UHGV virus genome: UHGV-0073881
Direction: 5' to 3' (one strand)
Length of the DNA: 64,000 bases
From: a virus
Shown here: positions 1 through 64,000 of the stretch, in pieces
Position numbering within the stretch: the first letter of the stretch is position 1
Layout: the number at the start of each line of letters is the position of its first letter
Notes under the pieces: generated by a model
What the model saw: only the letters and a program-made list of their open reading frames with translations
Database searches by the model: none
What the model was told of the DNA's origin: nothing
Translations under genes and position numbers: made by a program

Positions 1-133
1 GACTTGAATACATTTTTTCACAAAATGATTACAAAGTACTTGTCAAAGGTAAAGTTTATGATATGATTGTAAATGTGGTGGATGAATCTGGTAACCATTC
101 AACAGCCCTTAAACAGAAAGTAAGGTTTAATTA

Positions 134-466
134 ATGGGAACATTAACTATTGATGGTAAGAATAAAATCCTAGCCACACTAACCCCGACGACAATTGTTT
201 TACACAATGTAGACCCAACGGCAGACCCTACAGCAAACAAGGTTACTCAGCCAGTGGCTATTCTATTTTCAGAACCTAACAACGGGCTAATTGCCTCAGA
301 AGATGCAGTTAATATTACTGTACCAGCTTCTGCTACGGTTTCTCATTATAGCCTGTGGGATGACAATAACAAGTGCATGGCAACGGGTGCTTTAAGTAGT
401 CCTCAATTCTTTGCTGAAGAAGGTATTTATGTTATCTCTTCAGTATCTGTGGATTTAAACAAATAG
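134..466 (+). CDS. hypothetical protein upstream of head protease
   Basis: 110-aa ORF, co-oriented and tightly spaced with the head module; no recognisable motif. Confidence 0.45.
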   Translation: MGTLTIDGKNKILATLTPTTIVLHNVDPTADPTANKVTQPVAILFSEPNNGLIASEDAVNITVPASATVSHYSLWDDNNKCMATGALSSPQFFAEEGIYVISSVSVDLNK

Positions 467-477
467 GGTGAAAAAGA

Positions 478-1815
478 ATGAGTTCGAATATCTTCAGACT
501 TGCTGATAGATTATTCAACCAGCCTTTACTAGCCACAGAATCACTAGCTCACTCAGCAGCGACTTATGTTAATAACCGTCTGTTAGGTGAAGTTCAAGCA
601 GCAGTAAACTTTGACAAACCTAAAGGTGAAGCAAGAAGTCTTTTAAAAGTAAAAGATGACATTGCTATTATCCCTATTATGGGTGGCCTTACACATCGTA
701 TGACCTTTATGGATGCTATGTGTACTGGTGGTCTAAGTTCTTATGAAGGTTTACGCAGAGGCTTCGACGAAGCTTTAGCAGATGAATCTATCAATACTAT
801 CTTGCTGCATATTGATTCAGGTGGTGGTGAAGCGTCAGGTTGTTTTGAGTTGGCACGTCATATCATGGCCTCAAGAGGCAAAAAGAAAATTATTGCTTAT
901 GTAGATGAGTTCGCATGTTCCGCTGCATATGCTCTTGCATCTTCTGCTGACGAAGTTATTGCTTCTCCAGATGCTGATGTTGGTTCAATTGGTGTAATTA
1001 TGGTTCACCAAGAATTAACTAAGGCATTTGAAAAGAATGGCGTAACAATTAACGTTATTAAAGCTGGAGAATTTAAAGGTATGGGTTCCCCATTCCAAAC
1101 TCTCTCAGAAGAAAGTAAAGCAAGACTTCAGAAACGTATTGACGACACCTACTCAACCTTTACAGGTTTTGTTGCAGAATCTCGTAATATCTCTGAAGAA
1201 GCTGTAAAGAATACTGAGGCGAATGTTTATTCTGCTCAGGAAGCTCTTGAACTTGGTTTAATTAATTCAATCATGTCTCAAGATGATTTCTTAAATTACT
1301 TACAAGGTTCTGAAGAAGCTCCTGTAAGTTTAAACGTTAACAATTCAGGTGAAGAAATGACTGAACAAGAAAAGCAAGAACTAGAAGCTTTGCGTCTTCA
1401 GGTTGCTCAAATGAAAGCTAAAGAACAAGAAGCTGCTCTGTCAGATTTAACTGGCAAGATTTCTGCTTCTGCCGAAGCTTTTGGGTTTGATGCAAAAGAA
1501 GCTGCAACAGCTATTTTAGGTGCTGGTCTTGATAACCCTCTGAGTGTTCTGTTTATGAATGCTATGGAAGGTGCTAACCAGAAACTTAATGAAACTATCG
1601 CGTCCCATGCTTCTGCCATGTCTGAGAAGGACACAGAAATCACTAAGCTGAAAGAAACTGCTGGTGCTGTTCTGGAACACTCAAACGCAATGGAAGAACT
1701 TGGCAATGACGGTGAAGCAGAACTTGAAGTTGAAAAACCAGCTTCCGAAGCAAATGCTGAACCTGACCAACGCAAACTGGCTCTCCAGAATGCTTTGAAA
1801 TCTCTTATCAAATAA
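478..1815 (+). CDS. prohead protease (S49/SppA-like) with scaffold-like C-terminal domain
   Basis: RBS GGTGAAAAAGA before ATG; N-terminal half has S49-like motifs (IIPIMGG, IDSGGGEASG); C-terminal third is E/A/K-rich coiled-coil-like, typical of scaffolds; sits directly upstream of decoration and capsid genes. Confidence 0.7.
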   Translation: MSSNIFRLADRLFNQPLLATESLAHSAATYVNNRLLGEVQAAVNFDKPKGEARSLLKVKDDIAIIPIMGGLTHRMTFMDAMCTGGLSSYEGLRRGFDEALADESINTILLHIDSGGGEASGCFELARHIMASRGKKKIIAYVDEFACSAAYALASSADEVIASPDADVGSIGVIMVHQELTKAFEKNGVTINVIKAGEFKGMGSPFQTLSEESKARLQKRIDDTYSTFTGFVAESRNISEEAVKNTEANVYSAQEALELGLINSIMSQDDFLNYLQGSEEAPVSLNVNNSGEEMTEQEKQELEALRLQVAQMKAKEQEAALSDLTGKISASAEAFGFDAKEAATAILGAGLDNPLSVLFMNAMEGANQKLNETIASHASAMSEKDTEITKLKETAGAVLEHSNAMEELGNDGEAELEVEKPASEANAEPDQRKLALQNALKSLIK

Positions 1816-1827
1816 GGAACACAAATA

Positions 1828-2205
1828 ATGGCATATCAAGGTTTTACACACTTGGGTAACAGAGAACCTCTGAATGATATCATCCTATGGGAACAGATTA
1901 CTCCAACTGGTCACTCTCGTAAAGAGTATGCTCCTGTAGCGAGCACAGAATACCGTGTAGGTGAAGTTCTGAAAGCTGACGGCTCTAAAGTAGCTGCTGG
2001 TCAAGAAGCTCAGGCTGATTCTATCTGTATCGTAAACTTCTACGCAGACCTACAACTGTCTTATCATGGTCAGTTGAAAGTTGTTGGTATCTACCGTGAC
2101 GCCGAACTGAAGGACATGCTGACACTTGAAGATGGTGTTGACGCTGCTGCTGTTAAAGCTGCCCTGAAAGCGAAAGGCATTGATTTTGTACCAACTGGCC
2201 TGTAA
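1828..2205 (+). CDS. putative head decoration protein (gpD-like)
   Basis: 125-aa ORF between protease/scaffold and major capsid gene, the usual position and size of a decoration protein in lambda-like head modules. Confidence 0.45.
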   Translation: MAYQGFTHLGNREPLNDIILWEQITPTGHSRKEYAPVASTEYRVGEVLKADGSKVAAGQEAQADSICIVNFYADLQLSYHGQLKVVGIYRDAELKDMLTLEDGVDAAAVKAALKAKGIDFVPTGL

Positions 2206-2236
2206 TTAATTATAAGACATTCTGGAGAATTTTATA

Positions 2237-3346
2237 ATGGCATTAACTAATTCTGAAAAAAGCAGATTTTTCCTTGCTGACCTGACTGGCGAAGTTCAGT
2301 CTATCCCAAATACTTACGGTTATATTTCCGGTTTGGGTCTTTTCCGTTCTGCTCCACAGACTCAGACAACTTTCCTGATGGACTTGACTGATTGGGACAT
2401 TAGCTTGCTTGACGCTGTAGACCGTACCAGCCGTAAGGCTGAAACAAGCTCTCCAGAGAGAGTTAAGCAGATTAGCTTCCCAATGATGTATTTCAAGGAA
2501 GTTGAAAGCATTACTCCTGATGAGATTCAGGGTGTACGTCAGCCAGGCACTGCAAACGAACTGACTACTGAAGCTATCGTTCGTGCTAAGAAGCTGATGA
2601 AGATTCGTACCAAGTTCGATATTACTCGTGAGTTCTTGTTCATGCAAGCTCTGAAGGGTAAAGTAATCGACGCTAACGGTGTTCTGTACGCTGACCTGTA
2701 CAAGCAGTTCGATGTTACTAAGAAGACTATCTACTTCGACCTTGACAACCCTAACTCTGATATCGATGCGCACATTGAAGACCTGCGTATGCACATGGAA
2801 GACGAAGCTAAGACAGGTACTGTAATCAACGGTGAAGAAATTCATATCGTTGTTGACAGAACTTTCTTCAGTAAGCTTATCAAGCATCCGAAGATTCGTG
2901 ATGCGTATCTGGCTCAACAGACTCCTCTGGCATGGCAACAGATTACTGGCTCTCTGAGAACTGGTGGTGCTGATGGTGTTCAGGCTCATATGAACACGTT
3001 CTACTATGGTGGTGTTAAGTTTGTCCAGTACAACGGTAAGTTCAAAGATAAGCGTAACAAGACCCACACTCTGGTGAGCATTGATGGTGTTGCTCAGGAT
3101 GGAACTGTAGGTGTAGGTCACGCATTCCCTAACGTAGCAATGTTGGGTGAAGCTAACAACATCTTTGAAGTGGCTTACGCTCCATGTCCTAAGATGGGTT
3201 ATGCAAATACTCTTGGTCAGGAACTGTACGTATTTGAATACGAAAAAGACCGTGACGAAGGTATTGATTTCGAAGCTCACTCTTACATGCTGCCATACTG
3301 CACACGCCCTCAGTTACTGGTAGACGTTCGTTCTGACGCTGCTTAA
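2237..3346 (+). CDS. major capsid protein (lambda gpE-like)
   Basis: 369-aa ORF after protease and decoration genes; size and position match gpE-type capsid proteins; the antisense ORF 2243..3280 is taken as spurious. Confidence 0.7.
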   Translation: MALTNSEKSRFFLADLTGEVQSIPNTYGYISGLGLFRSAPQTQTTFLMDLTDWDISLLDAVDRTSRKAETSSPERVKQISFPMMYFKEVESITPDEIQGVRQPGTANELTTEAIVRAKKLMKIRTKFDITREFLFMQALKGKVIDANGVLYADLYKQFDVTKKTIYFDLDNPNSDIDAHIEDLRMHMEDEAKTGTVINGEEIHIVVDRTFFSKLIKHPKIRDAYLAQQTPLAWQQITGSLRTGGADGVQAHMNTFYYGGVKFVQYNGKFKDKRNKTHTLVSIDGVAQDGTVGVGHAFPNVAMLGEANNIFEVAYAPCPKMGYANTLGQELYVFEYEKDRDEGIDFEAHSYMLPYCTRPQLLVDVRSDAA

Positions 3347-3366
3347 GACTTGAAAGGAGGGTTATA

Positions 3367-3816
3367 ATGTGTTATACAGGCGACCCCGCCAATAACCCTC
3401 TTGATAGAGTTAGAATTCTCTGCACCGACACTAATAATGATGAAATTCTTATTGAGCAATCGGTGCTAGAGTGGTTCTACCAAGAATCTGGAAAGGATGA
3501 AAAGAAAGCAGCCATCAAAGCTCTTAAATATTTACTCTTTCAAGTAGCCAAGATGGGAGATGAGAAAGTTGGTGGTGTTTATTTACGTAACTCTTCCAGA
3601 TTCAAATCTCTGAAAGCTGTTTATGACGACCTTATTAAAAGCTCTGTTTCAGGACTACCCTATGTAGGTGGTATTAATCAGTGTGATATTAATATGCGTA
3701 GTCAAAATCCTTGCTCTGTCAAGAAATATACTGAATATGGCGATGCTGCAAGATACGAGGGTAGAGATTACTGCAATCGTGTTAATGGCGTATTTGTAAT
3801 TGAGCGAGATGAATAA
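3367..3816 (+). CDS. hypothetical head-tail joining protein
   Basis: 149-aa ORF with RBS AAAGGAGGG; lies between capsid and tail sheath genes. Confidence 0.4.
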   Translation: MCYTGDPANNPLDRVRILCTDTNNDEILIEQSVLEWFYQESGKDEKKAAIKALKYLLFQVAKMGDEKVGGVYLRNSSRFKSLKAVYDDLIKSSVSGLPYVGGINQCDINMRSQNPCSVKKYTEYGDAARYEGRDYCNRVNGVFVIERDE

Positions 3817-4298
3817 TGGTAAAAAGGGTTATTCACCCCGCTAGAGCTAAATTAGTCGGGGCTATGAAGAACTTGCAAACGGCTAATGCTCAAGTTGGGT
3901 ATTTTCAAGAACAAGGTCAACATAGCTCTGGTTTTTCTTATCCTGCTTTAATGTACTTACACGAAGTTATAGGGGTTCCCTCAGCTTCTGGTAAGGTTTA
4001 TCGTAGGCTGTTTGAAATCACTATGATGCTACACAAACAGACCTTGTTAGAGCAGACTAAGAAGAATCTCTATAAGCAACTAAACAGTCTTACTGTAGAC
4101 CCTTCAAATACCTTGGAAGCATTCGCAAAGAGTGCTCAAGGGGCAATTAAAAGAGGTTTTGGTAATACTGCTATCCTTCCTCCTAACGCACCTTCCACAG
4201 TAGCTAAAAAAGGTTTTAACGCTCCACTTGTGGAAACAGGTGACTTAAGAGAAAACCTTGCTTATAAAATTTCTACTAAAAAGGGCATTAAGAAATGA
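3816..4298 (+). CDS. hypothetical head-tail joining protein
   Basis: 160-aa ORF, start overlaps the upstream stop (translational coupling), between capsid and sheath. Confidence 0.4.
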   Translation: MVKRVIHPARAKLVGAMKNLQTANAQVGYFQEQGQHSSGFSYPALMYLHEVIGVPSASGKVYRRLFEITMMLHKQTLLEQTKKNLYKQLNSLTVDPSNTLEAFAKSAQGAIKRGFGNTAILPPNAPSTVAKKGFNAPLVETGDLRENLAYKISTKKGIKK

Positions 4299-4696
4299 GA
4301 CTCTTAAACAGACACAGCTTTGTAGTTAAACGCAAAGTATCTGAAGACGGCTATTACAATAACGATGGTGATTGGATTGCTTCTCAAGATATTGTTGAGG
4401 TAAACTGCAAAGGTAATATTCAACCTTATATTAAGGGTTCTGTAAAGAATGGTACACAGATTGTTTTACCTGAAGGTATCAGACTGACAGATACAAGAAT
4501 CCTTTTCACTGTAGCTGAGTTAAGAACGTCAGATGACGTTGATTGGACTGAGGCTGATATTGTTATGATTAAAGGACACGAATACGAAGTCTTTATGACA
4601 ATGGATTGGTCAGAACAGTTAGCTCACACATCCCATTATGAATATATCATCATTAGAAGGGATAAGATGAATGCAGTTAGAAACAGCAGAACTTGA
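4295..4696 (+). CDS. hypothetical neck or tail completion protein
   Basis: 133-aa ORF, 4-nt overlap with upstream gene. Confidence 0.4.
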   Translation: MRLLNRHSFVVKRKVSEDGYYNNDGDWIASQDIVEVNCKGNIQPYIKGSVKNGTQIVLPEGIRLTDTRILFTVAELRTSDDVDWTEADIVMIKGHEYEVFMTMDWSEQLAHTSHYEYIIIRRDKMNAVRNSRT

Positions 4697-5270
4697 GAAA
4701 GGGATTGTCAGAACTTTGGTTGATGTTATTGGTCACCGTCTAGCACGAGATAAGAATAACAGACCAAACGTTATCAGGGCATACCCATCTGACAACTCAA
4801 ATGATAAAGGTCTAAAACCTGACCAGCCATTTATTACAGTTTACTGTCAAGATGCTACAACGCCTTATGGGTGGGTACTTGATAAATTCGTGGAAGATGA
4901 TGTAGTTTGTTATAGAATTGCTTTTCAGATTCCAGTGTTAATTACTGTGAATGGTAAAGGTGCTCATAGTATTATGCTAGAGCTAAAACAGAGATTAGAG
5001 ATGAGTTCCACAAGGGATTTATTAGCTGAGGAAACAGGAGCATCTGTTCTTGATACCGGAGCTATCCCAAATGATTACACTTATCTTAATACAGACTTTG
5101 AAAATTCTGCACCTCTTGTTGTAACACTCGTAAAAAATTCAGTATTAAAAGATGAACGTGGAAGTATTATTGAACGTGTCATTGTTGATGGTGAGTTAGT
5201 TTATGAGGAAGGACAGGAGCCACCAGAATATACTATCCATCTAGATGTAGACTCCAAAGGGGTAAAATAA
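4671..5270 (+). CDS. hypothetical tail completion protein
   Basis: 199-aa ORF immediately upstream of the sheath gene. Confidence 0.4.
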   Translation: MQLETAELEKGIVRTLVDVIGHRLARDKNNRPNVIRAYPSDNSNDKGLKPDQPFITVYCQDATTPYGWVLDKFVEDDVVCYRIAFQIPVLITVNGKGAHSIMLELKQRLEMSSTRDLLAEETGASVLDTGAIPNDYTYLNTDFENSAPLVVTLVKNSVLKDERGSIIERVIVDGELVYEEGQEPPEYTIHLDVDSKGVK

Positions 5271-6623
5271 ATGTGGAATCCAATTGTTAATGTAGATATT
5301 ACATTGAACACAGCAGGGACTACGAGAGAAGGTTTTGGACTGCCATTATTCTTAGCTTCAACAGATAACTTTGAAGAAAGAATTCGTGGTTATACTTCAC
5401 TAACTGAAGTTGCCGAAGACTTTGATGAAAGTTCTGCTGCATACAAAGCTGCAAAACAGCTATGGAGTCAGACTCCAAAAGTAACTCAACTTTATATTGG
5501 TAGACGTTCTATGCAGTATACCGTTGCTGTTCCTGATGCCGTTGCTGAGAGCACAGAATACTCTCTTACAGTTGCTGTAGGTGGTGGTGTATCTCAGCCA
5601 TTCCAGTACACAGCTAAGGCCGATGATACAGCCCTGATTGTTCTGAATGAATTTAAAACTCAGATTGAAGCAAGCCCTGCTGTTAAAGATGATGTTCAGG
5701 TTAATGTAACAGGTGCTGGTGACTCAGCTACAATGATTATCTCCAAAGCAGGTGATAATGATTTCGTAAAAGTTACCACAACTGGTAAGACTCTTTCAAT
5801 CTCTTCTACGACTGCTGACAGTGCATCAACTGCTCTCTCTGCAATTGAAACGTACTCAACAGATTGGTACTTCATTGCAACAGAAGACAGAACTTCACAG
5901 TTTGTCTTGGCAATGGCATCTGAAATTCAGGCTCGTAAGAAGATTTTCTTCACAGCTAACTCTGATGTGAAAGCTCTACAGGGAACCGACCTAGCTTCTG
6001 CTACAGACGTACCAGCACAGCTTGCTAAATCCAAGTACACTCGTACAGTTTGCTTGTGGCATCACACTGCAAGATACGACTACCCAGAAATGGCTTACAT
6101 TGCTTACGGTGCTCCATATGACGCAGGTTCCATTGCTTGGGGTAACGCTCAGTTGACGGGTGTTGAAACATCTTATCAGCCAGCTAACAAGAGACCTCTG
6201 ACAAGCATTCAGAAATCTGCACTAGATGCACGTAGCTGTAACTTCATTGACCTTGATGGTGGTGTTCCGGTTGTGCGTAGAGGTATCACTTCAGGTGGGG
6301 AATGGATTGATATCGTTCGTGGTGTCGATTGGCTGACTTCTGACTTGAAAACTTCTCTGAGAGACTTGCTAATTAATCAGAAGGGTGGTAAGATTACTTA
6401 TGATGATACTGGTATTACTCGTATTCGTCAAGTCATTGAAACATCTCTTCAGAGAGCGGTTAACAGAAACTTTTTATCATCTTACACCGTTAATGTACCT
6501 AAAGCTTCTCAGGTTTCTTTAGCAGACAAGAAAGCACGTATCCTGAAAGATATTACCTTCCACGGTATTATCGCAGGTGCTATCTTGGATGTTGACCTGA
6601 AAGGTACAGTGGCTTACGAATAA
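5271..6623 (+). CDS. tail sheath protein
   Basis: 450-aa ORF directly followed by a 148-aa tube-sized ORF, a chaperone pair and the tape measure gene, the canonical contractile-tail order. Confidence 0.6.
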   Translation: MWNPIVNVDITLNTAGTTREGFGLPLFLASTDNFEERIRGYTSLTEVAEDFDESSAAYKAAKQLWSQTPKVTQLYIGRRSMQYTVAVPDAVAESTEYSLTVAVGGGVSQPFQYTAKADDTALIVLNEFKTQIEASPAVKDDVQVNVTGAGDSATMIISKAGDNDFVKVTTTGKTLSISSTTADSASTALSAIETYSTDWYFIATEDRTSQFVLAMASEIQARKKIFFTANSDVKALQGTDLASATDVPAQLAKSKYTRTVCLWHHTARYDYPEMAYIAYGAPYDAGSIAWGNAQLTGVETSYQPANKRPLTSIQKSALDARSCNFIDLDGGVPVVRRGITSGGEWIDIVRGVDWLTSDLKTSLRDLLINQKGGKITYDDTGITRIRQVIETSLQRAVNRNFLSSYTVNVPKASQVSLADKKARILKDITFHGIIAGAILDVDLKGTVAYE

Positions 6624-6638
6624 TAGGAGTACTTTGGA

Positions 6639-7085
6639 ATGGCTATGTATCAGCAATATTCCCCTAAAGACGTAGTTTGTAGCTGGAATGGTATTGCCAT
6701 CGAAGGCTTTGCTCCAGACTCTTTCCTACGCCTACAGAGAACATCACCACTTGTTACACCAGTTGTTGGTGCAGGTGGTCAGGTAGCTCTGACAAGAAAC
6801 GCAGATAAGACAGGCACTATTGAGATTGAGCTAATGCAGACCTCTCTATCTAACCAGATTCTTTCTGCGATTCAAGCTAAACAGGACGATATGGAACTTG
6901 AAGAAGATATCTCTTCTAACTTCGTAATCTATGACCCTTCGGGGTCTGTAATGGCAACTGGTATTAATGCTTGGTTGCAAGAACTTCCACAGGTTGAGTT
7001 AGGTCGTGACCAGAACTCTAAGACGTGGATTTTCGGATGCGAACGTTTAGACTATACTTCTACAGTACCAGCGTCAAGCGTTTAA
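6639..7085 (+). CDS. tail tube protein
   Basis: 148-aa ORF between sheath and chaperone genes; followed by a stem-loop terminator. Confidence 0.55.
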   Translation: MAMYQQYSPKDVVCSWNGIAIEGFAPDSFLRLQRTSPLVTPVVGAGGQVALTRNADKTGTIEIELMQTSLSNQILSAIQAKQDDMELEEDISSNFVIYDPSGSVMATGINAWLQELPQVELGRDQNSKTWIFGCERLDYTSTVPASSV

Positions 7086-7098
7086 TAAATCCTAATAA

Positions 7099-7128
7099 GG
7101 GGGAGACTGTAAAAGGTCTTCCCCTTTT
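7099..7128 (+). terminator. rho-independent terminator after tail tube gene
   Basis: GGGGAGAC / GTCTTCCCC stem followed by a T-run. Confidence 0.55.
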
Positions 7129-7163
7129 GTGTTTTTGTACACCAATAATTTTAAGGAATCACA

Positions 7164-7571
7164 ATGAAGACTCAAACCAAACACATTAATGGAAAGAAAG
7201 TAACTATTATTCTTTTAGGTGCAAGAGAAGGTATTAAAATGTCTATGAAGCTCGGTAAAGTAGTTGTACCGACATTTGCACAGATGCTTTCTAGTTTAAC
7301 TGGAAATAAAGAAGCTGAAGAAGCTCCGAAGGTTCCATTTAAAGAACTTGTAGAAGCTTGCTTTGACAGAATTGATGAGTTGGATATTGACTCAATGGCA
7401 GAATTACTATTTCAGGGGGCAACAGTTGATGACTTCCCACTGAAAGTTGACTCTTACTTCCAAGGAAACTACGGAGAATTTATTGACTTCTTAGCATTTG
7501 CTCTGGAGGCTAATTTCGGAAGTTTTTTCGAGGCAAGCATTTTCAAAAGCCTAACTTCTCAGGAAGCTTAA
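7164..7571 (+). CDS. tail assembly chaperone
   Basis: 135-aa acidic ORF immediately upstream of the tape measure gene; slippery heptamer T_TTT_TTC lies near its 3' end. Confidence 0.55.
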   Translation: MKTQTKHINGKKVTIILLGAREGIKMSMKLGKVVVPTFAQMLSSLTGNKEAEEAPKVPFKELVEACFDRIDELDIDSMAELLFQGATVDDFPLKVDSYFQGNYGEFIDFLAFALEANFGSFFEASIFKSLTSQEA

Positions 7572-7579
7572 GATATGCT

Positions 7580-7807
7580 ATGCAGACCCCACTGACTGAT
7601 GGGGCTGTAGAAGCAACTTATGAAGAAGCAGATGAGATGAAATTTGTGCTTGCTATTTACGGTATGGAAGGGTGCAAAGAAACACTTGACCAACTTTTCT
7701 CTATGTCCTTCACTGACCTACTATCATTACGTCAGTATCTGGAAATCCAGAGGTCATACAAAGAGGAAATTGCTTACAACGAACTTAGAAAGGCAGGTAA
7801 AATTTAA
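7580..7807 (+). CDS. tail assembly chaperone, -1 frame extension (probable frameshift product)
   Basis: the -1 frame opens at 7514 just upstream of slippery site 7523-7529 and runs to the tape measure start codon; an ATG at 7580 with AGGAAG upstream could also serve as an independent start. Confidence 0.4.
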   Translation: MQTPLTDGAVEATYEEADEMKFVLAIYGMEGCKETLDQLFSMSFTDLLSLRQYLEIQRSYKEEIAYNELRKAGKI

Positions 7808-10014
7808 TGGCACAATATACAGTTGATAGTTTTATTGTTGAGTTGGGCTTTAGTGAAAAGGTTGTGAAGGGTTTACAAAGAGTTGAAAAGATGGCTATGC
7901 AATCTGCACAACGAATTGAAAGAAACCTGAATAAAGCCTTTGCTGTGAAGCCAAATAAAAACTCTCAAGAAGCTTTAAACAGACTTGTTAAAAACGCTCA
8001 GACTGCTTCGGGCAGAATCAATAAAGCCCTGAACAACTCCCTTAACTTAGACTCCCAAGGTGCAAAGTCTCTGAAGAAATTAGAGACACAAGGTAAGAAG
8101 ACTGCCAAAGAAATTAATAAGGCTCTAAGACAGGCTATGAATGTTGATGGTAAAGTCAAGATTCGTGGTGTTGGTAGAGGCCGTGGTAATTCTAATCCTC
8201 CAATTGGTGGAGGTTCACCAAGAGTTAGACCTGATATTGCTCAGAGACAAATGGAAAGAATGTTTAATAACAATTTCTACTCTGGCCTTACTCGTCGTCT
8301 TGAAACTATTGGTGGACAGGGTAACCAAATGGCTGCTTCTTTCAGAGGCAACTTGCAAGGAATCTATAACAAGTATAAAGGGAGTGGTAAGGTTGGTGAA
8401 TATGAGATGGAAGTTAAAAAACTCATTGACACAACCAAAAGATGGGTAATTGCAGAAAATGCTAGACTTAAGGCAGTCAAAGAATCAGCATGGCTACAGG
8501 ATAGAGCAAACTCTTCACTAAGACAACTAGTAGGTGGTTTTGTTTCTGCATACGCTATGTTAGAATTGGCTCAGAAGACTATTGATGCAGGTGTTAAAAG
8601 ACAATCTGCACAGTTAGCTTCTACGGCAATCTTTGGAGCAGATACACAGCAAGCTAGAATGTTCGCTGCATCGTTCGCTCACCAGATTGGACAGAACTAC
8701 ACAGACACTATGAAGCAGTATTCAAACTTTGCTGCTGGTGCTCAACCAACACTTGGTTTCCAAGGTACTCAAGAGTTCTATAAGAATGCTGCTATGTTTG
8801 CCCGTATTAGAGGGGCATCTGACGAAGACCTGAAAGGTATCATGGTTGCTTTCCAACAGATGGCTTCTAAGGGTAAGATTCAGGCTGAAGAACTTCGTGG
8901 ACAGTTAGGTGACCGTTTAGCTGGTGCTGTACAACTGTTTGCTGACGCGATTGGTAAGACCCCACAGGAACTGGATAAACTGATGAAGGATGGTAAACTT
9001 CTTGCTAAAGACGTTCTTCCTCAAGTTTCTGAGAAGATGAGAGAGTTAGTAGAAGCAGCAGGTGGTATGAATGCCGTGTCTAAGCAGACAGCTACTTCTA
9101 TGGGTCAAGCAAAAGCTATGTGGGACAATACCCTCGTAGCACTGTTTAACAACTCTAGTGAAGGTATTTCACAGTTGTCTAACTCAATTTCAATGTTCTT
9201 ACAAGGTTCCCTTGGTACTGCTGAAGCTTTAGGTACTGGTATTGGATACCTGTTAAAAGGTGCTGGAAACTTACTTGATTTCATTACAGACATTATGTAT
9301 AGAATCTCTGGGCTGTACTACCTATCTATGGGTTATTACAACGAATTAGATGCTAGTCAACAGAAACTTGTAAAAGAAGCTTCTGAGTTCCTTGCAACAG
9401 TTATTGCTATTGGTGCTGCTGTAGCAACGGTCGCTAAAGTGGCGAAGCTTATCACTGGATTCTTTGATACAGCAATTGTACGAAAGATTCTTCAGAGATT
9501 TGGCATTGAGGTGGCTGAGAAAGTTGCACCAAGAGCAGCTCCATTTTTAATGCCACCTCAAGTAAAGGTGGCCTTGGCAACAATTGCACTATCTAGGTCT
9601 TCTGACCCTAATGCTGGAAAGAGATACAATGAGGTCACTCTTCCAAAACCTTTTGAAGATGCTGTATCAAGTGTTACCAACGCTAAACGCCCAATGTTCT
9701 TTGACCAGAATGGACAGTTGCAGTTTGCACAATATACGACTGACACTGATGGTAACATCCAAAGAGTTGATAATGGTATGTCAAATTGGGATATCATTAT
9801 GAACAACTTGTCAGAGTCTTTAAACAACTTTGCAAACAAGTTCAATCAGACCCCTATGATGATGACACCTTCTGGATTACCTATGCAAACTAAGCAGACT
9901 CTTAATGTCACGTTTAACCTTGATGGTAACCAGATTGCTACTAAGATGGTCGATATTACTAACAAGAACCAAGAAGATATTTTGTTAAACTCAGCTTACC
10001 CAGAGGATAATTAA
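7807..10014 (+). CDS. tail tape measure protein
   Basis: 735-aa ORF after the chaperone pair; long helical, A/Q/K-rich sequence with a glycine-rich patch. Confidence 0.75.
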
Positions 10015-10825
10015 TGTTATGGGATAACAACATGCAAATCAAGTACTCTGGAAAGGATGGTATTTATTTCCATCTTAGAGATAATGTAGACGCATTCTTG
10101 ACATTATCTGCAACAGAGCAAATGGAGTATGATTCACCTATGTTGGTGACTACTCAAGCAATGCAAAGTGGTCAGACTATTACTGACAACGTGCAACGTT
10201 CCCCTAAGACAATTTCTATTTCTGGTGTTGTGGTAGTTGGCTACGAAGGTAGCCTTCTACGTACTCGTCAAGGCCAATTAGTAGAAAACTTTATTTCAAC
10301 TGTAGAGACTTGGAGAGACCAGAAGCAAATTATTTCAATCGTCTGTAAAGATGGTATTAAGATTGACGACGCTGTAATTACCCAATTTAAAGCTTCTAAA
10401 GAACACACAATTTCTAATGGTCTTCGTATTCAGATGACCTTCCAAGAAATTAACTTTAAAGCCGTTGTAGGGACTACAGATGTTAGTGCAGCAACTGGTA
10501 AAACATCCACAACTAAAGATGACGGTGTAACTTCTAAAAAGAACACTGGTAATACTACAACATCTCTTGGAAGTGGTAAATTGAATTGTCAATTGCTTTA
10601 TGATATCCAAGCAAGTGGTGTGAGGATTCTTTCTAGTGCAGAGCAAAAAGCACTAGGTAACTGTGGTTTATCTGCAAACACTAATAAAGGTGTAACCACA
10701 TTTAGTGACAAAGCTAATGCTGGAGCAGCTAATGCAATCAGACAAACCTCAGCCAACCAATCAGCAGGTAAAGGGAATGCTTTACAGACTCATTCAGTAA
10801 ATCCTAACAAGAAAGGAAATTATTA

Positions 10826-10826
<1 letters not shown>
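10014..10826 (+). CDS. tail/baseplate protein
   Basis: 270-aa ORF, start overlaps the tape measure stop; first gene of the baseplate block. Confidence 0.4.
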
Positions 10827-12143
<1,317 letters not shown>

Positions 12144-12144
<1 letters not shown>

Positions 12145-12785
12145 TGAAATCCCCTGTAACAAGAATGTCAGGGTACGTTACTGAGTGTTTGGATGAATTT
12201 AAAAAGGAACTCTACACTGGTTTACCAGCTATTATTGTTTCCTATGATGCTAAAACACAATCTGCAACGGTAAGGCCATTATATTCTATTGATGGTCTTC
12301 CAATGCCAGAGATTACAGGTGTTCCAGTTCAGTTCCCTAGTGGTGGTGGAGCATCTTTAACGTTCCCTGTAAAGACAAATGACAGATGCTGGTTAGCATT
12401 CTCTATGCTTCCACTTGATGACTATGTAGTTAATGACAAGAACGTACAGATGGAAACAAATCTAAGAAGAACACATGATATGACTGACTGTGTAGCTTTT
12501 GTAGGTATCTGTACAAGAACTCAGAACTTTAATCCTGACCCAACAGCAGTCAGATTACACTACGGAGATTCAGTATTAAGAATCACTGATGATGGTAATT
12601 TTTGGTTCACTGGTGATGTTCATATTTCTAAGAATCTTTACGTTGAAGAAGATGTAATTGCCAAAGGTGAAGTTCATGGTTCAGATTTTGTCAGTGATAC
12701 TACAGGTGTTAGTTTCAATGAGCATAACCACCATTATTACTGGACTGACGGTGGCGGTGAAGCTGATACAACAGAGGCACAATAA
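12144..12785 (+). CDS. baseplate spike protein (gpV-like)
   Basis: 213-aa ORF upstream of a gpW-sized ORF and a J-like ORF; synteny with P2/Mu baseplates. Confidence 0.45.
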
Positions 12786-13201
12786 TGAAGACAGATTTTG
12801 CAATTAACCTTGGTGGAGACTACGTAGCTAAAATGGGTTCAGACTCTGTTTACGTAGCCCACGGAGACTTAAAAATTATTGGTAACCAAATTAGAATTAT
12901 CCCTGAAGATGATAAAGCTACACAGGTTGCACAAAGATTACATATTAGATGTTTACTAAGGGCTGGAGAAGTATTCTTTAATACGTCTGCTGGATTCCCT
13001 TATTTGCAACTTGCTAAGTTCAAACAGAGAACATCAATTTTTGACAACTATATGAAAGGCTATCTTGTTGAAACGAGAGATGTGACAAACATCTACAATT
13101 ATTCTTCAACAATCGATAGTGCCATGAGAAAAGTTTCAGTTAGCTTTAGTGCAACTACAACTGCTGATACTGTAGAAATTAATGAAGAGGTAAACATTTA
13201 A
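12785..13201 (+). CDS. baseplate wedge protein (gpW/gp25-like)
   Basis: 138-aa ORF between spike-like and J-like ORFs. Confidence 0.45.
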
Positions 13202-14670
13202 TGGCTGGATTAACTACAACTGGTTTGCAGACAAAAAGATATCAAGAAATCTTAGATGATATTAAAGAAAGACTATACAGAGATATTTCACCTAACCTTG
13301 ACGTATCTGAAGATAGCCAGCTTGGACTCTTCTTAGCTTCTGTTTGTAGAGCCTTGGCAGATGCACATGAAATCTTGTCAGAAATCTATGACGGTGGCAC
13401 TATTGACAAAGCTGAGGGATTTAGCCTTGATGATGTAACAGCACTGAATGCTGTATACAGATATGTTGCACAAGCTACGAGAGGTCAGGCTGAGTTTACT
13501 GGTGCATCCGGTTCTCCAGTTCCATCTACAACAAGGCTGAGAAGTACAGCAGGTAATATTTTCTACCCTGTATCAACATTTACGCTAACTCCGTCTTACT
13601 GCGTTGAAGCAAATTTGGAAGTTAACTCTTTACGTACTGACTCAAACTATGTTATTATTATTGATAACGTTGAATACTCATATCAACCAACAAGCTCAGA
13701 TACTGTTACAACACTTTTACAGCACTTAGCAGACTCTATCAATGGTGGTCTCGTTGCTAAAGCGGAAGTTGTTAATGATGGTTCTGTGTTGAAAATCTAT
13801 AAAGACACTGGAGATATTGTTGCCAGAACAAACCCTATGGTTGTAACTGCAACAACCTTCTTGACATTCACAAAGATTACTACAATTAATGATGTAGTGG
13901 CTGAACAGACAGGTGCTTTACCAACTCTGGCAGGAACACTTATTGAGATTGAAACAACTGTAGATGGTCTTGACGGTGTATTTAACAGGTATGACCTAGT
14001 AACTGGACGTGATGAAGAGTCTGATACAGAACTACGTCAGCGTTACCTAGAATCTTTAGCAGTTACTGGTGTGGGTACTTTAGATGCTATCGTTGCTGCT
14101 GTCAAGAGAGTTCAAGGTGTATCTGATGCTTCTGGTGTAGAAAATGACACAGAGACTACTTCTTCTGATGAGTTACCTCCAAAGTCTTTCAAGATTGTCG
14201 TTGTAGGTGGTCAGAACGACAACGTAGCACAGGCTATCTGGGATGCTAAACCTGCTGGTATTAGAGCATACGGCTCTATCTTTGGAACAGCTTATGACTT
14301 AGGTGACTTACCACATAATGTCTACTTTAGCAGACCAATGCCTAAGTATGTTTTTGTCAAGGTAAAATACTCAATGTACGATGAAGAATCTTTGAACATC
14401 CCTGAACAGGATATCCATGACAGAATTGTGCAGGGTATTAACGCTTATGGTAGAACCTTGAAAGTTGGTAATGACGTTATCCCTAACAGAATCTATGGAT
14501 ATGTTTATGACGTTATCCAAGGTATTGAGATTAATGAAATCAAAGTAGCCTTGGCAAATAACCAATCAGTTCCTCCAGCAGATGACCAGTACACAACTGC
14601 AAGAATCACAGTTGATGGTGACCAGTATACCGTATGGGAAAGCAGTCAGTATACCATTACTAAGGAATAA
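13201..14670 (+). CDS. baseplate J-like protein
   Basis: 489-aa ORF in the J position of a P2/Mu-like baseplate operon. Confidence 0.5.
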   Translation: MAGLTTTGLQTKRYQEILDDIKERLYRDISPNLDVSEDSQLGLFLASVCRALADAHEILSEIYDGGTIDKAEGFSLDDVTALNAVYRYVAQATRGQAEFTGASGSPVPSTTRLRSTAGNIFYPVSTFTLTPSYCVEANLEVNSLRTDSNYVIIIDNVEYSYQPTSSDTVTTLLQHLADSINGGLVAKAEVVNDGSVLKIYKDTGDIVARTNPMVVTATTFLTFTKITTINDVVAEQTGALPTLAGTLIEIETTVDGLDGVFNRYDLVTGRDEESDTELRQRYLESLAVTGVGTLDAIVAAVKRVQGVSDASGVENDTETTSSDELPPKSFKIVVVGGQNDNVAQAIWDAKPAGIRAYGSIFGTAYDLGDLPHNVYFSRPMPKYVFVKVKYSMYDEESLNIPEQDIHDRIVQGINAYGRTLKVGNDVIPNRIYGYVYDVIQGIEINEIKVALANNQSVPPADDQYTTARITVDGDQYTVWESSQYTITKE

Positions 14671-14673
14671 TTA

Positions 14674-15531
14674 ATGTTACAAAAAATTGACAACATCTAT
14701 GAAAAGACGTTGGACGAGAGAACTGTAACACAATTCAAAGACAAGTTTATTTACACAAGTCTATTGAAATCTATCACAGATGAGTTACAATTGATTGAGG
14801 ATATTAGTTTTCAGTTATACACTGAACGTAATATTCGTACAGGTGTAGGCCAGCAATTAGATAACATTGGGGCTTTGATTAAAGTCCCTAGACCTATTGG
14901 TGCTACAGATGAAGCTTACAGAGCTATCCTATATATCCAAATCTTTCTAAGACGTTCTGACACAACTCCAACGTTTCTTCAAAGAGCTATTATGACTCTT
15001 TACAATGCTACGTTCAGTCAAATCTTTGAGCATATTACTCCTATGACTGGCGGTATTGTTATAAGAGTTAATACCAGAAACAACGTTGTAGATACAGCAT
15101 ACACACTTTCAAAGATTGCTGCAACAACTATTGGTTCAGCAGTTATCTTGAGAGATGTGACTTTGAATGGTACTGCATGGACACCTGTAGAGGTTGCTGA
15201 CTCAGCTTTAGCAATCACTGATGACAAGAATAGCTGGTTCGTTACAGATAACAACAAAGGTCTTGTAACAAACAACACAGGTGGCTCTCTTGAGGCAAAC
15301 TTACTAGGAAGTTTAGCAGATGCTGGTGTAAAGGATGGCTACATGAGGGTTGATAAAACTGGTGGGAGTACCAGTAAAGACTACTTCAAAGTCTCTAAGA
15401 CAGCAAACGGTAATGACTATTTCATTGCTGGTAAAGAAACAGTCGCAGGTGGTGATTACGGTGTAATGGCTGAGGTTGCACAAATCATCAAAGGCAGAAA
15501 AGATAAATCCCAACAAGAAGGAAGTTCATAA
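14674..15531 (+). CDS. baseplate wedge / tail fibre attachment protein (gpI-like)
   Basis: 285-aa ORF following the J-like gene. Confidence 0.4.
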
Positions 15532-15833
15532 TGGCAGATTTAAATTGGGCTACAGGCTCAGTAGATGCTGATGGTAACCAGCTTAAAGTATTACCACCAC
15601 CAGAAGTTCAAGCAACTGGCCTTTTAAGGGGTGAACCTATGGGCCGTCAGTGGTTTAACTATATCTTAAACTACCTTCTGGTAAAAGTAAACGGGACGGT
15701 AGGTGAAGTCAAATCTTTTGCCACTGAACAACCTGATTTAGTTGAAAGTGGTTGGACGCTTATTAAAACAGAAACAGGTACTGCAACAACATCGACAACA
15801 AACCTATACACATATGAATATGTAGGGAGCTAA
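15531..15833 (+). CDS. hypothetical tail protein
   Basis: 100-aa ORF coupled to neighbours, directly upstream of the fibre genes. Confidence 0.4.
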
Positions 15834-15835
15834 TA

Positions 15836-17044
15836 ATGGCAGTTGGTGAAATTCAAATTAGTGCATTACCTCAAGCCTCTCTACCAATCGGGCTTAGTGA
15901 TATTTTTCACTTGAAGCAGGGTATTGAGGATAAAAGGTGTACACTAGAGCAATTACTTGCTCCACACGCATCTTTAAAGAATAACCCACACGAAGTTACA
16001 AAAAATCAGGTTGGTTTGAGTAGTGTTATTAACGCACTCCAATTAGTTGCTGCTAATAACTTGTCAGATGTTGTTAATGTTCAGGAAGCAAGAGCAAACT
16101 TAGGAATCCTTTCAAGTGACCAAGTTAATGCTCTTATTCAGACTCACATTGATGACAAGAATAACCCTCACAATACTACGAAGGGTCAAGTTGGATTAGG
16201 TAACCTCCAGAACTGGACATACTCCAATTCATACTCTGAAGATGCTGACAAATATGCTACAGCAAGGGCTGTAAACGCACTGTACAGGGCTATTCAGAAT
16301 AGTTACCCGATTGGTTCTATTCACCTGACTGTGAACCCTGCAAACCCCACTACGTACCTTCTTTGTGGGGGTACTTGGGAACTTGTCTCTAAAGGTAGAG
16401 CACTTGTAGGTTATGATACAGATTCCAGACCAGTTGATTCAACATTTGGTAGTCAGAATGTGACATTGAACAGTAACCACTTACCTGCTCACAGCCACTC
16501 AATTTACCTAACTGGTGGTACTCACAAGCATGGTAATAGTGTTTCTGTATCAAGCTTTGACTACGGAACAAGAACTACAAGTGGTTTTGACTATGGCACA
16601 AAGGCTACTAGTGGTTTTGACTATGGAAGCAAATCAACGACTCCATTTGATTATGGAAACAAATCTACGGATTATAGTGGCGACCATACCCATACGATTC
16701 CAGATTTTCCTGCTTATGAATGGAAAAATGCCACCGACAATGGTCGTTACAGAATGGGGATTAACACTAGAGATGGGGTAACAGGCTCATCCGGGAATCA
16801 CGCGCATACAGTCTATATTGGTGCTCATAGCCATTCTGTGTATATCGGTGCTCACAACCACACACTTGATATCGGTGCTCACAACCATACTTTGGCAATT
16901 GGTGCTCACACACATACAGTAACTGTAGACATTGAAGATGCTGACCATACACACTCTGGTACAACTGGTAACACTGGTAGTGGACAAGCTTTTAGTGTGG
17001 AGCAACCTTCCTATGTAGTTTACATCTGGAAGAGAGTAGCTTAA
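15836..17044 (+). CDS. tail fibre protein with His-x-His repeat tip
   Basis: 402 aa; N-terminal repeated KNNPH..TK.QVGL motif; four decapeptide repeats of the form xFDYGxxxTx; C-terminal IGAH-x-H-T repeats (GAHSHSVYIGAHNHTLDIGAHNHTLAIGAHTHT). Confidence 0.65.
   Translation: MAVGEIQISALPQASLPIGLSDIFHLKQGIEDKRCTLEQLLAPHASLKNNPHEVTKNQVGLSSVINALQLVAANNLSDVVNVQEARANLGILSSDQVNALIQTHIDDKNNPHNTTKGQVGLGNLQNWTYSNSYSEDADKYATARAVNALYRAIQNSYPIGSIHLTVNPANPTTYLLCGGTWELVSKGRALVGYDTDSRPVDSTFGSQNVTLNSNHLPAHSHSIYLTGGTHKHGNSVSVSSFDYGTRTTSGFDYGTKATSGFDYGSKSTTPFDYGNKSTDYSGDHTHTIPDFPAYEWKNATDNGRYRMGINTRDGVTGSSGNHAHTVYIGAHSHSVYIGAHNHTLDIGAHNHTLAIGAHTHTVTVDIEDADHTHSGTTGNTGSGQAFSVEQPSYVVYIWKRVA
16550..16925 (+). repeat. 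in-frame tandem repeats in the fibre gene (30-nt FDYG units and 27-nt GAH-x-H units)
   Basis: near-identical nucleotide units repeated about 4 times each, visible directly in the sequence. Confidence 0.7.
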
Positions 17045-17090
17045 TTATTTTTAAGGGGGCTGTAAAGCCCTCTATTAAGAGGATTGATAA

Positions 17091-19439
17091 ATGGCTGAAT
17101 ACAAACTAAGTGAACTAAACAGTATTGATACAGTTCGCTCAGACGACCTATTACATTTGAGAGTTATTAAAAGACCTGAAATGTTAGGTGACGAAGACCG
17201 TAAAATTACTTACGCAAATTTTCTAGCCTCATTTAGACTTGAAAGATTCCTGCAATTATCTGGTGGAACTATGACAGGTAATTTGGGAATTGTGAAGTTA
17301 ACTTACGGTGGAAAAGATTTATTTGACCCTACAAATTCTTCTGAAATTTCTATTGGGGATACTGCAAAGACTTTTAAAGTTAATGCAAATGGTCTTGCTT
17401 TAAAAGTTGCCGATGCAACAAGAACTGCATTTGTTTATCACACTCTGAATAAACCAAGCCCAGCAGATTTGGGTATGAGAACAAATGCTGAAAATGATGC
17501 AAGATATGCTATTAAGAATGCAGATAACACCTTTGCAGCTAGGCAGATTGTTAATATCAACGGTGCTGGTATTACCCTGAAAAGTATCTTCCCAGATGCT
17601 GGAGCATATTTTGAAGCAAGAGACTCTAACAATGCTTTGAGATTTACTGTAGGTAACTTGGATGCAAGTTCAGATGTTACTTTAGTAAATAGCAAGGGTG
17701 CTAAGTTGACTCTTGGGACAAACGCTGTTAGTGTTGATAAGGATTTTGCAATTACTGGTCAAGTATTACCAAGTGATTTGTCTAACTTCGATGCAAGATA
17801 CTACACTCAGAATGCTGCTGACCAGAGATTTGCAAGACTGACTGCAAATAACACCTTCTCAGGTACTAACAATTTCACAAACTATCAGACAATCACTTCT
17901 GATGGGGCTTTGCTGAGATTGAAGCCAGCTACAGCAAATGGTGCAGTGTTTGTTCAAGCTTATGCAGGTTCTGGCTCAGAGTCTTGGTATCTTGGTCAAC
18001 CTGACGGGACTAAGCAGGATGTTAACTTGTTTAACCAGATGACAGGTGCAACTATGAGACTCTCTACAGAGTTCTTCTTCAGTAAAGCACTAAACGTTAC
18101 TGGACAGGTTAAGCCAAGTGACTACAACAACTTTGACTCAAGATACCTGCCAGCTTCTTTAGGTAGCACACTTGCTAGGACTAACTCTGCAAATACTTTT
18201 AATGGTATTCAGACTATCCTATCTGATGAAACTCCGCTTCTACTGAAGAATAATACACTTAATGCACCATTGTATATTTCAGGGATTAATGCAAACAACA
18301 TTAGAAGATGGTATCTTGGTAATGGAGACCGTTACAATCCAGAATCCCTATTTTTGTCTAATGACACAACAGGTGCAGCGATTGTATTAAGTAACACCAT
18401 TAATATGACTAAGACCATTAATGTTACTGGTCAGGTTCAACCAAGTGATTTGTCTAACTTTGATGCAAGATACTTCTTAAAAGGTTATTTCATTGGTCAA
18501 TCAGTTATGACAAGAACGGTCAATGCTCTTGACAAACCAAACACTTTTGACATTAACTACGCAGGGTTTGTGAGAGCAAATGGTATGATTGATGGGTTAG
18601 GCTCTTTAGCTATTCATGTTCCACACTCTGCTGGTTGTGAGCATGGTAGAGGCATTAGTTTTGACTATGGAAGTGTGGGTTCGGGTCTTGGTCTAGGCAC
18701 ATATGCCTATGATGCAAGTGGTAATTACCGTGGTTCAGCAGAAATCTACACAACTGCCAGAAAACCAACAACTGCGGAGTTAGGTGTGTACAGTAAAGCA
18801 GAAACTGACCAGAGAATTGCAACAGCTATCACAAACTCAACAGACCTAAACAAGATTTACCCTGTAGGTATGGTTACACTGTTTGCTTCTAATGTCAACC
18901 CTAACGTAGCCTTTGCAGGAACTACTTGGGCTTACTTGGCAAATGGACAGTTTAGAACTATCCGTATTGCATCGTCAACTGGTGAAGATGTTGGTTCGGT
19001 TGGTGGTTCAGATACTAAGAGTATTGCCGTTGGGCATCTTCCAAACCACACGCACAGTTTCTCAGGTACTGTATCGACATTTGACCACGGAACAATTGGT
19101 ACTTCACTAAACGGTTGGCATGGTCACTCTGTGAGTGGCTCTACTGCTGCTGCTGGTGCTCACAACCACACATCATTTGCACTTGGTTGGCAGAAGGGAT
19201 GGGGTTTCCCAGCCGGTAACCAGAACATGGGTGAGTATGCAAAACCAACGTCAACTAATGGTGAACACGCTCACTCATTCTCCGGCACTGCTGCTGGCGA
19301 TGGTAACCACACTCACACTGTTCCAGTTGGTGCTCACAACCATACTTTCAGTGGTAACACTGGTGGTACGGGTTCTGGTTCAGCATTTGACGTTACTAAC
19401 GCATTCATTAAATTGATGGCATGGGTTAGAACTGCGTAA
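17091..19439 (+). CDS. long tail fibre protein
   Basis: 782 aa; three ~110-aa internal repeats marked by NVTGQV.PSD.(S/N)NFD(A/S)RY; C-terminus carries H-x-H motifs (GAHNHT, GEHAHSF, GNHTHTV) and ends like the 402-aa fibre. Confidence 0.7.
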   Translation: MAEYKLSELNSIDTVRSDDLLHLRVIKRPEMLGDEDRKITYANFLASFRLERFLQLSGGTMTGNLGIVKLTYGGKDLFDPTNSSEISIGDTAKTFKVNANGLALKVADATRTAFVYHTLNKPSPADLGMRTNAENDARYAIKNADNTFAARQIVNINGAGITLKSIFPDAGAYFEARDSNNALRFTVGNLDASSDVTLVNSKGAKLTLGTNAVSVDKDFAITGQVLPSDLSNFDARYYTQNAADQRFARLTANNTFSGTNNFTNYQTITSDGALLRLKPATANGAVFVQAYAGSGSESWYLGQPDGTKQDVNLFNQMTGATMRLSTEFFFSKALNVTGQVKPSDYNNFDSRYLPASLGSTLARTNSANTFNGIQTILSDETPLLLKNNTLNAPLYISGINANNIRRWYLGNGDRYNPESLFLSNDTTGAAIVLSNTINMTKTINVTGQVQPSDLSNFDARYFLKGYFIGQSVMTRTVNALDKPNTFDINYAGFVRANGMIDGLGSLAIHVPHSAGCEHGRGISFDYGSVGSGLGLGTYAYDASGNYRGSAEIYTTARKPTTAELGVYSKAETDQRIATAITNSTDLNKIYPVGMVTLFASNVNPNVAFAGTTWAYLANGQFRTIRIASSTGEDVGSVGGSDTKSIAVGHLPNHTHSFSGTVSTFDHGTIGTSLNGWHGHSVSGSTAAAGAHNHTSFALGWQKGWGFPAGNQNMGEYAKPTSTNGEHAHSFSGTAAGDGNHTHTVPVGAHNHTFSGNTGGTGSGSAFDVTNAFIKLMAWVRTA

Positions 19440-19447
19440 TCAACTTA

Positions 19448-19476
19448 TTGACTAATTGTTAAGATGGTGTTAATAT
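19448..19476 (+). promoter_or_regulatory. sigma70-like promoter candidate (TTGACT-N17-TAATAT)
   Basis: hexamers with 17-nt spacing in the gap between the fibre gene and the ORF at 19526; a 9-bp inverted repeat AAGATGGTG/CACCATCTT overlaps it. Confidence 0.4.
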
Positions 19477-19525
19477 TTCTTAGTAGGTATTCTCACCATC
19501 TTGGCTTAAGAAGTAAGGTGATTAA

Positions 19526-19720
19526 ATGCCAACTATCCTAGCAATCCTCTTAAAAAACCTTGGGGCATTCTTCTGGAAGCTTGCACTTTCTCTTCTAAGT
19601 GAATACATGATTGAAAAAGCATTCTTCAGACTTGCAAGATACCTTGCGAGTAAGACTGATACGCCTATCGACGATGAATTTGTAGATAACTTGGAAAAAG
19701 CTTTTAAAGGTGAGAAATAA
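19526..19720 (+). CDS. small membrane protein (holin-like candidate)
   Basis: 64 aa with one hydrophobic helix and a charged C-terminus; located after the fibre genes. Confidence 0.35.
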   Translation: MPTILAILLKNLGAFFWKLALSLLSEYMIEKAFFRLARYLASKTDTPIDDEFVDNLEKAFKGEK

Positions 19721-20094
19721 TGAAGTGGTTAGAAGATGCTTTCAAGAATAATATCGGTGCAATTGTTGTAGGTATTTTCAGTGTAATTGGGATGTACACT
19801 ACAATGCAGGTCTCTGACGGAAAGCAAGAAGTTTCTATCAACACAAAGTTACAACAGTTGGATAGTTACTCAAAAGGTAACTATTCATCTATTCGTGATT
19901 TGCAGTCTGATATGAGACTTCTTCAGTTAGGTATGGAGAACCAGAAGGTACAGCTAGAGAACGTTAAGGGGGAAAACGCTAAGTTGACCAAAACCCTTGA
20001 TAAATTCTCAGATAGTGTGAACAACTTAGCACAGTCTGTATCAGCTTTACAAGCAATTACCGAACAAAATACACAAAGCACTAAGAAAAAATAA
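19720..20094 (+). CDS. membrane-anchored coiled-coil protein
   Basis: 124 aa; N-terminal TM segment IGAIVVGIFSVIGMY followed by a heptad-like Q/L-rich region; ATGA overlap with upstream ORF. Confidence 0.35.
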   Translation: MKWLEDAFKNNIGAIVVGIFSVIGMYTTMQVSDGKQEVSINTKLQQLDSYSKGNYSSIRDLQSDMRLLQLGMENQKVQLENVKGENAKLTKTLDKFSDSVNNLAQSVSALQAITEQNTQSTKKK

Positions 20095-20100
20095 TGTTAA

Positions 20101-20125
20101 GGCTCCCGTAAAAAGGAGCCTTTTT
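20101..20125. terminator. bidirectional stem-loop terminator between convergent transcription units
   Basis: GGCTCC-loop-GGAGCC followed by TTTTT; lies between the + strand ORF ending at 20094 and the - strand ORF ending at 20131. Confidence 0.6.
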
Positions 20126-20130
20126 CTTAT

Positions 20131-21030
20131 CTACTTACCAACTGACAAGGGAGCTTCAATCTTCCCTGCATGACGGTAATCTTTCAAGCCACCTATGAAG
20201 TCACTTGCAGTTTTATGTTTAATGTCTTCAAGGCATTTCAAGTCTTGAACAATCTCAAATTTAGGTGCTGGAAACTCTTCATTACCTAGCAACTGGAAAA
20301 CCTGAGACATATGGTTTTGATAAATTTGAGTATCCCCAAAAGTGCCTACCAAGTATCTTGGAGTGTACCCTGTCATCTTACACAGAACATGCAAAATAAA
20401 ACCATATGATGCAATATTAAATGGTAAACCTAAGAAGGTGTCACATGACCTTTGATACCATTTCAAATCCATCTCTCCAGTATTCGAAACATAAATCTGG
20501 AAAAGAACATGACAAGGTGCTAATGCCATAGAACCACTTGCAATATCTGCTGCATTCCAAGCATTAACCAGCATGTAACGGTCTGTAGGAGACTTTTTAA
20601 CCTTATCAATAAGAATGTCTAACTGGTCAACTACAACGCCACCATGACCTTCTGAAGCCCTCCACTGGACACCATAGATTCGTCCACCTGCATCTTCCAG
20701 CCAATCCTTCTCAGTCGCATAAGAAGTCTTCAACCAACGCTTGAAGTCATCTGTCCAGATAGTCCAACGTTCTCCGTCATTCTCTCCCCAAGTTCTGTAT
20801 CGAAGAGTTCCAAGGGTGTTTTCACCATTTAAGAACCAAAGTGCTTCCCCAATTACCTGACGCATGAAGGTTTGCTTTGAAGTGATTAATGGGAATCCAG
20901 AACGCATATCAAAGCGAAACTCTGGTGGAGCAAAGGTGGTAACAACTTTACCAGTTCGTGTATCACGCTGCTCACCGACTGTTAAAACATGGTTCAAAAT
21001 ATTCTTGTAACTTACATCTGCTTGTGACAT
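20131..21030 (-). CDS. thyA: thymidylate synthase
   Basis: 299 aa with ThyA hallmarks including the active-site PCH context (ALAPCHVLFQ) and conserved C-terminal region. Confidence 0.9.
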   Translation of the reverse strand: MSQADVSYKNILNHVLTVGEQRDTRTGKVVTTFAPPEFRFDMRSGFPLITSKQTFMRQVIGEALWFLNGENTLGTLRYRTWGENDGERWTIWTDDFKRWLKTSYATEKDWLEDAGGRIYGVQWRASEGHGGVVVDQLDILIDKVKKSPTDRYMLVNAWNAADIASGSMALAPCHVLFQIYVSNTGEMDLKWYQRSCDTFLGLPFNIASYGFILHVLCKMTGYTPRYLVGTFGDTQIYQNHMSQVFQLLGNEEFPAPKFEIVQDLKCLEDIKHKTASDFIGGLKDYRHAGKIEAPLSVGK

Positions 21031-21031
21031 A

Positions 21032-21577
21032 TCAGAAACGTCCTCTTACTTGTGGAACATAAATGTTGAATACAACGCTGTCATCCTTCGATGGTTTTGA
21101 CTGTATTCTAGCAAAAGTTGACTCATCATACAAGTACTCAAAGAAACCCTTGTAAGGAAGCTTCACAGTTGCTTCTTCAGTCACTTCACGAATATATGTT
21201 TGACAAACTGCATCTGCATATGGTAAAGCTTGGATTAGAATGCTTGCCCCGCCAATTATACAAACATCTTGCTCGATACTATTATCAAGATGTTTTAAGA
21301 ATGCCCCAAAAGCGTCTGAATGAACCTTAGCAAACATTACATCTTCTCTACCAAAATCTATACCTTCATACGGTAATGAGTTTGTCAGAACAATATTATC
21401 ACGGTCTGGTAAAGGTTTGCTTCCAAGACTCTTGAAAGTGTCATTACCCATAACTACCAATTGACCTGTGGTAATCTTTTTGAACTCTTGCATGTCTTGC
21501 TTATTACGAGGCCAAGGCATACCAGAAGGACAACCAAACTCCCCGTTAAGACCATTTGCAAAAACTAATTTAATCAT
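21032..21577 (-). CDS. folA: dihydrofolate reductase
   Basis: 181 aa; DHFR-like N-terminus (MPWPRNKQD, VVMGNDTFKSLG, PLPDRDNIVLT); adjacent to the thymidylate synthase gene. Confidence 0.85.
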   Translation of the reverse strand: MIKLVFANGLNGEFGCPSGMPWPRNKQDMQEFKKITTGQLVVMGNDTFKSLGSKPLPDRDNIVLTNSLPYEGIDFGREDVMFAKVHSDAFGAFLKHLDNSIEQDVCIIGGASILIQALPYADAVCQTYIREVTEEATVKLPYKGFFEYLYDESTFARIQSKPSKDDSVVFNIYVPQVRGRF

Positions 21578-21846
21578 TGTGTGAACCCCTTTACAATAAA
21601 CCAGTTAGCAATATTTTTAACAAATTTAACTGGGTGAAATACTAAATGTGGTTGTGGTTCATAACCACCATAAGCCCAGAAAGAGATAATGTTATTACAA
21701 TCCGTGCAACGTGTATACTCTTCGGCTACATTACCTGCGACAATCTCTGTAATCTCACCTTGGAAATTTGTACCTCCACAATGTGGGCATTTTAAAGGTT
21801 CGCCGTCTTGACTGTAACAGTGTTCAAACTTCTCAAACAGTTTCAT
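21574..21846 (-). CDS. hypothetical zinc-ribbon protein
   Basis: 90 aa with CPHCGG ... CTDCN cysteine pairs. Confidence 0.45.
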   Translation of the reverse strand: MKLFEKFEHCYSQDGEPLKCPHCGGTNFQGEITEIVAGNVAEEYTRCTDCNNIISFWAYGGYEPQPHLVFHPVKFVKNIANWFIVKGFTQ

Positions 21847-22364
21847 TTTTTGTTTACCTTAAAAGTTTGCTGGATATCAACTACGAAGTCTAAATCATCA
21901 CACTCACTTGATAGGAAATCTTCAAAGTGTTTTGGTATAAAACTTAGGAAATCCATAGAACCCAAATCACCTACTAAGCGAATGTAATAATCGTTCTCGC
22001 AAGTTGCATTAACTAAATGCCGTCCTATGTATGGCTTCACAATATCTCTTATATCATCTACGAAGATATTCAAAAGAGCTTTGAAGGATTTAGGGTACTG
22101 AGTTCCTCCATACAAGTCAATGCTTGCTTCAGTCTTTACAGAGATTGATTTAGCATCTCTGAACTCAGTTGAGAAAAGATGAGCAGGGAGAATACAAAGT
22201 GAATCTCCAGTATCTTCATCAACCAACTCAATAGTTCCTGCATCATAGTTTGTTTCAATCAGTATTTCACCCTCTTGTATCTTTCTTGCTTCAAGGTGAG
22301 TTGTGATAATACCTCTCAGTATTGATGCTTCAGGGAGAAATAAGTTGATTCCTATTTTCTGCAT
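21843..22364 (-). CDS. hypothetical protein
   Basis: 173-aa ORF in the co-oriented early cluster. Confidence 0.45.
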   Translation of the reverse strand: MQKIGINLFLPEASILRGIITTHLEARKIQEGEILIETNYDAGTIELVDEDTGDSLCILPAHLFSTEFRDAKSISVKTEASIDLYGGTQYPKSFKALLNIFVDDIRDIVKPYIGRHLVNATCENDYYIRLVGDLGSMDFLSFIPKHFEDFLSSECDDLDFVVDIQQTFKVNKK

Positions 22365-22365
22365 A

Positions 22366-22869
22366 TCAAACCTCTACAAATGTTTGCTTCATGTTATCGT
22401 ATGAATAGAATTTTATACACTTTTGAGTATTCCAGTCAACCTTTTCTTTGTAAGAAAGACCTTTTGAGATTCGCTTACCAAGAGTCTGATAGACGATATC
22501 TCGAAGCTTTCTGTACTCAGGTGCATCATCTAAAGCTTTTGCATCTGTAGTTGCCTTGTAACCGTCTATAGAACGTTGATTCCAATCCTGCTGAGTTGGT
22601 GACATTGGCTTGTAAAGCTGTGGCAGATGATTGTAAAGCATGTTACCTTCTTCTAAAGCAAGCTTCAGTTGGTGAAGGTACTCATTCAAACGACCATCCT
22701 CTTCAAGCCACTCATACAGAGACTGTAAAGCCCCTAGATTGTTGTTGTAATGGGCAGCACGTTTTACAGAACCCTTGTCAGTACGATAAGGTGACTTTGG
22801 AAGACTCAGTATCTGACCTTTCAAAACGTTGAATCCAAAGACCAAATCTATTTTCATGGGAAGAGACAT
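22366..22869 (-). CDS. hypothetical protein
   Basis: 167-aa ORF in the co-oriented early cluster. Confidence 0.45.
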   Translation of the reverse strand: MSLPMKIDLVFGFNVLKGQILSLPKSPYRTDKGSVKRAAHYNNNLGALQSLYEWLEEDGRLNEYLHQLKLALEEGNMLYNHLPQLYKPMSPTQQDWNQRSIDGYKATTDAKALDDAPEYRKLRDIVYQTLGKRISKGLSYKEKVDWNTQKCIKFYSYDNMKQTFVEV

Positions 22870-23213
22870 TTGATATCCTCATTTTTAAAAGTGAATGTTG
22901 TGTAGATAGTACCTTCAACATCTAACCAGATAGCAGTGGCATCCACACCATCAAGGTTATTGAAAAGTTCTTTGATGAACGAGTTACGAATATCCTTTGC
23001 ACAGGTTGTCTCAAGTTTAATGTTTGAGATTGCTGAACCAATTGCCATATAGCCTTTGACACGATTCTTCTCAGAATGCTTGATATCACCTTTCTGTAGT
23101 TTAGCAATCATCTCTACAAGAATCTCATGCCCCCATACCTTCTCAGCCTCTGTAGGCTTACTATAAAAACCAATTGCAAAGTTACCTTTAAAGATTGCAT
23201 TTTCACGTTTCAT
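22854..23213 (-). CDS. hypothetical protein
   Basis: 119-aa ORF in the co-oriented early cluster. Confidence 0.45.
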   Translation of the reverse strand: MKRENAIFKGNFAIGFYSKPTEAEKVWGHEILVEMIAKLQKGDIKHSEKNRVKGYMAIGSAISNIKLETTCAKDIRNSFIKELFNNLDGVDATAIWLDVEGTIYTTFTFKNEDIKCLFP

Positions 23214-23214
23214 A

Positions 23215-23514
23215 CTAATCTACCTTACTTAAGTTGAAGTTTAAGCCAAGTTTATCACAAACACTAATCATGTAGTCAAGAGATACTTTCCCACTACCAT
23301 TCAGGATGTTTGAGACTCTGGCTTGAGATATTTCACAAATCTTTGCTACCTGAATCTGTGAAAGGTTGTTTCTTTTCATGTGTATGTTTAACTTTTTAGA
23401 GATGTAAAACTTCATCTCATCAACATCCATTCCTGCTATATAAGCTTCCATTTCGGCCTCTCTATCTGCCTCCCAATCATCTTGAGGTGCATAAGGGTCA
23501 AAGATACTATTCAT
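23215..23514 (-). CDS. helix-turn-helix DNA-binding protein (XRE-like)
   Basis: 99 aa; C-terminal half matches an HTH pattern (LSQIQVAKICEISQARVSNILNG). Confidence 0.55.
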   Translation of the reverse strand: MNSIFDPYAPQDDWEADREAEMEAYIAGMDVDEMKFYISKKLNIHMKRNNLSQIQVAKICEISQARVSNILNGSGKVSLDYMISVCDKLGLNFNLSKVD

Positions 23515-23710
23515 CTTTCTTTCTCCGTTTACGAGAAGTGTCGATTAACGAATCAAGGTTAGTAGCTCTAACTTGTTCACGAGTACCATTGATGTAGTTA
23601 TCAAGGGACTCTACAACAGTGTTGAAGTCTTTAGCCCAAACTCTGTAAATAACTACGCCGTCATCGTCAATAACTTCACCATAGTCTACTCTACAGATAT
23701 TCTTCTTCAT
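23507..23710 (-). CDS. hypothetical protein
   Basis: 67-aa ORF coupled to neighbours. Confidence 0.4.
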   Translation of the reverse strand: MKKNICRVDYGEVIDDDGVVIYRVWAKDFNTVVESLDNYINGTREQVRATNLDSLIDTSRKRRKKDE

Positions 23711-24087
23711 TGTGGAAGACCCATGCAGTGACGGTTAATGATAAAGTGTTCAACACCGTCTAAAGCACCCTGAGAAACGTGCTCTTTCACAACTTCAATT
23801 TCAGTAATCTGCTCAGGGTTAAGAACGTCAATGTTTTCTGTAACCATCATATCAGAAACATCAAGGTAGTACTGCCCCATTGTGTGGTAATTGAAATCAA
23901 TTATCTTGTCAGTTAATTCAGAAACAGTGTCTTGAGAAATCGGCTTTGTCAATTCTCCAGCTTTAGAAACAACCTTTTGAGCAACCTGACAAGCTTCTAC
24001 TCTGACGTTGTTGTAATCAATCTTTGGCATATCTGCATAAGCATTGAAGCTTAGTGCGGCAAAGATACATAGTACAATCTTTTTCAT
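23707..24087 (-). CDS. secreted/periplasmic hypothetical protein
   Basis: 126 aa with N-terminal signal peptide MKKIVLCIFAALSFNAYA (A-x-A cleavage-like site). Confidence 0.5.
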   Translation of the reverse strand: MKKIVLCIFAALSFNAYADMPKIDYNNVRVEACQVAQKVVSKAGELTKPISQDTVSELTDKIIDFNYHTMGQYYLDVSDMMVTENIDVLNPEQITEIEVVKEHVSQGALDGVEHFIINRHCMGLPQ

Positions 24088-24179
24088 AACTTACTCCTAT
24101 ATAATATTTTGTATACCTACGAGTATAAAAATAAGCTATAACACCTGACTTGTCAACAGATTTTATAGCTTATTTGGCA

Positions 24180-24450
24180 GATTTTTTATAAAGCTACTGC
24201 CATCCTTCCATACCTTACCACACAAGACCAAACCATGCCGTACTCCACTTCACAGGACCAAGCATCACTTAAAAATCCTCTTAGAAGACTCTTAAGTGAT
24301 GCAATCGAATTTTAATGTAGCTCCGATTAACTACCCATACCTGACCGAACCTTACCGAGCCTTACCAGACACTACAGAACAGGACCGCACCGCACCTCAT
24401 TAAAAGACCCTCTTTAAAGACCTTTTAATAAGGAGCCTCCGAAGAGGCTA
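24180..24450. repeat. non-coding modular repeat region A
   Basis: no ORF of 60 aa or more; + strand strongly G-poor; shares modules with region B: 11-bp inverted repeat 24262-24302, covarying hairpin 24303-24340, box 24393-24430, short direct repeats CCTTACC and ACCGC; hairpin AGCCTC-CGAA-GAGGCT at 24431-24446. Confidence 0.6.
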
Positions 24451-24460
24451 CCTAGTCAAC

Positions 24461-24901
24461 TTAGAAGGGTTTTCTACGTTGCTTGTTAATATTAGCTTTC
24501 ATAGCAGCTAAGTGGTTTTGCTGTTCAATCAGTCGTGAACGTTCTTGATGGCTAAGTGTCATAGTGTTCACATTCTCAATTGCTTGAGTGGCTTGTTTTA
24601 AAGCACGACCAATCTTACCAGACATTTTACGTTTTGCAATAGTTGCTTGATGTTTTGGCTCAACTACTCGATAACCGACACCCATTGAAGCAACCAGATA
24701 AATCTTCTCTTCTTTAAGAAGCTTCTCAATAAACTTCTCAAGTCGATTTAGGCGTGTAAGTGCGTAAGCCTTCATTTCATCTTCGTACTTAACAATGTCA
24801 CCTTGATAAGTTGGCTTCACAATACCTAAGAAGGTGTCCATCTCAGAATGTGATACGGTGTCACCGTAACTAAACTTTGCTGCTAATGCTTTTGTATTCA
24901 T
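24461..24901 (-). CDS. hypothetical protein (cassette gene 2)
   Basis: 146 aa with basic C-terminus; flanked by the repeat regions. Confidence 0.5.
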   Translation of the reverse strand: MNTKALAAKFSYGDTVSHSEMDTFLGIVKPTYQGDIVKYEDEMKAYALTRLNRLEKFIEKLLKEEKIYLVASMGVGYRVVEPKHQATIAKRKMSGKIGRALKQATQAIENVNTMTLSHQERSRLIEQQNHLAAMKANINKQRRKPF

Positions 24902-24903
24902 AA

Positions 24904-25509
<606 letters not shown>

Positions 25510-25559
25510 TTAGTTGATTGTTAAGTTGTTTGTAAAGAACCCTCAACAGAAGACTCTTT

Positions 25560-25840
25560 AGAAACTTGGTAGATTTTTAACGTGGCTACTACCATCCACC
25601 CATATCATACCAAACCTGACCAAATCTTACCGCACCCAACATCGCCTAACCTTACCACACCTCATTAAAAGACCCTGTTTAAAGACCTTTTAAAAAGGTA
25701 AGTCTCATTTTAATGTAGCTGAGACTAACTACCCATACTAAACCTCACCGCACCTCACCGAGCCGCGCATTACCAAACCAGACCAAACCTTGCCTCACAT
25801 CACTTAAAAATCCTCTTAGAAGACTCTTAAGTGATGCTGG
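25560..25840. repeat. non-coding modular repeat region B
   Basis: G-poor + strand; same modules as region A in a different order: box 25658-25698, covarying hairpin 25701-25740, inverted repeat 25798-25837, direct repeats CCTCACCG and ACCAAACC. Confidence 0.6.
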
Positions 25841-25900
25841 TGAGTACCCGTTGGTTTATGCTGCTTAGTATACTCACCAAATTTTCTAGGTCAACAACTT

Positions 25901-27004
25901 TTATTCATAGTCTCGAATAACTAACCCAACAGGGAACTGTAAAGACCCCTTGCGAGTCATCTTCTGGAACTGAACCGTTAAAGGTTTCCCGATAAACTCT
26001 TCAGGGTGTTCAGCAAGATACTGTTTCTTCTCATGGGTAGTTTTCCATGAAACATCTACAAAGACATTTGGAAGTGTCTCTACAACAAACTTACCATGAC
26101 CCCGCTTATCGGTCTTCACACCAGTAATTTTAAACTCCTCTGTGTGCATCTTCTTATGTTTAATCAGGAAGTATGAACGGTGACCACACTCATAGAAGGA
26201 CTCTGGAGAGATTGAGCGGTACATTGCACCTTCAAACTTAGCTTCAACCCACTTATCATGAGCTTCATCAAACTCTTCCCAAGAATTTACACGACGAGAT
26301 TTAACAGGGACAACTCTACAGCCATCTCTAAAGTCATTCAATGGTGAAGTCTCAATAATACTTCTACGCTCAGGCCATGTCTTAGTGCTGTCACAGATAT
26401 CATACCAGTAAAACTTGAGTAAATGTCGGTCAGGATTGTCTTCATTTTTAATCATGGAGACAATATCTTCTAAGTCCAACCCATGAGCATAGATTTCACC
26501 ATCAAATTCATCAACGTCTTTATGGAGCCTCAACATTGCCATAATGTCAGGTATTAGCTCAGTAGGAATTTTATAAATAGTGTTCTCACGAGAATATGCT
26601 GTAAATACACTGCCAATACTTAAGTGTCTTGAAATCCTACAACGTACACCATCCAGTTTTGGTTGAGCATCAGCAGGAAATTTCAGATACTTTGCATGAC
26701 TAACCTTTGCAGCATCATGAGCAAGCTGTACACCTACCTTCTCAGTATTCTGTGCAGACTCTTTTGTGTAAGCGTAACCTTTACGGTCTACTTGTTTCTT
26801 GTACTTAGCAGAAACTTCAAAGAGAGCTTGCTGTTCAGCATTACGCTCATTCTTTTTACCGATGTTCTTAGGCTCTGCTGTGTACTCTTCAAACATCATC
26901 TTGCCATTTTCTTTACCGTAGGTTGTAACCACCTTATCACCTACAGCAACACACGACCAAACGTTAAAAGAGCCATCTTTATTTTGTTTGTACAGAATTG
27001 TCAT
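25901..27004 (-). CDS. ATP-dependent DNA ligase
   Basis: 367 aa with adenylation motif KxDGxR (PKLDGVRC) and a ligase-like downstream region. Confidence 0.85.
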   Translation of the reverse strand: MTILYKQNKDGSFNVWSCVAVGDKVVTTYGKENGKMMFEEYTAEPKNIGKKNERNAEQQALFEVSAKYKKQVDRKGYAYTKESAQNTEKVGVQLAHDAAKVSHAKYLKFPADAQPKLDGVRCRISRHLSIGSVFTAYSRENTIYKIPTELIPDIMAMLRLHKDVDEFDGEIYAHGLDLEDIVSMIKNEDNPDRHLLKFYWYDICDSTKTWPERRSIIETSPLNDFRDGCRVVPVKSRRVNSWEEFDEAHDKWVEAKFEGAMYRSISPESFYECGHRSYFLIKHKKMHTEEFKITGVKTDKRGHGKFVVETLPNVFVDVSWKTTHEKKQYLAEHPEEFIGKPLTVQFQKMTRKGSLQFPVGLVIRDYE

Positions 27005-27207
27005 TTTCTCTTACCACCAATCTCTACGTCGATAACTTGAGTGTCTCCACAAACATCAAACTTGTGAATGACATTTTCTACAGTGTAAGTCCAACCATCA
27101 ATCCTTACCCACTCACCTTCTCGTGGTACGATAGGGTTACGTTGGGCAACTGTAGTAGTTGAGTGTATAACGTCATATAGGTGAATAAAGTTTACCAGTA
27201 CTTGCAT
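27001..27207 (-). CDS. hypothetical protein
   Basis: track ORF 27001..27258 overlaps the upstream lipoprotein gene by 50 nt; internal Met at 27207 starts right after that stop codon. Confidence 0.4.
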   Translation of the reverse strand: MQVLVNFIHLYDVIHSTTTVAQRNPIVPREGEWVRIDGWTYTVENVIHKFDVCGDTQVIDVEIGGKRK

Positions 27208-27208
27208 C

Positions 27209-27454
27209 TTAATATCCTTCGTCAATAACGGTGATGTGTTGAGTGCTTGACTTACCATACCTGTAAGAAGTTGTTGTCTGTGAATTTGGGCAACGGACTA
27301 CTATTAAGTCATATTTAAATGTTGACCAATTAAGTTTGTATATTGAACAATCTCTCATCTCTGGAGGTAACTCATAGCTACTGTCTTGTTTGTCATAACT
27401 TGGGTTACAGCCAGTTAGAAAAAGCACTCCAAGTGCAATGATTGTTTTCCACAT
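27209..27454 (-). CDS. small lipoprotein
   Basis: 81 aa; signal peptide plus lipobox-like LTGC (MWKTIIALGVLFLTGC); three further Cys. Confidence 0.55.
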   Translation of the reverse strand: MWKTIIALGVLFLTGCNPSYDKQDSSYELPPEMRDCSIYKLNWSTFKYDLIVVRCPNSQTTTSYRYGKSSTQHITVIDEGY

Positions 27455-27675
27455 AGTTGATTTCCTTTTTCACAGTTTTCTTCGTAACCTTCTTGGACGG
27501 TCTTGTAAAGTTCCTTGAAAGTTTCTTCTTTCACTGGCTCTACAGACTTTGTTTTACACAAGTCCAAGTACCATTGATAGTCTAACCCACGACACCATGC
27601 TTCAGACACAAAAGAAATCTGAGGGTTTATGTTTCGGATTATTGCTAAACCAGCTTCTTCTTTACTGCTCATCAA
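27415..27675 (-). CDS. hypothetical protein
   Basis: 86-aa ORF with several cysteines. Confidence 0.4.
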   Translation of the reverse strand: MMSSKEEAGLAIIRNINPQISFVSEAWCRGLDYQWYLDLCKTKSVEPVKEETFKELYKTVQEGYEENCEKGNQLCGKQSLHLECFF

Positions 27676-27801
27676 ACTTAACCTCTCTAAAAGTTCTTAA
27701 GTAATATAGTTTGTAGTAAACTATTTCGCAACTACGAACGTTTGTTTTCAAAAGGTTCCAATCAAAACCTTCACCCATACTTCCCCAGATGCTGTAGAGC
27801 T

Positions 27802-28005
27802 TCACTGTAAAATGCTCCATCCAGTTTTCTGCCAATCACACCCACGATACCATGTAGCCATTGGGTAACCCATTTCACAGACAATCTTCCCATCTTTCAT
27901 TTCGAAGAACTCATCAGATGTGAAATTTTCATTACGTACTTTGTGACCACTCTTCATGGCTTCAATAGCTTCTTCATAAGTCATTTTGATTTCTCCAATA
28001 CTCAA
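27802..28005 (-). CDS. hypothetical small phage protein
   Basis: 67-aa ORF; pattern EAIEAMKSGHKVR resembles a small protein family common in phages (from memory, unverified). Confidence 0.4.
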   Translation of the reverse strand: MSIGEIKMTYEEAIEAMKSGHKVRNENFTSDEFFEMKDGKIVCEMGYPMATWYRGCDWQKTGWSILQ

Positions 28006-28214
28006 AAGTTAATGTCAATGCGTTCACCCTTAAGGACTCCAGTGTGGTCTTTTGCAATCTTACCATCAACAATAAGGATATGTGCAAACCTTAAAGAGTC
28101 ACGATTAAAACCTTTTACGAACTTACTAGGCATCACTACAATAAGCATCTCCTGAATCAACTCTGGAGTATAGCAATTGTCGTGAAGTTGTTGGATAACG
28201 TCTGAAAGTGTCAT
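28002..28214 (-). CDS. hypothetical protein
   Basis: 70-aa ORF coupled to upstream ORF. Confidence 0.4.
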   Translation of the reverse strand: MTLSDVIQQLHDNCYTPELIQEMLIVVMPSKFVKGFNRDSLRFAHILIVDGKIAKDHTGVLKGERIDINF

Positions 28215-28265
28215 AAATCCTCCTATACAAGATATAGTATAAGGTACTCTTCCATGAGCACCTTG

Positions 28266-28778
28266 TCAACTTAGTTTTGCAAACTCTCCGTGGAGTTTCA
28301 TAGCAGCTTCACAGTAAGCTTCATGGGCTTCTTCAGGGGTGTCATACATCCCAAGATGATAATTCTTACCTTGTAAACGAATCATTGCCCTAAACCTTTT
28401 CCCTATCTTCTGTACACCTTTTGGTAAACCTGATATGGACTTTCTAGACCGATTGCAAGAGTTTTGTGAAGCCGTACAAACCCTCAAATTCAAATACCTA
28501 TTATCCCAACCATCACAATTCTTGTGGTCAACCTGTAAGGTTTTATCAGGTAGGTATCCATCCATATACAAGATAACTAAACGATTTGCTTGGTAACTCC
28601 TTCCATCAATCAGCAATTGGACAGACTTGTGACCATCAGTGTTTGTTCTGTAGTTTCCAGCCCTCTTACCTCCAAATCTAGAGTTAAAGTTTGCATTACC
28701 TTCTCTAAATTTCCAAGTAAAGACCCCTGTATCGGGGTCGTACTCTAAAAGCTCCTTTAAACGAATTTCTGTAATCAT
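28266..28778 (-). CDS. HNH homing endonuclease with AP2-like DNA-binding domain
   Basis: HNH motif (VDHKNCDGWDNRYLNLRVCTASQN) plus AP2-like C-terminus (GVQKIGKRFRAMIRLQGKNYHLGMYDTPEEAHEAY); paralogue of the ORF at 38356; start chosen at internal Met aligning with that paralogue (track start 28817 overlaps the polymerase). Confidence 0.65.
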   Translation of the reverse strand: MITEIRLKELLEYDPDTGVFTWKFREGNANFNSRFGGKRAGNYRTNTDGHKSVQLLIDGRSYQANRLVILYMDGYLPDKTLQVDHKNCDGWDNRYLNLRVCTASQNSCNRSRKSISGLPKGVQKIGKRFRAMIRLQGKNYHLGMYDTPEEAHEAYCEAAMKLHGEFAKLS

Positions 28779-28788
28779 TTCAACACCA

Positions 28789-31494
28789 TCAATGTACTTC
28801 CAACCAGCTCTTACCAACCTTACCAGTACCTGTAACCATAGTTTCTTTTCTTAGACCAAGGTTTTTAGAAGCCTGCCCGTACATCCAGTCAGTGATAGCT
28901 TTAACCTCTTGAGTCATACTTTCTGGACATTCCCAACTATTTTCATCGTGATATGCCAGAAGAAGTCTAGCTCCAATAGCTGGCTTACGTCCATTCAGCT
29001 TCATCAACCCTTCATCATAGGCTCTACGACATGCAAGGTTAATTGCTTCATTCTGTACTTGACTTTCTGAACCCATCAAAAGGTAATTTAACAGCTTGTG
29101 TGGAGACTTACACCATAACCAAGCTCCAGCAACCTTTACAAAACCCCCTTTAGAGATTGCAGCAGTCTTACCAAAGACCTCTTCAAGAGCCTTCTTAGTC
29201 GCTTTAAAGTCAGCTTCTAAGTTATCAATCAGTTTCTTAATCTTCGGCAAACGAACGAAGTAAGTCTGTTTAGTCAATGCACCCTCCTGAGTAGTTGCTG
29301 CTTTAATGGTCTTAGCAAACTTCTCATCCCCTGCACCAAACAGCAGTGCATAGATGCCATTCTTAGCTTTCTTACGACCTTTACTGATTTCGTGAAGAAG
29401 ATTTTCATCCTGAGTCATACGACAAGTCAAGATATCCTGCTCATCATTCAAGCTGAAGTAGATACTGTTCAGTGTGTGAGCATCAGTGCCTGAGTAAACT
29501 ACGTACAAGTCGTTTTCAGAGTCATAACGCAGATACTTGTCAACCTCTGGATTCAGGTATTCGTCAAAGTGTTTGCAGTAGTAGCGACCATCTTCTTGAC
29601 GAACAAATTCAATCTCTTCTTTACCTTCGGTTACCGCTTTGGTGAACTCTTTATCACCCATAAAGTTACACAGTAAAACAAGCTGTGCAGAGTTCATATC
29701 CACAGAGACTACGTTGGTTCCCTTCTCACAAATCCAAACTGCCCTCATTGGTTCACCATAAACAGCAGCACCGGAAGGTACGTTTACAATACCATACTGT
29801 GTCATACGTCCAGTGGATGTACCAAACACCATTGCACCAGCACTTAAACGACCATCTGGACGAATCTGATTCAACCAACCTTTCTCATCATCCTTTGAGT
29901 TCTCAATAGTTCTGCGTCGGTGCATCAAAGTATAGTACTTCGCAATCTTCTGCCCAAGTTCACCTTCGATAGTGTCATAAGAAGATTCAGTCAGTTTTGG
30001 TGAAGTACGAATCAAGCAAGGTTCAAGAACATCTGTGTATTTCTTCACAGACCAATTATGCTCGATGTACTGTACCCCTTCATGCTCAACGTAGTTTAAA
30101 CCACAACGTTCAACCATTTCATCCCACTTAGGATGTTTACGAATCATCTTCTTATTATCTTTGAAGCGACAAACCTTAACAGGACGACCATCTGAGTCTT
30201 TCTTGTAGTTCCAATCATCAGGAATCCAACCAACAGATTTCAGATACTCTTTAACTACTGCAACCTGAGTCATGCGTGAAACTTCAAACTCAATCGGTGT
30301 ATATGGTGCATCAATCAAACCCGTGTAACGACTTGACTCAAGTTCAAAGTGATTAACAACATGATTGTTGTAGTACTTGACAATCTTAACAGTTTTAACT
30401 GGCTTCCAATCTTTGCACTTCTTGTCAACCTTCGCATTTAGCTCATTACATACTGCACGAGCATCTTTCATTGCCACGAAACCTTCTTTGTACTCTTCTC
30501 CGGTTACCGTGTTAGTTGGTGTGTAGCAGTTACGTTTCTCTACGCTGAAAATCTTGGTAGTTGGTTTACCAAATGGCTTAATAGGATAACTTTGCATTTC
30601 CCCATTACGAACCTGCTGACGATACTTTGTCTTAGGATACTTGGTAATACGTTTCAAACCATCTGCTTCACCAAAAGTTTCAACATACTCATTCCAAGCT
30701 TTTGCAAATTCTTCACCAGTAACTTTCCCTTTTGTCTTGATAGTTGGTGGTAAGAATGGCTCAACCTCTGAAGCAAGGTCAGCAGTCATCTTATCAAGTT
30801 CTTTAACACAACTCTTCATCATGTTAATGTCAGCTTTCCAACCATTGATAGCTTGCTGGCTCATCCAGAAAGATGTTTCTTTAGCTCGCATGTAGGTTTC
30901 GTAGGTATCCACACCACACTTCTTCAGCTTCACATACTCATTATCAAGAGCACGTTTAGTTTTGGCGTTGATTCGAATATCTTCAACAACACGAGTTAAG
31001 ATTTCAGCGTTCCAAACTCCCCACTCTTCAATCTCAGGCTTACGGACACCAACACGAGCACCCCATGCAGCCAAACCATGAGAACCCTTGTAACCTTTCG
31101 GTGTAGGTCTATCCATCCACTGAACACGAGATTGGATAAGTGAATCTTGGAAGAAATTACTCCAAGGCTTACATTTAGGGTTATCAAAGTTCCACAGGTC
31201 AGGTGCAATGTGGTTGAACACCCACCAGTCATAACCAAGACCGTTGTGAATGCAAAGACGTTTCGCCTTTAAAGCAAACTCAACACCCTCTCTTAAGCCA
31301 CCCTTGATATACTTGGTGTACTTGTGACCAAGAATAGGCTCATCAGTGAATACCCACACAGGTGGTTCATCACTGTCATCTTTGTAATCTGCAAAAGCCA
31401 TTACGTGAGCTTTAGTGAACTCAAGCAGCAATCCGTCAGTTTCTGTATCGCCTACCAGATGCAAATTTTTAAAGTCTACGTTTTCCATTTTCAC
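28789..31494 (-). CDS. DNA polymerase, family A, with 3'-5' exonuclease domain
   Basis: 901 aa; Exo I-like DTETDGL; motif B-like KNGIYALLFGAG; motif C HDE (LAYHDENSWE). Confidence 0.9.
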   Translation of the reverse strand: MKMENVDFKNLHLVGDTETDGLLLEFTKAHVMAFADYKDDSDEPPVWVFTDEPILGHKYTKYIKGGLREGVEFALKAKRLCIHNGLGYDWWVFNHIAPDLWNFDNPKCKPWSNFFQDSLIQSRVQWMDRPTPKGYKGSHGLAAWGARVGVRKPEIEEWGVWNAEILTRVVEDIRINAKTKRALDNEYVKLKKCGVDTYETYMRAKETSFWMSQQAINGWKADINMMKSCVKELDKMTADLASEVEPFLPPTIKTKGKVTGEEFAKAWNEYVETFGEADGLKRITKYPKTKYRQQVRNGEMQSYPIKPFGKPTTKIFSVEKRNCYTPTNTVTGEEYKEGFVAMKDARAVCNELNAKVDKKCKDWKPVKTVKIVKYYNNHVVNHFELESSRYTGLIDAPYTPIEFEVSRMTQVAVVKEYLKSVGWIPDDWNYKKDSDGRPVKVCRFKDNKKMIRKHPKWDEMVERCGLNYVEHEGVQYIEHNWSVKKYTDVLEPCLIRTSPKLTESSYDTIEGELGQKIAKYYTLMHRRRTIENSKDDEKGWLNQIRPDGRLSAGAMVFGTSTGRMTQYGIVNVPSGAAVYGEPMRAVWICEKGTNVVSVDMNSAQLVLLCNFMGDKEFTKAVTEGKEEIEFVRQEDGRYYCKHFDEYLNPEVDKYLRYDSENDLYVVYSGTDAHTLNSIYFSLNDEQDILTCRMTQDENLLHEISKGRKKAKNGIYALLFGAGDEKFAKTIKAATTQEGALTKQTYFVRLPKIKKLIDNLEADFKATKKALEEVFGKTAAISKGGFVKVAGAWLWCKSPHKLLNYLLMGSESQVQNEAINLACRRAYDEGLMKLNGRKPAIGARLLLAYHDENSWECPESMTQEVKAITDWMYGQASKNLGLRKETMVTGTGKVGKSWLEVH

Positions 31495-31744
31495 TCCCTC
31501 TCAAACATATGACTCCATACCTTACTGCAAAACGACACAAAAAGCAAGTTGACAAATAACTTGACAGGGTGTTAGTCTTGTATGCAGTGGGTTTTAACTT
31601 AAAAGACTCCCTTTACAGATTAACTATACAGATTCTTTAAAACCCTTAAAAGATTTTAATAGCTTTTAAAAAGCTTTAAAGTATTACGTATAGAATACGT
31701 AAAGAAAGAGATTAAGACTTAATAGAAACTATAAAGAGGCTGCC
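31495..31744. promoter_or_regulatory. divergent intergenic control region
   Basis: 250-bp AT-rich gap between the - strand polymerase gene and + strand genes; tandem TTGACA hexamers at 31549 and 31561; perfect inverted repeat TACGTAT-aga-ATACGTA at 31686-31702. Confidence 0.4.
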
Positions 31745-32167
31745 ATGCAGAGAATGTTTGTTCACCCTGACGTAGCAAATTTCCTAAAAGCTTTGGAGAA
31801 GTTAGAAGAACTTGACATAGCTGCTCAGAAGGAATATGCTTACCATCATCGTCGAATGGTTGATGTTCAACACGAAATAGAACTTTCAGAAGGTTACGAC
31901 GAAGATTTGAAATGCTCTGTTTTCGAGCATATGAAAGAGATTGCTTCTGATAGGCGTAAAGCAAAAGATACATGTTTTTTGATAGATGCCTTAAAAAAGA
32001 AGTTGCAAAGTGGAACAGACTTGTGTAGTCTAGCAACACTTCTTCAGGATGTTGAGAGTTCTTGGGACAGACATTACTTCCCAAGGTCTGAAAAGACACT
32101 TGACTTCTCTTCACCGGAAGGATTAAAATTATCACGACTTACATTAAACAAAATGAGAGAGAAATAA
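31745..32167 (+). CDS. hypothetical protein
   Basis: 140-aa ORF; + strand chosen over the overlapping antisense ORF 31719..32135 because it is co-oriented and coupled with downstream genes. Confidence 0.45.
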   Translation: MQRMFVHPDVANFLKALEKLEELDIAAQKEYAYHHRRMVDVQHEIELSEGYDEDLKCSVFEHMKEIASDRRKAKDTCFLIDALKKKLQSGTDLCSLATLLQDVESSWDRHYFPRSEKTLDFSSPEGLKLSRLTLNKMREK

Positions 32168-32168
32168 T

Positions 32169-32969
32169 ATGAAAACTGTAAATGAAATGCTGGCAGAAAA
32201 GAACATCAACGAACAATTCCTGTTAACTACTGTGGAAAGCCTTGCTGTAATTTTCCGTAGCAATACGTTCACTCGTGGCTTTATGCCAGAATCACTTCAA
32301 GTTACAGATATTGACAGTGACGAATCTTTCCGCTCAACTGTAGAGTTACTTACCAGCAATCGTAAAATTGCTCTGACCTCTATCGTTGTTGGTGTTGACT
32401 CTCTGGCTAAATTCCTGTTTGAGAACATGCAGAGTGGTGATTACTCTAGCATGGATGAGCAAAGCATTAATATGCTGCTTAATGAGATGACTGAACAGCA
32501 AATGGTCATGGGTATTGTTGGTGGAGTATCAAGTGTCATGGCTATGCTGGAAAAGCGTATGGAAGATAAATCTTCACGCTATGACAAACTTGATTGGGGT
32601 TTCAATGTAATCTCTGAACGTGCTAAAGCGCTGGCTATTGAAACTTACCAGAAACTGGAAGACTTGACTAAACAGGACGCAGATATTAAGCTTGACGACA
32701 TTCAGGTTATGGTTACTGCTCTGACACCTGCAATCATGACTATCATGAATATTCACGCAATTCTTGAAGTTGCAGATTTGCTGAAGTCTCCACCTTCTTT
32801 CATTGAAGAAATCAGTGGTGGTGCAAGTGCATCTGCTTTGCAAGATGTTCTTATGCAGACCAACGTAGCAATTGTACGTGAGAAGATTGCCATTAACTTT
32901 GGCGATGAATTTTTGCAGCAGATTGAAGCAATGGCTGAAAAGAACGGTGAAGATATTACAATTCACTAA
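32169..32969 (+). CDS. hypothetical protein
   Basis: 266-aa ORF followed by a terminator. Confidence 0.5.
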   Translation: MKTVNEMLAEKNINEQFLLTTVESLAVIFRSNTFTRGFMPESLQVTDIDSDESFRSTVELLTSNRKIALTSIVVGVDSLAKFLFENMQSGDYSSMDEQSINMLLNEMTEQQMVMGIVGGVSSVMAMLEKRMEDKSSRYDKLDWGFNVISERAKALAIETYQKLEDLTKQDADIKLDDIQVMVTALTPAIMTIMNIHAILEVADLLKSPPSFIEEISGGASASALQDVLMQTNVAIVREKIAINFGDEFLQQIEAMAEKNGEDITIH

Positions 32970-32985
32970 TTGTTAATACCCAAAT

Positions 32986-33010
32986 AGCCTCCTTAATTGG
33001 GGGCTTTTTA
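32986..33010 (+). terminator. rho-independent terminator
   Basis: AGCCTCC-ttaatt-GGGGGCT stem-loop (one G-U pair) followed by TTTTT. Confidence 0.55.
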
Positions 33011-33027
33011 TTATGGAGAGGTTGAGT

Positions 33028-33768
33028 ATGAAAAGTATTATTGCATTCACTGGTAAGGCTCGTTCTGGAAAAGACACTTCCTGTACTCTGGTAAGAAATG
33101 CCTTGACTGAGAAAGGTTACAAAGTTAAAGTTTTTGCGTTTGCAGATAACCTTAAAAACACTGCTGGAGATATCTTCAACCTGACTTGGGAAGATTTGTA
33201 TGGAGACACAAAAGAAACTCCACAGGTCTTCACACTGACTCATTCAGCATTATCTTCACAGGTTATTTGGGCTTTTTACAGACACATGCAAGATAAGGAT
33301 ATCCACAAGGATTTAAAGCTGTGTGGTGAATTAACCGACAAACTAATCAAAGAATTGAAAAAGGTTGGTAAACCGACATTACTCACCAGACTCGGCTTGC
33401 GTAATGAATATAAAATCTCTTCACGTCAAATCCAACAAGTTTGGGGAAGTGAAGTTGTCCGTAAAATCTTGGGTGAAAGGTTCTGGATTATTGACTTAGC
33501 AGAACGCATGGAGAAGTTCTTTGGTGAATGCCATACAGAAGACCATGAAGGTATTGCACTAATCTGTGATTTAAGATTTGACATTGAGGCTGAGTTTCTT
33601 CAAAGTTATGACAGTAAAATCATTGAGGTGAAGAGGGACAATACTACACAAGTTGCTTCACATCATTCTGAGAAAGGTATTTCAACCTTGTTTGAGCGTG
33701 ACATTATTCAAAACAATGGCACAATGGATGAGCTTGAAAGTAAACTAAAAGCTATCATTGGAATTTAA
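33028..33768 (+). CDS. putative deoxynucleoside monophosphate kinase
   Basis: P-loop AFTGKARSGKDT near the N-terminus; start set at ATG 33028 (GGAGAGG 6 nt upstream) rather than track start 33013, which lies in the terminator T-run. Confidence 0.5.
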   Translation: MKSIIAFTGKARSGKDTSCTLVRNALTEKGYKVKVFAFADNLKNTAGDIFNLTWEDLYGDTKETPQVFTLTHSALSSQVIWAFYRHMQDKDIHKDLKLCGELTDKLIKELKKVGKPTLLTRLGLRNEYKISSRQIQQVWGSEVVRKILGERFWIIDLAERMEKFFGECHTEDHEGIALICDLRFDIEAEFLQSYDSKIIEVKRDNTTQVASHHSEKGISTLFERDIIQNNGTMDELESKLKAIIGI

Positions 33769-33976
33769 AAAGAGAGATATTAAGATGAGAGTAGATAATT
33801 TAAAAGTAATTGACCACCGTTCTGTAGAACTCTCATCTCTTTCTAAGGAAGTAATGATGGAGCGACTTGAAAGGGTCACTTCACGAAGGAAAGAGATTGC
33901 TGAAGAAATTCATGAACTAGACAAGATTGAAAATGGTTTAAAAGCTGAACTGCAACGTAGAGGTGCTAATGTCTAA
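33758..33976 (+). CDS. hypothetical protein
   Basis: 72-aa coiled-coil-like ORF. Confidence 0.4.
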   Translation: MEFKKRDIKMRVDNLKVIDHRSVELSSLSKEVMMERLERVTSRRKEIAEEIHELDKIENGLKAELQRRGANV

Positions 33977-35954
33977 AGGTCGTAAATTGAAAGAGGCTGG
34001 TCAGTTTGTTGGTCACTGTGCATGTCCTAAGTGTGGTTCATCAGATGCAGGGTCTATCTATCATCATGACGATGATTCTTATTCGATGACTTGCTTTAGC
34101 TGTAACAAAGGGTTTCCAGAGTGGGATTTTGATAAGGGTCAGATTGTGAGCACATATTCTACAGGTTCTGATAATAATAGCCGTACTTTCCGTGGTATGG
34201 ATTTAGATGAAGTAAAAGAGAACCTTGAAGCAATGGATTTAAAAGACAGGAAGATTCCTGCAAAGGTTCTTGAACGTCTTGGTATTAAGGTTGACATTGA
34301 TGAAAACGGTGATATTGACGCTCACTTTTACCCAACTTATAAGAAAGATGAAAATGGGAAGCTGAAGCATGTTGGTTATCGTGTTCGCCACAAATACCCT
34401 GAAGACCATCCTAAAGAGCATCTTCGTGGCAAGTTAAAAGACTTCTCAGGTGGTGTAGGAGATATTAAAGGTGAACTGGCTATGTTCGGTTCATGGATTG
34501 CTCCAGAAGGTGGTAACCGTCTTTTCATTTGGGAAGGAGAGATGGAATGTGCTACAGCAATCTATATGACTTCTTTGGCAATCAAAGATAAGTCACGTAG
34601 AAAGAATTACTGTCACGTTTCTGTACCATCTGGTGCAAACATTAAGTCTATCAAAGAAAACTATCAGTACATTACATCGTTTGATGAGATTTACCTGTGC
34701 TTTGATAATGACGAAGCTGGAGCCAAAGTAACTAAAGAAGCTGCTGGTATTCTGCCTATTGAGAAGGTTCGTTTATTCCAGTACCCAGAAGGTGTTAAAG
34801 ACCTTAGCGAGTGGTGGACTAAATTCTTCAAAGACAAAGATACAGTCCTTGAAGGGTTTAAGCAGAGAATTTACAATGCACCTCGTTACTGCCCTGCTGG
34901 TATCAAGAACTTCGCAGATGGTTTTGAGGCTATGAAGAATCGTGGTCAGATTCCACTGATTCCCTTCCCAGATTCCTTCGGAGACCTTAACAGGTTGACT
35001 TATGGAGGTTATGGCTTAGGGGAAATTACAACTCTGGCTGCACCATCTTCAGTTGGTAAATCTGCATACACTCGTGAAATGATTTACACAGCTTGGAAAG
35101 AAACTGACTACAATATCGGTGTAATTCCTGTGGAAGACACCTATGAAGAGTTAATGGAAATGCTCTGTGCAATTCACCTGAGTAAGCAGATTTCAGAAAT
35201 TAATTATGATGAACGGGATTGGGATGAAATCAAAGTTGCACATGCTGAGTTGTCTGCTGGTCGTCGTATCCATATCGTTGACCACCAAGGGGCAATTGAC
35301 CAAGACAACCTTCTAGAGTTTGTTGACTATCTGGTTAACAGTCTAGGTTGCAAGATTATTATTCTTGACCCTATTACGTTGGCACTGTCACGTTCTGATA
35401 CAGATGAAGAAGAAGTTCTGTCTGAGTTACTTCGTCGTTGTAAGCGTTATCAATACGCTCAAGTAAACGTCTGTCACGTTCGTAAGAGTGCAGGTGGTCA
35501 GAAAGCTAACTCTGAAGGTGGAGATATCTCTGAAGAGGATATCAAGGGTTCTGGTGCATACTTCCAGATTTCTATGAACAACATTCTGTTAATGCGTAAC
35601 AAGGTTGACCCAGACCCTGTTAAGAAAAACTTGACTAAAATCAAGTTAACAAAATGTCGTCGTCATGGTAAGTCAACTGGTATTGCTGGTCACACTTGGT
35701 ATAACCCAGATACAGGTCGTCTTATCAAGGCTGCTGGTAGTGGTGTTGATATTGACGGTGCAGCAGAGAATATCCGTCAGCAATTTGGTATCGGTGAACC
35801 GGAAGACCACTATGATGATTCTATGCCACACTATGAAGATGGAGACTTTGACAAAGATACTGGTGAAATCTACACTGAAGAACAACGTCAAAGTTCTACC
35901 ATTCCACCTGTGATTAATGAGGATGATGATGACTGCCCGTTTGAAACTGAATGA
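33963..35954 (+). CDS. DNA primase/helicase (T7 gp4-like)
   Basis: N-terminal zinc ribbon (CPKCGS ... CFSCNKGF); TOPRIM-like acidic motifs (EGEMECA, FDNDEAG); DnaB-type Walker A (APSSVGKSAYT). Confidence 0.85.
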   Translation: MLMSKGRKLKEAGQFVGHCACPKCGSSDAGSIYHHDDDSYSMTCFSCNKGFPEWDFDKGQIVSTYSTGSDNNSRTFRGMDLDEVKENLEAMDLKDRKIPAKVLERLGIKVDIDENGDIDAHFYPTYKKDENGKLKHVGYRVRHKYPEDHPKEHLRGKLKDFSGGVGDIKGELAMFGSWIAPEGGNRLFIWEGEMECATAIYMTSLAIKDKSRRKNYCHVSVPSGANIKSIKENYQYITSFDEIYLCFDNDEAGAKVTKEAAGILPIEKVRLFQYPEGVKDLSEWWTKFFKDKDTVLEGFKQRIYNAPRYCPAGIKNFADGFEAMKNRGQIPLIPFPDSFGDLNRLTYGGYGLGEITTLAAPSSVGKSAYTREMIYTAWKETDYNIGVIPVEDTYEELMEMLCAIHLSKQISEINYDERDWDEIKVAHAELSAGRRIHIVDHQGAIDQDNLLEFVDYLVNSLGCKIIILDPITLALSRSDTDEEEVLSELLRRCKRYQYAQVNVCHVRKSAGGQKANSEGGDISEEDIKGSGAYFQISMNNILLMRNKVDPDPVKKNLTKIKLTKCRRHGKSTGIAGHTWYNPDTGRLIKAAGSGVDIDGAAENIRQQFGIGEPEDHYDDSMPHYEDGDFDKDTGEIYTEEQRQSSTIPPVINEDDDDCPFETE

Positions 35955-36207
35955 GTGTTATCTGAAGGAGGGTTTCACGCCCTTCTATTCAGAAGAGACT
36001 ACTAAAAAATTCGCAAAAGAGTGCTTGACTAAGATTGAACAGTTCGCTAAAGTACTCATCAACAAGGGGCACGATGTTACTTTTGAACATGAAAGCCGTA
36101 AAGATAAAGACTTGTTTGCACTGTCAATTGACAAAGCTGATACAATTTATCTTTTCACCTTGACTTTAAAAACATTTGAATATGAAATATATCGGAGCAC
36201 AAAATGA
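35917..36207 (+). CDS. hypothetical protein
   Basis: 96-aa ORF overlapping the primase-helicase 3' end. Confidence 0.45.
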   Translation: MRMMMTARLKLNECYLKEGFTPFYSEETTKKFAKECLTKIEQFAKVLINKGHDVTFEHESRKDKDLFALSIDKADTIYLFTLTLKTFEYEIYRSTK

Positions 36208-36341
36208 AACACTCTAAAGCATTTGAAGCAGTATTTGGCGATTCCATGAAAGCAACTGCTGGTAAGTCTGCTGCACATTATGAAGCGAAGCGTGTACGTA
36301 CTGGCAAGACTGCTCGCAAAGCTGCTAAGAAAGCTGCTTAA
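36204..36341 (+). CDS. small basic Lys/Ala-rich protein
   Basis: 45 codons, below the ORF-track cutoff; ATGA start/stop overlap with upstream ORF; CGGAG 6 nt upstream; K/A-rich C-terminus. Confidence 0.4.
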   Translation: MKHSKAFEAVFGDSMKATAGKSAAHYEAKRVRTGKTARKAAKKAA

Positions 36342-36347
36342 AAAGAT

Positions 36348-36376
36348 TTGACAAAGGAGTATGAAGTCTGTAACAT
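36348..36376 (+). promoter_or_regulatory. sigma70-like promoter candidate (TTGACA-N17-TAACAT)
   Basis: hexamers upstream of the SSB-like gene; spacer contains a short hairpin. Confidence 0.35.
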
Positions 36377-36428
36377 TGTACTCCTTCGAGTTTGAGTTAA
36401 AAGTTTAATTGAGTAAAGAGGTATTAAA

Positions 36429-37271
36429 ATGTCTAAAGTTGTTAAAATGAAATCTCCGGTAGAAAAGTACAACGGTCAAGAGCGCGAGACAATGCGTTAT
36501 CTGCTGAAAGATGTTTGGTTCTACTACCTGAACACTATTCCACGCCCGGGAAAAGGTAAGTCAGTAGATAAGAAATTCCCAGGCAAAGATTGCAACTACA
36601 GCGTTTCAATTCTTGCAAAGGATGGTAACAAGCTGTTTAAAGAGTTTACCAAGACCAAGAAGAGTCCTGAAGGTTGGGATAAGGTCACCACTGAAGTTGT
36701 TGATGCAGATGACTTTGAAGAAAAATTTGGTTGTGAGCCTCCATTTGAAGCTGACACCTATCACATCTTGAAAGTTAGTCGTGCTGCTGCTTACAAAGAT
36801 GGTGCTGTGTGGACAGCTAAACAGTCTTTCCCTGTAAGTCTGATTGAAGAAATTAACGGGAAGCGTGTTGCAGTTAAGCAGCCTATGAAGAAAATCAAAG
36901 CGCTTAAATCTGATAAGCACGAAGATGATAAGAACTATGACGTAGTTCACCCAGACATTGCAGTTGGTAACGGTTCTTTTGGTAGTGTTATCTTGGCAAC
37001 TCACTTCTACACATTTGAAGGTGCTGTGTTGACGAAACCAATTCAAGAGCAGTTTATCATTGATACTCTGGTTCCGTACACTGGTGGTACAGGTAGCAAC
37101 TCTGATACTGAACTGGATGAAGACGAACTGGCAATGCTTGGTCTGGATGGTGTTGAAGATAATGGTACTATCACTGAAGAAGAACCTACAGAAAATGATG
37201 GTGACGACGACGATGATGACCTTCCAACTCCAGACGACGATGACGACGATGACTTTGATACTGAAGAATAA
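36429..37271 (+). CDS. putative single-stranded DNA-binding protein with acidic C-terminal tail
   Basis: 280 aa; sits between primase-helicase and 5'-3' exonuclease; C-terminus DDDDDDLPTPDDDDDDDFDTEE recalls the acidic, Phe-containing tails of T7 gp2.5-type SSBs. Confidence 0.45.
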   Translation: MSKVVKMKSPVEKYNGQERETMRYLLKDVWFYYLNTIPRPGKGKSVDKKFPGKDCNYSVSILAKDGNKLFKEFTKTKKSPEGWDKVTTEVVDADDFEEKFGCEPPFEADTYHILKVSRAAAYKDGAVWTAKQSFPVSLIEEINGKRVAVKQPMKKIKALKSDKHEDDKNYDVVHPDIAVGNGSFGSVILATHFYTFEGAVLTKPIQEQFIIDTLVPYTGGTGSNSDTELDEDELAMLGLDGVEDNGTITEEEPTENDGDDDDDDLPTPDDDDDDDFDTEE

Positions 37272-37288
37272 TCGTTAAAACTAATACT

Positions 37289-37317
37289 AAGCCCTGTACT
37301 ATGTATGGGGCTTTTTC
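37289..37317 (+). terminator. rho-independent terminator
   Basis: AAGCCC ... GGGGCT stem followed by TTTTT. Confidence 0.5.
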
Positions 37318-37331
37318 GTATGGAGATTAAA

Positions 37332-38378
37332 ATGGAAAAGTATACACTTACAAAACTCCCAGATACTGTGACACACGTCTTTATTGACTCTGATAGCATT
37401 GCCTATAAAGGTGCTTGTGTAGTTGAGAAAGCAAAGTACAAGTATGTGAACAAAATCACTGCTGAAGAGTCTGAAGGGTTTGACAGTGCAAAGCTTGCTA
37501 ATCAATGGTTGTCAGACCAGAGAACTTTGACAGAAGAACTTGGCCTCAGCTTTGATGAAGATGAATGGGAAAGACAAACTTGGAAAGAAGCTAAGAGTGA
37601 AAAAGAAGCTATTATGGCAACTCAACAAGTTCTTCAAGAATGGTTGAAGGTTGTCGGAAAAGAAAGACATTGGGAAGGTTACCTCACAGAGAAAGGTGTT
37701 CACAAACACAAAGACATTAAAGGTCTTGAACATCAATACCAAGGTAACAGGAAAGATGCTGTAACACCAACGCACCTAGTTGCTTGTCGTGAGTATCTTC
37801 TGTCACGACCAGAGTTTAAGCTTTTAAAGGGAGGCTTTGAAGCTGACTCTATTGTAATTGCCAAAGCTGAGAAGATGGGTAAAAAAGCTGCATTGATGAG
37901 TATTGATAAAGACCTTCGTCAAGCTGAAGGCACATACTGCATCGATATGACTTATGAGAAAGCCCCATTAATCTTTATCGCTGATGGTAATGTGGGAGAG
38001 ATTTGGGATTGTCCTATCAAATCTAAACCAAAAGCTAAGAAGACGGTTGGAGTAGGCTTCAAATTCCTCTGCTATCAAGCTGTAGCAGGTGATAATGCCG
38101 ATAACTACTTTGGCCTTAAGGGTGCTGGTAAAGTTGCTGTAATGAACGCTCTGGAAGGTAAAACAACCTATAAAGAGTGTCTTGATGCAATCTATGAACT
38201 GTATGCTAAGAAAGACTCTTACACATACGTATCGTGGGACGGTGAAACAATTACAAGAACACCTCTTGAGTTGATGGAACAACATTTCTTCTTAGCATAC
38301 CAAGAGCGAAACAAATCAGATGACTTCTCATTTGAAAAGTATGGTTGGACTCCAAATGTTGACTCAGCAGACACTTAA
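37332..38378 (+). CDS. 5'-3' exonuclease / flap endonuclease
   Basis: helix-3-turn-helix-like motif AGDNADNYFGLKGAGKVA characteristic of FEN/5'-3' exonucleases; start set at ATG 37332 (GGAG 6 nt upstream) since track start 37305 lies inside the terminator. Confidence 0.7.
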   Translation: MEKYTLTKLPDTVTHVFIDSDSIAYKGACVVEKAKYKYVNKITAEESEGFDSAKLANQWLSDQRTLTEELGLSFDEDEWERQTWKEAKSEKEAIMATQQVLQEWLKVVGKERHWEGYLTEKGVHKHKDIKGLEHQYQGNRKDAVTPTHLVACREYLLSRPEFKLLKGGFEADSIVIAKAEKMGKKAALMSIDKDLRQAEGTYCIDMTYEKAPLIFIADGNVGEIWDCPIKSKPKAKKTVGVGFKFLCYQAVAGDNADNYFGLKGAGKVAVMNALEGKTTYKECLDAIYELYAKKDSYTYVSWDGETITRTPLELMEQHFFLAYQERNKSDDFSFEKYGWTPNVDSADT

Positions 38379-38856
38379 AGAGTATCTTCATTATGACCCC
38401 GAAACAGGGGTCTTTACTTGGTTGAAGAAATCGGCTAATAGGACAGTCATTGGTTCAGTTGCTGGAACACCCCATAAAAGGGGCTATATCAGGATTACCA
38501 TAAAGAGAAAATCATACATGGCTCATGATTTAGCCATTCTTTACACAGAGGGATTCTTACCAGACCGTGTAGACCATCGTAACGGAATTACTAATGACAA
38601 CCGAAGAATGAACTTGAGAGTTTGCACTCAAGCTGAAAATTGTTGGAATAGAAAAATACACTCCAACAATACATCTGGCGTAAAAGGTGTATCATTCAAC
38701 AAAGCTTCACAGAGGTGGAGAGCAAGGATTATGGTTCACGGTGTAACACATTTCCTTGGTCTGTTTGACAATGTTGATGATGCCAAAGAAGCAATTAGAA
38801 AGAAAAGAGAAGAACTTCACAGAGAGTTCACAAATCATGGAGAAGCTTATGAATGA
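38356..38856 (+). CDS. HNH homing endonuclease with AP2-like domain
   Basis: HNH motif (VDHRNGITNDNRRMNLRVCTQAEN) and AP2-like C-terminus; paralogue of the ORF at 28266..28778 (shared YDPETGVFTW); start at internal Met aligning with paralogue, track start is 38320. Confidence 0.65.
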   Translation: MLTQQTLKEYLHYDPETGVFTWLKKSANRTVIGSVAGTPHKRGYIRITIKRKSYMAHDLAILYTEGFLPDRVDHRNGITNDNRRMNLRVCTQAENCWNRKIHSNNTSGVKGVSFNKASQRWRARIMVHGVTHFLGLFDNVDDAKEAIRKKREELHREFTNHGEAYE

Positions 38857-39353
38857 AGATTAAAGGTTTTGGCAATTGCCCTGAATATGGACATTGGATT
38901 TCACTGTGCGGGGAAATTGACCCCGCTAAGTATTTTGGATTTGTTTACTTAGTATACTGTAAAAAGACTGGACAGTATTATTTGGGAAAGAAACAGTTTA
39001 ACAATGTCTCTAAAAAGAAAGTAGCTGGAAAGACCAGACGTAAAGTTGTCACCAAAGAGAGTGACTGGCTGACGTATCAGACTTCTTCGGAGTACATTAA
39101 GAAGGATATTGAAACTTTTGGTAAAAAAGAGTTTGACTTCTACATTGTGCAGCCTTACTATACGCGAGGTGGATTGGTCTACGGAGAAGCCAATTTACAA
39201 CATAAGTTTGACGTCATGACAAAAAGGATTGACTCCAAGCTTCGACTCTTCTACAATGCGAATATTGCAGCTATCAAGTTTCTTACGAAAGAGACTTATG
39301 AAGATGCAGAGAAGAGAATCCATAAAATCATGAAACTTAATGAGAGAGAATAA
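38853..39353 (+). CDS. putative GIY-YIG homing endonuclease
   Basis: N-terminal FVYLVYCKKTGQYYLGKK resembles GIY-(10-11 aa)-YIG; basic C-terminal region. Confidence 0.45.
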   Translation: MKIKGFGNCPEYGHWISLCGEIDPAKYFGFVYLVYCKKTGQYYLGKKQFNNVSKKKVAGKTRRKVVTKESDWLTYQTSSEYIKKDIETFGKKEFDFYIVQPYYTRGGLVYGEANLQHKFDVMTKRIDSKLRLFYNANIAAIKFLTKETYEDAEKRIHKIMKLNERE

Positions 39354-39564
39354 AATGTTTAAATCTATCAAGAATGACCACCAAGCTAAAATTGAAGCTG
39401 GCTTGGACAACCTGAAGACGGTAATTGCAAAGGCTAAAGAAGCCACCGAAACAGAAATGGATGCTCTGGAATCACAGATTCAGCATCTAATCAACAAACG
39501 TGTTGAACTGAAAGCCCGTCTGGATTATATTGTTGCTAAACAGGAACTGTTTCAGGAGGTTTAA
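39340..39564 (+). CDS. hypothetical coiled-coil protein
   Basis: 74-aa ORF. Confidence 0.4.
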   Translation: MRENKMFKSIKNDHQAKIEAGLDNLKTVIAKAKEATETEMDALESQIQHLINKRVELKARLDYIVAKQELFQEV

Positions 39565-40319
39565 TGTTTAATTCCAGAGAATCTGTAGTAAATTGGAATC
39601 TTCGTTGTGGCAAGAATCCAAAGGAACTTTATAGCCCTGAATATTGGGAATCACTGAAAAGTCAGTCTCTGTGTATGTTGGAAGAGGCTAAAGAGTTAGT
39701 TGCAGCAGTTGAGGCAAAAGACCCTGTTGAGACTCTTGATGCTCAAGCTGACTTACAATATGTTCTAGATGGTTTAGTATTCTTGTCACAGCATGACCAC
39801 GACGGAGCTATGAAAGCTGTTTGTGAGAATAACAATCTGAAGTACACCGATGACTACCAAGAAGCTGTGCAACGTATGTTTGATATTGAGAAACGTACTG
39901 GTGATGAATGCTATCTGCGTCTGTCAATCGTTGAAGGTAAAGAATGGTTTGCAGTAGTCCGTAAATCTGATGGTAAGATTATGAAACAATCTAATCTTCC
40001 AAAAGTTCAGTTAGGATGCTATATTGCTGAAGCTGAACGAAAAGAACTCTTGGTAGTAACATCTGAAACGTGTGTTATTTGCCAAGGTTTGGTAGGAAGT
40101 CTGAAGAGTCTTGGTATTAAGGACTTCAATGAAGTTAATCCAATTACCTCAAGAGCCGACAAAGACTTCTGCCGTGAAAATGGATTATGGATTGCAGATA
40201 TTGTTTACTATGACGGTGAGAAGTTCCATGTAACCTCATACCCGAAACTGAACTATGATGCAAATAACCTGAAGAACTGGTTAAAAGGGGTTGGTTATAA
40301 TGGATTCACAGAACATTAA
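39564..40319 (+). CDS. hypothetical protein (possible MazG-like N-terminal region)
   Basis: 251-aa ORF; weak resemblance to nucleotide pyrophosphohydrolase helices (EEAKELVAAVE ... LQYVLDGLVF). Confidence 0.4.
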   Translation: MFNSRESVVNWNLRCGKNPKELYSPEYWESLKSQSLCMLEEAKELVAAVEAKDPVETLDAQADLQYVLDGLVFLSQHDHDGAMKAVCENNNLKYTDDYQEAVQRMFDIEKRTGDECYLRLSIVEGKEWFAVVRKSDGKIMKQSNLPKVQLGCYIAEAERKELLVVTSETCVICQGLVGSLKSLGIKDFNEVNPITSRADKDFCRENGLWIADIVYYDGEKFHVTSYPKLNYDANNLKNWLKGVGYNGFTEH

Positions 40320-40623
40320 TAAAGCAGAGGTGGCTCAAAAGAGCCATTTCTCAAACTACAATCTCTCTATGACGGTGTTTATGAATGATTCACTGCTAGA
40401 GAAATATGGTGAGACTCCAGATACCATTCTGGATAACGAGCAAGTCTTACGGGCAGTTCTTTACAAATATGGTTTAGATATTGATAAAGACTACTCTTAT
40501 GAGATTTGTCAGCACAGAAACACTTTTGGTAAAGTTGTTCTGGCTCCACTATTCATGGGTGTTGAGCGCGTAGATGAACAGTGGACTTACTTAAAACGTA
40601 ACTTGGATAGATACCATGTCTAA
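40291..40623 (+). CDS. hypothetical protein
   Basis: 110-aa ORF. Confidence 0.4.
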   Translation: MVIMDSQNINKAEVAQKSHFSNYNLSMTVFMNDSLLEKYGETPDTILDNEQVLRAVLYKYGLDIDKDYSYEICQHRNTFGKVVLAPLFMGVERVDEQWTYLKRNLDRYHV

Positions 40624-40951
40624 AACTAAAAAGCTGACAGCAGAAGAAATCAAATCGGGTGTTGAACTTGGTGTTGATAAGTTTGATGAGCCATTGCACT
40701 TCGGTGACTTTGTAATGTATACCCAAGACTGCAAAGGACGTAGTGATATTTGCTTTGGTAGAGTTGTCTGTAAAGTTCGTGGTAACTTTGCAATAGCAAG
40801 AATTGATGACAACATCTACGAAAAGCTTGACAGAATTATGGGTGATTACTCCGGATATTGGTATTGCAACGCAATGTCAAAAGGTTCTATCACCAAAGTA
40901 TCTCAGAAGTTTTATGAACTCTGGGAAAATAAAAAGATTTTTAGCATTTAA
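40616..40951 (+). CDS. hypothetical protein
   Basis: 111-aa ORF followed by a strong terminator. Confidence 0.45.
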   Translation: MSKTKKLTAEEIKSGVELGVDKFDEPLHFGDFVMYTQDCKGRSDICFGRVVCKVRGNFAIARIDDNIYEKLDRIMGDYSGYWYCNAMSKGSITKVSQKFYELWENKKIFSI

Positions 40952-40957
40952 TCTCTA

Positions 40958-40983
40958 AGGGGTCTCTTCGGAGACCCTTTTTC
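40958..40983 (+). terminator. rho-independent terminator
   Basis: GGGGTCTC-TTCG-GAGACCC followed by TTTTT. Confidence 0.65.
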
Positions 40984-41001
40984 ACCTGTAGGATTCAAAC
41001 A

Positions 41002-43236
41002 ATGATTAAAACAATTCGCAAATCTAATGGAAAACTTGTACAGTTCGAACCAGAACGTTTGAATAAGTGGGCTTCATGGGCTGATAAACGAGGTATTATC
41101 TGGTCAGAAGTTACAATGGAAGCTATGAAGCGTGTCTATGAAGGGTGTACTACAAAAGAAATGCACCAAGCTATGATTGACGTTTGTATTGATAAGCAAA
41201 GTCAAGAATACTCAGATATGGCTGGACGACTTCTGTTAGGTATCATCTATAAAGAAGCTTTTGGTGGATTCACCAAAGTACCAAACCTTTACGTATTTGT
41301 TAAGAATATGGAAGTTTTAGGTCTCTGGGAAAAGATGGATTACTCACGAGAAGAGTTAGAATATCTTCAGGGATTCATTGTACACTCAAAAGATATCTCA
41401 TATGGTTATGCAGTGCTTAAACAGTTCCGTGACAAGTATGGGATTCGTGACGTTAAAACTGGACAACTCTTTGAGTCACCACAGTTCATGTTCATGGGTA
41501 TGGCTATGAAAGCCTTTGAAAGACAGCCTAAACACCGTCGCTTGGAAGACATTATCAAACTGTATACTTACCTGTCAGATTTGAAAATTAATGCTCCTAC
41601 GCCTTATTTGAACGGTTTAAGGGCTACTAAGTCTGGGTATGCTTCATGCTGCTTGATTAAAGCAAATGATACTGCTGAGTCACTTGGTATTGCTACTAAG
41701 GTTGCTTATGATATGACTACAAAGCAAGCTGGTATTGGTATCCTTATGGAGACTCGTACAATTGGTGATGGTATCAGACAGAACACTATTGAGCATATGG
41801 GGAAACTTCCTTATTATAAGCTTGTACGTGCTGCTGTAGAGGCTAATAAGCAGAAGAGTCGTGGTGGTTCAGCTAACAACTTCTTCACAGCCTTAGACCC
41901 TCAGATTGAAGACTTACTTCGTCTGAAGCACCCTACAACGGTTTCATCAAAACGTATTAACGAGATGGACTACTCGTTTGGTGCAAATGATTATTTCTGG
42001 CAGTGTGTACAGTATGATACAGATTGGTTGCTATTCTCTTATAAGGATGCTCCAAAGCTTTATGATATGTTCTATACAGCGAGTGCAGATGAGTTTGCAA
42101 TGGCAGTTGGTCACGCAGTTCACACAGGTGTTAAACACAAACGTGTTAAGGCTCGTGAAGTAGCTAAACTGTTTATCCAGCAGCGTTATGCTACAGGTCG
42201 TGTGTACCCGTTCTTTACGAACAATGCAAATACCCATACACCGTTCAAAGAACCTTTGAAAATGTCAAACCTGTGTATGGAGATTGTCTTACCAGTTTAC
42301 GGGTTTGAAAAAGAACTTGACCTATACAGTGATATTGCAGCAAAAGAAGATGGTGAAGTGGCTCTTTGCTTCTTGGCTAGTCTTGTAGCAGGGAGAATCA
42401 CAGAAGATGAATACGCTGACGTTGCTTACTATGCTTTGGCAATGGTTGACTCCGTTATTGACCTTATGGATTACCCGTACCCGTCAATGCGTAACCATGT
42501 TCAGAAGCGTCGTTCTGTTGGGATTGGCCTTACAAATGTGGCTCATTACCTTGCAAAAAACTACGTAGGTTATTCTTCAAGGGCTGGTAAAACTAAGCTA
42601 CATGAGCTTGCAGAGATGCACTCATATTACTTGCATGAAGCTTCTTTAAGACTGTCTCAAGAGCGTGGTGTACCTGAGTATATGAAGTATACAAAATACC
42701 CTGAAGGTTGGGTTCCACCGAAGACAGCTAACAAGAAGATTGACAGCAAGCACGATGCAAAGTTACGTTTTGATTGGGATGACTTAGCAGACCGTATCAA
42801 GGCAAATGGTGGTATCAGAAACTCTGTACTGGAAGCGTATATGCCTAATGAGAGTTCTTCATTGGCAACTAATACGACAAATGGCTTGTATCCAATTCGT
42901 GACTTCATCTTAACCAAGAAGTCTGCAACTGGTAACGTACTGTTTATCGTTCCAGATTATGAAGAGTTGAAGTATGTCTATGAAATTGCTTGGGATATTG
43001 ACACCTTTGATATGATTGATTGTTATGCAATTGTTCAAAAATTCACTGGTCAAGCTATCTCTTCAGATTTCTATGTTGACTACTCAAAAGCTAAAAAGGT
43101 ATCATTAGAACAAGCTTTGAAGTACATGATTTATGCCAACTCTGTAGGTATGAAGACAATGTACTATCTGAACAGTCGTATTGGTGTTGGTAAATCAGCA
43201 CTTCAAGATGCTTACTGTGAAGGTTGCGGTGTTTAA
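41002..43236 (+). CDS. nrdA: ribonucleoside-diphosphate reductase large subunit (class I)
   Basis: 744 aa of the expected size with an N-terminal ATP-cone-like region and C-terminal Cys pair (CEGCGV); followed by the small-subunit gene. Confidence 0.9.
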   Translation: MIKTIRKSNGKLVQFEPERLNKWASWADKRGIIWSEVTMEAMKRVYEGCTTKEMHQAMIDVCIDKQSQEYSDMAGRLLLGIIYKEAFGGFTKVPNLYVFVKNMEVLGLWEKMDYSREELEYLQGFIVHSKDISYGYAVLKQFRDKYGIRDVKTGQLFESPQFMFMGMAMKAFERQPKHRRLEDIIKLYTYLSDLKINAPTPYLNGLRATKSGYASCCLIKANDTAESLGIATKVAYDMTTKQAGIGILMETRTIGDGIRQNTIEHMGKLPYYKLVRAAVEANKQKSRGGSANNFFTALDPQIEDLLRLKHPTTVSSKRINEMDYSFGANDYFWQCVQYDTDWLLFSYKDAPKLYDMFYTASADEFAMAVGHAVHTGVKHKRVKAREVAKLFIQQRYATGRVYPFFTNNANTHTPFKEPLKMSNLCMEIVLPVYGFEKELDLYSDIAAKEDGEVALCFLASLVAGRITEDEYADVAYYALAMVDSVIDLMDYPYPSMRNHVQKRRSVGIGLTNVAHYLAKNYVGYSSRAGKTKLHELAEMHSYYLHEASLRLSQERGVPEYMKYTKYPEGWVPPKTANKKIDSKHDAKLRFDWDDLADRIKANGGIRNSVLEAYMPNESSSLATNTTNGLYPIRDFILTKKSATGNVLFIVPDYEELKYVYEIAWDIDTFDMIDCYAIVQKFTGQAISSDFYVDYSKAKKVSLEQALKYMIYANSVGMKTMYYLNSRIGVGKSALQDAYCEGCGV

Positions 43237-43244
43237 CTAAACAG

Positions 43245-43264
43245 GGGGCTGAAAAGCCCCTTTT
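43245..43264 (+). terminator. rho-independent terminator
   Basis: GGGGCT-GAAA-AGCCCC followed by TTTT. Confidence 0.6.
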
Positions 43265-43273
43265 GGAGAAACT

Positions 43274-43549
43274 ATGTTAGAACTCATTCAAGATGCAAAA
43301 AACAGGGAACCAAACTGTGCTTTGTATCTGTATTATACTCCAAGAGAGTCTTTATATTATATTGCAGACTATCACCTGAAAGTTAAAATGCCAGATGGTT
43401 CTTGGAAAGAACATCTTCGTTACATTGATTGCTTTAATCCAAGCAATACTTATGCAAGGTCTCTTGACATGTTTAAAGTTAACCGCTGGCAAGTTTTAAC
43501 AGCGTCAGAAGCCAGAGAATTTTACGAAACAGGAAAATTACCAGAATGA
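43274..43549 (+). CDS. hypothetical protein
   Basis: 91-aa ORF between nrdA and nrdB. Confidence 0.45.
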   Translation: MLELIQDAKNREPNCALYLYYTPRESLYYIADYHLKVKMPDGSWKEHLRYIDCFNPSNTYARSLDMFKVNRWQVLTASEAREFYETGKLPE

Positions 43550-44619
43550 TTAATCCACATCCAATCTTTTTAGGAAGTGAGCGAAAAACTTTTGACTCAC
43601 TTAACAAACACTATCCAAAAATCTTTGAACTGTATAAGCAGCAGAAGGCACAAGACTGGTCTGAAGATGAATTCCCATTTGAGCAGTCACGCTTAGACTT
43701 TGAGAGTGTACCAGAATCTATGTCTGGTGTAATGCTTGAGATTCTTAAGTGGCAATGGGAAGCTGATACACAGGTTGCTAAGAGTTTAGCATTTGCTTTT
43801 GCACCATTCATCTCTGATGATATCTATGCAACGGCAATCATGAAGCAATCTGAAATTGAGAACCTTCACGCATTAACTTATTCAGAGATTGTACGTCAGT
43901 GTATCAAAAACCCTGAGACAATCCTTGATGAGATTAACCAGAATGCTGCTGTACAGGACAGATTGAAGACTGTGAACAGAGCACTGGAAGAACTACTTGA
44001 TGAAGGTATTAATTATCGTCTAAGATATGTTCGTGATTCACTGCTTGAAAAAGACCCTTTACACTTCCACAAAGTGATTCTAAAAGGTCTCTTTGCAGTG
44101 ACTGCATTAGAAGGTATCTCCTTCATGGCATCTTTTGCATGTACCTTTGCACTTGATGCACAAGATAAGTTTCAAGGTATTGCACAAGCAGTACAGAAAA
44201 TCATGCTTGATGAAATCATTCACACGAAGATTGATATTGAAGCATTGAAAGAGACTTTGAAAGATGAAGAATGGCAAGAAGCTTTCCGTCAAATCTTACC
44301 AGAAATCAAAGTAATTCTTGACGAAGTAGTTGAAAGCGAAGAGAAATGGTCATATTATATTTTCTCTGAAGGTCGTGCAGTAGTTGGCCTGAACACAAAA
44401 TTGTTGCATGAATGGGTTTACTACAATGCTGCACCATTGTATGATATGTTCGGTATCCCAAGAGATTTTGTAGCTCCTAAAGAACCACCTTTGAAATACA
44501 TGATTAAGAAGATGGAAATCGACAAAGAGCAGAATGCTAACCAAGAGCAACAAAACGGGGCATACTTACTGAACACAGTAGTTGATGATTTGAATAGTGG
44601 ATATTTAGAGGTTCCTTAA
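43546..44619 (+). CDS. nrdB: ribonucleoside-diphosphate reductase small subunit (class I)
   Basis: 357 aa with ferritin-like four-helix features (EGISFMASFACTFAL, EIIHTKID). Confidence 0.85.
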   Translation: MINPHPIFLGSERKTFDSLNKHYPKIFELYKQQKAQDWSEDEFPFEQSRLDFESVPESMSGVMLEILKWQWEADTQVAKSLAFAFAPFISDDIYATAIMKQSEIENLHALTYSEIVRQCIKNPETILDEINQNAAVQDRLKTVNRALEELLDEGINYRLRYVRDSLLEKDPLHFHKVILKGLFAVTALEGISFMASFACTFALDAQDKFQGIAQAVQKIMLDEIIHTKIDIEALKETLKDEEWQEAFRQILPEIKVILDEVVESEEKWSYYIFSEGRAVVGLNTKLLHEWVYYNAAPLYDMFGIPRDFVAPKEPPLKYMIKKMEIDKEQNANQEQQNGAYLLNTVVDDLNSGYLEVP

Positions 44620-44861
44620 TGACTTACATAATTTATTCTAAAGATGGTTGCCCTCAGTGTGTAACTGCGAAGAACTTTGCTCAGGCTCGTGGTGTAGACC
44701 ACATGGTACGTATGTTAGGCACTGATTATGAGCTTCAAGATTTGATGGATATCGCAAAGATGCCAGTTCGTCAAATGCCTTTCATCATGAAGACGGAAGG
44801 CAATGATTTAACCCCTGTTGGTACTTTACAGAATTTTATGGCTGAGGTGAACAATGCTTGA
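44619..44861 (+). CDS. glutaredoxin-like protein
   Basis: 80 aa with redox motif CPQC near the N-terminus; coupled to nrdB. Confidence 0.7.
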   Translation: MTYIIYSKDGCPQCVTAKNFAQARGVDHMVRMLGTDYELQDLMDIAKMPVRQMPFIMKTEGNDLTPVGTLQNFMAEVNNA

Positions 44862-45054
44862 GAAAATTATCAAAGGTTTTAAAGAAGATGCTGTCATGCT
44901 CCTGATTATCATCTTCGCAATGAATATGTTTATTGACTTCAAACAAGGTTTTATGTTTGGGATAATGCTAGTATGGTTAATCATTGAGATACTAGATATC
45001 CACCTTGGATTGAGTGATAAGGTTGAAAAGATATTTAAAAAGATTTTTAAATAA
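44854..45054 (+). CDS. small membrane protein
   Basis: 66 aa with two hydrophobic segments. Confidence 0.4.
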   Translation: MLEKIIKGFKEDAVMLLIIIFAMNMFIDFKQGFMFGIMLVWLIIEILDIHLGLSDKVEKIFKKIFK

Positions 45055-45064
45055 TTTATAATAA

Positions 45065-45087
45065 GGGTCTCTTCGGAGACCTTTTTT
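45065..45087 (+). terminator. rho-independent terminator
   Basis: GGGTCTC-TTCG-GAGACC followed by TTTTTT; near-identical to the terminator at 40958. Confidence 0.65.
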
Positions 45088-45102
45088 ATATCGGGAGTAG
45101 AA

Positions 45103-47256
45103 ATGAATAAATTACAAGTTATCAAAGAAGATGGTTCACTAGAACAACCAAATGTTGAAAAGATTCTGGAAGCTGTAAAGAAATCAGCTAATAGAGTTGG
45201 CTACAAAGAACTTCCAGTAGAAGTTATCCACCAGCTTGAAACAGCATTTACGAGGCTAATCGTTAAGGCAGCTAATCAGAATGCTATGCTCATCTCTGTA
45301 GATGACATTCACAGTATTGTTGAAGGTGCTTTGGCAGAAGTTAACCACGAGATTTATGAGTCTTACTCAACCTACAGGAACTACCGAAAAGAGGTTGCTA
45401 AGAATTGGGACGAACTATATCAGAAGACCAAAGATACCCTATTCTTAGGTGACCGTGAAAATGCTAACTTTGACAGTAGCTTAATCTCTACAAAAGGTTC
45501 TATCATTCGTGGATACCTGACTAAAGAAATTTTTAAACAGTATCACTTGACACCTGAAGAAATGAATGCTATTGAAGATGGTTTTATCTATATTCATGAT
45601 TTGAGAGATTTGGTATTTGGTGGTATTAACTGTTGCTTGTTTGACATTGGTAAAGTCTTGAAAGATGGCTTTGAAATGTCAGGAATTGAATACTGTGAAC
45701 CAAAGTCTGTACTGTCAGCTTTACAAGTAATTGGTGACGTTGTTCTGTCAGCAACTGCACAGCAATTTGGTGGATTCACCATTGCAGAGATTGACAAAGT
45801 GCTTGTACCATATGCTAAGAAATCTCAGGAATACCACAGAGAGATGGCTATTGCTTATGGTATCCCAAAAGAGAATATGTATCAGTATGTTAAGAATCAG
45901 TTGCAGATTGAATTAACTCAAGGCTTCCAATCCCTTGAAATGAAGCTTAACACTGTTCCTTGTAGTCGTGGTGACTTTGCATTCACTACTTTGACATTCG
46001 GTTTACTAGAGTCTGATATGGATAATGAAGATAACCGACTGCAATACACGATTGCAAAAACTATCTTAGACGTTAGAATGAATGGTCAGGGTAAAGCCAA
46101 GAAACCAGTAGTGTTCCCTAAACTTGTATATCTCCACGATAAAACAAGACACTCTCTGGATATCTGGCAAGGTCAACTGTTTAACAAGGCTGTTGAGTGC
46201 TGTTCAAAAGCTATGTACCCAGACTTCTTAAGTGTGTCTGGTCATGGTGCTGTTGCAGATGCTTTCAAGCGTTCTGGTAAGGTTATCTCTCCAATGGGGT
46301 GCAGGGCGTTCTTATCGCCTTACTATGATGAAGCAGGTGAAGAGTTCTATGTAGGTCGTGCTAACATTGGGGCTGTTTCATTAAACTTACCAATGATTTA
46401 CCAGTACTCAAAAGTTAATGGCCTTGACTTCTGGAAAGAGCTTGATAAGTATCTTGAGATGATTCGTAGCTTCCACAAGAAACGCTATGAAATGGTTGCT
46501 AACATGCCAGCTAGTTCAAACCCTCTTGCATTTACGCAAGGTGGTCTGTACAAGGGAGATAAGAAGCCAACTGACAAGATTGGTTGGGAAACTGTGAAAT
46601 CCTTTACAGCCTCTTTTGGTGTAACTGCACTGGATGAGCTAACAGTTCTCGCTGGAGAAGGAAGATTGCATGAATCTGCAATGTCTGGTAAAGAAGGTAT
46701 TGCAACACAGGTTTTAAGCTATCTGAATAAGCGTCTGGAGCAATTTAAAGAAGAAGACGGCTTCTTGTATGCTCTTTATGGTACACCTGCTGAGAGTCTT
46801 TGTGGGACGCAATTAAAGCAGTTCAGAAATATGTTTGGTGTTATCAAAGGTGTTTCTGATAAAGAGTACTTTACAAACAGCTTCCACATGAACGTTGCGG
46901 CAGATATTACACCATTTGAAAAGCAAGACTTAGAAGAACCTTTCTTCCATGCTTGCAATGGAGGGCATATTCAGTATATTCGTCTTGCTAACCCTGAGAA
47001 CACTAAGGCTATTTGGTCTGCTGTTTCAAGGGGTATGGATAAGGGCTTTTATCAAGGGGTTAACTTCGACTTAGCAATCTGTGAGAATTGTGGTCACCGT
47101 CCTAATGCAGATGTTGAAGAGTGTCCTAAGTGTCATTCACATGATATCTCAGTTATCAACCGTGTCTGTGGTTACCTTGGATGGACTAAGATTAAAGGGA
47201 CCTCAAGAATGAATGATGCAAAAATTGCTGAGATTCGTGACAGAAAATCTATGTAA
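45103..47256 (+). CDS. nrdD: anaerobic ribonucleoside-triphosphate reductase (class III)
   Basis: 717 aa; C-terminal zinc ribbon (CENCGH ... CPKCHSHD) and glycyl-radical motif RVCGYLG. Confidence 0.9.
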   Translation: MNKLQVIKEDGSLEQPNVEKILEAVKKSANRVGYKELPVEVIHQLETAFTRLIVKAANQNAMLISVDDIHSIVEGALAEVNHEIYESYSTYRNYRKEVAKNWDELYQKTKDTLFLGDRENANFDSSLISTKGSIIRGYLTKEIFKQYHLTPEEMNAIEDGFIYIHDLRDLVFGGINCCLFDIGKVLKDGFEMSGIEYCEPKSVLSALQVIGDVVLSATAQQFGGFTIAEIDKVLVPYAKKSQEYHREMAIAYGIPKENMYQYVKNQLQIELTQGFQSLEMKLNTVPCSRGDFAFTTLTFGLLESDMDNEDNRLQYTIAKTILDVRMNGQGKAKKPVVFPKLVYLHDKTRHSLDIWQGQLFNKAVECCSKAMYPDFLSVSGHGAVADAFKRSGKVISPMGCRAFLSPYYDEAGEEFYVGRANIGAVSLNLPMIYQYSKVNGLDFWKELDKYLEMIRSFHKKRYEMVANMPASSNPLAFTQGGLYKGDKKPTDKIGWETVKSFTASFGVTALDELTVLAGEGRLHESAMSGKEGIATQVLSYLNKRLEQFKEEDGFLYALYGTPAESLCGTQLKQFRNMFGVIKGVSDKEYFTNSFHMNVAADITPFEKQDLEEPFFHACNGGHIQYIRLANPENTKAIWSAVSRGMDKGFYQGVNFDLAICENCGHRPNADVEECPKCHSHDISVINRVCGYLGWTKIKGTSRMNDAKIAEIRDRKSM

Positions 47257-47267
47257 GTAGTTGACAA

Positions 47268-47306
47268 GGTAGTGTAGGTCTTGATAGGCTTGCACTACCT
47301 TTTTTA
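47268..47306 (+). terminator. stem-loop terminator candidate
   Basis: GGTAGTG ... CACTACC (7-bp stem, long loop) followed by TTTTTT. Confidence 0.45.
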
Positions 47307-47411
47307 TTGGATGTTAGATATGACAGAGAACATCATTGGTTTATTCATAGGTTCTACCTTACTAGGGTTCTTTCTAGGACTCCTTTATTGTGACTTAAGA
47401 GGAAAGTTAAA

Positions 47412-47810
47412 ATGTTTAAAATCTCAAAAGCATTAATGGAAGTGCTGAAAGAATGCACGTTAGATGATGGAAAGTGTGAGAAAGAGCATCGTCGTGGTTC
47501 AAGCTTTTACATCACTAGTGAACTCACAATCACTCAAGAGCTAATTGACTCAATCAAAGAGGATGAAAACTTAGTAGTACCTGATTGGTTACTTGATAAA
47601 ATCATTATCATAACAGGTACTTGGGACGATGATTGGGGAACTGAGATTGGTGATATCTCATTCTACAGCTACATCCAGAAGATTAATCCTAAGTATGTGG
47701 CCTTGATGACTGCTGCACAAGATAGTAAAATCTTGCAAGACTTCATTTACAAACACTGCCCAGAATATGTTATGTCTTATGAAAAGATTGAAGTGGAGGT
47801 GGTAGAATGA
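47412..47810 (+). CDS. hypothetical protein
   Basis: 132-aa ORF between nrdD and nrdG. Confidence 0.45.
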   Translation: MFKISKALMEVLKECTLDDGKCEKEHRRGSSFYITSELTITQELIDSIKEDENLVVPDWLLDKIIIITGTWDDDWGTEIGDISFYSYIQKINPKYVALMTAAQDSKILQDFIYKHCPEYVMSYEKIEVEVVE

Positions 47811-48292
47811 ATTTTATGGAAATTCGAGGATTTGATACAGCTAATGGCGAAGGTGCTCGTGTGAGTATCTTTGTAGCTGGTTGCAAGCATCACTGTGAAG
47901 GTTGCTTCAATAAAGAATCTTGGAAATTCAATGCAGGTAAAGAGTTTACTAATTTTGATATGGCTGATATCTTAGCTATGTTGAAAGATAATGGTATAGA
48001 AGGTTTGTCAGTGTTAGGTGGAGAGCCTTTAGAAGAACGAAACATTGACACTGTAGCGTATATCTGCAAAACTGTTAAAGAGAATTACCCAGAGAAATCT
48101 ATCTGGCTTTGGACAGGTTTCCAGCTTCATCAAAAAATCCACCATGAAGTGATGAAATATGTTGACGTGGTGATTGATGGTAAGTATGATGCTTCTAAAC
48201 AAACGAACAAACCATATCGTGGTTCAGACAACCAAAACTTGTGGAGAAAAGAATATGGCTGGCAAGGTGACTGTCAATGGAGAGCAGAATAA
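47807..48292 (+). CDS. nrdG: anaerobic ribonucleotide reductase activating protein (radical SAM)
   Basis: 161 aa with CxxxCxxC cluster (CKHHCEGC) near the N-terminus; adjacent to nrdD. Confidence 0.85.
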   Translation: MNFMEIRGFDTANGEGARVSIFVAGCKHHCEGCFNKESWKFNAGKEFTNFDMADILAMLKDNGIEGLSVLGGEPLEERNIDTVAYICKTVKENYPEKSIWLWTGFQLHQKIHHEVMKYVDVVIDGKYDASKQTNKPYRGSDNQNLWRKEYGWQGDCQWRAE

Positions 48293-48533
48293 CTACTCCG
48301 GTAAGTGGACTTATAACATCAACTCACTTGATGAGTGGATGGTAAAGACACATGAGAAGTTTGGAGAGCGTGGGTTAGTAGCTCTAGCAGAGCTTGTTAA
48401 AAGTGTTACTTTCCACGTTGATTCAGAAAGTACATTTAATGATGGACAGATGCTTTTCACTGATGTAACATACGAAAATGTTCAAGTTGTTATCGAAAAA
48501 GAAGAACTAGACCAGTTCTGTATTAAACTTTAA
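48255..48533 (+). CDS. hypothetical protein
   Basis: start set at internal ATG 48255 (GGAG 8 nt upstream); track ORF 48174 overlaps nrdG extensively. Confidence 0.4.
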   Translation: MAGKVTVNGEQNNYSGKWTYNINSLDEWMVKTHEKFGERGLVALAELVKSVTFHVDSESTFNDGQMLFTDVTYENVQVVIEKEELDQFCIKL

Positions 48534-48806
48534 ATGAGAGAGATTAAAATGGGAATTTTTAGTAACATGAAAGCTGGTTTCTTAGCGGCACTGGCAAAAG
48601 CAGCAGCAATTGTTTCTATGACAGGTAAGCAAGTTGGTGTAGATGCTTCAGCAGTTGCACAGGTTCTTGCAAGCCAGATTGAAAACCAACCTTACATCCA
48701 CGTTGGACGTGGTAAAGGCGGTAAGAAACAAGCTCACCGTCAGTCTGGTGCAGCAGCAATTAAACGTGCAGCTAAAAAAGCTCGCAACCGTAAACGTAGC
48801 AAGTAA
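48534..48806 (+). CDS. hypothetical basic protein
   Basis: 90 aa with K/R-rich C-terminus. Confidence 0.4.
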   Translation: MREIKMGIFSNMKAGFLAALAKAAAIVSMTGKQVGVDASAVAQVLASQIENQPYIHVGRGKGGKKQAHRQSGAAAIKRAAKKARNRKRSK

Positions 48807-48818
48807 GGGATAGCCAAC

Positions 48819-49130
48819 ATGGAAAAGGTTTATAACACCCGTAAGATTCAGATTGCAATTTTGTGCCAGTTTATGGCTGATAGATATGATGCACATTATT
48901 GTGGTACAGGTTTTTTAGCTTTTGGTGGTGAGTATATCCCATTTAAGAAAGCTGTAAAGATGTACAACGAATCTTCTGATGAACGTAAAGAGTTAGAGCA
49001 GCTTAAGCTAACTTATGACAAGAAATCTAAGAAGATTATCTGCCTTAACAACTATATCAAACCTACTCATCACGTTCTGGATAATATTGGTGAAGAAGGT
49101 TTCTTCAAAGTGTTGAAAATCTCGCAGTAA
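48819..49130 (+). CDS. hypothetical protein
   Basis: 103-aa ORF followed by a terminator. Confidence 0.4.
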   Translation: MEKVYNTRKIQIAILCQFMADRYDAHYCGTGFLAFGGEYIPFKKAVKMYNESSDERKELEQLKLTYDKKSKKIICLNNYIKPTHHVLDNIGEEGFFKVLKISQ

Positions 49131-49143
49131 TAGTTTATGATTA

Positions 49144-49168
49144 GGGAACTGTAAAAGGTTCCCTTTTT
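49144..49168 (+). terminator. rho-independent terminator
   Basis: GGGAAC-tgtaaaa-GGTTCCC followed by TTTTT. Confidence 0.6.
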
Positions 49169-49182
49169 ATTTTGGAGAAAAC

Positions 49183-49698
49183 ATGTATCTTGCAAACCTT
49201 AAGCGTTCTGCTGCAATGTCTGTTCTACGTCTTGACTTTGATGAGCGTCAAGAATTTATAGACTCCCACAAATATGACCCTTCAAACTCTAATCACATGG
49301 TTCTTTGGAATCGTGGAAGCTTCCGTGACAAATCACTCTTCAGATACTACCCTCACTACACCATAGACAACCTATACGAGTACTGCGTTGTCAAGAACAC
49401 TATTGCAGTACTTAACAAACTATGCAGATACTCTGGCAAGCAAGCTTTTACATTAGGCCACCACAAACCCGTCACAAAGGGTGGTGAACATCATTGCTCT
49501 AACTGGTTTATCCAGACTCAGCTTGATAACCAAAAGCAGGGAGAAACTATTCTGGACACCCCTAAGATGAACTATGAAGAACAAAAGGCTTATCTTAAAA
49601 ATAATATGCCACCAATGCTTGACAAGGAATATGCAGTTCTGGCAATATCTCTCTTGTTGAAGTTTGAGACAGTTTATAGGGCAACTTATCATGGCTAA
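49183..49698 (+). CDS. putative HNH-family endonuclease
   Basis: 171 aa; HNH-like segment GHHKPVTKGGEHHCSNWFIQTQLDN. Confidence 0.4.
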   Translation: MYLANLKRSAAMSVLRLDFDERQEFIDSHKYDPSNSNHMVLWNRGSFRDKSLFRYYPHYTIDNLYEYCVVKNTIAVLNKLCRYSGKQAFTLGHHKPVTKGGEHHCSNWFIQTQLDNQKQGETILDTPKMNYEEQKAYLKNNMPPMLDKEYAVLAISLLLKFETVYRATYHG

Positions 49699-49969
49699 AG
49701 AGAAATGGGAAATCTTACCATTAGTTAGTGACGGTGGAAATGGTTGTGAAATGTATATGATACGTGGTCACGTCCCAGAATCACTGGCTCTTGAAATGGT
49801 AGACCATTATACAGATGGTTCTTACAAAGACTTCGGAGAACCAAATGTTAAACAGCAATGGGTTAAACCTGTACCAGATAGTACAGGAAACTGTAGTGTT
49901 CTTTACCACACTGTAGACCCTGCAAAATGTAAATCTGCAATGGCAGTAACCAACGTAACTTTTGATTGA
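49664..49969 (+). CDS. hypothetical protein
   Basis: 101-aa ORF. Confidence 0.4.
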   Translation: MRQFIGQLIMAKEKWEILPLVSDGGNGCEMYMIRGHVPESLALEMVDHYTDGSYKDFGEPNVKQQWVKPVPDSTGNCSVLYHTVDPAKCKSAMAVTNVTFD

Positions 49970-50861
49970 GAGAAATATTATGAAAACCACTATTCGAGTT
50001 CTGCTAAGTTCTAATGCTAAAGGTAGCATTCAAGAAATCTTTAATATTATCCAATTTCCGTCTGGTGAGATTGGTGGCAACTTCTCTGAAGACTTTGTAG
50101 AATTTGCTGAAAGCTTTGCTGGTAAGATTGAAAATGTCATATTTACTGTGCAGGGTTATGATAAAGATACTTTGTTTGCCTTAGCTTTAGCTAAAGAGGC
50201 AGTTGACAAGCTCATCCCTCAAGGTTCAGCTATGAAGACTGTTCTGTTCGGGTTCTTACCAAATGCCCGTTATGACCGTCACATGTTTAAAGGTGATGCA
50301 GCAGCACTCAAAGTGTTTGCCAATCTGGTGAATGCAATGGAATTTGATGCAGTATGCTCTCTGGATGTTCATAGCAATGTCGCAGAAAACCTGTTTAAGT
50401 GCTTCCATTGCATACCTCAGAAAGAGTTTGCGGCACACTTTGCAAGTGACCCACGTATTGATTACTTGGTAGCACCAGATGCAGGTGCAGCTAAGAAGAC
50501 TGAAGAGGCTGCTAAAGAGGTTGAAAAGCCTTATATTACAATGGCTAAGGTTCGTAATCTGAAAACTGGTGAAATTACCGGTATGCGAATCCTTGACGAT
50601 GTAGACTTAACTGGTAAGACTGTCATGATTCTGGATGATATCTGTGATGGTGGTCGAACCTTCGTAGAGGCTGCAAAGTATCTTCGTGAAGCTGGAGCAG
50701 AACGTGTAGAACTCTGTGTCACTCATGGGATTTTCTCTAAAGGTGTTGAAAATCTTCTTGACAATGGTATCGACCATATCTACACTACAAACTCATTAGG
50801 TGATGCTAAAGACCGTGGTCTGAATAAGCACTCACAAGTAACTGTAGCAAACATTGAATAA
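49962..50861 (+). CDS. prs: ribose-phosphate pyrophosphokinase-like protein (PRPP synthetase family)
   Basis: 299 aa; PRPP-binding-loop-like VMILDDICDGGRTF; immediately upstream of the NAMPT-like gene. Confidence 0.7.
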   Translation: MIERNIMKTTIRVLLSSNAKGSIQEIFNIIQFPSGEIGGNFSEDFVEFAESFAGKIENVIFTVQGYDKDTLFALALAKEAVDKLIPQGSAMKTVLFGFLPNARYDRHMFKGDAAALKVFANLVNAMEFDAVCSLDVHSNVAENLFKCFHCIPQKEFAAHFASDPRIDYLVAPDAGAAKKTEEAAKEVEKPYITMAKVRNLKTGEITGMRILDDVDLTGKTVMILDDICDGGRTFVEAAKYLREAGAERVELCVTHGIFSKGVENLLDNGIDHIYTTNSLGDAKDRGLNKHSQVTVANIE

Positions 50862-50871
50862 AAACTTTAAA

Positions 50872-50893
50872 GGGGCTGCATAGCCCCATTTTG
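50872..50893 (+). terminator. stem-loop terminator candidate
   Basis: GGGGCT-gcat-AGCCCC followed by ATTTTG. Confidence 0.45.
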
Positions 50894-50907
50894 AGAGAGA
50901 TAAGAAG

Positions 50908-52725
50908 ATGACTAAATCAATCTACGCAGTTCCAGCAGGTCTTAATGCAGATGCCTACAAAGCAGGTCACATCTACCAGTATCCAAGTGCTACACAGTAT
51001 TTGATGCTGAACCTTACACCTCGTGGTGATAAGTGGTTTAACAGCCCCTTAGAAGTTGACGGTGTAGTTGCTTTTGGTATCCAACGTTTTGTAAAAGACT
51101 ATCTGGTAGACCATTGGAATGCAACGTTCTTTGAGCGTGACAAGAAAGAAGCTGTTGATGAAATCTTAGAAGTTATGAATGGTGTACTTGGTGCAGATGC
51201 TATTGGTCGTGAGCATTGGGAAGAACTCCACGATTTAGGGTACTTACCCGTTGCTGTATATTCTGTTGAAGAAGGTATTGTAGTACCAATGCGTGTGCCA
51301 ATGATTGTCTTCAAAAATACTGTTGAAGGTTTCCATTGGGTAGCTGGTTATCTGGAAGATGCTTTCTCTGCTGAAATTTGGAAAGCTTGTACCATTGCAA
51401 CTATTGCGCTGCACTACAAACGTATCTGTAAGAATTGGGCTGATGTAACCTGTGATAATGACTTCCACTTACCTTGGCAGTGTCATGATTTTGCAATGCG
51501 TGGTATGTCTGGCTTCACAGATGATGCTTTTAATGCTGTAGGTCACTTGACCAGCTTTAAAGGTACTGACAGCTTCCCTGCTGTGTATACTGCTAAACGT
51601 GCTTATGGTCAGTTTATGACAATCAGTGATATTGGCAACTCTGTACCAGCAACTGAACACTCTGTGATGTGTGCAAACATTTCATGGAATAGTACATCTA
51701 AAGAAGTTAGTGATTGGCATCTTATGCAATCTGATAACCTGCTAGATGCAATGCGTTGGCGTGGCGAGGTAGACACTTTCAAACGTCTGTTAGTTGATGT
51801 TTATCCAACTGGTATTGCAAGTGTTGTTTCAGATACTTATAACTTCTGGCGTACTGTTACACAGATTCTACCAGAATTACGCGAAGTCATCCTGAACCGT
51901 GATGGTAAGTTGGTTATCCGTCCAGACTCTGGAGACCCTGTTCACATTGTAACTGGCTACAAAGCTATTGAGTGGGAAACTGCTAAGTCAATGTTCTATA
52001 AGCATATGAAGAGTCTTGCACCTGATAATACTCATCTGCATGATGCAATCTTAAATTGTGAGATGGGTGATATGGGCTTTGGCTTTGCTGCTTGGTTAGT
52101 CTCAGAAGGCTATGAGATGACAGTTGACAAAGAAGACTTTGACCATGCTGATACAGTTAACCTGATTGCCGCTCAAAAGACTGGACAGTTTACTGTTAAG
52201 CGTATGCTGACAGCAGAGATTGACGGAGCTATCAAAACTCTGTACAACATCTTTGGAGGCCACGTAAACAGCAAAGGTTACAAAGTACTGGATGAGCATA
52301 TTGGCTTAATCTACGGAGATTCTATCACTCTTGAACGTGCTGATGAGATTCTTAAGCGTCTTGCTGAGAAAGGTTTTGCAAGCTCTAACGTAGTGTTTGG
52401 CGTAGGTTCTTACACTTATCAGTATCTGACTCGTGATACCTTTGCATTTGCTGTTAAGGCTACACTTGCTCAAATGGATGGTGAAGAAATTATGCTGGCA
52501 AAAGACCCTAAAACTGACAGTGGTCTGAAGAAGTCTGCATTTGGTGGTGTAGTTCCAATGTGGGACGGTGATAAACTGGAAGCTGTAGACGGCTTAGGTT
52601 TTGCAGAGTTTGAAGGTGTCATTGATAACCCTCAGTGCGCACTGAAGCTTGTCTTCTGTGACTCACAACCATATGGTTACGTTAACCTTCGTGATGTACG
52701 AAAAGTTATTGACAACCAGATTTAA
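50908..52725 (+). CDS. nadV: nicotinamide phosphoribosyltransferase-like protein
   Basis: 605 aa; N-terminal DAYKAGHIYQYP and HDFAMRGMSG match NAMPT signatures; longer than typical NAMPT. Confidence 0.75.
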   Translation: MTKSIYAVPAGLNADAYKAGHIYQYPSATQYLMLNLTPRGDKWFNSPLEVDGVVAFGIQRFVKDYLVDHWNATFFERDKKEAVDEILEVMNGVLGADAIGREHWEELHDLGYLPVAVYSVEEGIVVPMRVPMIVFKNTVEGFHWVAGYLEDAFSAEIWKACTIATIALHYKRICKNWADVTCDNDFHLPWQCHDFAMRGMSGFTDDAFNAVGHLTSFKGTDSFPAVYTAKRAYGQFMTISDIGNSVPATEHSVMCANISWNSTSKEVSDWHLMQSDNLLDAMRWRGEVDTFKRLLVDVYPTGIASVVSDTYNFWRTVTQILPELREVILNRDGKLVIRPDSGDPVHIVTGYKAIEWETAKSMFYKHMKSLAPDNTHLHDAILNCEMGDMGFGFAAWLVSEGYEMTVDKEDFDHADTVNLIAAQKTGQFTVKRMLTAEIDGAIKTLYNIFGGHVNSKGYKVLDEHIGLIYGDSITLERADEILKRLAEKGFASSNVVFGVGSYTYQYLTRDTFAFAVKATLAQMDGEEIMLAKDPKTDSGLKKSAFGGVVPMWDGDKLEAVDGLGFAEFEGVIDNPQCALKLVFCDSQPYGYVNLRDVRKVIDNQI

Positions 52726-52740
52726 GTAAGTATTATAAGA

Positions 52741-52761
52741 GGCTCCTACGGGAGCCTTTTT
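52741..52761 (+). terminator. rho-independent terminator
   Basis: GGCTCC-TACG-GGAGCC followed by TTTTT. Confidence 0.65.
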
Positions 52762-52778
52762 AATTTCTGGAGAATGTT

Positions 52779-53000
52779 ATGAGATTTAATACAGATTTAT
52801 TTTACACAGACAGCACTGGATTCTTTGGTTGGTCTCCAGCAGCAGCTTGGCAGTTATGGTTTTCAGAAGATTACAAAGAGGATAGGCAAGTCTTTGTAAT
52901 GGACTACAAGTTCCCTGTAAAACCAACTAAACGTCAGGTTAGAAAGCTTCGTAGAGAGTTTCGTAAAGTTTGCAAAGGGGTTATTAGCTATGAAAATTAA
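52779..53000 (+). CDS. hypothetical protein
   Basis: 73-aa ORF. Confidence 0.4.
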   Translation: MRFNTDLFYTDSTGFFGWSPAAAWQLWFSEDYKEDRQVFVMDYKFPVKPTKRQVRKLRREFRKVCKGVISYEN

Positions 53001-53325
53001 GCAAATGAATATCAACATTATCTTAGAAGAACGCTGGGAAAACATCAAACGTACTGAAGATGGTCACAAGTTCATTACTAAGATTATGCAGGAAGCACAG
53101 ACTCAACTTGCTTCTGAGATTCATACAACGATTACTTTGAAGGTTTACATCAAAGGTCTGCCACAAAACCATCAAGAAGCACTTGACCTGTTCTGTGAGC
53201 ACTTCTACAATCCGAACAAAAGAATCCTTGAAGATAATTTTGCAGTCTCTTCAAGTATCGTTCATGACAGAAGTTTTATCCTGTTTAAAACTGTAGGGGA
53301 AAAGGTATGCAAGGTTATTGGTTAG
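52990..53325 (+). CDS. hypothetical protein
   Basis: 111-aa ORF. Confidence 0.4.
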   Translation: MKIKQMNINIILEERWENIKRTEDGHKFITKIMQEAQTQLASEIHTTITLKVYIKGLPQNHQEALDLFCEHFYNPNKRILEDNFAVSSSIVHDRSFILFKTVGEKVCKVIG

Positions 53326-53486
53326 AGATTGTCTTATCACTTGGTTGTATAGTTGCAATTGCAGTGCTATTATGCAGGTACTTTGCAGAAACAGAACCAT
53401 GTGAAGAGTGTGAAGGGACTGGTGTAGCAGGTATGGGGCATTGCTGCCCCTACTGCAACGGTTCTGGAAAGAAATTTAAAAAATAA
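53307..53486 (+). CDS. small membrane-anchored zinc-ribbon protein
   Basis: 59 codons, below ORF-track cutoff; RBS-like AGGGGAAAAGG; N-terminal TM helix, then CEECEG ... CCPYCNGSG; preferred over antisense ORF 53370..53597. Confidence 0.35.
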   Translation: MQGYWLEIVLSLGCIVAIAVLLCRYFAETEPCEECEGTGVAGMGHCCPYCNGSGKKFKK

Positions 53487-53487
53487 T

Positions 53488-53517
53488 TTGACATGGCTAT
53501 ACAGTTTTCTGTATAGT
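53488..53517 (+). promoter_or_regulatory. sigma70-like promoter (TTGACA-N18-TATAGT) with overlapping palindrome
   Basis: consensus -35; perfect 8-bp inverted repeat CTATACAG-tttt-CTGTATAG spans the spacer and -10; about 35 nt upstream of rIIA. Confidence 0.5.
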
Positions 53518-53550
53518 CTCTTAACCAAAACAACATAGAGGAATATAGTT

Positions 53551-55926
53551 ATGCGCATGGTAAATGACCACGCAGAAGTAATTAAGAGTTCAACCACGTT
53601 AGAGACTGCTCAAGCATCGATTACCATGACTCCTGAGATGTTTAGTCTTCTGAGTTCTGGTGTATACACACATAAGGAACGTGCTGTAATTCGTGAGCTT
53701 TCCTGTAATGCTGTAGATGCTCATGTAGAGGCTGGTAATTCAGATAAACCATTCAGGGTTCACTTACCAACTCGTTTTGAGCCTTACTTTGAAGTACGAG
53801 ATTTTGGAACTGGTTTAACACACGATAAAGTTATGTCTCTGTATCTCAACTACGGAGAATCAACAAAGAATGATTCCAACGATTATATTGGTGCAATGGG
53901 TATCGGTTCAAAGTCACCATTTGCAATTGCTCAATCATTTACTGTGTCAAGCTATGTAGATGGTGTTGTAAACAAATACTCTGTATATCTGGAAAATGGT
54001 ATTCCAAGGGTTACTAAACTGACAACTAACCCTACTGTTGAACCAAACGGTTTAGCTGTACGTGTGGCAGTTTCTGACCAACGTATCAGTAAGTTTGCAG
54101 ATGAAGCAAGTAACGTGTTCTCTTACTTCAAAGTAAAACCAGAGTGTAACATTGAGTATCGTGATATCCTTGCAGAGATGACTTCAATCTCTCGTGAAGC
54201 AAATGTCTACGATGCTATGAAGTACAAAGAGAACTGGCGTTCAAGCAATAACGTAGTTAACTTTAATGTGGTCATGGGTAATATTGCATACCCTGTTGAT
54301 GTACCAACTTTGTTCGAAGGTAACTATGCAGATGCTGTTCCACAGTTCTTCAGGAATGCAGTAGACCTTGTTAACATCTATATGCCAATCGGTTCAGTAG
54401 CTATTGCTGCATCTCGTGAAGCACTACAGATGAATGAGGCAACTAAGCAGAAGATTATTGATGCTGTTAACCGTATCACAGAGACTATTGTTGCAGATGT
54501 TATCAAGGCTGTTGCTGATAAGCCAACTTTGCTTGATGCTGCACAAGCTTACAGTGACATGTTTAAAGATTCTCGTGAAATCTTCATGCACGTTCAAAAC
54601 AAGCTTGAGTGGAATGGTCAGAACTTAGCAGAACTTGACAGAAAACTTAACAGTATTCGTCGTGGTCAGTTAACTGAAGCAGATGGTTCACCGTCATTTA
54701 TTAAGAATGATGCAGGTGATTTCATGCTTGACAAAGATGGTAATAAGATTCCTAACATTGGGAACCTGTATGAACCAGTAGCTTATTATAAGTTTAGTAG
54801 TCTTGAGAACCGTATTCGTGCAACTTCAGCCACTTATACACAAGACTCTTCAATGTTCAATATCTTCAGTGGTATGAGCAAAGATAAGCTGTATAACTAC
54901 ATGTTTATGATTAATGACCGTCGAAACAAAAACGGTACTGAGAAGACAACTGGTAAGAATCAGATTATCCGTGGAGCTTGCCGTGACCGTGAACTTGAAG
55001 AACCTATGTTCCGTCGCTACAATGGTATAGTTTTCATGTTTAGTTCTGAAGAACAATTGGATGACTTTATCAAGCTTCATATGCTGGATAAGAGCTTGCT
55101 TAATATTGTCACAATGTCTTCTAAAGAGCACCACTATGTTAAGCGTACCGTTGTACGTGGTGTTGTTAAGCTGTATAAAGCATTCATGGACAGTACACCA
55201 CGGATTGCCTATACAGAAGTGAAAGAGAACTTTGATGATATTGAAGAACCACAATATTACATCAAGGCACAAAGTGACACTGTTGTGGGTGATATCTTCA
55301 GTTGTTCCCCAGAGACAGCAGCAAAACTGACTGCTCAACTTATTGGACAACCTGTGTATGTCTTCCGTAAGGCTAACTGGAAGAAAGTACCTGAAGATTG
55401 GATTGAAATCAGTGACCAAGTTTTCAAAGATTTTATTGACAGTAGCCATTGGGTTGATTACAATCGCTACCTCACTCACCAGTACATGAGTGGAAGTAAA
55501 GGCACTAGCATTCTTGACTGTAATGTTATCTCAAGAAACTTCACCTTTAAGGATAAGAAGATTTCTAAAGGCTACGTGTACAGCAAAGACTTTGAGAAGG
55601 TAATGTTCCTTGAAGGGAATGAAGAAGCAATTGAGGATGTATTCGGTCGAATCGCCTACACTGCTGCACCTATTGCTTACATGTTTGAGACAAGTGTTTT
55701 AAATGACATTCGTCGTCACACAAAGAGCGGAAGCAAAATTAACAAGAGTCTGAAGAAAGCTAAGAACCATATGGAGAAGAAACTTGAAGTTTATTTCTCT
55801 AAAAGAAAGTCAAAAAACTTCTTGCTTTCACACCTTGATTGGAATAAAGTAAGCCCTGTTGAAGTGAGTAACTTCTTAGGTCACCAAGTCCGGTCAATCC
55901 CTTCAGATACAACTGCTTGGGACTAA
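53551..55926 (+). CDS. rIIA: rIIA-like protein
   Basis: 791 aa; N-terminus with GHKL-ATPase-like motifs (RAVIRELSCNAVDAH, RDFGTGL, SNDYIGAMGIGSKSPF) matching T4 rIIA as recalled; followed by an rIIB-like gene. Confidence 0.7.
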   Translation: MRMVNDHAEVIKSSTTLETAQASITMTPEMFSLLSSGVYTHKERAVIRELSCNAVDAHVEAGNSDKPFRVHLPTRFEPYFEVRDFGTGLTHDKVMSLYLNYGESTKNDSNDYIGAMGIGSKSPFAIAQSFTVSSYVDGVVNKYSVYLENGIPRVTKLTTNPTVEPNGLAVRVAVSDQRISKFADEASNVFSYFKVKPECNIEYRDILAEMTSISREANVYDAMKYKENWRSSNNVVNFNVVMGNIAYPVDVPTLFEGNYADAVPQFFRNAVDLVNIYMPIGSVAIAASREALQMNEATKQKIIDAVNRITETIVADVIKAVADKPTLLDAAQAYSDMFKDSREIFMHVQNKLEWNGQNLAELDRKLNSIRRGQLTEADGSPSFIKNDAGDFMLDKDGNKIPNIGNLYEPVAYYKFSSLENRIRATSATYTQDSSMFNIFSGMSKDKLYNYMFMINDRRNKNGTEKTTGKNQIIRGACRDRELEEPMFRRYNGIVFMFSSEEQLDDFIKLHMLDKSLLNIVTMSSKEHHYVKRTVVRGVVKLYKAFMDSTPRIAYTEVKENFDDIEEPQYYIKAQSDTVVGDIFSCSPETAAKLTAQLIGQPVYVFRKANWKKVPEDWIEISDQVFKDFIDSSHWVDYNRYLTHQYMSGSKGTSILDCNVISRNFTFKDKKISKGYVYSKDFEKVMFLEGNEEAIEDVFGRIAYTAAPIAYMFETSVLNDIRRHTKSGSKINKSLKKAKNHMEKKLEVYFSKRKSKNFLLSHLDWNKVSPVEVSNFLGHQVRSIPSDTTAWD

Positions 55927-55934
55927 ACAAAAGC

Positions 55935-55963
55935 TTGACTGGGGCTGAAAAGCCCCTTAGAAT
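55935..55963 (+). promoter_or_regulatory. sigma70-like promoter candidate (TTGACT-N17-TAGAAT)
   Basis: hexamers with 17-nt spacer containing hairpin GGGGCT-GAAA-AGCCCC; upstream of rIIB. Confidence 0.45.
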
Positions 55964-56004
55964 ACGAAACACAAACTTTTAAACAACAAAGAGAGATATT
56001 TAAA

Positions 56005-57123
56005 ATGACTACTAAGACTAAAGCACAAATTGATGCAGAAATCTATGCACTGGTTCAGGAAGGTAAACTGACCAAGACTGCAATTGCAATGAAGTACAAC
56101 ACTTCAACTCGTTCTGTAGGTCGTGCTGTTGAGCGTCATGAAGCAGTTCTGGCTGGTAAGAAGGGAGATTCAAAACCTGTTAAAACTCTGAAGGGTCTTG
56201 CAAAGACTGCTAAGAAAGCTAAAAAAGCTTCTGTAGCAAAACCTACCAAAGTTGCTAAAGCAGTTGAAAAGGCTGTTAAAACAGAACCAGTAAACGCACT
56301 GCATGAGGCAATGCAGAGTAATACTCAAATTGAGTACATGATTACTGGAGACTCTGTTATTATGACGTTTGGTGCAGAATCTGAGATTGTTGAATCAACT
56401 CATCCAAACTTCACAGAAATCAAATTGGCAGTTGTAGCAGGTGAGTACAAGAAAGCTTTTGAATTGATGAATATTCGTAAAGCTATCGAAAACTTTACTC
56501 AGGGTGCTATCACAATCAAAGGTGACAATCTGTACTACGGTGCTGTCCAAATGCGTTCTACTCTGGTTGACCGTATTCTGGATATGATGAAGAATGGCGA
56601 TGCAGGATTTACCCGTCTGGTAGCGTTCTTCGAAAAACTGATGGAAAACCCATCAAAAGACTCTGTAGAACAACTGTGGGGCTTCGTATCACATCTGGAC
56701 GTAGAGATTGACGAAGAAGGTTATATCATCGGTTGGAAGAAAGTCACTAGCCGTAATGGTAAGTTGTTTGACTCTCGCACCTGCAAAGTACCTAATGATT
56801 TGGGTAACATTGTAGAGATGCCTCGTTGGATGGTTGATAACAACCGTAACGTAACTTGTTCACAAGGACTGCATGTTGGTGCTTGGGATTATGTAACAAG
56901 CTTCTCAGGTGATACGATTCTGAAAGTACGTGTTCACCCACGAGATGTTGTTTCAGTACCAACTGACTACCAAGATATGAAAATGCGAGCTTCACGCTAT
57001 GAAGTAGCAGCAATTGTAAATGGTCGTCGTGAAGTTGTGAAAGAGTGGGATGGTAAAGAAGCACTCCATGTTGTTGTCGGTACTGCTGGTGAATTGATTT
57101 CTAAGCGCAACCGTGAAATCTAA
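56005..57123 (+). CDS. rIIB: rIIB-like protein
   Basis: 372 aa directly downstream of rIIA; segments GLVDRILDMM and VHPRDVVSVPTDY match rIIB as recalled from T4. Confidence 0.6.
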   Translation: MTTKTKAQIDAEIYALVQEGKLTKTAIAMKYNTSTRSVGRAVERHEAVLAGKKGDSKPVKTLKGLAKTAKKAKKASVAKPTKVAKAVEKAVKTEPVNALHEAMQSNTQIEYMITGDSVIMTFGAESEIVESTHPNFTEIKLAVVAGEYKKAFELMNIRKAIENFTQGAITIKGDNLYYGAVQMRSTLVDRILDMMKNGDAGFTRLVAFFEKLMENPSKDSVEQLWGFVSHLDVEIDEEGYIIGWKKVTSRNGKLFDSRTCKVPNDLGNIVEMPRWMVDNNRNVTCSQGLHVGAWDYVTSFSGDTILKVRVHPRDVVSVPTDYQDMKMRASRYEVAAIVNGRREVVKEWDGKEALHVVVGTAGELISKRNREI

Positions 57124-57140
57124 TCAGTAAATTCTTAAAA

Positions 57141-57164
57141 GGGCTGCTTCGGCAGCCTTTTTTA
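57141..57164 (+). terminator. rho-independent terminator
   Basis: GGGCTGC-TTCG-GCAGCC followed by TTTTTT. Confidence 0.65.
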
Positions 57165-57224
57165 TTTGTGATTTGTGCAGAATAGTGTATAATTACCCCT
57201 ATGTTTAATAAAATAGGAGAACCA

Positions 57225-57773
57225 ATGAAGAAATTCATTTTAGGTTTGTGCTTACTTTTTACAGCACAAGTAGCTGTGGCAACTGACTGCCCTGAGTTAA
57301 CTATCAGCCAGAAAGTAAACATGCTTAAAGCTTACAACTATGGCGAAAACAAAATGGGAAAAGGTTGGGGTGTTACACTTGCAGCTATAGCCTTACAAGA
57401 GTCAGAGTTAGGTCTTAACCTAGAAAATAGAAAGACACATGATTATGGCATCTTCCAGAATCACTTGAAGACTGTTGTAAAGCGTAACAAAGTTAACCCT
57501 AATGTAGCTAGGAAGAAGCTTATCAGAGACTTTCAATATGCTGCACAGGAGACTCACAAAGAGCTTGAATTCTGGACTAAGGTACATGGTACACCAAAAG
57601 GAAAGAAGTCTCTTAAGAAGGTATTAGCCTCTTACAATGCAGGGTATAACTACAGTATTCCAAAAGCTAGACAGTACTCTAAAGATGTGTATAATAACAT
57701 GCAAGTGCTTGCTCAATGTGAGTTTGCAACAAACATTCAAAAGGTAAAACATGAACGTATTAAGTCAATCTGA
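57225..57773 (+). CDS. exported lytic transglycosylase-like protein
   Basis: start at ATG 57225 (AGGAGA 5 nt upstream); signal peptide MKKFILGLCLLFTAQVAVA; SLT-like catalytic context IALQESELG ... DYGIFQ. Confidence 0.4.
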   Translation: MKKFILGLCLLFTAQVAVATDCPELTISQKVNMLKAYNYGENKMGKGWGVTLAAIALQESELGLNLENRKTHDYGIFQNHLKTVVKRNKVNPNVARKKLIRDFQYAAQETHKELEFWTKVHGTPKGKKSLKKVLASYNAGYNYSIPKARQYSKDVYNNMQVLAQCEFATNIQKVKHERIKSI

Positions 57774-58446
57774 TAGCGTCCTGTGTCATGCTTATGATAT
57801 TCAACCACTTGACTTAGGTCTTAGTGCAGCAAGCTGGACAGACTGGATGAAGGAAGATTTTGCAGATACTGCAAGGATTGTTGAGTGTGAATTTGAAGAG
57901 TTCCATTCACCAAAAGCTTTTGTCTGTTGTATAGATGTGACCACTGGAAAGGTCGTATCTGTAAAGCGTGATAGTTTGATACTTGTCGCAAAAGAATTTG
58001 ACATTAAACGTAAGATGGTACTCACTGATATTGACGGTGTGCTAACACGATTTGATAAGTCACTGAATGCAACTTACTTGCAAGATGGTACTAAATCACA
58101 GTACACCAATCTGGTTGATTCTGTTCATGCAGAAGCTACTTATGTGTTTAACATCCTGAGAGCTATCTCAAAGAATGCTGATATTGGTGTATTAACTGCT
58201 CGTGGTGATTCACAAAGAATCCCTACTGAGTTGTTTTTAAACGAACATCTTGACAGCATGTACTCACTATTTATGCGAGGATTTGGATGCAATAAGATGA
58301 GTGCAGAAAGTTTGAAAGTTCGTATGATTCAGTCTTGCATTCTCCCATACTATGACGTAGAATGCTTTATAGAAGATACAGTAAGGAATGTGCAGAAGGT
58401 TAACAGAATCCTTCCACATATTAAAACAATGATTGTTAAACACTAA
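57751..58446 (+). CDS. hypothetical protein with HAD-like motif
   Basis: 231 aa; internal LTDIDGVLT resembles HAD phosphatase motif I (DxDGxL). Confidence 0.35.
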   Translation: MNVLSQSDSVLCHAYDIQPLDLGLSAASWTDWMKEDFADTARIVECEFEEFHSPKAFVCCIDVTTGKVVSVKRDSLILVAKEFDIKRKMVLTDIDGVLTRFDKSLNATYLQDGTKSQYTNLVDSVHAEATYVFNILRAISKNADIGVLTARGDSQRIPTELFLNEHLDSMYSLFMRGFGCNKMSAESLKVRMIQSCILPYYDVECFIEDTVRNVQKVNRILPHIKTMIVKH

Positions 58447-58458
58447 GAGAGAGAAATC

Positions 58459-58923
58459 ATGCAAAACATTATCACTGTAGCAATTGATGCAACTGGTAAC
58501 AAATCACAGGTTGTACGTAACATCATCAAGGAAAACTTTGATGGTAAAATATTTCGTGCAGTAAACGTCAAAGCTGACGGAGAAATCCGTGAATATCGTG
58601 CAATGCTTAACGTTACTAAGCATGTCAAAGGTGTTGGTTCAACCACGGCACATAAAGAAAACCTGATGACTATCTATGATATGGGTATGGCTTCAGAGTT
58701 GGGTGCTGAAGGTATTGTAAAGTCTGGTGCTCCGTACCGTTCTTTCAATCTGGAAACTGCTCTTATGCTTTCCTTTACAAGTGGTGCTAAGACTACCACG
58801 TATCTCTTTACCGATGCTGCAACGGTATCGGCTATCAAGGATAGTACTATCAAGGCTGGCGTTTCTGCTGCTGCAAAAGCGTCAACGATGGCTGCAAATG
58901 TCCTTGCTAAAGTCCTCGGTTAA
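58459..58923 (+). CDS. hypothetical protein
   Basis: 154-aa ORF followed by a terminator. Confidence 0.45.
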   Translation: MQNIITVAIDATGNKSQVVRNIIKENFDGKIFRAVNVKADGEIREYRAMLNVTKHVKGVGSTTAHKENLMTIYDMGMASELGAEGIVKSGAPYRSFNLETALMLSFTSGAKTTTYLFTDAATVSAIKDSTIKAGVSAAAKASTMAANVLAKVLG

Positions 58924-58935
58924 GGTTACTATATA

Positions 58936-58956
58936 GGCTCCTTCGGGAGCCTTTTT
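58936..58956 (+). terminator. rho-independent terminator
   Basis: GGCTCC-TTCG-GGAGCC followed by TTTTT. Confidence 0.65.
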
Positions 58957-58974
58957 AAATTTCAAGGAGTACTA

Positions 58975-59859
58975 ATGAAGCCAATGTTCAAATATCTTGG
59001 TGGTAAAACAAGAATACTAAGAGAGTATGAGCGTTTAAATGTTTTTCCAAGCCACTGTAAAAACTTCTATGATTTGTTTTCAGGTGGAGGTTCAGTCGCT
59101 ATTTGGGCTTATAACAGATACCCAGAAGCAAAAATATTTATTAATGAGATAAACAAACACATTATAGGTCTTTACACAACTTTCAGAAATGACTATGAAA
59201 ACTTCATGGAAGAATTTGAGTGCTTGTCAAAGAGGTACTTAGCATTACCTATGCAGGAAGAATATGCTGTGAAAGGTCAGCGACATAAACGTTTACGCTA
59301 TAAAATGTATTACAGTGTAAGGGAGGAACTCCTTTCACTTGGTGAAACAGGTATATATGACTATAGGTACTATGCAAGACAATTTTTCCTTCAAAAACTA
59401 AGTTTTGGTGGTGTATGGCAGACCACTAAAGAAATGAAAGGTCACTACGCAACACCTTGTGGGTATTTGCTGGAAGAAGAGATTTTCTTTACAAAAACTA
59501 AAGAGTCACTATCCGAGTTCTACAGTTTTATCACCGATAAAAGGGTGATACTAAGTAGTGAGCCTTATGATATGGTTGACATAAAACATGGAGAAGGTAC
59601 AGTTATTTACTGTGACCCCCCATATATCAACACCAACCAGAAATATGGTGCAAAGTTTGACATTGAAATGTCTGTAAAACTATGTGAAAATATGATTTCT
59701 TGGGGAGAGTTAGGTTCTAAAGTTTTGATGTCAAACTCTCAGTGGGATGGATGGACAAACTTAATCCCTGAAAATTTTAACTTGACAGAGGTTAGCCATT
59801 CATACACAATACATGCACAGAGAAGCAAGGGTGTTAGCGAAGTAATTATTCATAACTAA
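58975..59859 (+). CDS. dam: DNA N6-adenine methyltransferase (Dam family)
   Basis: 294 aa; SAM-binding FxGxG (FYDLFSGGGS) and catalytic DPPY (VIYCDPPYI). Confidence 0.8.
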   Translation: MKPMFKYLGGKTRILREYERLNVFPSHCKNFYDLFSGGGSVAIWAYNRYPEAKIFINEINKHIIGLYTTFRNDYENFMEEFECLSKRYLALPMQEEYAVKGQRHKRLRYKMYYSVREELLSLGETGIYDYRYYARQFFLQKLSFGGVWQTTKEMKGHYATPCGYLLEEEIFFTKTKESLSEFYSFITDKRVILSSEPYDMVDIKHGEGTVIYCDPPYINTNQKYGAKFDIEMSVKLCENMISWGELGSKVLMSNSQWDGWTNLIPENFNLTEVSHSYTIHAQRSKGVSEVIIHN

Positions 59860-59870
59860 GGTATCAAACC

Positions 59871-60683
59871 ATGACAAACAGTGTAAATGTAGCTCTAAAC
59901 GGTAAGATTGTTAAAATGCAGACTAAGATTATCAGCGTAGAAGACTTTATTAATGAGAAACGCTACAAGGAAAATCCACGTCAACGAAATACATTAAAAC
60001 GACTTAAGAGCAAACACCTTAATGGTGATGTATCACCAGACCAAACAGTTGTCCATATTGCTAAATTCGGTAGTTCACTGTTTATTATTGACGGCCACTC
60101 ACGCAGAGAGGCATGGAAAGTTGGGAACCTTACACGACCAGAAGGATTGATTGCAGTTATATACCATGTAAACTCTATACTAGATGTTACAGATTTGTAC
60201 ACTCACTTTGACTCTGAGTTAGCAAGAGAGAAACCTTCAGAAGTCTATTACGGAAACATGAAGATGATTTCCTTCAATCCAAAGTCAGAGTTGATGAAAG
60301 CATCTTGGGCTACTGCTATTAAGTATGTTGCTGCATACTATGGGGTGCAACAGGTTTCTAACACTGAAACAGTCAATCACCTTGATGACTTTAAAAATGA
60401 GATGGAGCAAATTGACTCTCTTGAAGTACAGCTCAAAGGTGTAGTAAACGCAAAACGTAAGTATTCCTCTGGTATTCGTGCAGCAATGCTAATTACATTA
60501 CGGCTATATGGTGATGCTGCATTCTCCTTCTGGGAGGACTATAATGACTACTGCGAAGGTATGTCTAACAAATATGTTACAGAGGCATACCAACTAGCAT
60601 TGCAAGCTGGTCGTGGAGCACAGGCTGACAAGCTATTGATGAATCAAGTAATTTCACTTGTCAACTACTTCAGCCAAGAGTAG
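59871..60683 (+). CDS. ParB-like nuclease-domain protein
   Basis: 270 aa; segment FIIDGHSRREAWKVG matches the ParB/Srx N-terminal box (hydrophobic-x-DG-x-x-RR-x-A); directly downstream of dam. Confidence 0.45.
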   Translation: MTNSVNVALNGKIVKMQTKIISVEDFINEKRYKENPRQRNTLKRLKSKHLNGDVSPDQTVVHIAKFGSSLFIIDGHSRREAWKVGNLTRPEGLIAVIYHVNSILDVTDLYTHFDSELAREKPSEVYYGNMKMISFNPKSELMKASWATAIKYVAAYYGVQQVSNTETVNHLDDFKNEMEQIDSLEVQLKGVVNAKRKYSSGIRAAMLITLRLYGDAAFSFWEDYNDYCEGMSNKYVTEAYQLALQAGRGAQADKLLMNQVISLVNYFSQE

Positions 60684-60689
60684 TACACA

Positions 60690-60710
60690 GGCTCCAGAAG
60701 GAGCCTTTTT
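60690..60710 (+). terminator. rho-independent terminator
   Basis: GGCTCC-AGAA-GGAGCC followed by TTTTT. Confidence 0.65.
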
Positions 60711-60852
60711 CGTTTATGTAAGGGGTACATTATGATTAAAGTTATCAAGATAATACCATCATTGGTAATGCTCATAGTAGGGGTAGGTATTATACTTATG
60801 CTTTGCCCTGCTTTTTGGCCTTTTATCTTATAATAGTCTAGGAGATTGACAA

Positions 60853-61200
60853 ATGACATTCAAAGAATTTTGTCAAGCAGCTTTTGTAATCATGTTTTTG
60901 TTAGGTGTAGGTGCTTGGGGTGGCTATACTTACAAGACTAGCCAAGTTAACGAGAAAGAGTTGACTAATCAGAAGCTTGTTAGTGTTGCTAAGGATGCTT
61001 ACCAAGAAGGTTTAGCAAATCTTAGCGCTAATTACAAAAATGATTTGAAAGATGTGCTTGCTAAAAACAAACACACAAAAGAGGTATTGACCTATGAAAA
61101 AACTAAGACAGAGTTTTATAATATTTGTGCTACTGAGCCTTATGTCAGGGTGTTCAACCTACAAAGTGAACAATACCTTCAAAAACTCCCAAGTAAGTGA
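60853..61200 (+). CDS. i-spanin-like protein (inner-membrane anchored)
   Basis: 115 aa; N-terminal TM helix AAFVIMFLLGVGAWGG, then charged coiled-coil-like periplasmic domain; its 3' end contains the start of an out-of-frame lipoprotein ORF. Confidence 0.45.
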   Translation: MTFKEFCQAAFVIMFLLGVGAWGGYTYKTSQVNEKELTNQKLVSVAKDAYQEGLANLSANYKNDLKDVLAKNKHTKEVLTYEKTKTEFYNICATEPYVRVFNLQSEQYLQKLPSK

Positions 61201-61363
61201 GAGTGACAAGTACACTCAGGAAGAGACTAGGTACACTGTCAAGGGTACTAAAGGTGAAGACCTTGCTAGTGCTATGGAGTTTTACCGTGATGGATTCTAT
61301 GAATGTACTATCAAGGCAAACAATTTGATTGATATGATTTTGTTAGGGAATAAGCAGCAATGA
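61094..61363 (+). CDS. o-spanin-like lipoprotein
   Basis: 89 aa; signal peptide with lipobox-like LMSGC; start embedded in the upstream gene in another frame with GAGG 9 nt upstream (Rz/Rz1-type overlap). Confidence 0.45.
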   Translation: MKKLRQSFIIFVLLSLMSGCSTYKVNNTFKNSQVSESDKYTQEETRYTVKGTKGEDLASAMEFYRDGFYECTIKANNLIDMILLGNKQQ

Positions 61364-61629
61364 CAGAAAAGAGTGAAACGTTTTATGTAGAAGGTTACTT
61401 ACTTCTTCCAAGACCAAGTAACACTTATATGAGAATTGATTTTTTACCAACTATCATGGATGATGTAATGTGTCACCTGTTTATTCAGGGTATCACAGCA
61501 CAGCTTAAACATGTTGGAAGAGAGTGTAAGATTCGTGTTGACAACCATCCAGAAATCAACGAGAATCACTACATCTTCTTCGGTGAAGATTCTAAAGAAA
61601 TCTACGCAACGTTAAAGACTAGGAAATAA
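61360..61629 (+). CDS. hypothetical protein
   Basis: 89-aa ORF. Confidence 0.4.
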   Translation: MTEKSETFYVEGYLLLPRPSNTYMRIDFLPTIMDDVMCHLFIQGITAQLKHVGRECKIRVDNHPEINENHYIFFGEDSKEIYATLKTRK

Positions 61630-61784
61630 CATGGATAAGCAAAAGCTGCTTGAACTAATTAAAGAGTATGGTGATACTCGCTACAATGTAGCTGGAGAAA
61701 GCTGTCAAGGTTCAATCGATGGTTTAACTTTCTGGGAAGAATCTTCAGAAGCAATCTTACAACAAATTAGAGAGGTTGTAACAA

Positions 61785-62189
61785 ATGGGTGATTGTGCAG
61801 ATGATGCAGACCGTTGGGCTGAGTTGCAAGGGTTAAGACAGGAATTTAGAGAACTACTCAGGGGTTCTTCACAAGCCTATAAAGAGTACAATCAAGAAGA
61901 CTTCCCTAGCAAGCCTTTGTACCTGATTCACCAAAATAATCTCATGAATGTTGGGTACAGCATGGAACAAAGGATGAAGATTTGTGTAATAAGATACTTC
62001 ATTAATGAATCTGCAAAAGTTGGTGATGAAATCATTTGTCCATGCTGCAATTTGAAGTTTAAGAAGAAAACATATCAGCAAAAGTTTTGTGGAGTTAAAA
62101 AGAAAGGTCATTCAAACTGTAAAGATTTCTTTTTCAACTTTACAAACCCAAAACGTTATGAAAGGGTGAAGTTTTTTGTGAGAGGATGA
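61785..62189 (+). CDS. hypothetical zinc-ribbon protein
   Basis: 134 aa; C-terminal CPCCN ... FCG...HSNC. Confidence 0.45.
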   Translation: MGDCADDADRWAELQGLRQEFRELLRGSSQAYKEYNQEDFPSKPLYLIHQNNLMNVGYSMEQRMKICVIRYFINESAKVGDEIICPCCNLKFKKKTYQQKFCGVKKKGHSNCKDFFFNFTNPKRYERVKFFVRG

Positions 62190-62519
62190 TTGATTATGGT
62201 AATTGATGGTAAAACATTTGTAGCTGTCTTCTCAGATAATGAGAAAGATATTGGTGTAGCCCAAGTTACATATGGTAATGGAGAGTTTTTGTATGGTGTG
62301 GTTGCTTTAGTAGGCACAAGAGGTGATACAAAGACCTTCCAAGATTGTGTACATAAGCTTGAAGAATCTGTGAGTAATCATTGGTGTCTTGTGTTTATGA
62401 ACGCTGATGATGTTAAAGAACGATATGCTAAAATTGGCATTGACATTGTTGGTATTGAACATGTAGAGTTGTACCAACTAACTGAAAAGGTGATGTATGA
62501 AAGCAATACTAGTTCGTAG
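62190..62519 (+). CDS. hypothetical protein
   Basis: 109-aa ORF. Confidence 0.4.
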   Translation: MIMVIDGKTFVAVFSDNEKDIGVAQVTYGNGEFLYGVVALVGTRGDTKTFQDCVHKLEESVSNHWCLVFMNADDVKERYAKIGIDIVGIEHVELYQLTEKVMYESNTSS

Positions 62520-62736
62520 TAAAGAAACTCGTGAAGTTTTAGGTGGTGCAATCATTATCCATAAGGATAGGGTTATTCCATTTATGAATCCACTATTACA
62601 TCGTGATTTTAAGAGTGGTAACTTTAAACATTACTTAGATTCAAATTATATATCACAACACACTCTAGAGGTTTATAAAAGGGCTTGGGCTTCTGATGGT
62701 AGAATTTTCTTCCAAGAGGTAGTTTCAAATGGCTGA
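62497..62736 (+). CDS. hypothetical protein
   Basis: 79-aa ORF. Confidence 0.4.
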   Translation: MKAILVRSKETREVLGGAIIIHKDRVIPFMNPLLHRDFKSGNFKHYLDSNYISQHTLEVYKRAWASDGRIFFQEVVSNG

Positions 62737-62929
62737 TTTCTGCAAGAAGTGTGCAATAGAACACTTTGGTGTTGATACAGGAGACTTGAAAGGTCTCTTC
62801 ACCAAAGAAGAATTTGAAGCTGGTTCAGCTATGCCAGTTATCTGTGAAGGTTGTGGTGCATTATACGTAGACCATGAAGGTAACCGTGTAAAACCATCCG
62901 AAGACATGCAACGTTGGGAGCATTATTAA
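62729..62929 (+). CDS. hypothetical zinc-binding protein
   Basis: 66 aa with CKKC ... CEGC cysteine pairs. Confidence 0.4.
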   Translation: MADFCKKCAIEHFGVDTGDLKGLFTKEEFEAGSAMPVICEGCGALYVDHEGNRVKPSEDMQRWEHY

Positions 62930-62930
62930 T

Positions 62931-63722
62931 ATGGGTATTGTAAAAATTATCAAAGGGGATATCTTTGAAGCTTTTGACAATCAGAAGTTTGATATTATTG
63001 GTCACGGTTGCAACTGCATGAATCTTATGGGTGCAGGGATTGCAGCAACAATTGCAAAACGTTACCCAAAAGCTTATGAGACTGACCAAGAAGTCTACAA
63101 CCTGTTTGGTAAAGACCACAAACCAGTAGCTTTAATGCTTGGAAATCTTAGTGTAGCGCGTTTTAAGCAGGGTCGTATTGCTAACCTATACACTCAGTTA
63201 GTTACTGGTAAAGATGCCCGTTACAATGCTTTAGAGGCTGCTTTAGAGCGACTAAACAACTACTGCAAAGTCAATCAGCTTAAGAAGGTTGGCTTACCAA
63301 TGATAGGTGCAGGGATTGGTGGTCTTGATGGTATGGCTGTGCTATCTATCATTAACCAGACCATGAAGGATGTTGATGTTTACATGTACATCTATGAAGA
63401 TAAGATGTTCAAGGAACTGACTAATCCTAAGTCTGGTTGGGAGAATCACAGTGAACCACAATTCTTCGATGGTGTTGCAAAGGTTGAAGAAGATGTAGTT
63501 ACCCTGTGGGTGAAGCGTAAAGGGAAGGTACATAAAAGTAACCCTCCGGTTGAGAAGTATTCTCTAAGTAACGCTCTAGTTACCCACCCGTTGGCAGGGC
63601 ATTGTATGAGAGGTGTAACATTTGGTGATGATGCTAATGTGTATATCCTTGCAAGCAACGACAAAGATGCTGAGGAAGCACTTTCCTGTGAAGTGATTAA
63701 GTTTGTAGAAGCACGTAACTAG
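62931..63722 (+). CDS. macro-domain-like protein (ADP-ribose binding/processing)
   Basis: 263 aa; N-terminal KGDIFEA ... FDIIGHGCNCMNLMGAGIAATIAKRYP and later VGLPMIGAGIGGLD resemble the two glycine-rich loops of macro domains. Confidence 0.45.
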   Translation: MGIVKIIKGDIFEAFDNQKFDIIGHGCNCMNLMGAGIAATIAKRYPKAYETDQEVYNLFGKDHKPVALMLGNLSVARFKQGRIANLYTQLVTGKDARYNALEAALERLNNYCKVNQLKKVGLPMIGAGIGGLDGMAVLSIINQTMKDVDVYMYIYEDKMFKELTNPKSGWENHSEPQFFDGVAKVEEDVVTLWVKRKGKVHKSNPPVEKYSLSNALVTHPLAGHCMRGVTFGDDANVYILASNDKDAEEALSCEVIKFVEARN

Positions 63723-63754
63723 ATAGCTCTGTAGTAATACTCACAATAGCTTTA

Positions 63755-63799
63755 AGCCTTTCTTACTCAAGCATTCAGCAAGGTAAGGAGGGCTTTTTC
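63755..63799 (+). terminator. stem-loop terminator candidate
   Basis: AGCCTTTCTTAC ... GTAAGGAGGGCT (12-bp stem with two G-U pairs, 16-nt loop) followed by TTTTT. Confidence 0.45.
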
Positions 63800-64000
63800 A
63801 TTTCAAAAACGTGCAGGTGTAGTGCTATAGAGAAATCTGTACAGCAATTTCTGAACTCCAAAGAGAAAAATCATTTTAGAATTGTGCAGGTCAACTCCAA
63901 AGAGCTTTTTCATTTTCAATCTGTGCAGATGCAGTTGGACTCCAAAGGGAAAATTCATTTTCAATTTGTGCAGGTAGGTAGCTATAGGAAGCCAGCCCCA
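63793..64000. repeat. array of imperfect direct repeats (unit ~40-45 bp)
   Basis: four copies of TCATTTT(C/A)(A/G)A-N3-4-GTGCAG(G/A)T at 63811, 63884, 63923 and 63968, interleaved with three copies of ACTCCAAAG(A/G)G; non-coding; runs to the window edge. Confidence 0.55.

Follow-up and report, generated by a model that had tools for sequence, protein, structure and literature searches.

The window, a 64,000-nt stretch of the virus genome UHGV-0073881, comes from an Ounavirinae (FelixO1-like) phage, and two of its genes, HEG1 and HEG2, are probably (roughly 80%, judged from sequence patterns) active or very recently active free-standing HNH_3+AP2 homing endonuclease genes. They are an ordinary, previously annotated kind of element, that is, selfish mobile genes that related phages gain and lose. 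The four ORFs listed in the original prediction, HEG1, HEG2 and those at 38853-39353 and 49183-49698, are all present as it described; its homing-gene reading is supported for HEG1 and HEG2 and not supported for the other two, which it grouped with them. Biocontrol and typing of Salmonella and E. coli make wide use of FelixO1-like phages, and the HNH genes routinely annotated in them are here confirmed as mobile by sequence-level evidence of recent transfer. HEG1 and HEG2 mark recombination breakpoints within the replication module; the 3′ ends of the polymerase and exonuclease genes, like the GIY-YIG gene at its 5′ end, are unsuitable for phylogeny or typing, and for engineering the two slots offer natural sites at which insertions are tolerated.

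HNH-AP2 genes at the ends of replication genes

28215-28269, minus strand: invariant spacer (TTGACAAGGTGCTCATGGAAGAGTACC...), found in filled and empty alleles alike
28266-28778, minus strand: HEG1, putative free-standing HNH_3+AP2 homing endonuclease gene, 170 aa; HNH_3, AP2, phrog_99
28789-31494, minus strand: family-A DNA polymerase gene, host of the first slot, 901 aa; Pfam DNA_pol_A, phrog_17
37305-38378, plus strand: 5′-3′ exonuclease gene, host of the second slot; phrog_107 exonuclease, E=1e-63, and no Pfam match
38356-38856, plus strand: HEG2, putative free-standing HNH_3+AP2 homing endonuclease gene, 166 aa; HNH_3, AP2, phrog_99
38853-39353, plus strand: GIY-YIG nuclease-fold protein gene, 166 aa; Pfam SegE_GIY-YIG, E=1.7e-26

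HEG1 and HEG2 are paralogues (40% identity, E=1e-34), which, together with their domains, bears out the prediction of two paralogous HNH-AP2 ORFs, one following the polymerase gene and one overlapping the end of the exonuclease gene; a third copy was not found in the window. The YDPETGVFTW segment that they were said to share is exact in HEG2 and reads YDPDTGVFTW in HEG1. Both proteins match Pfam HNH_3 above the 24.8 cut-off (HEG1, E=2.6e-11, 43.4 bits; HEG2, E=1e-7, 31.9 bits) and Pfam AP2 below the 33.3-bit gathering cut-off (E=5.5e-6, 27.0 bits, and E=5.3e-4, 20.7 bits, respectively), and their relatives carry an AP2/ERF annotation by InterPro. Both also match the phrog_99 HNH endonuclease (E=2e-59 for HEG1 and 1e-71 for HEG2). 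The catalytic D-H...N...N residues (an Asp-His general base pair, a structural Asn, and a metal-binding Asn) are intact, the pattern VDH(R/K)N...DN...NLR...(Q/E)N..N being conserved in 17/17 slot copies, and the HNH motif aligns with VDHKDG..NLR..KIN of I-HmuI.

HEG1 and HEG2 belong to the I-HmuI-related group of His-Me finger nucleases (HNH_3 + AP2 class). The solved relative, I-HmuI (PDB 1U3E), aligns residue-for-residue over the HNH_3 motif but is only weakly similar overall (E=0.046); moreover, it is intron-encoded and carries NUMOD/HTH modules without AP2, whereas HEG1 and HEG2 are free-standing and have a probable AP2 domain. Proteins that combine HNH with AP2 form an established class of homing endonucleases, and near polymerase genes the boundaries of exchange are marked by homing genes (PMC10448857; PMC5714182). 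In their domain order (N-terminal YDPxTG, HNH_3 with D-H...N...N, probable C-terminal AP2) and in adjoining replication genes, HEG1 and HEG2 agree with the known HNH genes to which they can be likened (FelixO1 ORF95, ORF106 and ORF128, wV8 gp113, and T5-like 'hegJ/P-Tfl'), a group that resembles the IPA-HNH genes of ICP1. FelixO1 has six HNH copies (PMC3185647), and the orthologous slots are already annotated as HNH endonuclease in FelixO1, wV8, Moogle, KPS64, and others; however, the copies in the window represent separate lineages, which share only 40-56% identity with the genes that occupy these slots in the FelixO1 type strain. A literature search returned no Ounavirinae HNH-AP2 protein for which cleavage, a target site, or biased inheritance has been measured.

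Both genes are separate ORFs in frames that differ from those of their neighbours and lie in neither an intron nor an intein. The HEG1 ATG follows the polymerase stop codon by 10 nt, and the insertion point is exact, between that stop codon and the conserved TTGACA spacer. The spacer and the final ~70 nt of the HEG ORF form a block that is 94-100% identical across four HEG lineages; the RNA structure of the conserved 130-nt block 3′ of HEG1 was not significant (z=-1.7), and a sigma-70 scan did not call the TTGACA spacer a promoter. HEG2 lies between the exonuclease 3′ end and the GIY-YIG start codon, overlapping the former gene by 23 nt and the latter by 4 nt. Junction alignment demonstrates that the exonuclease tail in the window (..KYGWTP-NVDSADT, then stop) comes from the insert, empty alleles ending in ..KYGWEP-VMNED and stop. 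Each element is an essentially bare ~500-nt ORF, fitted so that neighbouring genes remain intact: HEG1 borrows its stop, the TGA lying inside the TTGACA of the resident spacer, while HEG2 supplies the exonuclease with a new 7-residue tail and, for the GIY-YIG gene, rebuilds both the ribosome-binding site and the surroundings of the ATG.

Intergenic insertion between conserved genes, presence/absence polymorphism, flanking-marker co-conversion, and mosaic block boundaries at the gene liken HEG1 and HEG2 to the T4-like seg/mob genes (SegG, MobE; see PMC2988022 and PMC2790892) and to the 'nuclease genes at boundaries of genetic exchange' of ICP1 (PMC10448857). Unlike Seg (GIY-YIG) and Mob (HNH without AP2), HEG1 and HEG2 combine HNH_3 with a probable AP2 domain; also unlike them, they are bare ORFs that borrow a resident stop and rebuild neighbours' ends, and several lineages share their ORF termini.

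Distribution and transfer among relatives

The polymorphism that was to be sought at the polymerase and exonuclease 3′ regions of relatives was found for both genes, and all four slot combinations occur. Both slots are filled in the window and, with other lineages in one or both, in FelixO1, Henu11, and adrianh; wV8 has only the exonuclease slot filled, Michonne and SUSP1 only the polymerase slot, and pEC-M719 neither. The exonuclease slot is filled in 22/58 (~38%) and empty in 36/58 of an evenly spaced sample of relatives' records, and the polymerase slot is filled in roughly 65% of a spread sample of relatives. At an identity of at least 60%, the HEG1 lineage occurs in only 27 phage records and the HEG2 lineage in only 29. 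HEG1 is missing from pEC-M719, wV8, and S.Kent, and HEG2 from pEC-M719, SUSP1, Michonne, and mistaenkt. HEG1 copies are 92-98% identical in KPS64, adrianh, and Mushroom (92-94% in the last), and HEG2 copies are 99% identical in S.Kent 1-2-1 and Moogle and 83-84% identical in wV8; the HNH gene of Moogle, annotated as truncated, has an intact ORF. The distribution is not phylogenetic, since the closest relative, pEC-M719-6WT.1 (polymerase 97.9% identical at the amino acid level, within a range of 88-98% among relatives), lacks both genes, while adrianh (Felixounavirus) and KPS64 (Mooglevirus) share HEG1 at 92-98%.

HEG copies that are 97-99% identical reside in genomes otherwise ~84% identical, which requires recent transfer. 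They lie in sharp-edged tracts of 0.7-1.0 kb with 1.3-1.5% divergence, set within 10-40% divergence, and the end points vary by partner.

28232-29040, no strand assigned: tract shared with KPS64, 12 mismatches/809 nt; flanks ~10% and >30% divergent
38061-39082, no strand assigned: tract shared with S.Kent 1-2-1, 14 mismatches/1022 nt; ~12-20% divergence outside

The first tract takes in HEG1 and the final ~250 nt of the polymerase gene and, like the second, is read as a co-conversion tract; identity to pEC-M719 falls to 76-82% over 28700-29100 and is 96-100% deeper in the polymerase gene. No HEG-linked haplotype was seen in the last 60 nt of that gene. The second runs from the final ~290 nt of the exonuclease gene through HEG2 into the GIY-YIG gene, of which it covers the first ~230 nt, and the tract shared with Moogle is shorter (38202-38883); its ends differ, and the recombination events are therefore independent.

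By analogy with known homing systems, co-infection with an empty-slot relative would allow the endonuclease to nick or cut the relative's DNA at the junction or close to it, the predicted regions being the polymerase stop/spacer junction for HEG1 and the exonuclease end/GIY-YIG start for HEG2. Recombinational repair would then copy the gene from the HEG-bearing genome, together with a few hundred flanking bases of the polymerase, exonuclease, or GIY-YIG gene. A genome that already carries the gene is probably immune, since its junction is interrupted by the insert.

Ordinary homologous recombination that transfers an accessory gene would produce the same sequence patterns. Both genes are under purifying selection, with dN/dS (0.10-0.12 for HEG1 and 0.06 for HEG2) like that of the polymerase (0.07) and exonuclease (0.06) genes, and selection of this strength could equally mean that the proteins serve the phage. 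The HNH-AP2 ORFs might be accessory, 'moron'-like genes whose movement is not started by their own nuclease, the nuclease and DNA-binding functions acting in, e.g., competitor exclusion, regulation, or DNA processing. Besides dN/dS values as low as those of core genes, such a reading can draw on the conserved regulatory-looking sequence in the slots and on the mosaicism of the whole replication region, which extends to sites without endonuclease genes, such as the block boundary near 35.5-36 kb. It is nonetheless improbable: at both loci the near-identical tracts are short and have the endonuclease gene exactly at their centre, the same two junctions have been hit repeatedly by different lineages of one nuclease family, and that family is a recognised homing class. 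Block boundaries of the mosaic coincide with the HEG1 slot. A single 'HEG island' spanning HEG1 to HEG2 was considered and rejected, as no one relative shares the entire 28.8-38.3 kb block.

It is very unlikely that the two genes are relics, once mobile, which some lineages have since fixed and others deleted; the polymorphism would then reflect loss and not gain. In favour of this reading, the empty alleles are precise, and the intermediate insert-size classes of some relatives (+200 and +420 nt) could be decay products; against this stand the recent transfer that the 97-99% identical copies require, the intact ORFs and catalytic motifs maintained by purifying selection, and the empty polymerase site of the nearest relative, pEC-M719, which holds no insert remnant.

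The least credible alternative assigns HEG1 to 'collaborative homing' with the ORF-less group I intron found in the polymerase gene of some relatives, the partnership that F-CphI has with the psbA intron of cyanophages; HEG1 would cut the intron site 555 nt upstream of the polymerase stop codon. The geometry is like that of psbA/F-CphI (see PMC6083498), and Mushroom has both an ORF-less polymerase intron (RF00028, 62 bits) and, just downstream, its 92-94% identical HEG1. However, the polymerase gene of the window is intron-less (the group I intron of relatives lies between codons 716|717, window 29347|29346), and an Rfam scan of the whole window gave 0 matches, hence no Rfam intron. KPS64 and adrianh likewise combine the same HEG1 lineage with an intron-less polymerase gene and, like the window, would cut themselves. 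The tract shared with KPS64 stops at 29040 and does not reach the intron site (29346/29347), and in S.Kent, which lacks HEG1, the intron contains an EndoVII-type ORF of its own. With the intron in only 1/4 genomes of the HEG1 lineage (lineage A), the proposal was rejected.

Slot lineages and the rare-codon palindrome

Both slots also hold other HNH-AP2 lineages, whose cores are unrelated at the DNA level and whose ORF ends are near-identical, a pattern that suggests core swapping. Under the homing reading, the slots are repeatedly re-occupied by other HNH-AP2 lineages, apparently because the central part of the ORF is exchanged while its conserved ends stay in place. An invariant, GC-rich GACCCC-N6-GGGGTC palindrome occurs ~40 nt into the ORF in all lineages of the two slots.

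28722-28739, minus strand: palindrome GACCCC-N6-GGGGTC (+TTTACTT) of HEG1, encoding D-P..G-V of the YDPxTGVFTW segment
38395-38412, plus strand: palindrome GACCCC-GAAACA-GGGGTC (+TTTACTT) of HEG2, an inverted repeat

At the DNA level HEG1 and HEG2 resemble each other only over one 45-nt stretch containing this palindrome, the codons of which are rare in this genome (CCC 2%, GTC 7%, and GGG 11% of their codon families). A role as a family-wide RNA or DNA structure was rejected: across 59 distinct IMG/VR HNH-AP2 loci the palindrome codons vary synonymously, leaving 2-5 in-register pairs and a perfect stem only in Ounavirinae copies, and this free variation means that the palindrome is not a family feature. 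Given the peptide, the hairpin is not significant alone (synonymous-codon resampling with G-U allowed, P=0.03-0.23 per lineage); the unusual part is the exact use of rare codons. No G4/C4 tracts that might serve as AP2 targets occur within 500 nt of the empty polymerase slot of pEC-M719. It is possible, though doubtful, that the junctions are fixed 'sockets' exchanging HNH-AP2 cores and that the palindrome is a cis element and not a by-product of the YDPxTGV peptide; it could then act as a transcription attenuator for the upstream replication gene, as an operator for a GC-preferring AP2, or as a core-swap crossover point. Together, the near-identical ORF ends and the palindrome with its rare codons offer a concrete, testable handle on how one homing gene displaces a competitor from the site they share and on how homing-gene expression is restrained.

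Two fixed core genes

49183-49698, plus strand: conserved core ORF, possible degenerate HNH motif; phrog_3500 (function unknown)

The HNH-like ORF predicted at 49183-49698 exists, but its HNH resemblance is weak. It reads GHHKPVTKGGEHHCSNW..DNQKQG, a GHH..GG..N..DN pattern, and matches phrog_2214 with E=1.4e-4 and the IscB HNH region with E=0.013; no Pfam match was obtained, and its structure model (pLDDT 71) matched no nuclease. All relatives have it once, at 80-94% identity (429 records, one place each). Being universal and not polymorphic, it is a fixed core gene and not a currently mobile homing gene, nor is it demonstrably an HNH nuclease.

The GIY-YIG-like ORF said to follow HEG2 is confirmed by its SegE_GIY-YIG profile match. 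The Pfam model covers residues 22-138, and all that lies outside it is a terminal helix; no DNA-binding or other domain was found besides the catalytic domain, and a PDB sequence search gave no match. One copy lies at the same position in 10/10 relatives examined, its divergence tracks that of host genes, and it occurs in ~297 phage records at an identity of at least 60%; matches fall at 788 places in 785 records. With no presence/absence polymorphism, the homing-gene reading is not supported for this ORF, which essentially all Ounavirinae have as a fixed core gene in one copy and which is not a currently mobile homing gene. In its universality, single position, and lack of a detected DNA-binding domain, it is unlike the I-TevI/SegE-type GIY-YIG homing endonucleases. 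A hairpin in this gene (38908-38926) was rejected as an immunity determinant against HEG2, as it is identical in Moogle, which carries HEG2, and pEC-M719, which does not; it is absent from FelixO1, adrianh, and Henu11. In databases, the ORF is often misnamed 'NAD synthetase'.

Genes at the polymerase and exonuclease slots

HEG1 and HEG2, two free-standing genes that combine HNH_3 and AP2 domains, are probably genuine homing endonuclease genes that have moved recently; judging from sequence comparison, we put this at roughly 80%. They lie in a region for which approx. 260-280 Ounavirinae (FelixO1-like) phage records show 80-90% DNA identity; Escherichia phage pEC-M719-6WT.1 (OQ845957.1) matches best, at 89% identity across 27000-51000. 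The order of genes starts with ligase, small ORFs, and the DNA polymerase gene on the minus strand; dNMP kinase, primase/helicase, exonuclease, MazG-like, nrdA, nrdB, nrdD, nrdG, prs, and nadV genes follow on the plus strand, and FelixO1, wV8, Moogle, and SUSP1 share this order. The original prediction read four ORFs as homing endonucleases, and all four are present:

28266-28778, minus strand: HEG1; HNH_3 above the Pfam threshold; phrog_99 'HNH endonuclease' (E=2e-59)
38356-38856, plus strand: HEG2; HNH_3 above the Pfam threshold; phrog_99 'HNH endonuclease' (E=1e-71)
38853-39353: GIY-YIG gene; SegE_GIY-YIG match (E=1.7e-26)
49183-49698: ORF of phrog_3500 (function unknown)

HEG1 and HEG2 are indeed paralogues (40% identity, E=1e-34), and the window holds no third HNH-AP2 paralogue. 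Their AP2 matches have significant E-values, yet fall under the Pfam cut-off. The decapeptide YDPETGVFTW, thought to be common to both, occurs as such in HEG2, while HEG1 reads YDPDTGVFTW. The ATG of HEG1 lies 10 nt downstream of the stop of a 901-aa family-A polymerase, the exonuclease ORF (phrog_107) stops 23 nt past the ATG of HEG2, and HEG2 overlaps the GIY-YIG gene by 4 nt.

The other two ORFs resemble nucleases to different degrees, and mobility was not borne out for either. The GIY-YIG gene occurs as one copy at the same position, with 85-96% identity, in every relative examined at the locus. At ≥60% identity it is found in approx. 297 phage records, including those of Erwinia Ounavirinae (approx. 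61%), and more distant homologues occur in T4-like cyanophages; compared with FelixO1 and wV8, pN is low (approx. 0.09) and pS is saturated (approx. 0.75). As it is universal and single-copy and lacks any recognised DNA-binding domain, it counts as a fixed core gene; its fold is that of a nuclease, and it is not a polymorphic homing gene. Its 'NAD synthetase' label, found in phrog_447 and in the RefSeq records of FelixO1, wV8, SUSP1, and cyanophages, is a misnomer, since domain and fold evidence identify a GIY-YIG nuclease. ORF 49183-49698 has no Pfam match, although it weakly matches an HNH PHROG and the HNH region of IscB, and a GHH..GG..N..DN motif is invariant among its homologues. No nuclease fold was found in its medium-confidence structure model. 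It is single-copy in all relatives, as it is in phages of the rV5-like and phi92-like groups, and is a core gene rather than a mobile element, a putative HNH protein at most. Nearby, a 103-aa ORF at 48819-49130 (Pfam DUF7390, E=1.7e-15) is labelled 'putative HNH (homing) endonuclease' in the wV8 and adrianh records and matches no nuclease family.

Slot occupancy and insertion boundaries

The approx. 25-kb homologous region of eight relatives and shorter pieces of five others were compared, with genes placed by tblastn. At the pol slot, which is at the 3' end of the polymerase gene, no insert is present in pEC-M719, wV8, or S.Kent 1-2-1; at the exo slot, between the exonuclease and GIY-YIG genes, pEC-M719, SUSP1, Michonne, and mistaenkt have none. 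Taking both slots together, each of the four possible combinations of filled and empty states exists among relatives. The proposed test for presence/absence polymorphism is positive for two of the four ORFs, HEG1 and HEG2, and negative for the two single-copy genes. For a wider survey, empty-junction queries were searched against all phage records and an evenly spaced sample was read. Of 58 sampled records, 22 had a filled exo slot (the query matched as two pieces separated by approx. 490 nt) and 36 an empty one; roughly two thirds of the sample carried a pol-slot insert of approx. 500 nt, in some with an extra ORF of approx. 210 nt. The window's own lineages are rarer than slot occupancy as such: at ≥60% identity, 27 records contain HEG1 and 29 contain HEG2, with the remaining matches below 60%.

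The insertion boundaries are sharp. In the empty pol slot, TTGGTA comes directly after the polymerase stop and leads into an invariant spacer, TTGACAAGGTGCTCATGGAAGAGTACC..., which occurs once in the window; in the filled slot, the insert lies exactly between the polymerase stop and this spacer, and HEG1 terminates at the TGA within the spacer's TTGACA. The empty exo slot reads ...AAATATGGTTGGGAGCCTGTTATGAATGAAGATTAA, and here the exonuclease end and the GIY-YIG start overlap by 11 nt. In the filled slot, approx. 498 nt lie between TATGGTTGG and TTATGAATGAAG; the exonuclease then ends in NVDSADT-stop instead of the VMNED-stop of the empty allele, and the insert recreates the GGAG-N8-ATG context of the GIY-YIG gene. 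As the junctions are precise at both slots, the elements comprise hardly more than the ORF itself.

Other insertions were seen in relatives. Further pol-slot classes measure approx. +200 nt (a small FelixO1 ORF94-like ORF, no endonuclease) and approx. +420 nt; records showing such classes include JLBYU32, NBEco005, and KhF2; JH2 and ULIM8. Two further endonuclease slots, empty in the window (47257-47411 and 50862-50907), are filled in relatives (20558-21121 and 24735-25226 of fetched sequence L015). A slot after nrdD is filled in SUSP1, and one between prs and nadV holds a third HNH-AP2 lineage in SUSP1, FelixO1 (ORF128), and S.Kent. Within the polymerase gene of Mushroom (KP143762), a 383-bp 'gap', given in the genome announcement only as a region without an obvious homing endonuclease ORF, is a group I intron (Rfam RF00028, 62 bits; fetched sequence L004, 3089-3393, minus strand). 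At the same codon, S.Kent 1-2-1 has approx. 800 nt (L014, 2786-3587) with a 160-aa EndoVII-type HNH ORF. The site corresponds to residues 716|717 of the window polymerase (29346/29347), which is intron-less and so a potential homing target.

Probable exchange of ORF cores and flanking sequence

Each slot hosts several lineages of HNH-AP2 gene. The pol slot has at least four, with proteins 40-54% identical: the window/KPS64/adrianh/Mushroom type, the Henu11/Michonne type, the SUSP1 type, and the FelixO1 type. The exo slot has two (window/S.Kent/Moogle/wV8 versus FelixO1/adrianh/Henu11; 52-54% identical). At the DNA level, the pol-slot cores are effectively unrelated (35-50% identity), and the final approx. 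70 nt of the ORF together with the 50-nt spacer are 94-100% identical across all four lineages; the adjoining polymerase 3' end falls below this block, at only 69-86%. Similarly, the two exo-slot lineages share 81-93% identity at the ORF ends (first approx. 75 nt and last approx. 70 nt) and 33-62% in the core of approx. 370 nt. The simplest reading is that ORF cores would have been replaced through recombination within the conserved ends; overlapping signals of neighbouring genes may contribute by constraining those ends.

Flanking sequence appears to have travelled with the genes. The window and KPS64 (approx. 84% identical overall) differ by 12 mismatches over 28232-29040, a tract that spans the spacer edge, HEG1, and the final approx. 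250 nt of the polymerase gene, outside of which divergence is approx. 10% upstream and more than 30% downstream. Against pEC-M719, identity is 76-82% at the polymerase 3' end and 96-100% deeper in the gene. Directly downstream of HEG1, the window and Henu11 are 95-100% identical, though the Henu11 endonuclease belongs to a different lineage. Around the exo slot, the window differs from S.Kent 1-2-1 by 14 mismatches over 38061-39082 and from Moogle by 9 over 38202-38883, against a background divergence of 12-25%; the end points of these two tracts differ. Such tracts correspond to the footprint that gene conversion centred on HEG1 and HEG2 would be expected to leave. Beyond these footprints, the homing mechanism is one that we infer.

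The wider stretch 27000-36000 is a mosaic, with blocks closest to Henu11 (27000-28250, 97-99% identity), KPS64 (28232-29040, 99%), and pEC-M719 (29500-35500, 95-99%). Beyond approx. 35500, all relatives are only approx. 80-85% identical to the window, and the boundary near 35.5-36 kb adjoins no endonuclease gene in the window.

Catalytic residues, known systems and hairpins

Both genes appear to be under purifying constraint close to that of their neighbours: HEG1 has a dN/dS of 0.10-0.12 (versus adrianh and Mushroom) and HEG2 one of 0.06 (versus wV8), compared with 0.07 for the polymerase and 0.06 for the exonuclease. I-HmuI was the only relative with a solved structure that was found, and its catalytic residues line up with a D-H...N...N motif that is intact in 17 of 17 copies compared; the match is weak (E=0.046). 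I-HmuI is a nickase, as are several HNH homing enzymes from phages. A published classification also underlies this status (PMC5714182), and HNH plus AP2 is a recognised class (PMC5714182; PMC10448857). Six HNH homing endonuclease homologues were reported in FelixO1 in 2010 (PMC3185647), and many GenBank records label the orthologous slots as HNH or GIY-YIG homing endonucleases. Earlier work on ICP1 and other phages placed homing genes beside polymerase genes as well as at boundaries of genetic exchange, and the BASEL study noted, for larger phage genomes in general, gene conversion tied to homing endonuclease infestation. No biochemical or genetic test of Ounavirinae HNH-AP2 genes was found in the literature. 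Only the shared ORF ends and a perfect rare-codon palindrome, GACCCC-N6-GGGGTC followed by TTTACTT, go beyond routine annotation. The palindrome lies approx. 40 nt into each ORF:

28722-28739: palindrome in HEG1
38395-38412: palindrome in HEG2

It encodes the YDPxTGVFTW segment and was flagged in both genes by a simple terminator scan. All six lineages in the pol and exo slots (14 of 14 copies) use exactly the codons GAC CCC ... GGG GTC, and within their codon families CCC, GTC, and GGG account for 2%, 7%, and 11% in the window genome. The FelixO1 pol-slot gene has the same arms with a different loop and flanks, the prs-nadV-slot lineage (absent from the window) keeps a stem with different bases, and the palindrome is not conserved in homologues from phages outside Ounavirinae. 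Once G-U pairs are counted, a stem this long is not unlikely for a sequence encoding this peptide. The palindrome sits within a 45-nt stretch that is the sole DNA similarity between HEG1 and HEG2; across 27-51 kb, no inverted repeat is longer than this stretch. AP2 domains have been reported to prefer GC-rich DNA (PMC10448857); the palindrome could possibly act as an attenuator, an operator, or a crossover point.

The GIY-YIG gene contains, 55 nt into its ORF, a further GC-rich hairpin (GCGGGG-N7-CCCCGC, 38908-38926); this hairpin has a compensatory version in wV8 (GTGGGG/CCCCAC) and is absent from FelixO1, adrianh, and Henu11. Of the 15 strong GC hairpins across the 64-kb window, three fall in the 5' parts of the three nuclease-family ORFs, and most of the remainder resemble intergenic terminators. 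Near-identical terminator hairpins, GGGTCTCTTCGGAGACC plus a T-run, precede nrdA (40960-40982) and nrdD (45065-45087).

Follow-up and report, generated by a model that had tools for sequence, protein, structure and literature searches.

Gene content around the divergent gap

The window analysed here, a 64,000-nucleotide (64-kb) stretch of the virus genome UHGV-0073881, is, judged by sequence identity, that of a Felix O1-like phage of the subfamily Ounavirinae. Its closest record is Escherichia phage pEC-M719-6WT.1, which is 97-99% identical (97.4% over a 4-kb query around the gap described below). This query matched 266 phage records, the remainder of which are Felix O1-like and mostly 80-90% identical, and 361 bases centred on the gap matched 259 of the 266, again mostly at 80-90% identity.

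The gap itself (31489-31744, 256 nt) separates a gene for a family A DNA polymerase on the minus strand (28789-31488) from a gene for a 140-aa protein on the plus strand (ATG at 31745, to 32167). It begins at 31489 because the polymerase start codon sits at 31488 (ATG 31488-31486, translation VKMENVDF...), the gene being annotated as DNA polymerase in pEC-M719 and relatives; the corresponding Shine-Dalgarno sequence, AGGGAG, is the reverse complement of 31494-31499. The 140-aa gene, a FelixO1p180 homolog with the Shine-Dalgarno sequence AAGAGG at 31734-39, opens the rightward replication block and is followed by genes for a dNMP kinase and then a T7-type primase-helicase. Its product is assigned to phrog_4039 (function unknown) and has no Pfam or PDB match, and a moderate-confidence structural model of it, a helical hairpin, gave no significant fold match.

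The gene map consists of a plus-strand structural block up to 20094, a minus-strand block from 20131 to 31488 and a plus-strand block from 31745, which makes the gap the sole divergent junction in the window. An earlier note on this DNA had called it the only large gap separating the minus- and plus-strand blocks. It is indeed the only divergent junction, but gaps of 373, 394 and 483 nt are present elsewhere. Weak similarities of 21-33 nt were observed between the gap and repeat modules in the gaps at 24088-24460 and 25507-25900 (p about 0.01, uncorrected, 16 tests).

The homologous locus of Felix O1, the gene 96/97 region, is about 83% identical and has the same flanking genes. In the Felix O1 genome paper (Whichard et al. 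2010), divergent promoters were assumed between genes 96 and 97, although no sigma-70-like sequence was found in that gap; ORF96 was transcribed within 5 min, and ORFs 96-99 were maximal at 25 min (PMC3185647). In phage vB_EcoM_ASO1B (GenBank MZ726792), the homologous gap carries two annotated promoters, one being TTGACA-16-GTTAAT and the other a leftward site. Start-site mapping for the Felix O1-like phage group was not found in the literature.

Conservation of the gap

Sequence conservation was assessed in an alignment of 25 distinct sequences covering about 3.4 kb around the gap, in which invariant columns were compared by site class. The footprints of individual elements were read from 22 distinct relatives belonging to Felixounavirus, Mooglevirus and Suspvirus. 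Use was also made of L202, a more distant relative from a Logan assembly that was located via the 140-aa protein (58% protein identity), and of Kolesnikvirus, in which the polymerase N-terminus is about 60% identical and the divergent layout is the same apart from the insertion of an HNH gene ahead of the polymerase.

With the polymerase ATG placed at 31488, the third codon position is the least conserved class of that gene. Invariant columns account for 27% of third positions in the polymerase, 28% in the 140-aa gene and 7% in the next gene, compared with 66% of the whole gap. Within the gap they reach 80% in the block 31539-31592 and 84% in the block 31623-31683, and drop to 23% at 31504-31538, a segment that includes the spacer of the candidate leftward promoter. 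The difference between the 66% in the gap and the 27-28% at third positions shows purifying selection on most of the gap. Against phage wV8 alone, identity is 84% for the gap, 84% and 85% for two other large gaps and 78% for the median gene; being matched by the two other gaps, the conservation of this one is not exceptional for this phage. When the gap was compared with the rest of the window, the best repeat had an E value of only 0.76, so that the gap is not assembled from a recurrent phage promoter module. The main evidence for the functional elements proposed below is comparative and not statistical.

A candidate pair of back-to-back promoters

The two TTGACA hexamers reported in the earlier note are present at 31549-31554 and 31561-31566, 12 bp apart from start to start. 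The first is the putative -35 element of a rightward promoter, named P_R (31549-31578, plus strand), with an 18-nt spacer and an extended -10 element, TGtTAGTCT, at 31570-78. When about 640,000 positions on both strands were scored with a simple sigma-70 weight matrix (PWM), P_R obtained 11.6, tied for 17th/18th place, and no other site in the gap came close to it. Its -35 element matches the consensus at 6/6 positions and is invariant in the 22 distinct relatives and in L202. The -10 hexamer TAGTCT (31573) matches at just 3/6, having the T, the A and the final T, and depends on the TG at -15/-14, at the 18-nt spacing.

The variation among relatives follows the proposed layout closely. In the 22 distinct sequences the extended -10 element reads TGnTAnTCT, with changes confined to the two n positions, and the discriminator of 6-7 bases that follows (31579-85) is variable. 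Invariance restarts at an A that in the relatives stands exactly 7 nt past the -10 element, at the predicted +1. The predicted start, 31585/31586, is followed by a conserved initial transcribed block, AGTGGGTTTT (31586-95). L202 retains AAAGCAAGTTGACAA-nnnn-CTTGACAAGGTGTTAATCTTTGCGAAGTGGGTTT exactly, its P_R block being identical. This footprint fits the assignment of P_R as an extended -10 sigma-70 promoter. The -10 sequence given in the ASO1B record, GTTAAT at 16 nt, is not conserved, the other lineages having GTTAGT or GGTAGT there, and the -10 element proposed here (TGnTAnTCT, 18 nt) agrees better with the pattern of conservation.

About 10 other gaps of the window also contain promoters of this type, each having a consensus -35 element. 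The distance from the -10 element to the ATG is 167 nt for P_R and 27-53 nt for most other strong promoters in the window, so the P_R leader, of about 160 nt, is unusually long. A likeness between P_R and a site at 47261 was not used as support, because the latter lies within a terminator-like hairpin.

For the leftward direction, no strong promoter match was found in the gap, the best leftward PWM score being 5.9. The leftward candidate best supported by comparison, P_L (31519-31547, minus strand), consists of the -35 hexamer TTGCTT (31547-31542), a 17-nt spacer and the -10 hexamer TAAGGT (31524-31519). Its predicted start lies near 31512, so that the leader preceding the polymerase ATG would measure about 24 nt. 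The PWM score of P_L (5.6) is in the top 0.13% of positions, a level reached by hundreds of equal matches in the window. Among relatives, the hexamers are kept as TTGCTT and TAnnGT at a constant 17 nt while the spacer sequence is free, and this pattern holds in Felixounavirus, Mooglevirus, Suspvirus and L202. P_L and P_R stand back to back, their -35 hexamers one base apart. In Kolesnikvirus, a leftward TTGACT-17-TAATAT, read by eye, is found at the same place and also back to back.

Other leftward combinations were considered and set aside. TATAGT at 31628-23, a possible leftward -10 element, is invariant in close relatives, and its geometry is lost in L202. Neither TTTAAA-16-TAAAAT nor TTTGCA-16-TATGTT keeps its spacing or hexamers.

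The proposal that the gap is a divergent control region is thus supported by the conserved extended -10 element that accompanies the first TTGACA and by the conserved leftward promoter candidate placed back to back with it, and it agrees with the divergent promoters assumed at the homologous Felix O1 gap (PMC3185647).

The second TTGACA and the overlapping dyad

The earlier note had described the two hexamers as tandem -35 elements. Only the first has a usable -10 element. The second (31561-66) lies inside the P_R spacer, and the best that can be found as its -10 partner, 16-19 nt downstream, is TGCAGT in the window, the relatives having GAAGTG. Spacers can normally vary freely, yet the second hexamer is invariant in all relatives, including L202, while the four bases before it vary among them.

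The second TTGACA overlaps a dyad, CAAGTT-N7-AACTTG (31545-50 and 31558-63), which spans both -35 regions, and the two together (31545-31566) form a candidate operator. Read as CTTGACAG, the second hexamer is also one mismatch away from the octamer CTTAACAG, which is discussed below. The dyad CAAGT-N-ACTTG showed no enrichment in the window. TTGACA itself occurs 86 times in the window against 40.8 +/- 6.7 expected, an approximately 2-fold excess, and two tandem pairs within 20 nt were found against 0.22 expected in shuffles; the pair excess is borderline because TTGACA is itself about 2-fold over-represented. The second TTGACA may be an operator, and its most likely role would be that of a site allowing a regulator to shut both promoters.

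The octamer array in the predicted P_R leader

Repeated CTTTAAAA-like words had been reported in the AT-rich tract downstream of the hexamers. They are present there beyond chance expectation and form the sole cluster of their kind in the 64 kb. The array, of the CTTWAMAG type, extends from 31598 to 31725 on the plus strand, within the P_R leader, and comprises O1 CTTAAAAG (31598), O2 CTTTACAG (31611), O3 CTATACAG (31624), O4 CTTTAAAA (31635), O5 CTTAAAAG (31645), O6 CTTTTAAAAAG (31663), O7 CTTTAAAG (31674) and O8 CTTAATAG (31718). O1 to O7 are spaced by 10-18 nt, and O6 is contained in the palindrome AGCTTTT-a-AAAAGCT (31661-75). Over these 128 nt, five octamers fit the motif strictly and eight loosely. 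The strict form, CTT[AT]A[ACT]AG, occurs 28 times on the plus strand of the window, five of them in the leader, which is the one place in the 64 kb with at least three strict octamers per 120 nt on that strand. None of 100 shuffles keeping the local composition reached this density.

The octamers are retained position by position in L202, where the intervening bases have changed. Each Kolesnikvirus gap contains four, namely CTTAACAG, CTTTAAAG, CTTTA[CT]AG and a further CTTTAAAG, and in all the words are conserved across four genera as well as in L202. Their persistence while the surroundings change suggests protein-binding sites and not a folded RNA, and the octamers are probably DNA-binding sites, though they could act in RNA instead. 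The predicted folding of the leader RNA is close to that of shuffled sequences (z = -0.5; +0.2 for the leftward RNA), and an Rfam scan of 31300-31900 returned chance-level matches only, none better than E = 1.6. A possible 9-bp pairing between GGGTTTTAA and TTAAAACCC was discarded, being broken in Mooglevirus and ASO1B.

On a scale of 90-120 nt, no duplex in the 64 kb is less stable than 31614-31736 (78-79% AT), which has P_R directly upstream. The gap might on this account be a transcription-activated origin, in which P_R would transcribe into the easily melted stretch, the RNA or opened duplex would start synthesis by the T7-like replisome, and the octamers and a downstream hairpin would help assembly. 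Iteron-like words spaced by about one helical turn, the location between the polymerase and primase-helicase genes, the unusually long distance of 167 nt from -10 to ATG and a minimum of the cumulative GC skew at the gap would all suit such an origin. The skew flip, however, coincides with the switch of coding strand. When the coding-strand GC skew is computed from 4-fold degenerate sites, the three transcription units give 0.00, 0.04 and 0.07, values near zero whose intervals overlap, and the skew therefore does not support a replication origin. AT-rich leaders are, moreover, common in promoter regions, and a stronger origin candidate exists outside the window. This is a gene-free field of 1.6 kb, in which CTTAACAG/CTAACAAG repeats are spaced by 11 nt, and it lies at a convergent junction about 4.5 kb past the window's right end (13,884-15,560 in wV8; 68,720-70,356 in pEC-M719). 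We consider this iteron field the better candidate, and an origin activated by transcription in the gap very unlikely.

A loose kinship between these external repeats and the gap octamers led to a broader proposal. A single phage DNA-binding protein might bind the octamers, possibly together with the second TTGACA in its CTTGACAG form, as well as the external CTTAACAG/CTAACAAG field, and so tie the polymerase and primase-helicase operons, at the level of transcription, to an origin of the iteron type, in the manner of plasmid initiators acting on their own promoters; or else the gap itself might be an origin composed of a promoter and an unwinding element. We regard this proposal, in either form, as unlikely. 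The preferred reading remains that of octamers acting as binding sites within a promoter region.

The palindrome of the predicted leader

A palindrome, TTACGTAT-aga-ATACGTAA (arms of 8 bp, loop of 3 nt), is located at 31684-31702, at about +100 to +118 of the predicted P_R leader and 31 nt upstream of the Shine-Dalgarno sequence. The earlier note had given its core, TACGTAT-aga-ATACGTA, at 31686-31702 and about 45 nt upstream of the first plus-strand gene. The sequence is present, one base further left (31685-31701), and its place before that gene is as described, the palindrome ending 42 nt before the ATG at 31745. A palindrome of this form was found once in the window against 1.3 expected from local shuffles, and TACGTAT-N3-ATACGTA has no second copy in the 64 kb.

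The seven core pairs are unbroken across the 22 distinct sequences. Two of them have changed, each on both sides, one between AU and UA (12:10) and the other between CG and UA (18:4), and no one-sided change was seen; the loop varies (AGA, AAC or TCT). A metagenome scan added 12 genomes and no new hairpin variant. In a scan of viral contigs with a loose pattern, nearly every match was to unrelated AT-rich DNA. The RNA hairpin has a low predicted stability (-3.5 to -5.8 kcal/mol). The palindrome is missing from L202 and Kolesnikvirus, both of which retain the promoter core; L202 has another palindrome, AATCTAT|ATAGATT, nearer the gene. An intrinsic terminator can be set aside, the stem being AT-rich and followed by AAGAAAG (plus strand) or TACTTTAA (minus strand) and not by a T run, and no terminator-like site was found in 30500-32800.

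The palindrome had been put forward as an operator or switch point. In this reading TACGTAT-N3-ATACGTA would be bound by a dimeric phage repressor, for example the HTH protein named in the earlier note (encoded at 23215-23511), which would block elongation from P_R or from a weak proximal promoter. The phage does encode such a protein, of the XRE type (Cro/C1-type; HTH_3, E = 1.9e-8), and the perfect dyad has a typical operator size of 17-19 bp (8-bp arms around a 3-bp centre) and is conserved in three genera. There is also a -10-like TAGAAT at the dyad centre, and at the aligned, gene-proximal position Kolesnikvirus has a good rightward promoter, TTGACT-18-TATGAT, again read by eye. In the window, however, the TAGAAT has no acceptable -35 element, so that a proximal promoter is not convincing, and the site lies about 100 nt past the predicted P_R start. 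It is the sole site in the window, with no second operator, and chance alone should yield about one palindrome of this size per window. It is also missing from two more distant lineages, L202 among them, that keep the promoter core. Finally, both variable positions change on the two arms together, while the recognition helix of the HTH protein, ISQARVSNI, is identical in lineages whose palindromes differ; co-evolution with this protein therefore does not explain the symmetric changes. We judge the operator reading, including binding by the HTH protein, to be rather unlikely.

The palindrome is most likely a lineage-specific accessory stem-loop of the leader RNA, which might serve in mRNA stability, processing or protein binding. 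The covariation behind this assignment comes from two evolutionary events only, and template-switch correction of quasi-palindromes could mimic it in the absence of selection.

It could also be argued that neither the second TTGACA nor the palindrome has a function of its own, both being by-products of an AT-rich, TTGACA-rich genome, kept by low divergence. Each feature taken alone is near chance expectation, divergence of the relatives amounts to only about 15-20%, and the conservation of other gaps is similar. Against this, invariant columns are three times as frequent in the core blocks as at synonymous sites of that alignment, even L202, with a neighbouring protein of 58% identity, has the second TTGACA intact, and the pairing of the palindrome has survived two double changes. 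Absence of function for both elements appears extremely improbable.

A model for the gap

These features lead us to consider the gap a real, selected, divergent host-type promoter region of an ordinary kind. Its full architecture is rather likely, on the basis of the comparative data, to be that of a divergent control region made up of back-to-back P_R and P_L, the octamer sites and a leader hairpin. In this model, host sigma-70 RNA polymerase would read the gap and thereby control the replication genes. P_R (TTGACA, 18 nt, TGtTAGTCT) would fire rightward from about 31585/6, and P_L (TTGCTT, 17 nt, TAAGGT) would start near 31512 and run leftward into the gene for DNA polymerase. A regulator bound at the dyad formed by CAAGTT and the second TTGACA, across both -35 elements, may shut both promoters. 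Transcription from P_R would yield an AT-rich leader of about 160 nt, whose DNA carries seven to eight CTTWAMAG octamers, about one per helical turn; these are most likely the sites of a DNA-binding protein, from the phage or the host, which would modulate elongation or initiation. The TACGTAT palindrome would form a small stem-loop in the leader RNA and would not be the main operator. The start sites, the binding and the regulatory effects in this scheme are predictions, drawn from the observed sequence features, conservation pattern and covariation.

The promoters that were assumed in the 2010 Felix O1 genome paper were not located there, and a candidate pair is now given. The new details are this promoter pair defined by conservation, the invariant second TTGACA, the octamer array found across the subfamily and the covarying, lineage-specific hairpin. 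Felix O1-like phages serve in Salmonella typing, biocontrol and therapy, and the promoter pair and the octamer array can be targeted directly in the mapping of start sites, in reporter work and in phage engineering.

Comparison with known systems

Neither the octamer array nor the hairpin covariation is described in the Felix O1 paper or in the ASO1B record.

Stem-loops in the 5'-UTRs of phage mRNAs are known from the translational operators of T4 gene 43 and gene 32 and from 5' stabiliser hairpins. The palindrome resembles such leader hairpins in being a short AU-rich stem-loop with compensatory change. It differs from them in its position, 31 nt upstream of the Shine-Dalgarno sequence without overlapping it and away from the predicted 5' end of the RNA.

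The initiator of an iteron plasmid recognises two kinds of site, the direct repeats of the origin and related inverted repeats in the promoter of its own gene. A similar arrangement may be recognised here, where related 8-mers occur in a large field of direct repeats and in a smaller, partly palindromic set by the promoter of replication genes, although the resemblance of the two repeat sets is loose (CTTAACAG against CTTWAAAG). T4 oriF and oriG and the primary origin of T7 consist of a promoter with a downstream AT-rich unwinding element. The gap likewise has a promoter candidate followed by the most meltable stretch, and the replication proteins are T7-like; in contrast to these origins, the promoter is of the host-polymerase type and there is no skew signal at neutral sites.

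Phage lambda PR/PRM with OR is an example of back-to-back divergent promoters that share operators. Like PR and PRM, P_R and P_L have adjacent -35 regions and would fire divergently, and the dyad found here overlaps those -35 regions. Unlike lambda, the phage studied here is virulent, and a single candidate dyad takes the place of the three graded operators.

Repeat-rich noncoding regions and a candidate origin

A gene-free stretch of 1.6 kb, lying beyond the window, is found in wV8 (13884-15560 of L199) and in the closest relative, pEC-M719 (4722-6356 of L203), at the place where the rightward and leftward early units converge. It is dense in CTTAACAG, CTAACAAG and CTTAACAA repeats spaced about 11 nt apart, and in wV8 one of its strands carries 16 strict octamers. 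The field resembles an iteron array and is a candidate replication origin.

Within the window, the leftward block contains two large noncoding gaps (24088-24460 and 25507-25900), which have a 151-nt repeat in common (73% identity). Each gap also carries a 40-nt element with an 11-bp stem, GCATCACTTAA...TTAAGTGATGC, and the copies, at 24263-24302 and 25798-25837, do not differ at any base. Periodic stretches rich in ACC occur in both gaps, as do words, TTAAAAGACCCTCTTTAAAGACC among them, that weakly resemble the octamers of the divergent control region located between the DNA polymerase gene and the gene for a 140-aa protein. By their position, these gaps appear to correspond to the repeat DR_4 annotated in wV8.

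Promoter-like sites, palindromes and base composition

The whole window has 57 copies of TTGACA on its + strand and 29 on its - strand; shuffles give 40.8 +/- 6.7 in total. TTGACA-18-TATAGT, a strong promoter-like site, and the perfect palindrome CTATACAG-tttt-CTGTATAG overlap at 53488-53517; the first arm of the palindrome recurs in the control region at 31624. Another site, TTGACA-18-TGaTAGGCT (47261-47308), is similar to P_R, the proposed rightward sigma-70 promoter of the control region; it sits within a hairpin that looks like a terminator, AAGGTAGTG...CACTACCTT and then TTTTTT, and that comes after the gene ending at 47256. In the 483-nt gap 44620-45102, where 45025-45065 stands out, lies the 40-mer with the highest AT content in the window (90%), together with the palindrome TATTTAAAAAGATTTTTAAATA; TTTAAA-17-TATAAT directly precedes the gene starting at 45103. 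Across the window, bulk GC skew tracks the coding strand and is gone at 4-fold degenerate sites; it therefore stems from coding constraints.

Doubtful gene calls and homing endonucleases

Both PHROGs and several records give the 266-aa gene at 32169-32969 the name 'minor tail protein'. Since the gene has the rest of the replication block on either side of it, this label looks doubtful; its product had no match in Pfam or PDB. In the control region of pEC-M719, RAST called a 43-aa ORF (5010-5141 of L001, about 31509-31640 of the window). As this ORF spans the promoter core, it can almost certainly be dismissed as a gene. In the window it is truncated by a TAA codon (ATAA versus ATCA in pEC-M719).

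Homing endonucleases have a hot spot around the DNA polymerase gene. The window carries an ORF with HNH and AP2 domains (28266-28817) that overlaps the polymerase gene at its 3' end. Kolesnikvirus (L039-L041, about 968-1517) has an HNH gene that separates the control region from the polymerase gene, and in L202, a more distant relative, an Endonuclease_7 ORF (1001-1483) divides the polymerase into parts of 727 and 184 aa.

Follow-up and report, generated by a model that had tools for sequence, protein, structure and literature searches.

Two neighboring genes of a phage genome raise the question of how their products would make NAD+. One encodes a protein of the PRPP-synthetase (Prs) family and the next a protein of the NAMPT (Nampt) family. 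An initial annotation of the window (the whole stretch of 64,000 nt analyzed here, ∼64 of ∼88 kb of the genome) offered two readings of the pair without choosing between them: a PRPP supplier plus NadV, or NAD+ reconstitution pathway 1 (NARP1), pairing ADP-ribose pyrophosphate synthetase (Adps) with nicotinamide ADP-ribose transferase (Namat). Our analysis strongly supports the latter and disfavors the former. We judge it highly probable that the pair is a NARP1 operon, carried by a Felix O1-like phage (Ounavirinae/Mooglevirus); it is a close copy of the NARP1 already described, hence not a new system. The genes are as follows:

49980..50861, (+) strand: adps, putative ADP-ribose pyrophosphate synthetase of the Prs family, 293 aa, 82% identity to Bas63_0079
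50908..52725, (+) strand: namat, putative nicotinamide ADP-ribose transferase of the Nampt family, 605 aa, 76% identity to Bas63_0080

Both ORFs lie where a PRPS-like gene and a 605-aa NAMPT-family gene had been placed side by side, and their profile matches are far beyond chance. ORF 49962–50861 (+) matched Pribosyltran and Pribosyl_synth (E = 2e-11 and 9e-11) and PHROG 619 'ribose-phosphate pyrophosphokinase' (E = 3e-97). ORF 50908–52725 (+) matched NAPRTase (E = 1e-31), PHROG 448 (E = 3e-196) and NCBIfam NF006629 (461 bits, cut-off 405). Names of this kind, carried by the Pfam, PHROG and NCBIfam matches and by the GenBank annotations of all relatives, speak for classical salvage, in which a true PRPP synthetase feeds a NadV/Nampt enzyme and the resulting NMN is converted to NAD+ by host NadR/PncC-dependent routes. 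Yet we find that reading scarcely credible, given the properties of both proteins and the published behavior of their orthologues.

The locus has a studied counterpart in Bas63 (Escherichia phage JohannRWettstein), whose genes 79–80 are the operon of the NARP1 discovery (Osterman et al., bioRxiv 10.1101/2024.02.11.579819). The gene order of the window phage (nrdD ... nrdG, five small ORFs, adps–namat, three small ORFs, rIIA) is identical in Bas63. A Namat homologue no more than ten genes from adps is the operational definition of NARP1 (Osterman et al.); here the two are same-strand neighbors separated by 46 nt. The region matched 253 Ounavirinae records, with 89% DNA identity to Silverhawkium (a Shigella phage, Mooglevirus), and the window phage is nearer to Mooglevirus than to Felixounavirus. 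In the supplementary tables of Osterman et al., the orthologues of Bas63 and of the closest named phages (Silverhawkium, Moogle, Mijalis and Felix O1) are already entered as Adps/Namat-associated. PHROG 12872, which matches Adps/Namat, and a fused entry from Shigella phage Ag3 in those tables were considered as a natural fusion that would speak for a functional link. The Ag3 sequence leaps from the Adps PRPP loop into mid-Namat and looks like a deletion or assembly artefact, and was left out of the evidence.

For adps, the most likely start is the ATG at 49980, because the Bas63, Silverhawkium and Moogle homologues begin MKT, gene calling done independently on a metagenome contig whose Namat gene is identical gives 293 aa, and a Shine–Dalgarno-like GAGAG motif lies just 5' of the ATG. 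The TTG at 49962 is probably unused, as it coincides in part with the upstream ORF's stop codon. With this start, the protein aligns gap-free with Bas63_0079 over 293 aa. The PRPP-synthetase-family loop quoted in the initial annotation is indeed present:

50622..50663, (+) strand: PRPP-type ribose-phosphate binding loop VMILDDICDGGRTF of Adps, aa 215–228, read from the translation

Loop residues D219, D220, G225 and T227 are invariant among the window Adps, Bas63 Adps, E. coli Prs and the Adps of Bacillus phage SPbetaL1. The catalytic lysine is also retained. K190 (293-aa numbering, motif AKVRN) corresponds to SPbetaL1 K162, whose substitution in a K162A mutant abolishes activity, and this lysine is aligned as well in the HMMER match to PDB 4twb.

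Tree position and model scores separate the protein from canonical Prs, contrary to what classical salvage predicts. In a small neighbor-joining (distance-method) tree of 21 sequences, four canonical Prs split from 17 phage Adps in 200/200 bootstraps, the window protein falling among the Adps. All but one of the 17 are Namat-associated, and SPbetaL1, Noelle, Bas63, Felix O1 and the window protein are among them; the clade holds both the validated SPbetaL1 Adps and an orthologue of the Adps of Gary NARP1-AP. On models TIGR01251 and NF002320, the window Adps scored 132 and 101 bits, about a third of the E. coli Prs values (423 and 533) or less, and known Adps proteins scored 106 and 74, 139 and 101, and 99 and 81. 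The canonical class I Prs cut-off on NF002320 is 297, and the window protein fell far under the cut-off of every Prs equivalog model (e.g. 109 versus 296 on NF002095). The only Prs model that it passed was the broad TIGR01251 (cut-off 113). A PDB sequence search found no Adps crystal structure, and a literature search found no published motif for specificity toward ADP-ribose (ADPR) versus ribose-5-phosphate. The predicted identity of the first enzyme as Adps is therefore based on orthology, tree position and gene linkage.

The second protein carries marks of Namat specificity. It is 93% identical to its Silverhawkium counterpart. Among solved structures, a sequence search ranked SPbetaL1 Namat (9w5w/9w5x) best (E = 1e-124), followed by H. 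ducreyi NadV (1e-99), Xanthomonas Nampt (2e-50) and human NAMPT (1e-38). The AF2 model (pLDDT 92.4) had Namat crystal structure 9w5x as its top Foldseek match (TM 0.95 on target). Catalytic-core residues D15, Y17, F195, R198, D221, H251, R338 and D340 are all identical to their SPbetaL1 equivalents (D13, Y15, F189, R192, D215, H245, R306 and D308). Two further elements form the adenine clamp:

51025..51036, (+) strand: Namat selectivity-clamp loop (SCL), G40-D41-K42-W43, aligned with SPbetaL1 T38-S39-R40-V41
52405..52437, (+) strand: Namat selectivity-clamp helix (SCH) motif GSYTYQYLTRD, aa 500–510, matching the published Namat signature

In Namats, the third SCL residue is Arg, Lys or Tyr and supplies or precedes the residue that stacks on adenine; the window protein has K42-W43 here. 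In Bas63 Namat, which has the same K-W loop, the fourth residue does the stacking (Lan et al., PMC12774641). The SCH aromatics are missing in Xanthomonas Nampt (GGALLQKVDRD), in H. ducreyi NadV (GAQTYQRNTRD) and in Nmnat-associated phage Nampt (GGGMATADMDRD). The clamp of the window Namat, absent from Nampt, thus argues against classical salvage. Structure prediction and active-site comparison with bona fide PRPS/NAMPT versus Adps/Namat had been proposed as a check; the sequence comparison shows the clamp and catalytic residues in place. The accompanying view that the two chemistries could not be told apart by sequence no longer holds: Bas63 orthology, the Namat clamp signature and placement on the Adps side separate them.

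The NAMPT-like protein had also been described as ∼100 aa longer than usual, which holds. The excess is explained by two insertions that the 491-aa SPbetaL1 Namat lacks:

51679..51765, (+) strand: Namat insertion 1, aa 258–286, directly after the catalytic-His strand
51961..52224, (+) strand: Namat insertion 2, aa 352–439, a folded alpha/beta subdomain

Insertion 1 occurs neither in SPbetaL1 Namat nor in 496-aa bacterial homologues, and measures 18–33 aa in Ounavirinae-type Namats. In the predicted structure, one of the two insertions folds confidently, as a small subdomain with no recognisable relative. Both are lineage-specific and also found in Bas63; the extra length is therefore no sign of novelty at the pathway level. 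Barrel topology suggests that both arise from catalytic-face loops. There they might form an extra lid or an Adps docking surface that protects labile ADPR-PP, an idea that we hold with little confidence.

What would such a pair do during infection? A host NADase of the SIR2, TIR or SEFIR type would split NAD+ into ADP-ribose and nicotinamide. Adps would then spend ATP to add a pyrophosphate to the ribose of ADP-ribose, forming ADPR-PP, and Namat would swap the pyrophosphate for nicotinamide to yield NAD+ directly, bypassing NMN and host NadR/PncC. We infer this chemistry and the anti-defence phenotype of the window pair from published work on Bas63 and SPbetaL1. Deletion of Bas63 genes 79–80 sensitised the phage to SIR2-HerA, ADPR-PP was detected solely with wild-type phage plus the defence system, and the effect survived in a double mutant of pncC and nadR (Osterman et al., bioRxiv 10.1101/2024.02.11.579819). 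The in vitro evidence comes from SPbetaL1 proteins, which are ∼30% (Adps) and 46% (Namat) identical to those of the window. SPbetaL1 Adps pyrophosphorylated ADPR and gave no product with the Prs substrate (ribose-5-phosphate according to the legend), and its Namat preferred ADPR-PP over PRPP, making only NAD+ when offered both donors. Rescue from SIR2-HerA, type I Thoeris, DSR1/2 and SEFIR has been published for the operon of Bas63, FADO or SPbetaL1.

These results weigh against classical salvage: the Bas63 orthologues make ADPR-PP in vivo and function in the pncC nadR mutant. Nor did we find a CTP_transf_like (Nmnat) or Nudix domain in the 27 non-structural ORFs at 14.7–44.6 kb or in the scanned ORFs at 47–64 kb, a set that takes in part of the small ORFs of the window. 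On the other side, Namat enzymes keep PRPP-dependent NMN synthesis in vitro, that of SPbetaL1 retaining about half of the PRPP-to-NMN activity of human NAMPT, and by analogy the window Namat could have some of this classical activity as well.

NARP1 chemistry could instead serve mainly to supply NAD+ for phage metabolism in any host. The operon does sit among nucleotide-metabolism genes (nrdAB, nrdDG, thymidylate synthase, DHFR and dNMP kinase), and a related pathway, NARP2, elevates NAD+ even without a defence system. But in Bas63 infection, ADPR-PP appeared only with SIR2-HerA, because free ADPR is the limiting substrate. Moreover, the DNA ligase of the window phage is of the ATP-dependent type, and the scanned part of the window showed no phage enzyme that consumes NAD+. 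We therefore regard a housekeeping role as very unlikely, and favor NARP1 acting against NAD+-depleting defences.

Transcription signals give hints on how the two genes are expressed. Each had been credited with its own terminator, but only namat has a strong one:

50872..50892, (+) strand: intergenic hairpin GGGGCU-GCAU-AGCCCC followed by AUUUU (AUUUUG), a 6-bp GC stem between adps and namat
52737..52760, (+) strand: intrinsic terminator ending the operon, a 10-bp stem (5 GC pairs) plus T-run

The terminator downstream of namat is strong (–17.5 kcal/mol, z = –3.2). After adps there is just a weak conserved hairpin (MFE –12.8 kcal/mol, z = –2.8) that the terminator scan did not call. Bas63 and Silverhawkium retain its stem and U-run unchanged, with a variable loop. 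It could be a weak terminator, an attenuator or an mRNA-stabilising element, and might adjust the relative expression of adps and namat. Going by these signals, adps and namat are probably co-transcribed, possibly with two small upstream ORFs, between terminators at 49143–49164 and 52737–52760. Promoter-like sites in 49000–53700 showed no excess (14, versus 11.4 ± 3.1 in shuffled sequence).

Some NARP1 operons include a Macro-domain phosphatase, Adpp (the NARP1-AP variant). Domain and PHROG profile searches found no Macro domain in the ORFs flanking the pair, and an in-operon Macro, RyR-domain or phosphatase partner was rejected: the six flanking small ORFs match only DUF or unknown PHROG families. 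In NARP1-AP the Macro gene is at most two genes away. The only one in the window lies ∼10 kb downstream of the pair:

62931..63722, (+) strand: candidate accessory gene for a Macro-domain protein of the Adpp/T4 Tk.4 family, 263 aa, with a 105-aa C-terminal extension

This Poa1p-like family member matched Pfam Macro (E = 5e-7), PHROG 335 'phosphatase' (E = 5e-99) and, in PDB, the ADPR-1''-phosphate phosphatase Poa1p (E = 5e-5), and it is conserved as Bas63_0095. With an HMM built from 13 Adpp proteins of NARP1 operons, it was the sole match in the six-frame window (115 bits, E = 5e-37). T4 Tk.4 scored about equally (105 bits), and we know of no NARP1 in T4; membership in the Adpp family is therefore no proof of a NARP1 link. 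Macro homologues are also more widespread than Adps (2796 versus 1305 phage records), and a specific link of the distal protein to NARP1 is tentative. Felix O1-like phages may nonetheless run a dispersed NARP1-AP, in which the Macro protein would supply Adps with ADPR made from ADPR-1''-phosphate, which RES NADases of the aRES type produce. We think this rather improbable. Such an arrangement would escape the published survey, in which Ounavirinae are absent from Table S1, because that survey spanned only two genes on each side of NARP1 (bioRxiv 10.64898/2026.01.28.702374).

The finding itself brings no new biology. Its use lies in annotation: where a phage sequence from a metagenome bears only the label 'PRPP synthetase plus nicotinamide phosphoribosyltransferase', sequence now allows the pair to be recognized as NARP1. 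The combination of orthology, the Adps/Prs split and the clamp motif of Namat suffices, so such genes should be read as anti-defence rather than housekeeping salvage. The prediction is that the window phage, like Bas63, withstands SIR2-, TIR- and SEFIR-based NAD+ depletion, not necessarily aRES, which bears on the choice of Felix O1-like phages for therapy or biocontrol.

Among known systems, bacterial salvage by Prs plus NadV/Nampt (E. coli Prs, H. ducreyi NadV 9KE8, Xanthomonas Nampt 7YQO) shares superfamilies, fold and core catalytic residues with the window pair. It differs in the scores of canonical Prs (423–533 bits, versus 101–132 for the window protein), in the separate clade of those enzymes and in NadV/Nampt proteins without the aromatic clamp; moreover, a bacterial prs adjoining a Namat homologue is very rare (Osterman et al.). 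NARP2 of Vibrio phage KVP40 (Nampt plus Nmnat) likewise sets a Nampt-family enzyme against NAD+-depleting defences. Yet it makes NMN from PRPP, requires Nmnat and has no Adps partner. Nmnat-associated Nampts carry GGG(M/L)AT.D.DRD, whereas the window protein has the aromatic Namat motif and linkage to Adps, and so falls outside the PRPP-preferring NARP2 clade. No phage in the work of Osterman et al. had NARP1 together with NARP2.

NARP1-AP of Vibrio phage Gary and its relative Noelle comprises Adps, the Adpp Macro phosphatase and Namat (Osterman et al., bioRxiv 10.64898/2026.01.28.702374). Its Adps and Namat are homologous to those of the window, where a Macro protein of that family is encoded as well, and Noelle Namat too has an insertion at the insertion-2 site. 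In Gary and Noelle, however, the Macro gene lies between adps and namat, whereas that of the window is well over ten genes downstream, and its product is only 28% identical, with the additional C-terminal region.

NARP1 of SPbetaL1 (Namat structures 9W5X/9W5W; Lan et al., PMC12774641) is likewise a two-gene Adps–Namat operon, with the catalytic Lys of Adps, the catalytic Arg of Namat (R306, R338 in the window) and the SCH motif type in common. Besides the lower identity and the shorter Namat with neither insertion, its clamp loop employs Arg40 directly, in place of Lys42-Trp43, and its genes abut, stop and start sharing a base, where the window has the 46-nt gap with a hairpin. As for Bas63, its insertion 1 has 18 aa rather than 29 (11 aa shorter), and its operon has been studied experimentally. 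The two phages share the subfamily Ounavirinae, the nrdG-to-rIIA position, the high identity of both proteins, a long Namat with both insertions, the K-W clamp loop, the motif GSYTYQY(L/M)TRD and the intergenic hairpin.

The adjacent Prs-like and Nampt-like ORFs (adps and namat) seen at 49.9–52.8 kb in the initial annotation are real, given their matches in Pfam, PHROG and NCBIfam. With the hairpins beside them, they are arranged as follows:

49962/49980–50861, + strand: first ORF, adps, with Pfam phosphoribosyltransferase and PRPP-synthetase-associated domains (PHROG 619, E 3e-97)
50872–50892, + strand: intergenic hairpin between adps and namat, a 6-bp GC stem followed by AUUUU
50908–52725, + strand: second ORF, namat, 605 aa, NAPRTase/NAMPT_N (PHROG 448, E 3e-196; NCBIfam NF006629, above cut-off)
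52737–52760, + strand: strong intrinsic terminator directly after namat

The translated first ORF contains the loop VMILDDICDGGRTF. Its start is most likely the ATG at 49980, which would give a product of 293 aa, because homologues begin with MKT and because 293 aa is also the length called independently on a metagenome contig whose Namat gene is identical. This ATG is further preferred since the TTG at 49962 overlaps the stop codon of the upstream ORF. Each gene had been credited with its own terminator; this holds for namat, but no strong intrinsic terminator follows adps. The intergenic hairpin was left uncalled by the terminator scan. Compared with Shigella phage Silverhawkium and Escherichia phage JohannRWettstein (Bas63), its loop is variable and its stem invariant. 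The hairpin may set the Adps:Namat ratio, acting as a weak terminator, as an attenuator or through mRNA stability.

A terminator-like hairpin at 49143–49164 and the strong terminator at 52737–52760 enclose four genes, adps and namat being the last. The first two are:

49183–49698, + strand: upstream ORF, 171 aa, PHROG 3500, faint HNH-like match
49691–49969, + strand: upstream ORF, 92 aa, PHROG 4726

Both keep their position in Bas63, as genes 0077 and 0078, which the published Bas63 deletion left out (bioRxiv 10.1101/2024.02.11.579819).

The pair region shares 89% DNA identity with Silverhawkium (Mooglevirus, Ounavirinae) and is matched by 253 Felix O1-like phage records. The gene order nrdD, nrdG, small ORFs, pair, small ORFs, rIIA is common to the window, Silverhawkium and Bas63, a BASEL phage. 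An ENA metagenome scaffold encodes a Namat 100% identical to the window protein. NARP1, the phage pathway in which Adps converts ADPR to ADPR-pyrophosphate (ADPR-PP) and Namat joins this to nicotinamide to form NAD+, was first found as Bas63 genes 79–80 (Osterman et al., bioRxiv 10.1101/2024.02.11.579819). Window Adps is 82% identical to Bas63_0079, with no gaps, and window Namat is 76% identical to Bas63_0080. Loss of genes 79–80 makes Bas63 sensitive to SIR2-HerA, ADPR-PP is seen only when wild-type Bas63 and the defence system are both present, and rescue needs neither host pncC nor host nadR (bioRxiv 10.1101/2024.02.11.579819). These genetic and metabolomic data contradict classical salvage, in which Prs and NadV would feed host NadR/PncC, even though that is what every database name for the pair means. 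SPbetaL1 enzymology, from a Bacillus phage, contradicts it as well, and we consider it very improbable. A housekeeping boost of NAD+ is also unlikely to be the primary role of the pair, because ADPR-PP arises only once a defence releases ADPR.

The window proteins themselves speak against classical salvage, by clamp motif, catalytic lysine, Prs score and tree position. It had been held that sequence cannot distinguish the two chemistries. For the second enzyme this is incorrect: the selectivity clamp does separate Namat from PRPP-using enzymes. In the solved structure of SPbetaL1 Namat, the clamp was defined as a helix motif, GS-X-phi-X-phi-X-phi-TRD, plus a loop with Arg, Lys or Tyr as third residue; the aromatic residues at helix-motif positions 3 and 7 make stacking contacts with the adenine of ADPR-PP/NAD+ (Lan et al., PMC12774641). 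Window Namat has GSYTYQYLTRD at aa 500–510 and the loop G-D-K42-W43, arranged as in Bas63, and its core residues F195, R198, D221, H251, R338 and D340 are all conserved. By comparison, the bona fide PRPP-using enzymes of Xanthomonas (Nampt) and H. ducreyi (NadV) have GGALLQKVDRD and GAQTYQRNTRD, respectively, at the helix. Nmnat-associated (NARP2-type) phage Nampts also differ from the window protein here, with GGG(M/L)AT.D.DRD. The closest solved relative by sequence is Namat 9W5W/9W5X (E 1e-124), with HdNadV, Xanthomonas and human NAMPT behind, and 9W5X is also the structure that best fits the AlphaFold2 model (pLDDT 92.4; TM 0.95 on target). Residual conversion of PRPP to NMN has been reported for Namat in vitro (PMC12774641). 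Such a side activity is likely here too, yet would not turn the pair into a salvage pathway.

For Adps, searches of PDB sequences and the literature found no specificity motif or structure, so we used three indirect tests. First, K162 of SPbetaL1 Adps, mutation of which inactivates the enzyme, corresponds to conserved K190. Second, on the Prs models TIGR01251/NF002320, window Adps scores 132/101 bits, versus 106/74, 139/101 and 99/81 for the known Adps of SPbetaL1, Bas63 and Vibrio phage Noelle, and 423/533 for E. coli Prs. Third, in a small neighbour-joining tree (21 sequences, including four canonical Prs from three phyla), the canonical Prs split from all phage Adps in 200/200 bootstraps. 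This split is clear. The window protein fell on the Adps side, between the branch with the validated SPbetaL1 enzyme and that with the orthologue of the enzyme validated from Vibrio phage Gary.

Namat had been described as ∼100 aa longer than typical, and relative to the 491-aa SPbetaL1 protein it indeed carries two insertions:

Namat aa 258–286: insertion 1, directly after the catalytic-histidine strand
Namat aa 352–439: insertion 2, directly after the RPDSGDP strand

Both, at 18–33 and 56–94 aa, are common to the 560–610-aa Namats of Ounavirinae and related Yersinia, Pectobacterium and Salmonella phages. The second site is also occupied in Noelle Namat, by a shorter insertion, and 496-aa bacterial homologues have neither insertion. 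Homologues of this length, carrying the Namat motif in full (GSFTYQYNTRD), are encoded by chromosomes of Klebsiella, Phytobacter, Kosakonia, Kluyvera and related Enterobacteriaceae, which also encode 286-aa Adps-like proteins. They may constitute NARP1 modules of bacteria, similar to the one reported in Paenibacillus (Lan et al., PMC12774641).

Small ORFs of unknown function flank the pair (DUF7390, DUF7279, PHROGs 3500, 4726, 2375, 4262 and 3931). Domain and PHROG searches found no Macro, RyR or phosphatase domain among them, and the pair therefore represents NARP1 in its two-gene form. A Macro gene does occur ∼10 kb downstream, with a counterpart in Bas63 (gene 0095):

62931–63722, + strand: protein of 263 aa, Macro domain at the N terminus (PHROG 335 'phosphatase')

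Its 105-aa C-terminal extension has no match. Some NARP1 operons include a gene for Adpp, a Macro-domain ADPR-1''-phosphate phosphatase, and with it the pathway overcomes aRES as well. The aRES defence is an NADase of the RES-domain type that yields ADPR-1''-phosphate, a compound which NARP1 by itself is unable to use (bioRxiv 10.64898/2026.01.28.702374). An HMM built from 13 Adpp sequences of that preprint (Osterman et al. 2026) had this protein as its sole match in the six-frame window (115 bits, E 5e-37). The protein also matches yeast Poa1p, and its place in the Adpp/Poa1p/T4 Tk.4 family is clear. A functional tie to NARP1 is not, because the HMM scores T4 Tk.4 at 105 bits and phage records with this Macro family are roughly twice as numerous as those with Adps. 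We know of no NARP1 in T4. As a lead, the gene might encode a distal ADPR-1''-phosphate phosphatase feeding NARP1, i.e. a dispersed NARP1-AP (NARP1 plus Adpp). The Adpp survey covered two genes either side of NARP1, with Ounavirinae absent from its table (bioRxiv 10.64898/2026.01.28.702374), and would therefore have missed it.

Two further genes lie upstream of the Macro gene:

58975–59859, + strand: Dam-like D12-class N6-adenine DNA methyltransferase
59871–60683, + strand: 270-aa protein of unknown function, PHROG 2615, following the methyltransferase

They are missing from Bas63 at the corresponding position and fully covered in 14 of 192 matching Ounavirinae-like records, and so form a variable accessory module, possibly anti-restriction. 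Elsewhere, one of 27 ORFs scanned at 14674–44619 encodes a deoxynucleotide monophosphate kinase (PF21448). A phage dNMP kinase triggers Kongming (KomABC), an NAD+-depleting defence neutralised by NARP1 (Lan et al., PMC12774641); this phage may thus carry both trigger and antidote.

Orthologues from Silverhawkium, Moogle, Mijalis, Felix O1 and Bas63 appear as Namat-associated Adps or Adps-associated Namat in the Osterman supplementary tables (bioRxiv 10.1101/2024.02.11.579819), so the system is already catalogued for this lineage. Supplementary Table 1 there also holds a single ORF of Shigella phage Ag3 (FJ373894_00125) whose sequence passes from the PRPP loop of Adps directly to mid-Namat; its appearance is that of an internal deletion or assembly artefact, not of a natural fusion. 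PHROG 12872, matched by both window proteins, probably derives from Ag3-like entries. The pair is thus a known anti-defence system, correctly detected, in a phage closely related to Bas63, where it was first described; what remains new are the two insertions in Namat and the distal gene of the Adpp family.

Follow-up and report, generated by a model that had tools for sequence, protein, structure and literature searches.

Gene order and sequence features at the rIIA start

The DNA analysed here is a 64-kb stretch (hereafter the window) of a lytic Felix O1-like myovirus (Ounavirinae), for which the closest record is Escherichia phage pEC-M719-6WT.1, followed by members of Mooglevirus and Suspvirus. 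A nicotinamide phosphoribosyltransferase gene is followed by three small ORFs (73, 111 and 59 aa), all on the plus strand, and then by rIIA and rIIB; domain searches of the three small ORFs returned DUF7279 or no match. The gap between the 59-aa ORF and rIIA measures 64 nt, most of which is filled by a promoter and palindrome element. All relatives annotate the gene directly downstream as rIIA, and its product in the window carries a GHKL-ATPase domain, bearing out the first-pass annotation in its placement of the element upstream of this gene. The features of the locus, in window coordinates, are:

50908–52725, plus strand: nicotinamide phosphoribosyltransferase gene, upstream of the three small ORFs
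53307–53486, plus strand: 59-aa ORF, whose TAA stop (53484–53486) ends 1 nt before the −35 hexamer
53470–53487, plus strand: A/T-rich tract AGAAATTTAAAAAATAAT, containing the stop codon and lying at the position of an UP-like element
53488–53493, plus strand: −35 hexamer TTGACA, invariant in Mooglevirus, Suspvirus and pEC-M719-6WT.1
53494–53511, plus strand: spacer of 18 nt, 1 nt above the optimum
53495–53518, plus strand: predicted RNA stem-loop of 10 bp with one G·U (arms 53495–53504 and 53509–53518, loop TTTT)
53497–53516: perfect 8-bp inverted repeat CTATACAG-TTTT-CTGTATAG (5′ arm 53497–53504, loop 53505–53508, 3′ arm 53509–53516)
53512–53517, plus strand: −10 hexamer TATAGT (5/6), inside the 3′ arm of the stem
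53524–53525, plus strand: inferred transcription start, ~7 nt past the −10 and downstream of the hairpin, placed by standard sigma-70 geometry
53537–53542, plus strand: Shine-Dalgarno sequence AGAGGA, 8 nt before the rIIA ATG (53551) and kept in all relatives
53551–55926, plus strand: rIIA, 791 aa
56005–57123, plus strand: rIIB, 3′ of rIIA

The product of the 59-aa ORF, hydrophobic at its N-terminus and with two CxxCxGxG motifs, is annotated in relatives as a hypothetical or membrane protein; it can be described as a predicted membrane anchor with two zinc-finger motifs of the DnaJ type, and the position of its gene directly upstream of rIIA is kept throughout the subfamily. The 73-aa ORF (Pfam DUF7279; 52779–53000) is present in Moogle-type phages and absent from pEC-M719-6WT.1 and several others, and its RBS/ATG context is the one that starts the 111-aa ORF in pEC-M719-6WT.1.

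The first-pass annotation had described a TTGACA-N18-TATAGT promoter overlapped by a perfect 8-bp palindrome, and this description proved exact, coordinates included. The hexamers together score 11/12, and the 3′ arm CTGTATAG covers five of the six bases of the −10. The promoter reading is plausible, in that the hexamers are intergenic, lie behind an A/T-rich tract and include a conserved −35. As RNA, the stem pairs GGCTATACAG with CTGTATAGTC at −13.4 kcal/mol (−6.5 kcal/mol as single-stranded DNA), and it begins 9 nt past the TAA that ends the 59-aa ORF, a codon sitting within AAATTTAAAAAATAAT. It is A/U-rich, G–C pairs making up 3 of the 10, and after it comes UCUCUUAA (tail TCTCTTAA); the G+C-rich stem and U tract of an intrinsic terminator are absent, and a terminator scan does not report the hairpin. 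A search of positions 53200–53800 against Rfam gave as its sole match a chance-level miRNA precursor (E 0.42).

Several of these components are common in the window when taken alone. Perfect 8-bp inverted repeats with loops of 3–8 nt number 6 against 8.6 expected, and promoter matches scoring ≥11/12 number 4 against 1.85 expected. The half-site CTATACAG occurs 7 times against 2.2 expected, two of the seven occurrences being the palindrome itself, and GCTATA[GC] shows no enrichment (8 against 10 expected). The hexamers and the palindrome are each singly within chance, which does not hold for their joint occurrence in one intergenic gap of 64 nt. When the hexamers of the 42-nt element were held fixed and the rest was shuffled, the native fold was an outlier (z = −5.1), with 0 of 1000 shuffles folding as well. 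Conservation in relatives comes on top of this outlier, and it is these comparative data that establish the feature as real.

Conservation and variation in the Ounavirinae

In all 20 of the examined relatives with a recognisable promoter-form cassette, representing three lineages, TTGACA occupies the same place, and a TAnnnT hexamer 17–18 nt after the −35 falls in the same columns of a MAFFT alignment in Mooglevirus, ESh21-type phages and Suspvirus. The −10 reads TATAGT in Mooglevirus, TAAAGT in Suspvirus and CATAGC in pEC-M719-6WT.1. In Mooglevirus (Moogle, Mijalis, Michonne, Sf13-18, SFPB, KMM4, HP1 and others), the cassette is TTGACA-GTGGCA-T-CTATA-AAATTA-TATAG-TT-TGCCAC, in which an outer stem GTGGCA/TGCCAC encloses the spacer and the −10, and CTATA forms an inner stem with the TATAG contained in the −10. 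ESh21, Silverhawkium and one IMG/VR contig carry GAGGTA...TACCTC, in which two base pairs differ from the Moogle type in both partners, and Michonne and Silverhawkium each show one A-to-G change with the pairing kept as G·U. The cassette of Suspvirus (SUSP2, EP1, PC79-13, EcSzw-2, mistaenkt) reads TTGACA-ATC-GGTGCAGAG-TTCTT-TAAAGT-CTCTGCATC, placing the −10 in the loop of a GGTGCAGAG/CTCTGCATC stem. The distance between the CTATA and TATAG arms varies from 6 to 10 nt between lineages, and 0–1 T/U follows the stem in relatives.

All 11 of 11 pairs are paired throughout the Moogle/ESh21 alignment, two of them changed on both sides and two showing G·U changes, against 24–60% in slid controls; this covariation test covers the four distinct sequences, from two clades, of the Moogle/ESh21 group. 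A single consensus structure for all lineages was rejected, the stems using different registers in the MAFFT alignment, and it is because these pairing registers differ that covariation is countable within Moogle/ESh21 only. Most of the comparative evidence is thus of a hairpin kept at the site and not of classical covariation. When the same fixed-hexamer shuffling was applied to 10 lineage representatives, the native fold stood out clearly in 8, with z-scores from −2.4 to −5.9 (the window −5.1, pEC-M719 −3.9, Mijalis −4.5, Michonne −4.1, ESh21 −5.9, Silverhawkium −4.7, EP1 −3.9 and SUSP2 −2.4). Across these lineages, what is conserved is the promoter together with some hairpin starting right after the −35, and not the particular sequence of the dyad.

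The element is also lost or damaged in parts of the subfamily. Felixounavirus is without the whole ~34-nt module, a 30-nt spacer joining the 59-aa ORF to rIIA, while in vB_SflM_004 the cassette is decayed (TTAACA, TATAGC), lacks the outer stem and has a fold that is not significant, and in CHB7 the stem is weakened. A scan of viral contigs for the exact hairpin GGCTATACAGTTTTCTGNATAG gave no match, leaving pEC-M719-6WT.1 as the sole close relative for comparison. Over the 30 nt it has 3 substitutions relative to the window, where the local divergence is about 5%, and two of the three turn TATAGT into CATAGC, lengthening the base of the stem; no alternative −10 with A2 and T6 was found there at 16–19 nt. 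A metagenome scan with CTGGAAAGAAA-N12-15-TTGACA was unspecific, with no rIIA start among the matches listed. Because Felixounavirus lacks the module, the −10 is damaged in pEC-M719-6WT.1 and vB_SflM_004 is decayed, the cassette looks dispensable and accessory, and it appears to evolve faster than its neighbours.

Related cassettes and other repeats in the window

Promoter hexamers combined with hairpins recur elsewhere in the window. Four further plus-strand examples are:

36348–36386, plus strand: sister cassette, TTGACA-N17-TAACAT, with a stem of AAGGAGTA (36354–36361) and TACTCCTT (36379–36386) enclosing the spacer and the −10
47261–47307, plus strand: sister cassette, TTGACA with a 16-bp terminator hairpin (47266–47301) immediately behind it, then a T run
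52709–52760, plus strand: cassette opening the small-ORF unit of which the rIIA hairpin marks the end, TTGACA-N16-TATTAT abutting a terminator hairpin (52737–52760)
55935–55963, plus strand: rIIB cassette, TTGACT, then GGGGC-TGAAAA-GCCCC (55941–55956) exactly filling the spacer, then TAGAAT

On the minus strand, positions 28269 and 24459 have similar promoter-hairpin sites. Both the 36348 and the 47261 cassette match pEC-M719-6WT.1 at 100% identity, against a background of 87–90%, and the hairpin at 52737–52760 is an annotated terminator in Mijalis and Michonne. The rIIB cassette is kept in every Ounavirinae locus examined, Felixounavirus included, and is not among the promoters given in the Felix O1 genome paper (PMC3185647). 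Of 11 TTGAC[AT] sites at gene boundaries, 7 have a stable hairpin within 44 nt, and the mean minimum free energy of the 11 is −11.1 kcal/mol, compared with −5.0 kcal/mol for the other 139 sites (Mann-Whitney p = 6e-4). The small-ORF region of pEC-M719-6WT.1 contains repeated cassettes built to this same design, for example four copies of CTTTACA-TGGGGTTTA...TAGTAT-AAGCCCCA. No extended sequence is shared between the rIIA cassette and the other cassettes in the window, which have only the design in common with it.

Weaker hexamer pairs were also seen that end where a canonical terminator stem begins, at 45034/45063 (to 45084), 49113/49143 (to 49164) and 52709/52737 (to 52760). A transcript from the 45034, 49113 or 52709 cassette would include little of the 5′ arm and so run past the terminator, and the arrangement may be due to chance, these being hexamers of 10–11/12 in A/T-rich sequence. 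Separately, the window has a ~1.7-kb indel (58956–60681), absent from pEC-M719-6WT.1, that is flanked by two terminator hairpins of the form AGGCTCC-loop-GGAGCCTTTTT (58935–58952 and 60689–60706); pEC-M719-6WT.1 has a single chimeric hairpin, whose left flank matches that of the first copy and whose right flank matches that of the second. The indel fits recombination between repeated hairpin cassettes, and no exchange through the rIIA cassette itself was seen.

The first-pass annotation had linked the palindrome to two other parts of the window. It had reported a copy of the half-site at 31633 in the divergent region; a copy of CTATACAG does exist in that region, at 31624–31631, where it is part of a TACAGATT direct repeat and not of a palindrome. 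It had also reported GCTATAG behind a shared word in two units of the 3′ repeat array, and GCTATAG indeed stands 5 nt after GTGCAGGT in two of three array units (63811/63824 and 63968/63981). Neither link has statistical support, GCTATA[GC] not being enriched. The divergent intergenic region contains in addition a perfect 8-bp palindrome, TTACGTAT-AGA-ATACGTAA (31684–31702), ~45 nt before the first plus-strand gene, and two TTGACA motifs 12 nt apart (31549–31566).

The array itself (63789–63975, to the end of the window) comprises ~4 units of 39–45 nt with the core TTCATTTT(C/A)AAnnTGTGCAG(G/A)T; it stands directly after a terminator like Felix O1 t13 and is found also at L031 28150–28345. In the stretch 57166–57193, a single copy of the core, ATTTGTGCAG, lies between the rIIB terminator and a TATAAT at 57188–57193, and the Suspvirus rIIA hairpin contains GTGCAG 7 nt before the −10. 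TGTGCAG occurs 19 times against 12.3 expected, and the array with this core may be a phage-specific promoter box or a protein-binding array. Outside the window, a 1.6-kb noncoding region (L031 34500–36130; OQ845957 68719–70349) is dense in short repeats (CTTGTTAG/CTGTTAAG, GCTATAnAG and CTCTATA). It is situated where plus- and minus-strand gene blocks converge, is ~80% conserved in 266 Ounavirinae records and contains no tRNA genes; several deposited genomes begin near it, and it may be an origin or related to a terminus.

A probable promoter with a built-in hairpin, and the alternatives

On balance, and with some reserve, the palindrome over the rIIA promoter is probably a stem-loop inside a host-type promoter, the two forming a composite cassette that would stop and restart transcription. 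A sigma-70-type host promoter would drive rIIA-rIIB early, with a start near 53524, 6 nt beyond the stem; since this start lies downstream of the stem, transcripts from the embedded promoter would lack the hairpin and be unaffected by it. The hairpin would act in RNA reading through from the upstream unit (the 52709/52737 cassette and the 73-, 111- and 59-aa ORFs), where it could mark, attenuate or stabilise and protect the 3′ end just past the last stop codon. Because the spacer sequence is free, a hairpin in the 64-nt gap has to occupy the spacer, where it will either pair with the −10 or enclose it. The resemblance of the half-site to a −10 follows, since the −10 region itself serves as the 3′ arm and is complemented by a 5′ arm placed in the unconstrained spacer.

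As the stem has only 3 G–C pairs and no U tract and escaped the terminator scan, weak attenuation at most is expected; the hairpin is at most a weak terminator or attenuator, and efficient intrinsic termination is unlikely. Weak attenuation is also consistent with pEC-M719-6WT.1, where the −10 is lost and rIIA presumably depends on read-through of the hairpin. That the hairpin acts at the RNA level we infer, the comparison of strands being mixed: the plus strand folds better than the minus in 7 of 9 cases, and the pEC-M719 variant goes the opposite way. The searchable literature yielded no transcript maps or transcriptomes of Felix O1-like phages. These phages are reported to be without an RNA polymerase of their own, and the Felix O1 genome paper gives only five sigma-70-like promoters and calls temporal regulation unknown (PMC3185647).

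This layout resembles that of the promoter-early stem-loops (PeSLs) of the T4-like phages RB49/phi1, PST and nt-1 (Arbiol et al. 2010, PMC2839356; Comeau et al. 2014, PMC4122927). In a PeSL, an A/T-rich tract containing a stop codon is followed by sigma-70 hexamers, a stem-loop, a Shine-Dalgarno sequence and an ATG (PMC2839356), with the stem-loops mostly between the −35 and −10 or over the −10; one stem-loop, when tested, lowered expression downstream of it as a strong terminator would, and small genes are shuffled by recombination from one PeSL cassette to another (PMC2839356; PMC4122927). The rIIA element likewise has a stop codon in an A/T-rich tract before the −35, a near-consensus sigma-70 promoter (11/12), a stable stem-loop over a hexamer (−13.4 kcal/mol, z −5.1), and a Shine-Dalgarno sequence and ATG at its 3′ end. 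As a repeated family and in gene shuffling the likeness is only partial: the design recurs at gene boundaries (36348, 47261 and 55935, and 28269 and 24459 on the minus strand), the rIIA cassette sharing no extended sequence with the others, and the cassettes may be associated with gains and losses of genes between close relatives, the rIIA module being present, decayed or absent among genera and repeated hairpin cassettes bounding the 1.7-kb indel. The best reading of the rIIA element, by analogy of structure, is as a PeSL-like cassette, a design already known from T4-like phages. The likeness has its limits: the phage here belongs to the Ounavirinae (Felix O1-like) and is not T4-like; the rIIA stem is rich in A/T and made out of the −10, whereas that of PeSLs is of polyG/polyC; the cassettes share a design and sometimes hairpin modules, and not a conserved consensus of ~100 bp; and promoter, terminator and recombination activities are here predicted from sequence alone. 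The literature searched contained no report of PeSLs outside T4-like phages.

The first-pass annotation had proposed that a dimeric binder of the palindrome would occlude the −10. The overlap on which that proposal was built is real, while the step from it to a protein site lacks support, since pairing is kept and sequence is not. Extended to a phage or host DNA-binding protein that recognises CTATACAG/CTGTATAG, blocks the −10 and shuts off rIIA at some stage of infection, the proposal is in our judgement improbable. It can draw on the perfection of the palindrome and its cover of the −10, on some over-representation of CTATACAG (7 against 2.2 expected), on an everted palindrome CTGTATAG-AG-CTATACAG in pEC-M719-6WT.1 (L031 35134–35151), and on the recurrence of GCTATACAG in the repeat-rich 1.6-kb noncoding region conserved in the Ounavirinae. 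However, the orthologous site keeps its pairing with other sequences (GTGGCA/TGCCAC, GAGGTA/TACCTC, GGTGCAGAG/CTCTGCATC), the arms stand 6 to 10 nt apart depending on the lineage, and one-sided changes of the G·U type are tolerated in two lineages. No second palindrome with ≤1 mismatch exists in the 64-kb window searched (the remaining ~23 kb of the genome lying outside it), the best copy, at 63825, having 2 mismatches; GCTATA[GC] is not enriched, and cassettes of the same design elsewhere carry unrelated stems. GCTATACAG is equally conserved in the noncoding region of Mijalis, SUSP2 and ESh21, which have different rIIA hairpins, and because the word is kept where the hairpin differs, the two do not co-vary. 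A narrower version seems to us decidedly improbable: in it, GCTATACAG/CTGTATAGC is the word of a phage DNA-binding protein that also binds in the 1.6-kb region, where the word is kept in each lineage checked and forms the everted palindrome of pEC-M719-6WT.1, and the lineage of the window has recruited two inverted copies over the rIIA −10 as a recent operator. Were it true, rIIA expression would be tied to the role of the 1.6-kb region, perhaps that of an origin or timing switch. A LexA box was rejected, its half-sites being in the wrong order and at the wrong spacing; the consensus is CTGT-N8-ACAG, and the ACAG-N4-CTGT found here is the reverse arrangement. Like operators over a −10 (lac O1, lambda OR/OL, LexA boxes), the rIIA palindrome sets dyad symmetry over a core promoter, but its sequence is not conserved, it has no second site and no cognate regulator is known.

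The other readings dispense with a regulator. One holds that the site has no current function and is a decaying relic or chance palindrome beside fortuitous or redundant hexamers, rIIA being expressed mainly by read-through as in Felixounavirus. We regard this as unlikely, though it deserves some weight: the numbers of 8-bp palindromes and of 11/12 promoter matches in the window each lie within chance expectation, the module is missing in Felixounavirus and decayed in vB_SflM_004 and CHB7, pEC-M719-6WT.1 has lost T1 and T6 of the −10, and the site evolves faster than its surroundings. It sits poorly with a hairpin potential kept by different sequences and compensatory pairs in 8 of 10 representatives (z −2.4 to −5.9), with a TTGACA invariant across three lineages, and with perfectly conserved sister cassettes of the same design. 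An element acting as DNA, either a supercoil-dependent cruciform masking the −10 or a recombination hot spot moving gene cassettes, has in our view a low probability. Inverted repeats inside promoters are familiar from cruciform and DNA-hairpin promoters: the phage N4 virion RNA polymerase uses hairpin promoters, and Horwitz and Loeb reportedly engineered a cruciform promoter in 1988. The rIIA repeat, by comparison, is short and weak as DNA, and its hexamers are ordinary sigma-70 ones; at 20 bp it is short for cruciform extrusion, its single-stranded DNA hairpin is worth only −6.5 kcal/mol, and G·T wobbles and mismatches would weaken a cruciform on one strand. What speaks for action as DNA is that the module is present or absent between genera, that repeated hairpin cassettes bound the 1.7-kb indel (58956–60681) and leave a single chimeric copy in pEC-M719-6WT.1, and that the better minus-strand fold of the pEC-M719 variant fits a strand-neutral DNA palindrome. 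Recombination hot spots are the second role proposed for PeSLs (PMC2839356; PMC4122927), but the rIIA cassette has no long homology to the other cassettes of the window that could drive homologous exchange. Very unlikely, finally, is that the upstream unit simply ends in an intrinsic terminator beside fortuitous hexamers. The rho-independent terminators of this phage (for example 57137–57162 and 52737–52760) and those of Felix O1 (Table 2 of PMC3185647) likewise place a hairpin directly after the last stop of a unit on the coding strand, here 9 nt past the stop codon, and canonical terminators stand at other gene boundaries in the window. The rIIA hairpin differs from them in having no U tract, here or in any relative, in an A/U-rich stem with 3 G–C pairs where the canonical terminators of the phage are GC-rich, and in overlapping a promoter instead of preceding it; TTGACA and TAnnnT at 17–18 nt are conserved while the stem sequence varies, and rIIA, immediately downstream in the same orientation, must be transcribed.

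Since the cassette looks accessory for rIIA, little is at stake biologically there, and a palindrome covering a −10 is not necessarily the mark of a repressor. If the reading as a promoter with a built-in hairpin is correct, early genes of Felix O1-like phages would be organised by compact cassettes that combine promoter and hairpin, comparable to the PeSLs of T4-like phages, and the PeSL principle would extend to a second, unrelated group of lytic myoviruses, one that is used for typing and biocontrol. It would also provide a rule for annotating Ounavirinae genomes, namely to seek hairpins inside sigma-70 spacers, which would be useful for engineering these phages too.
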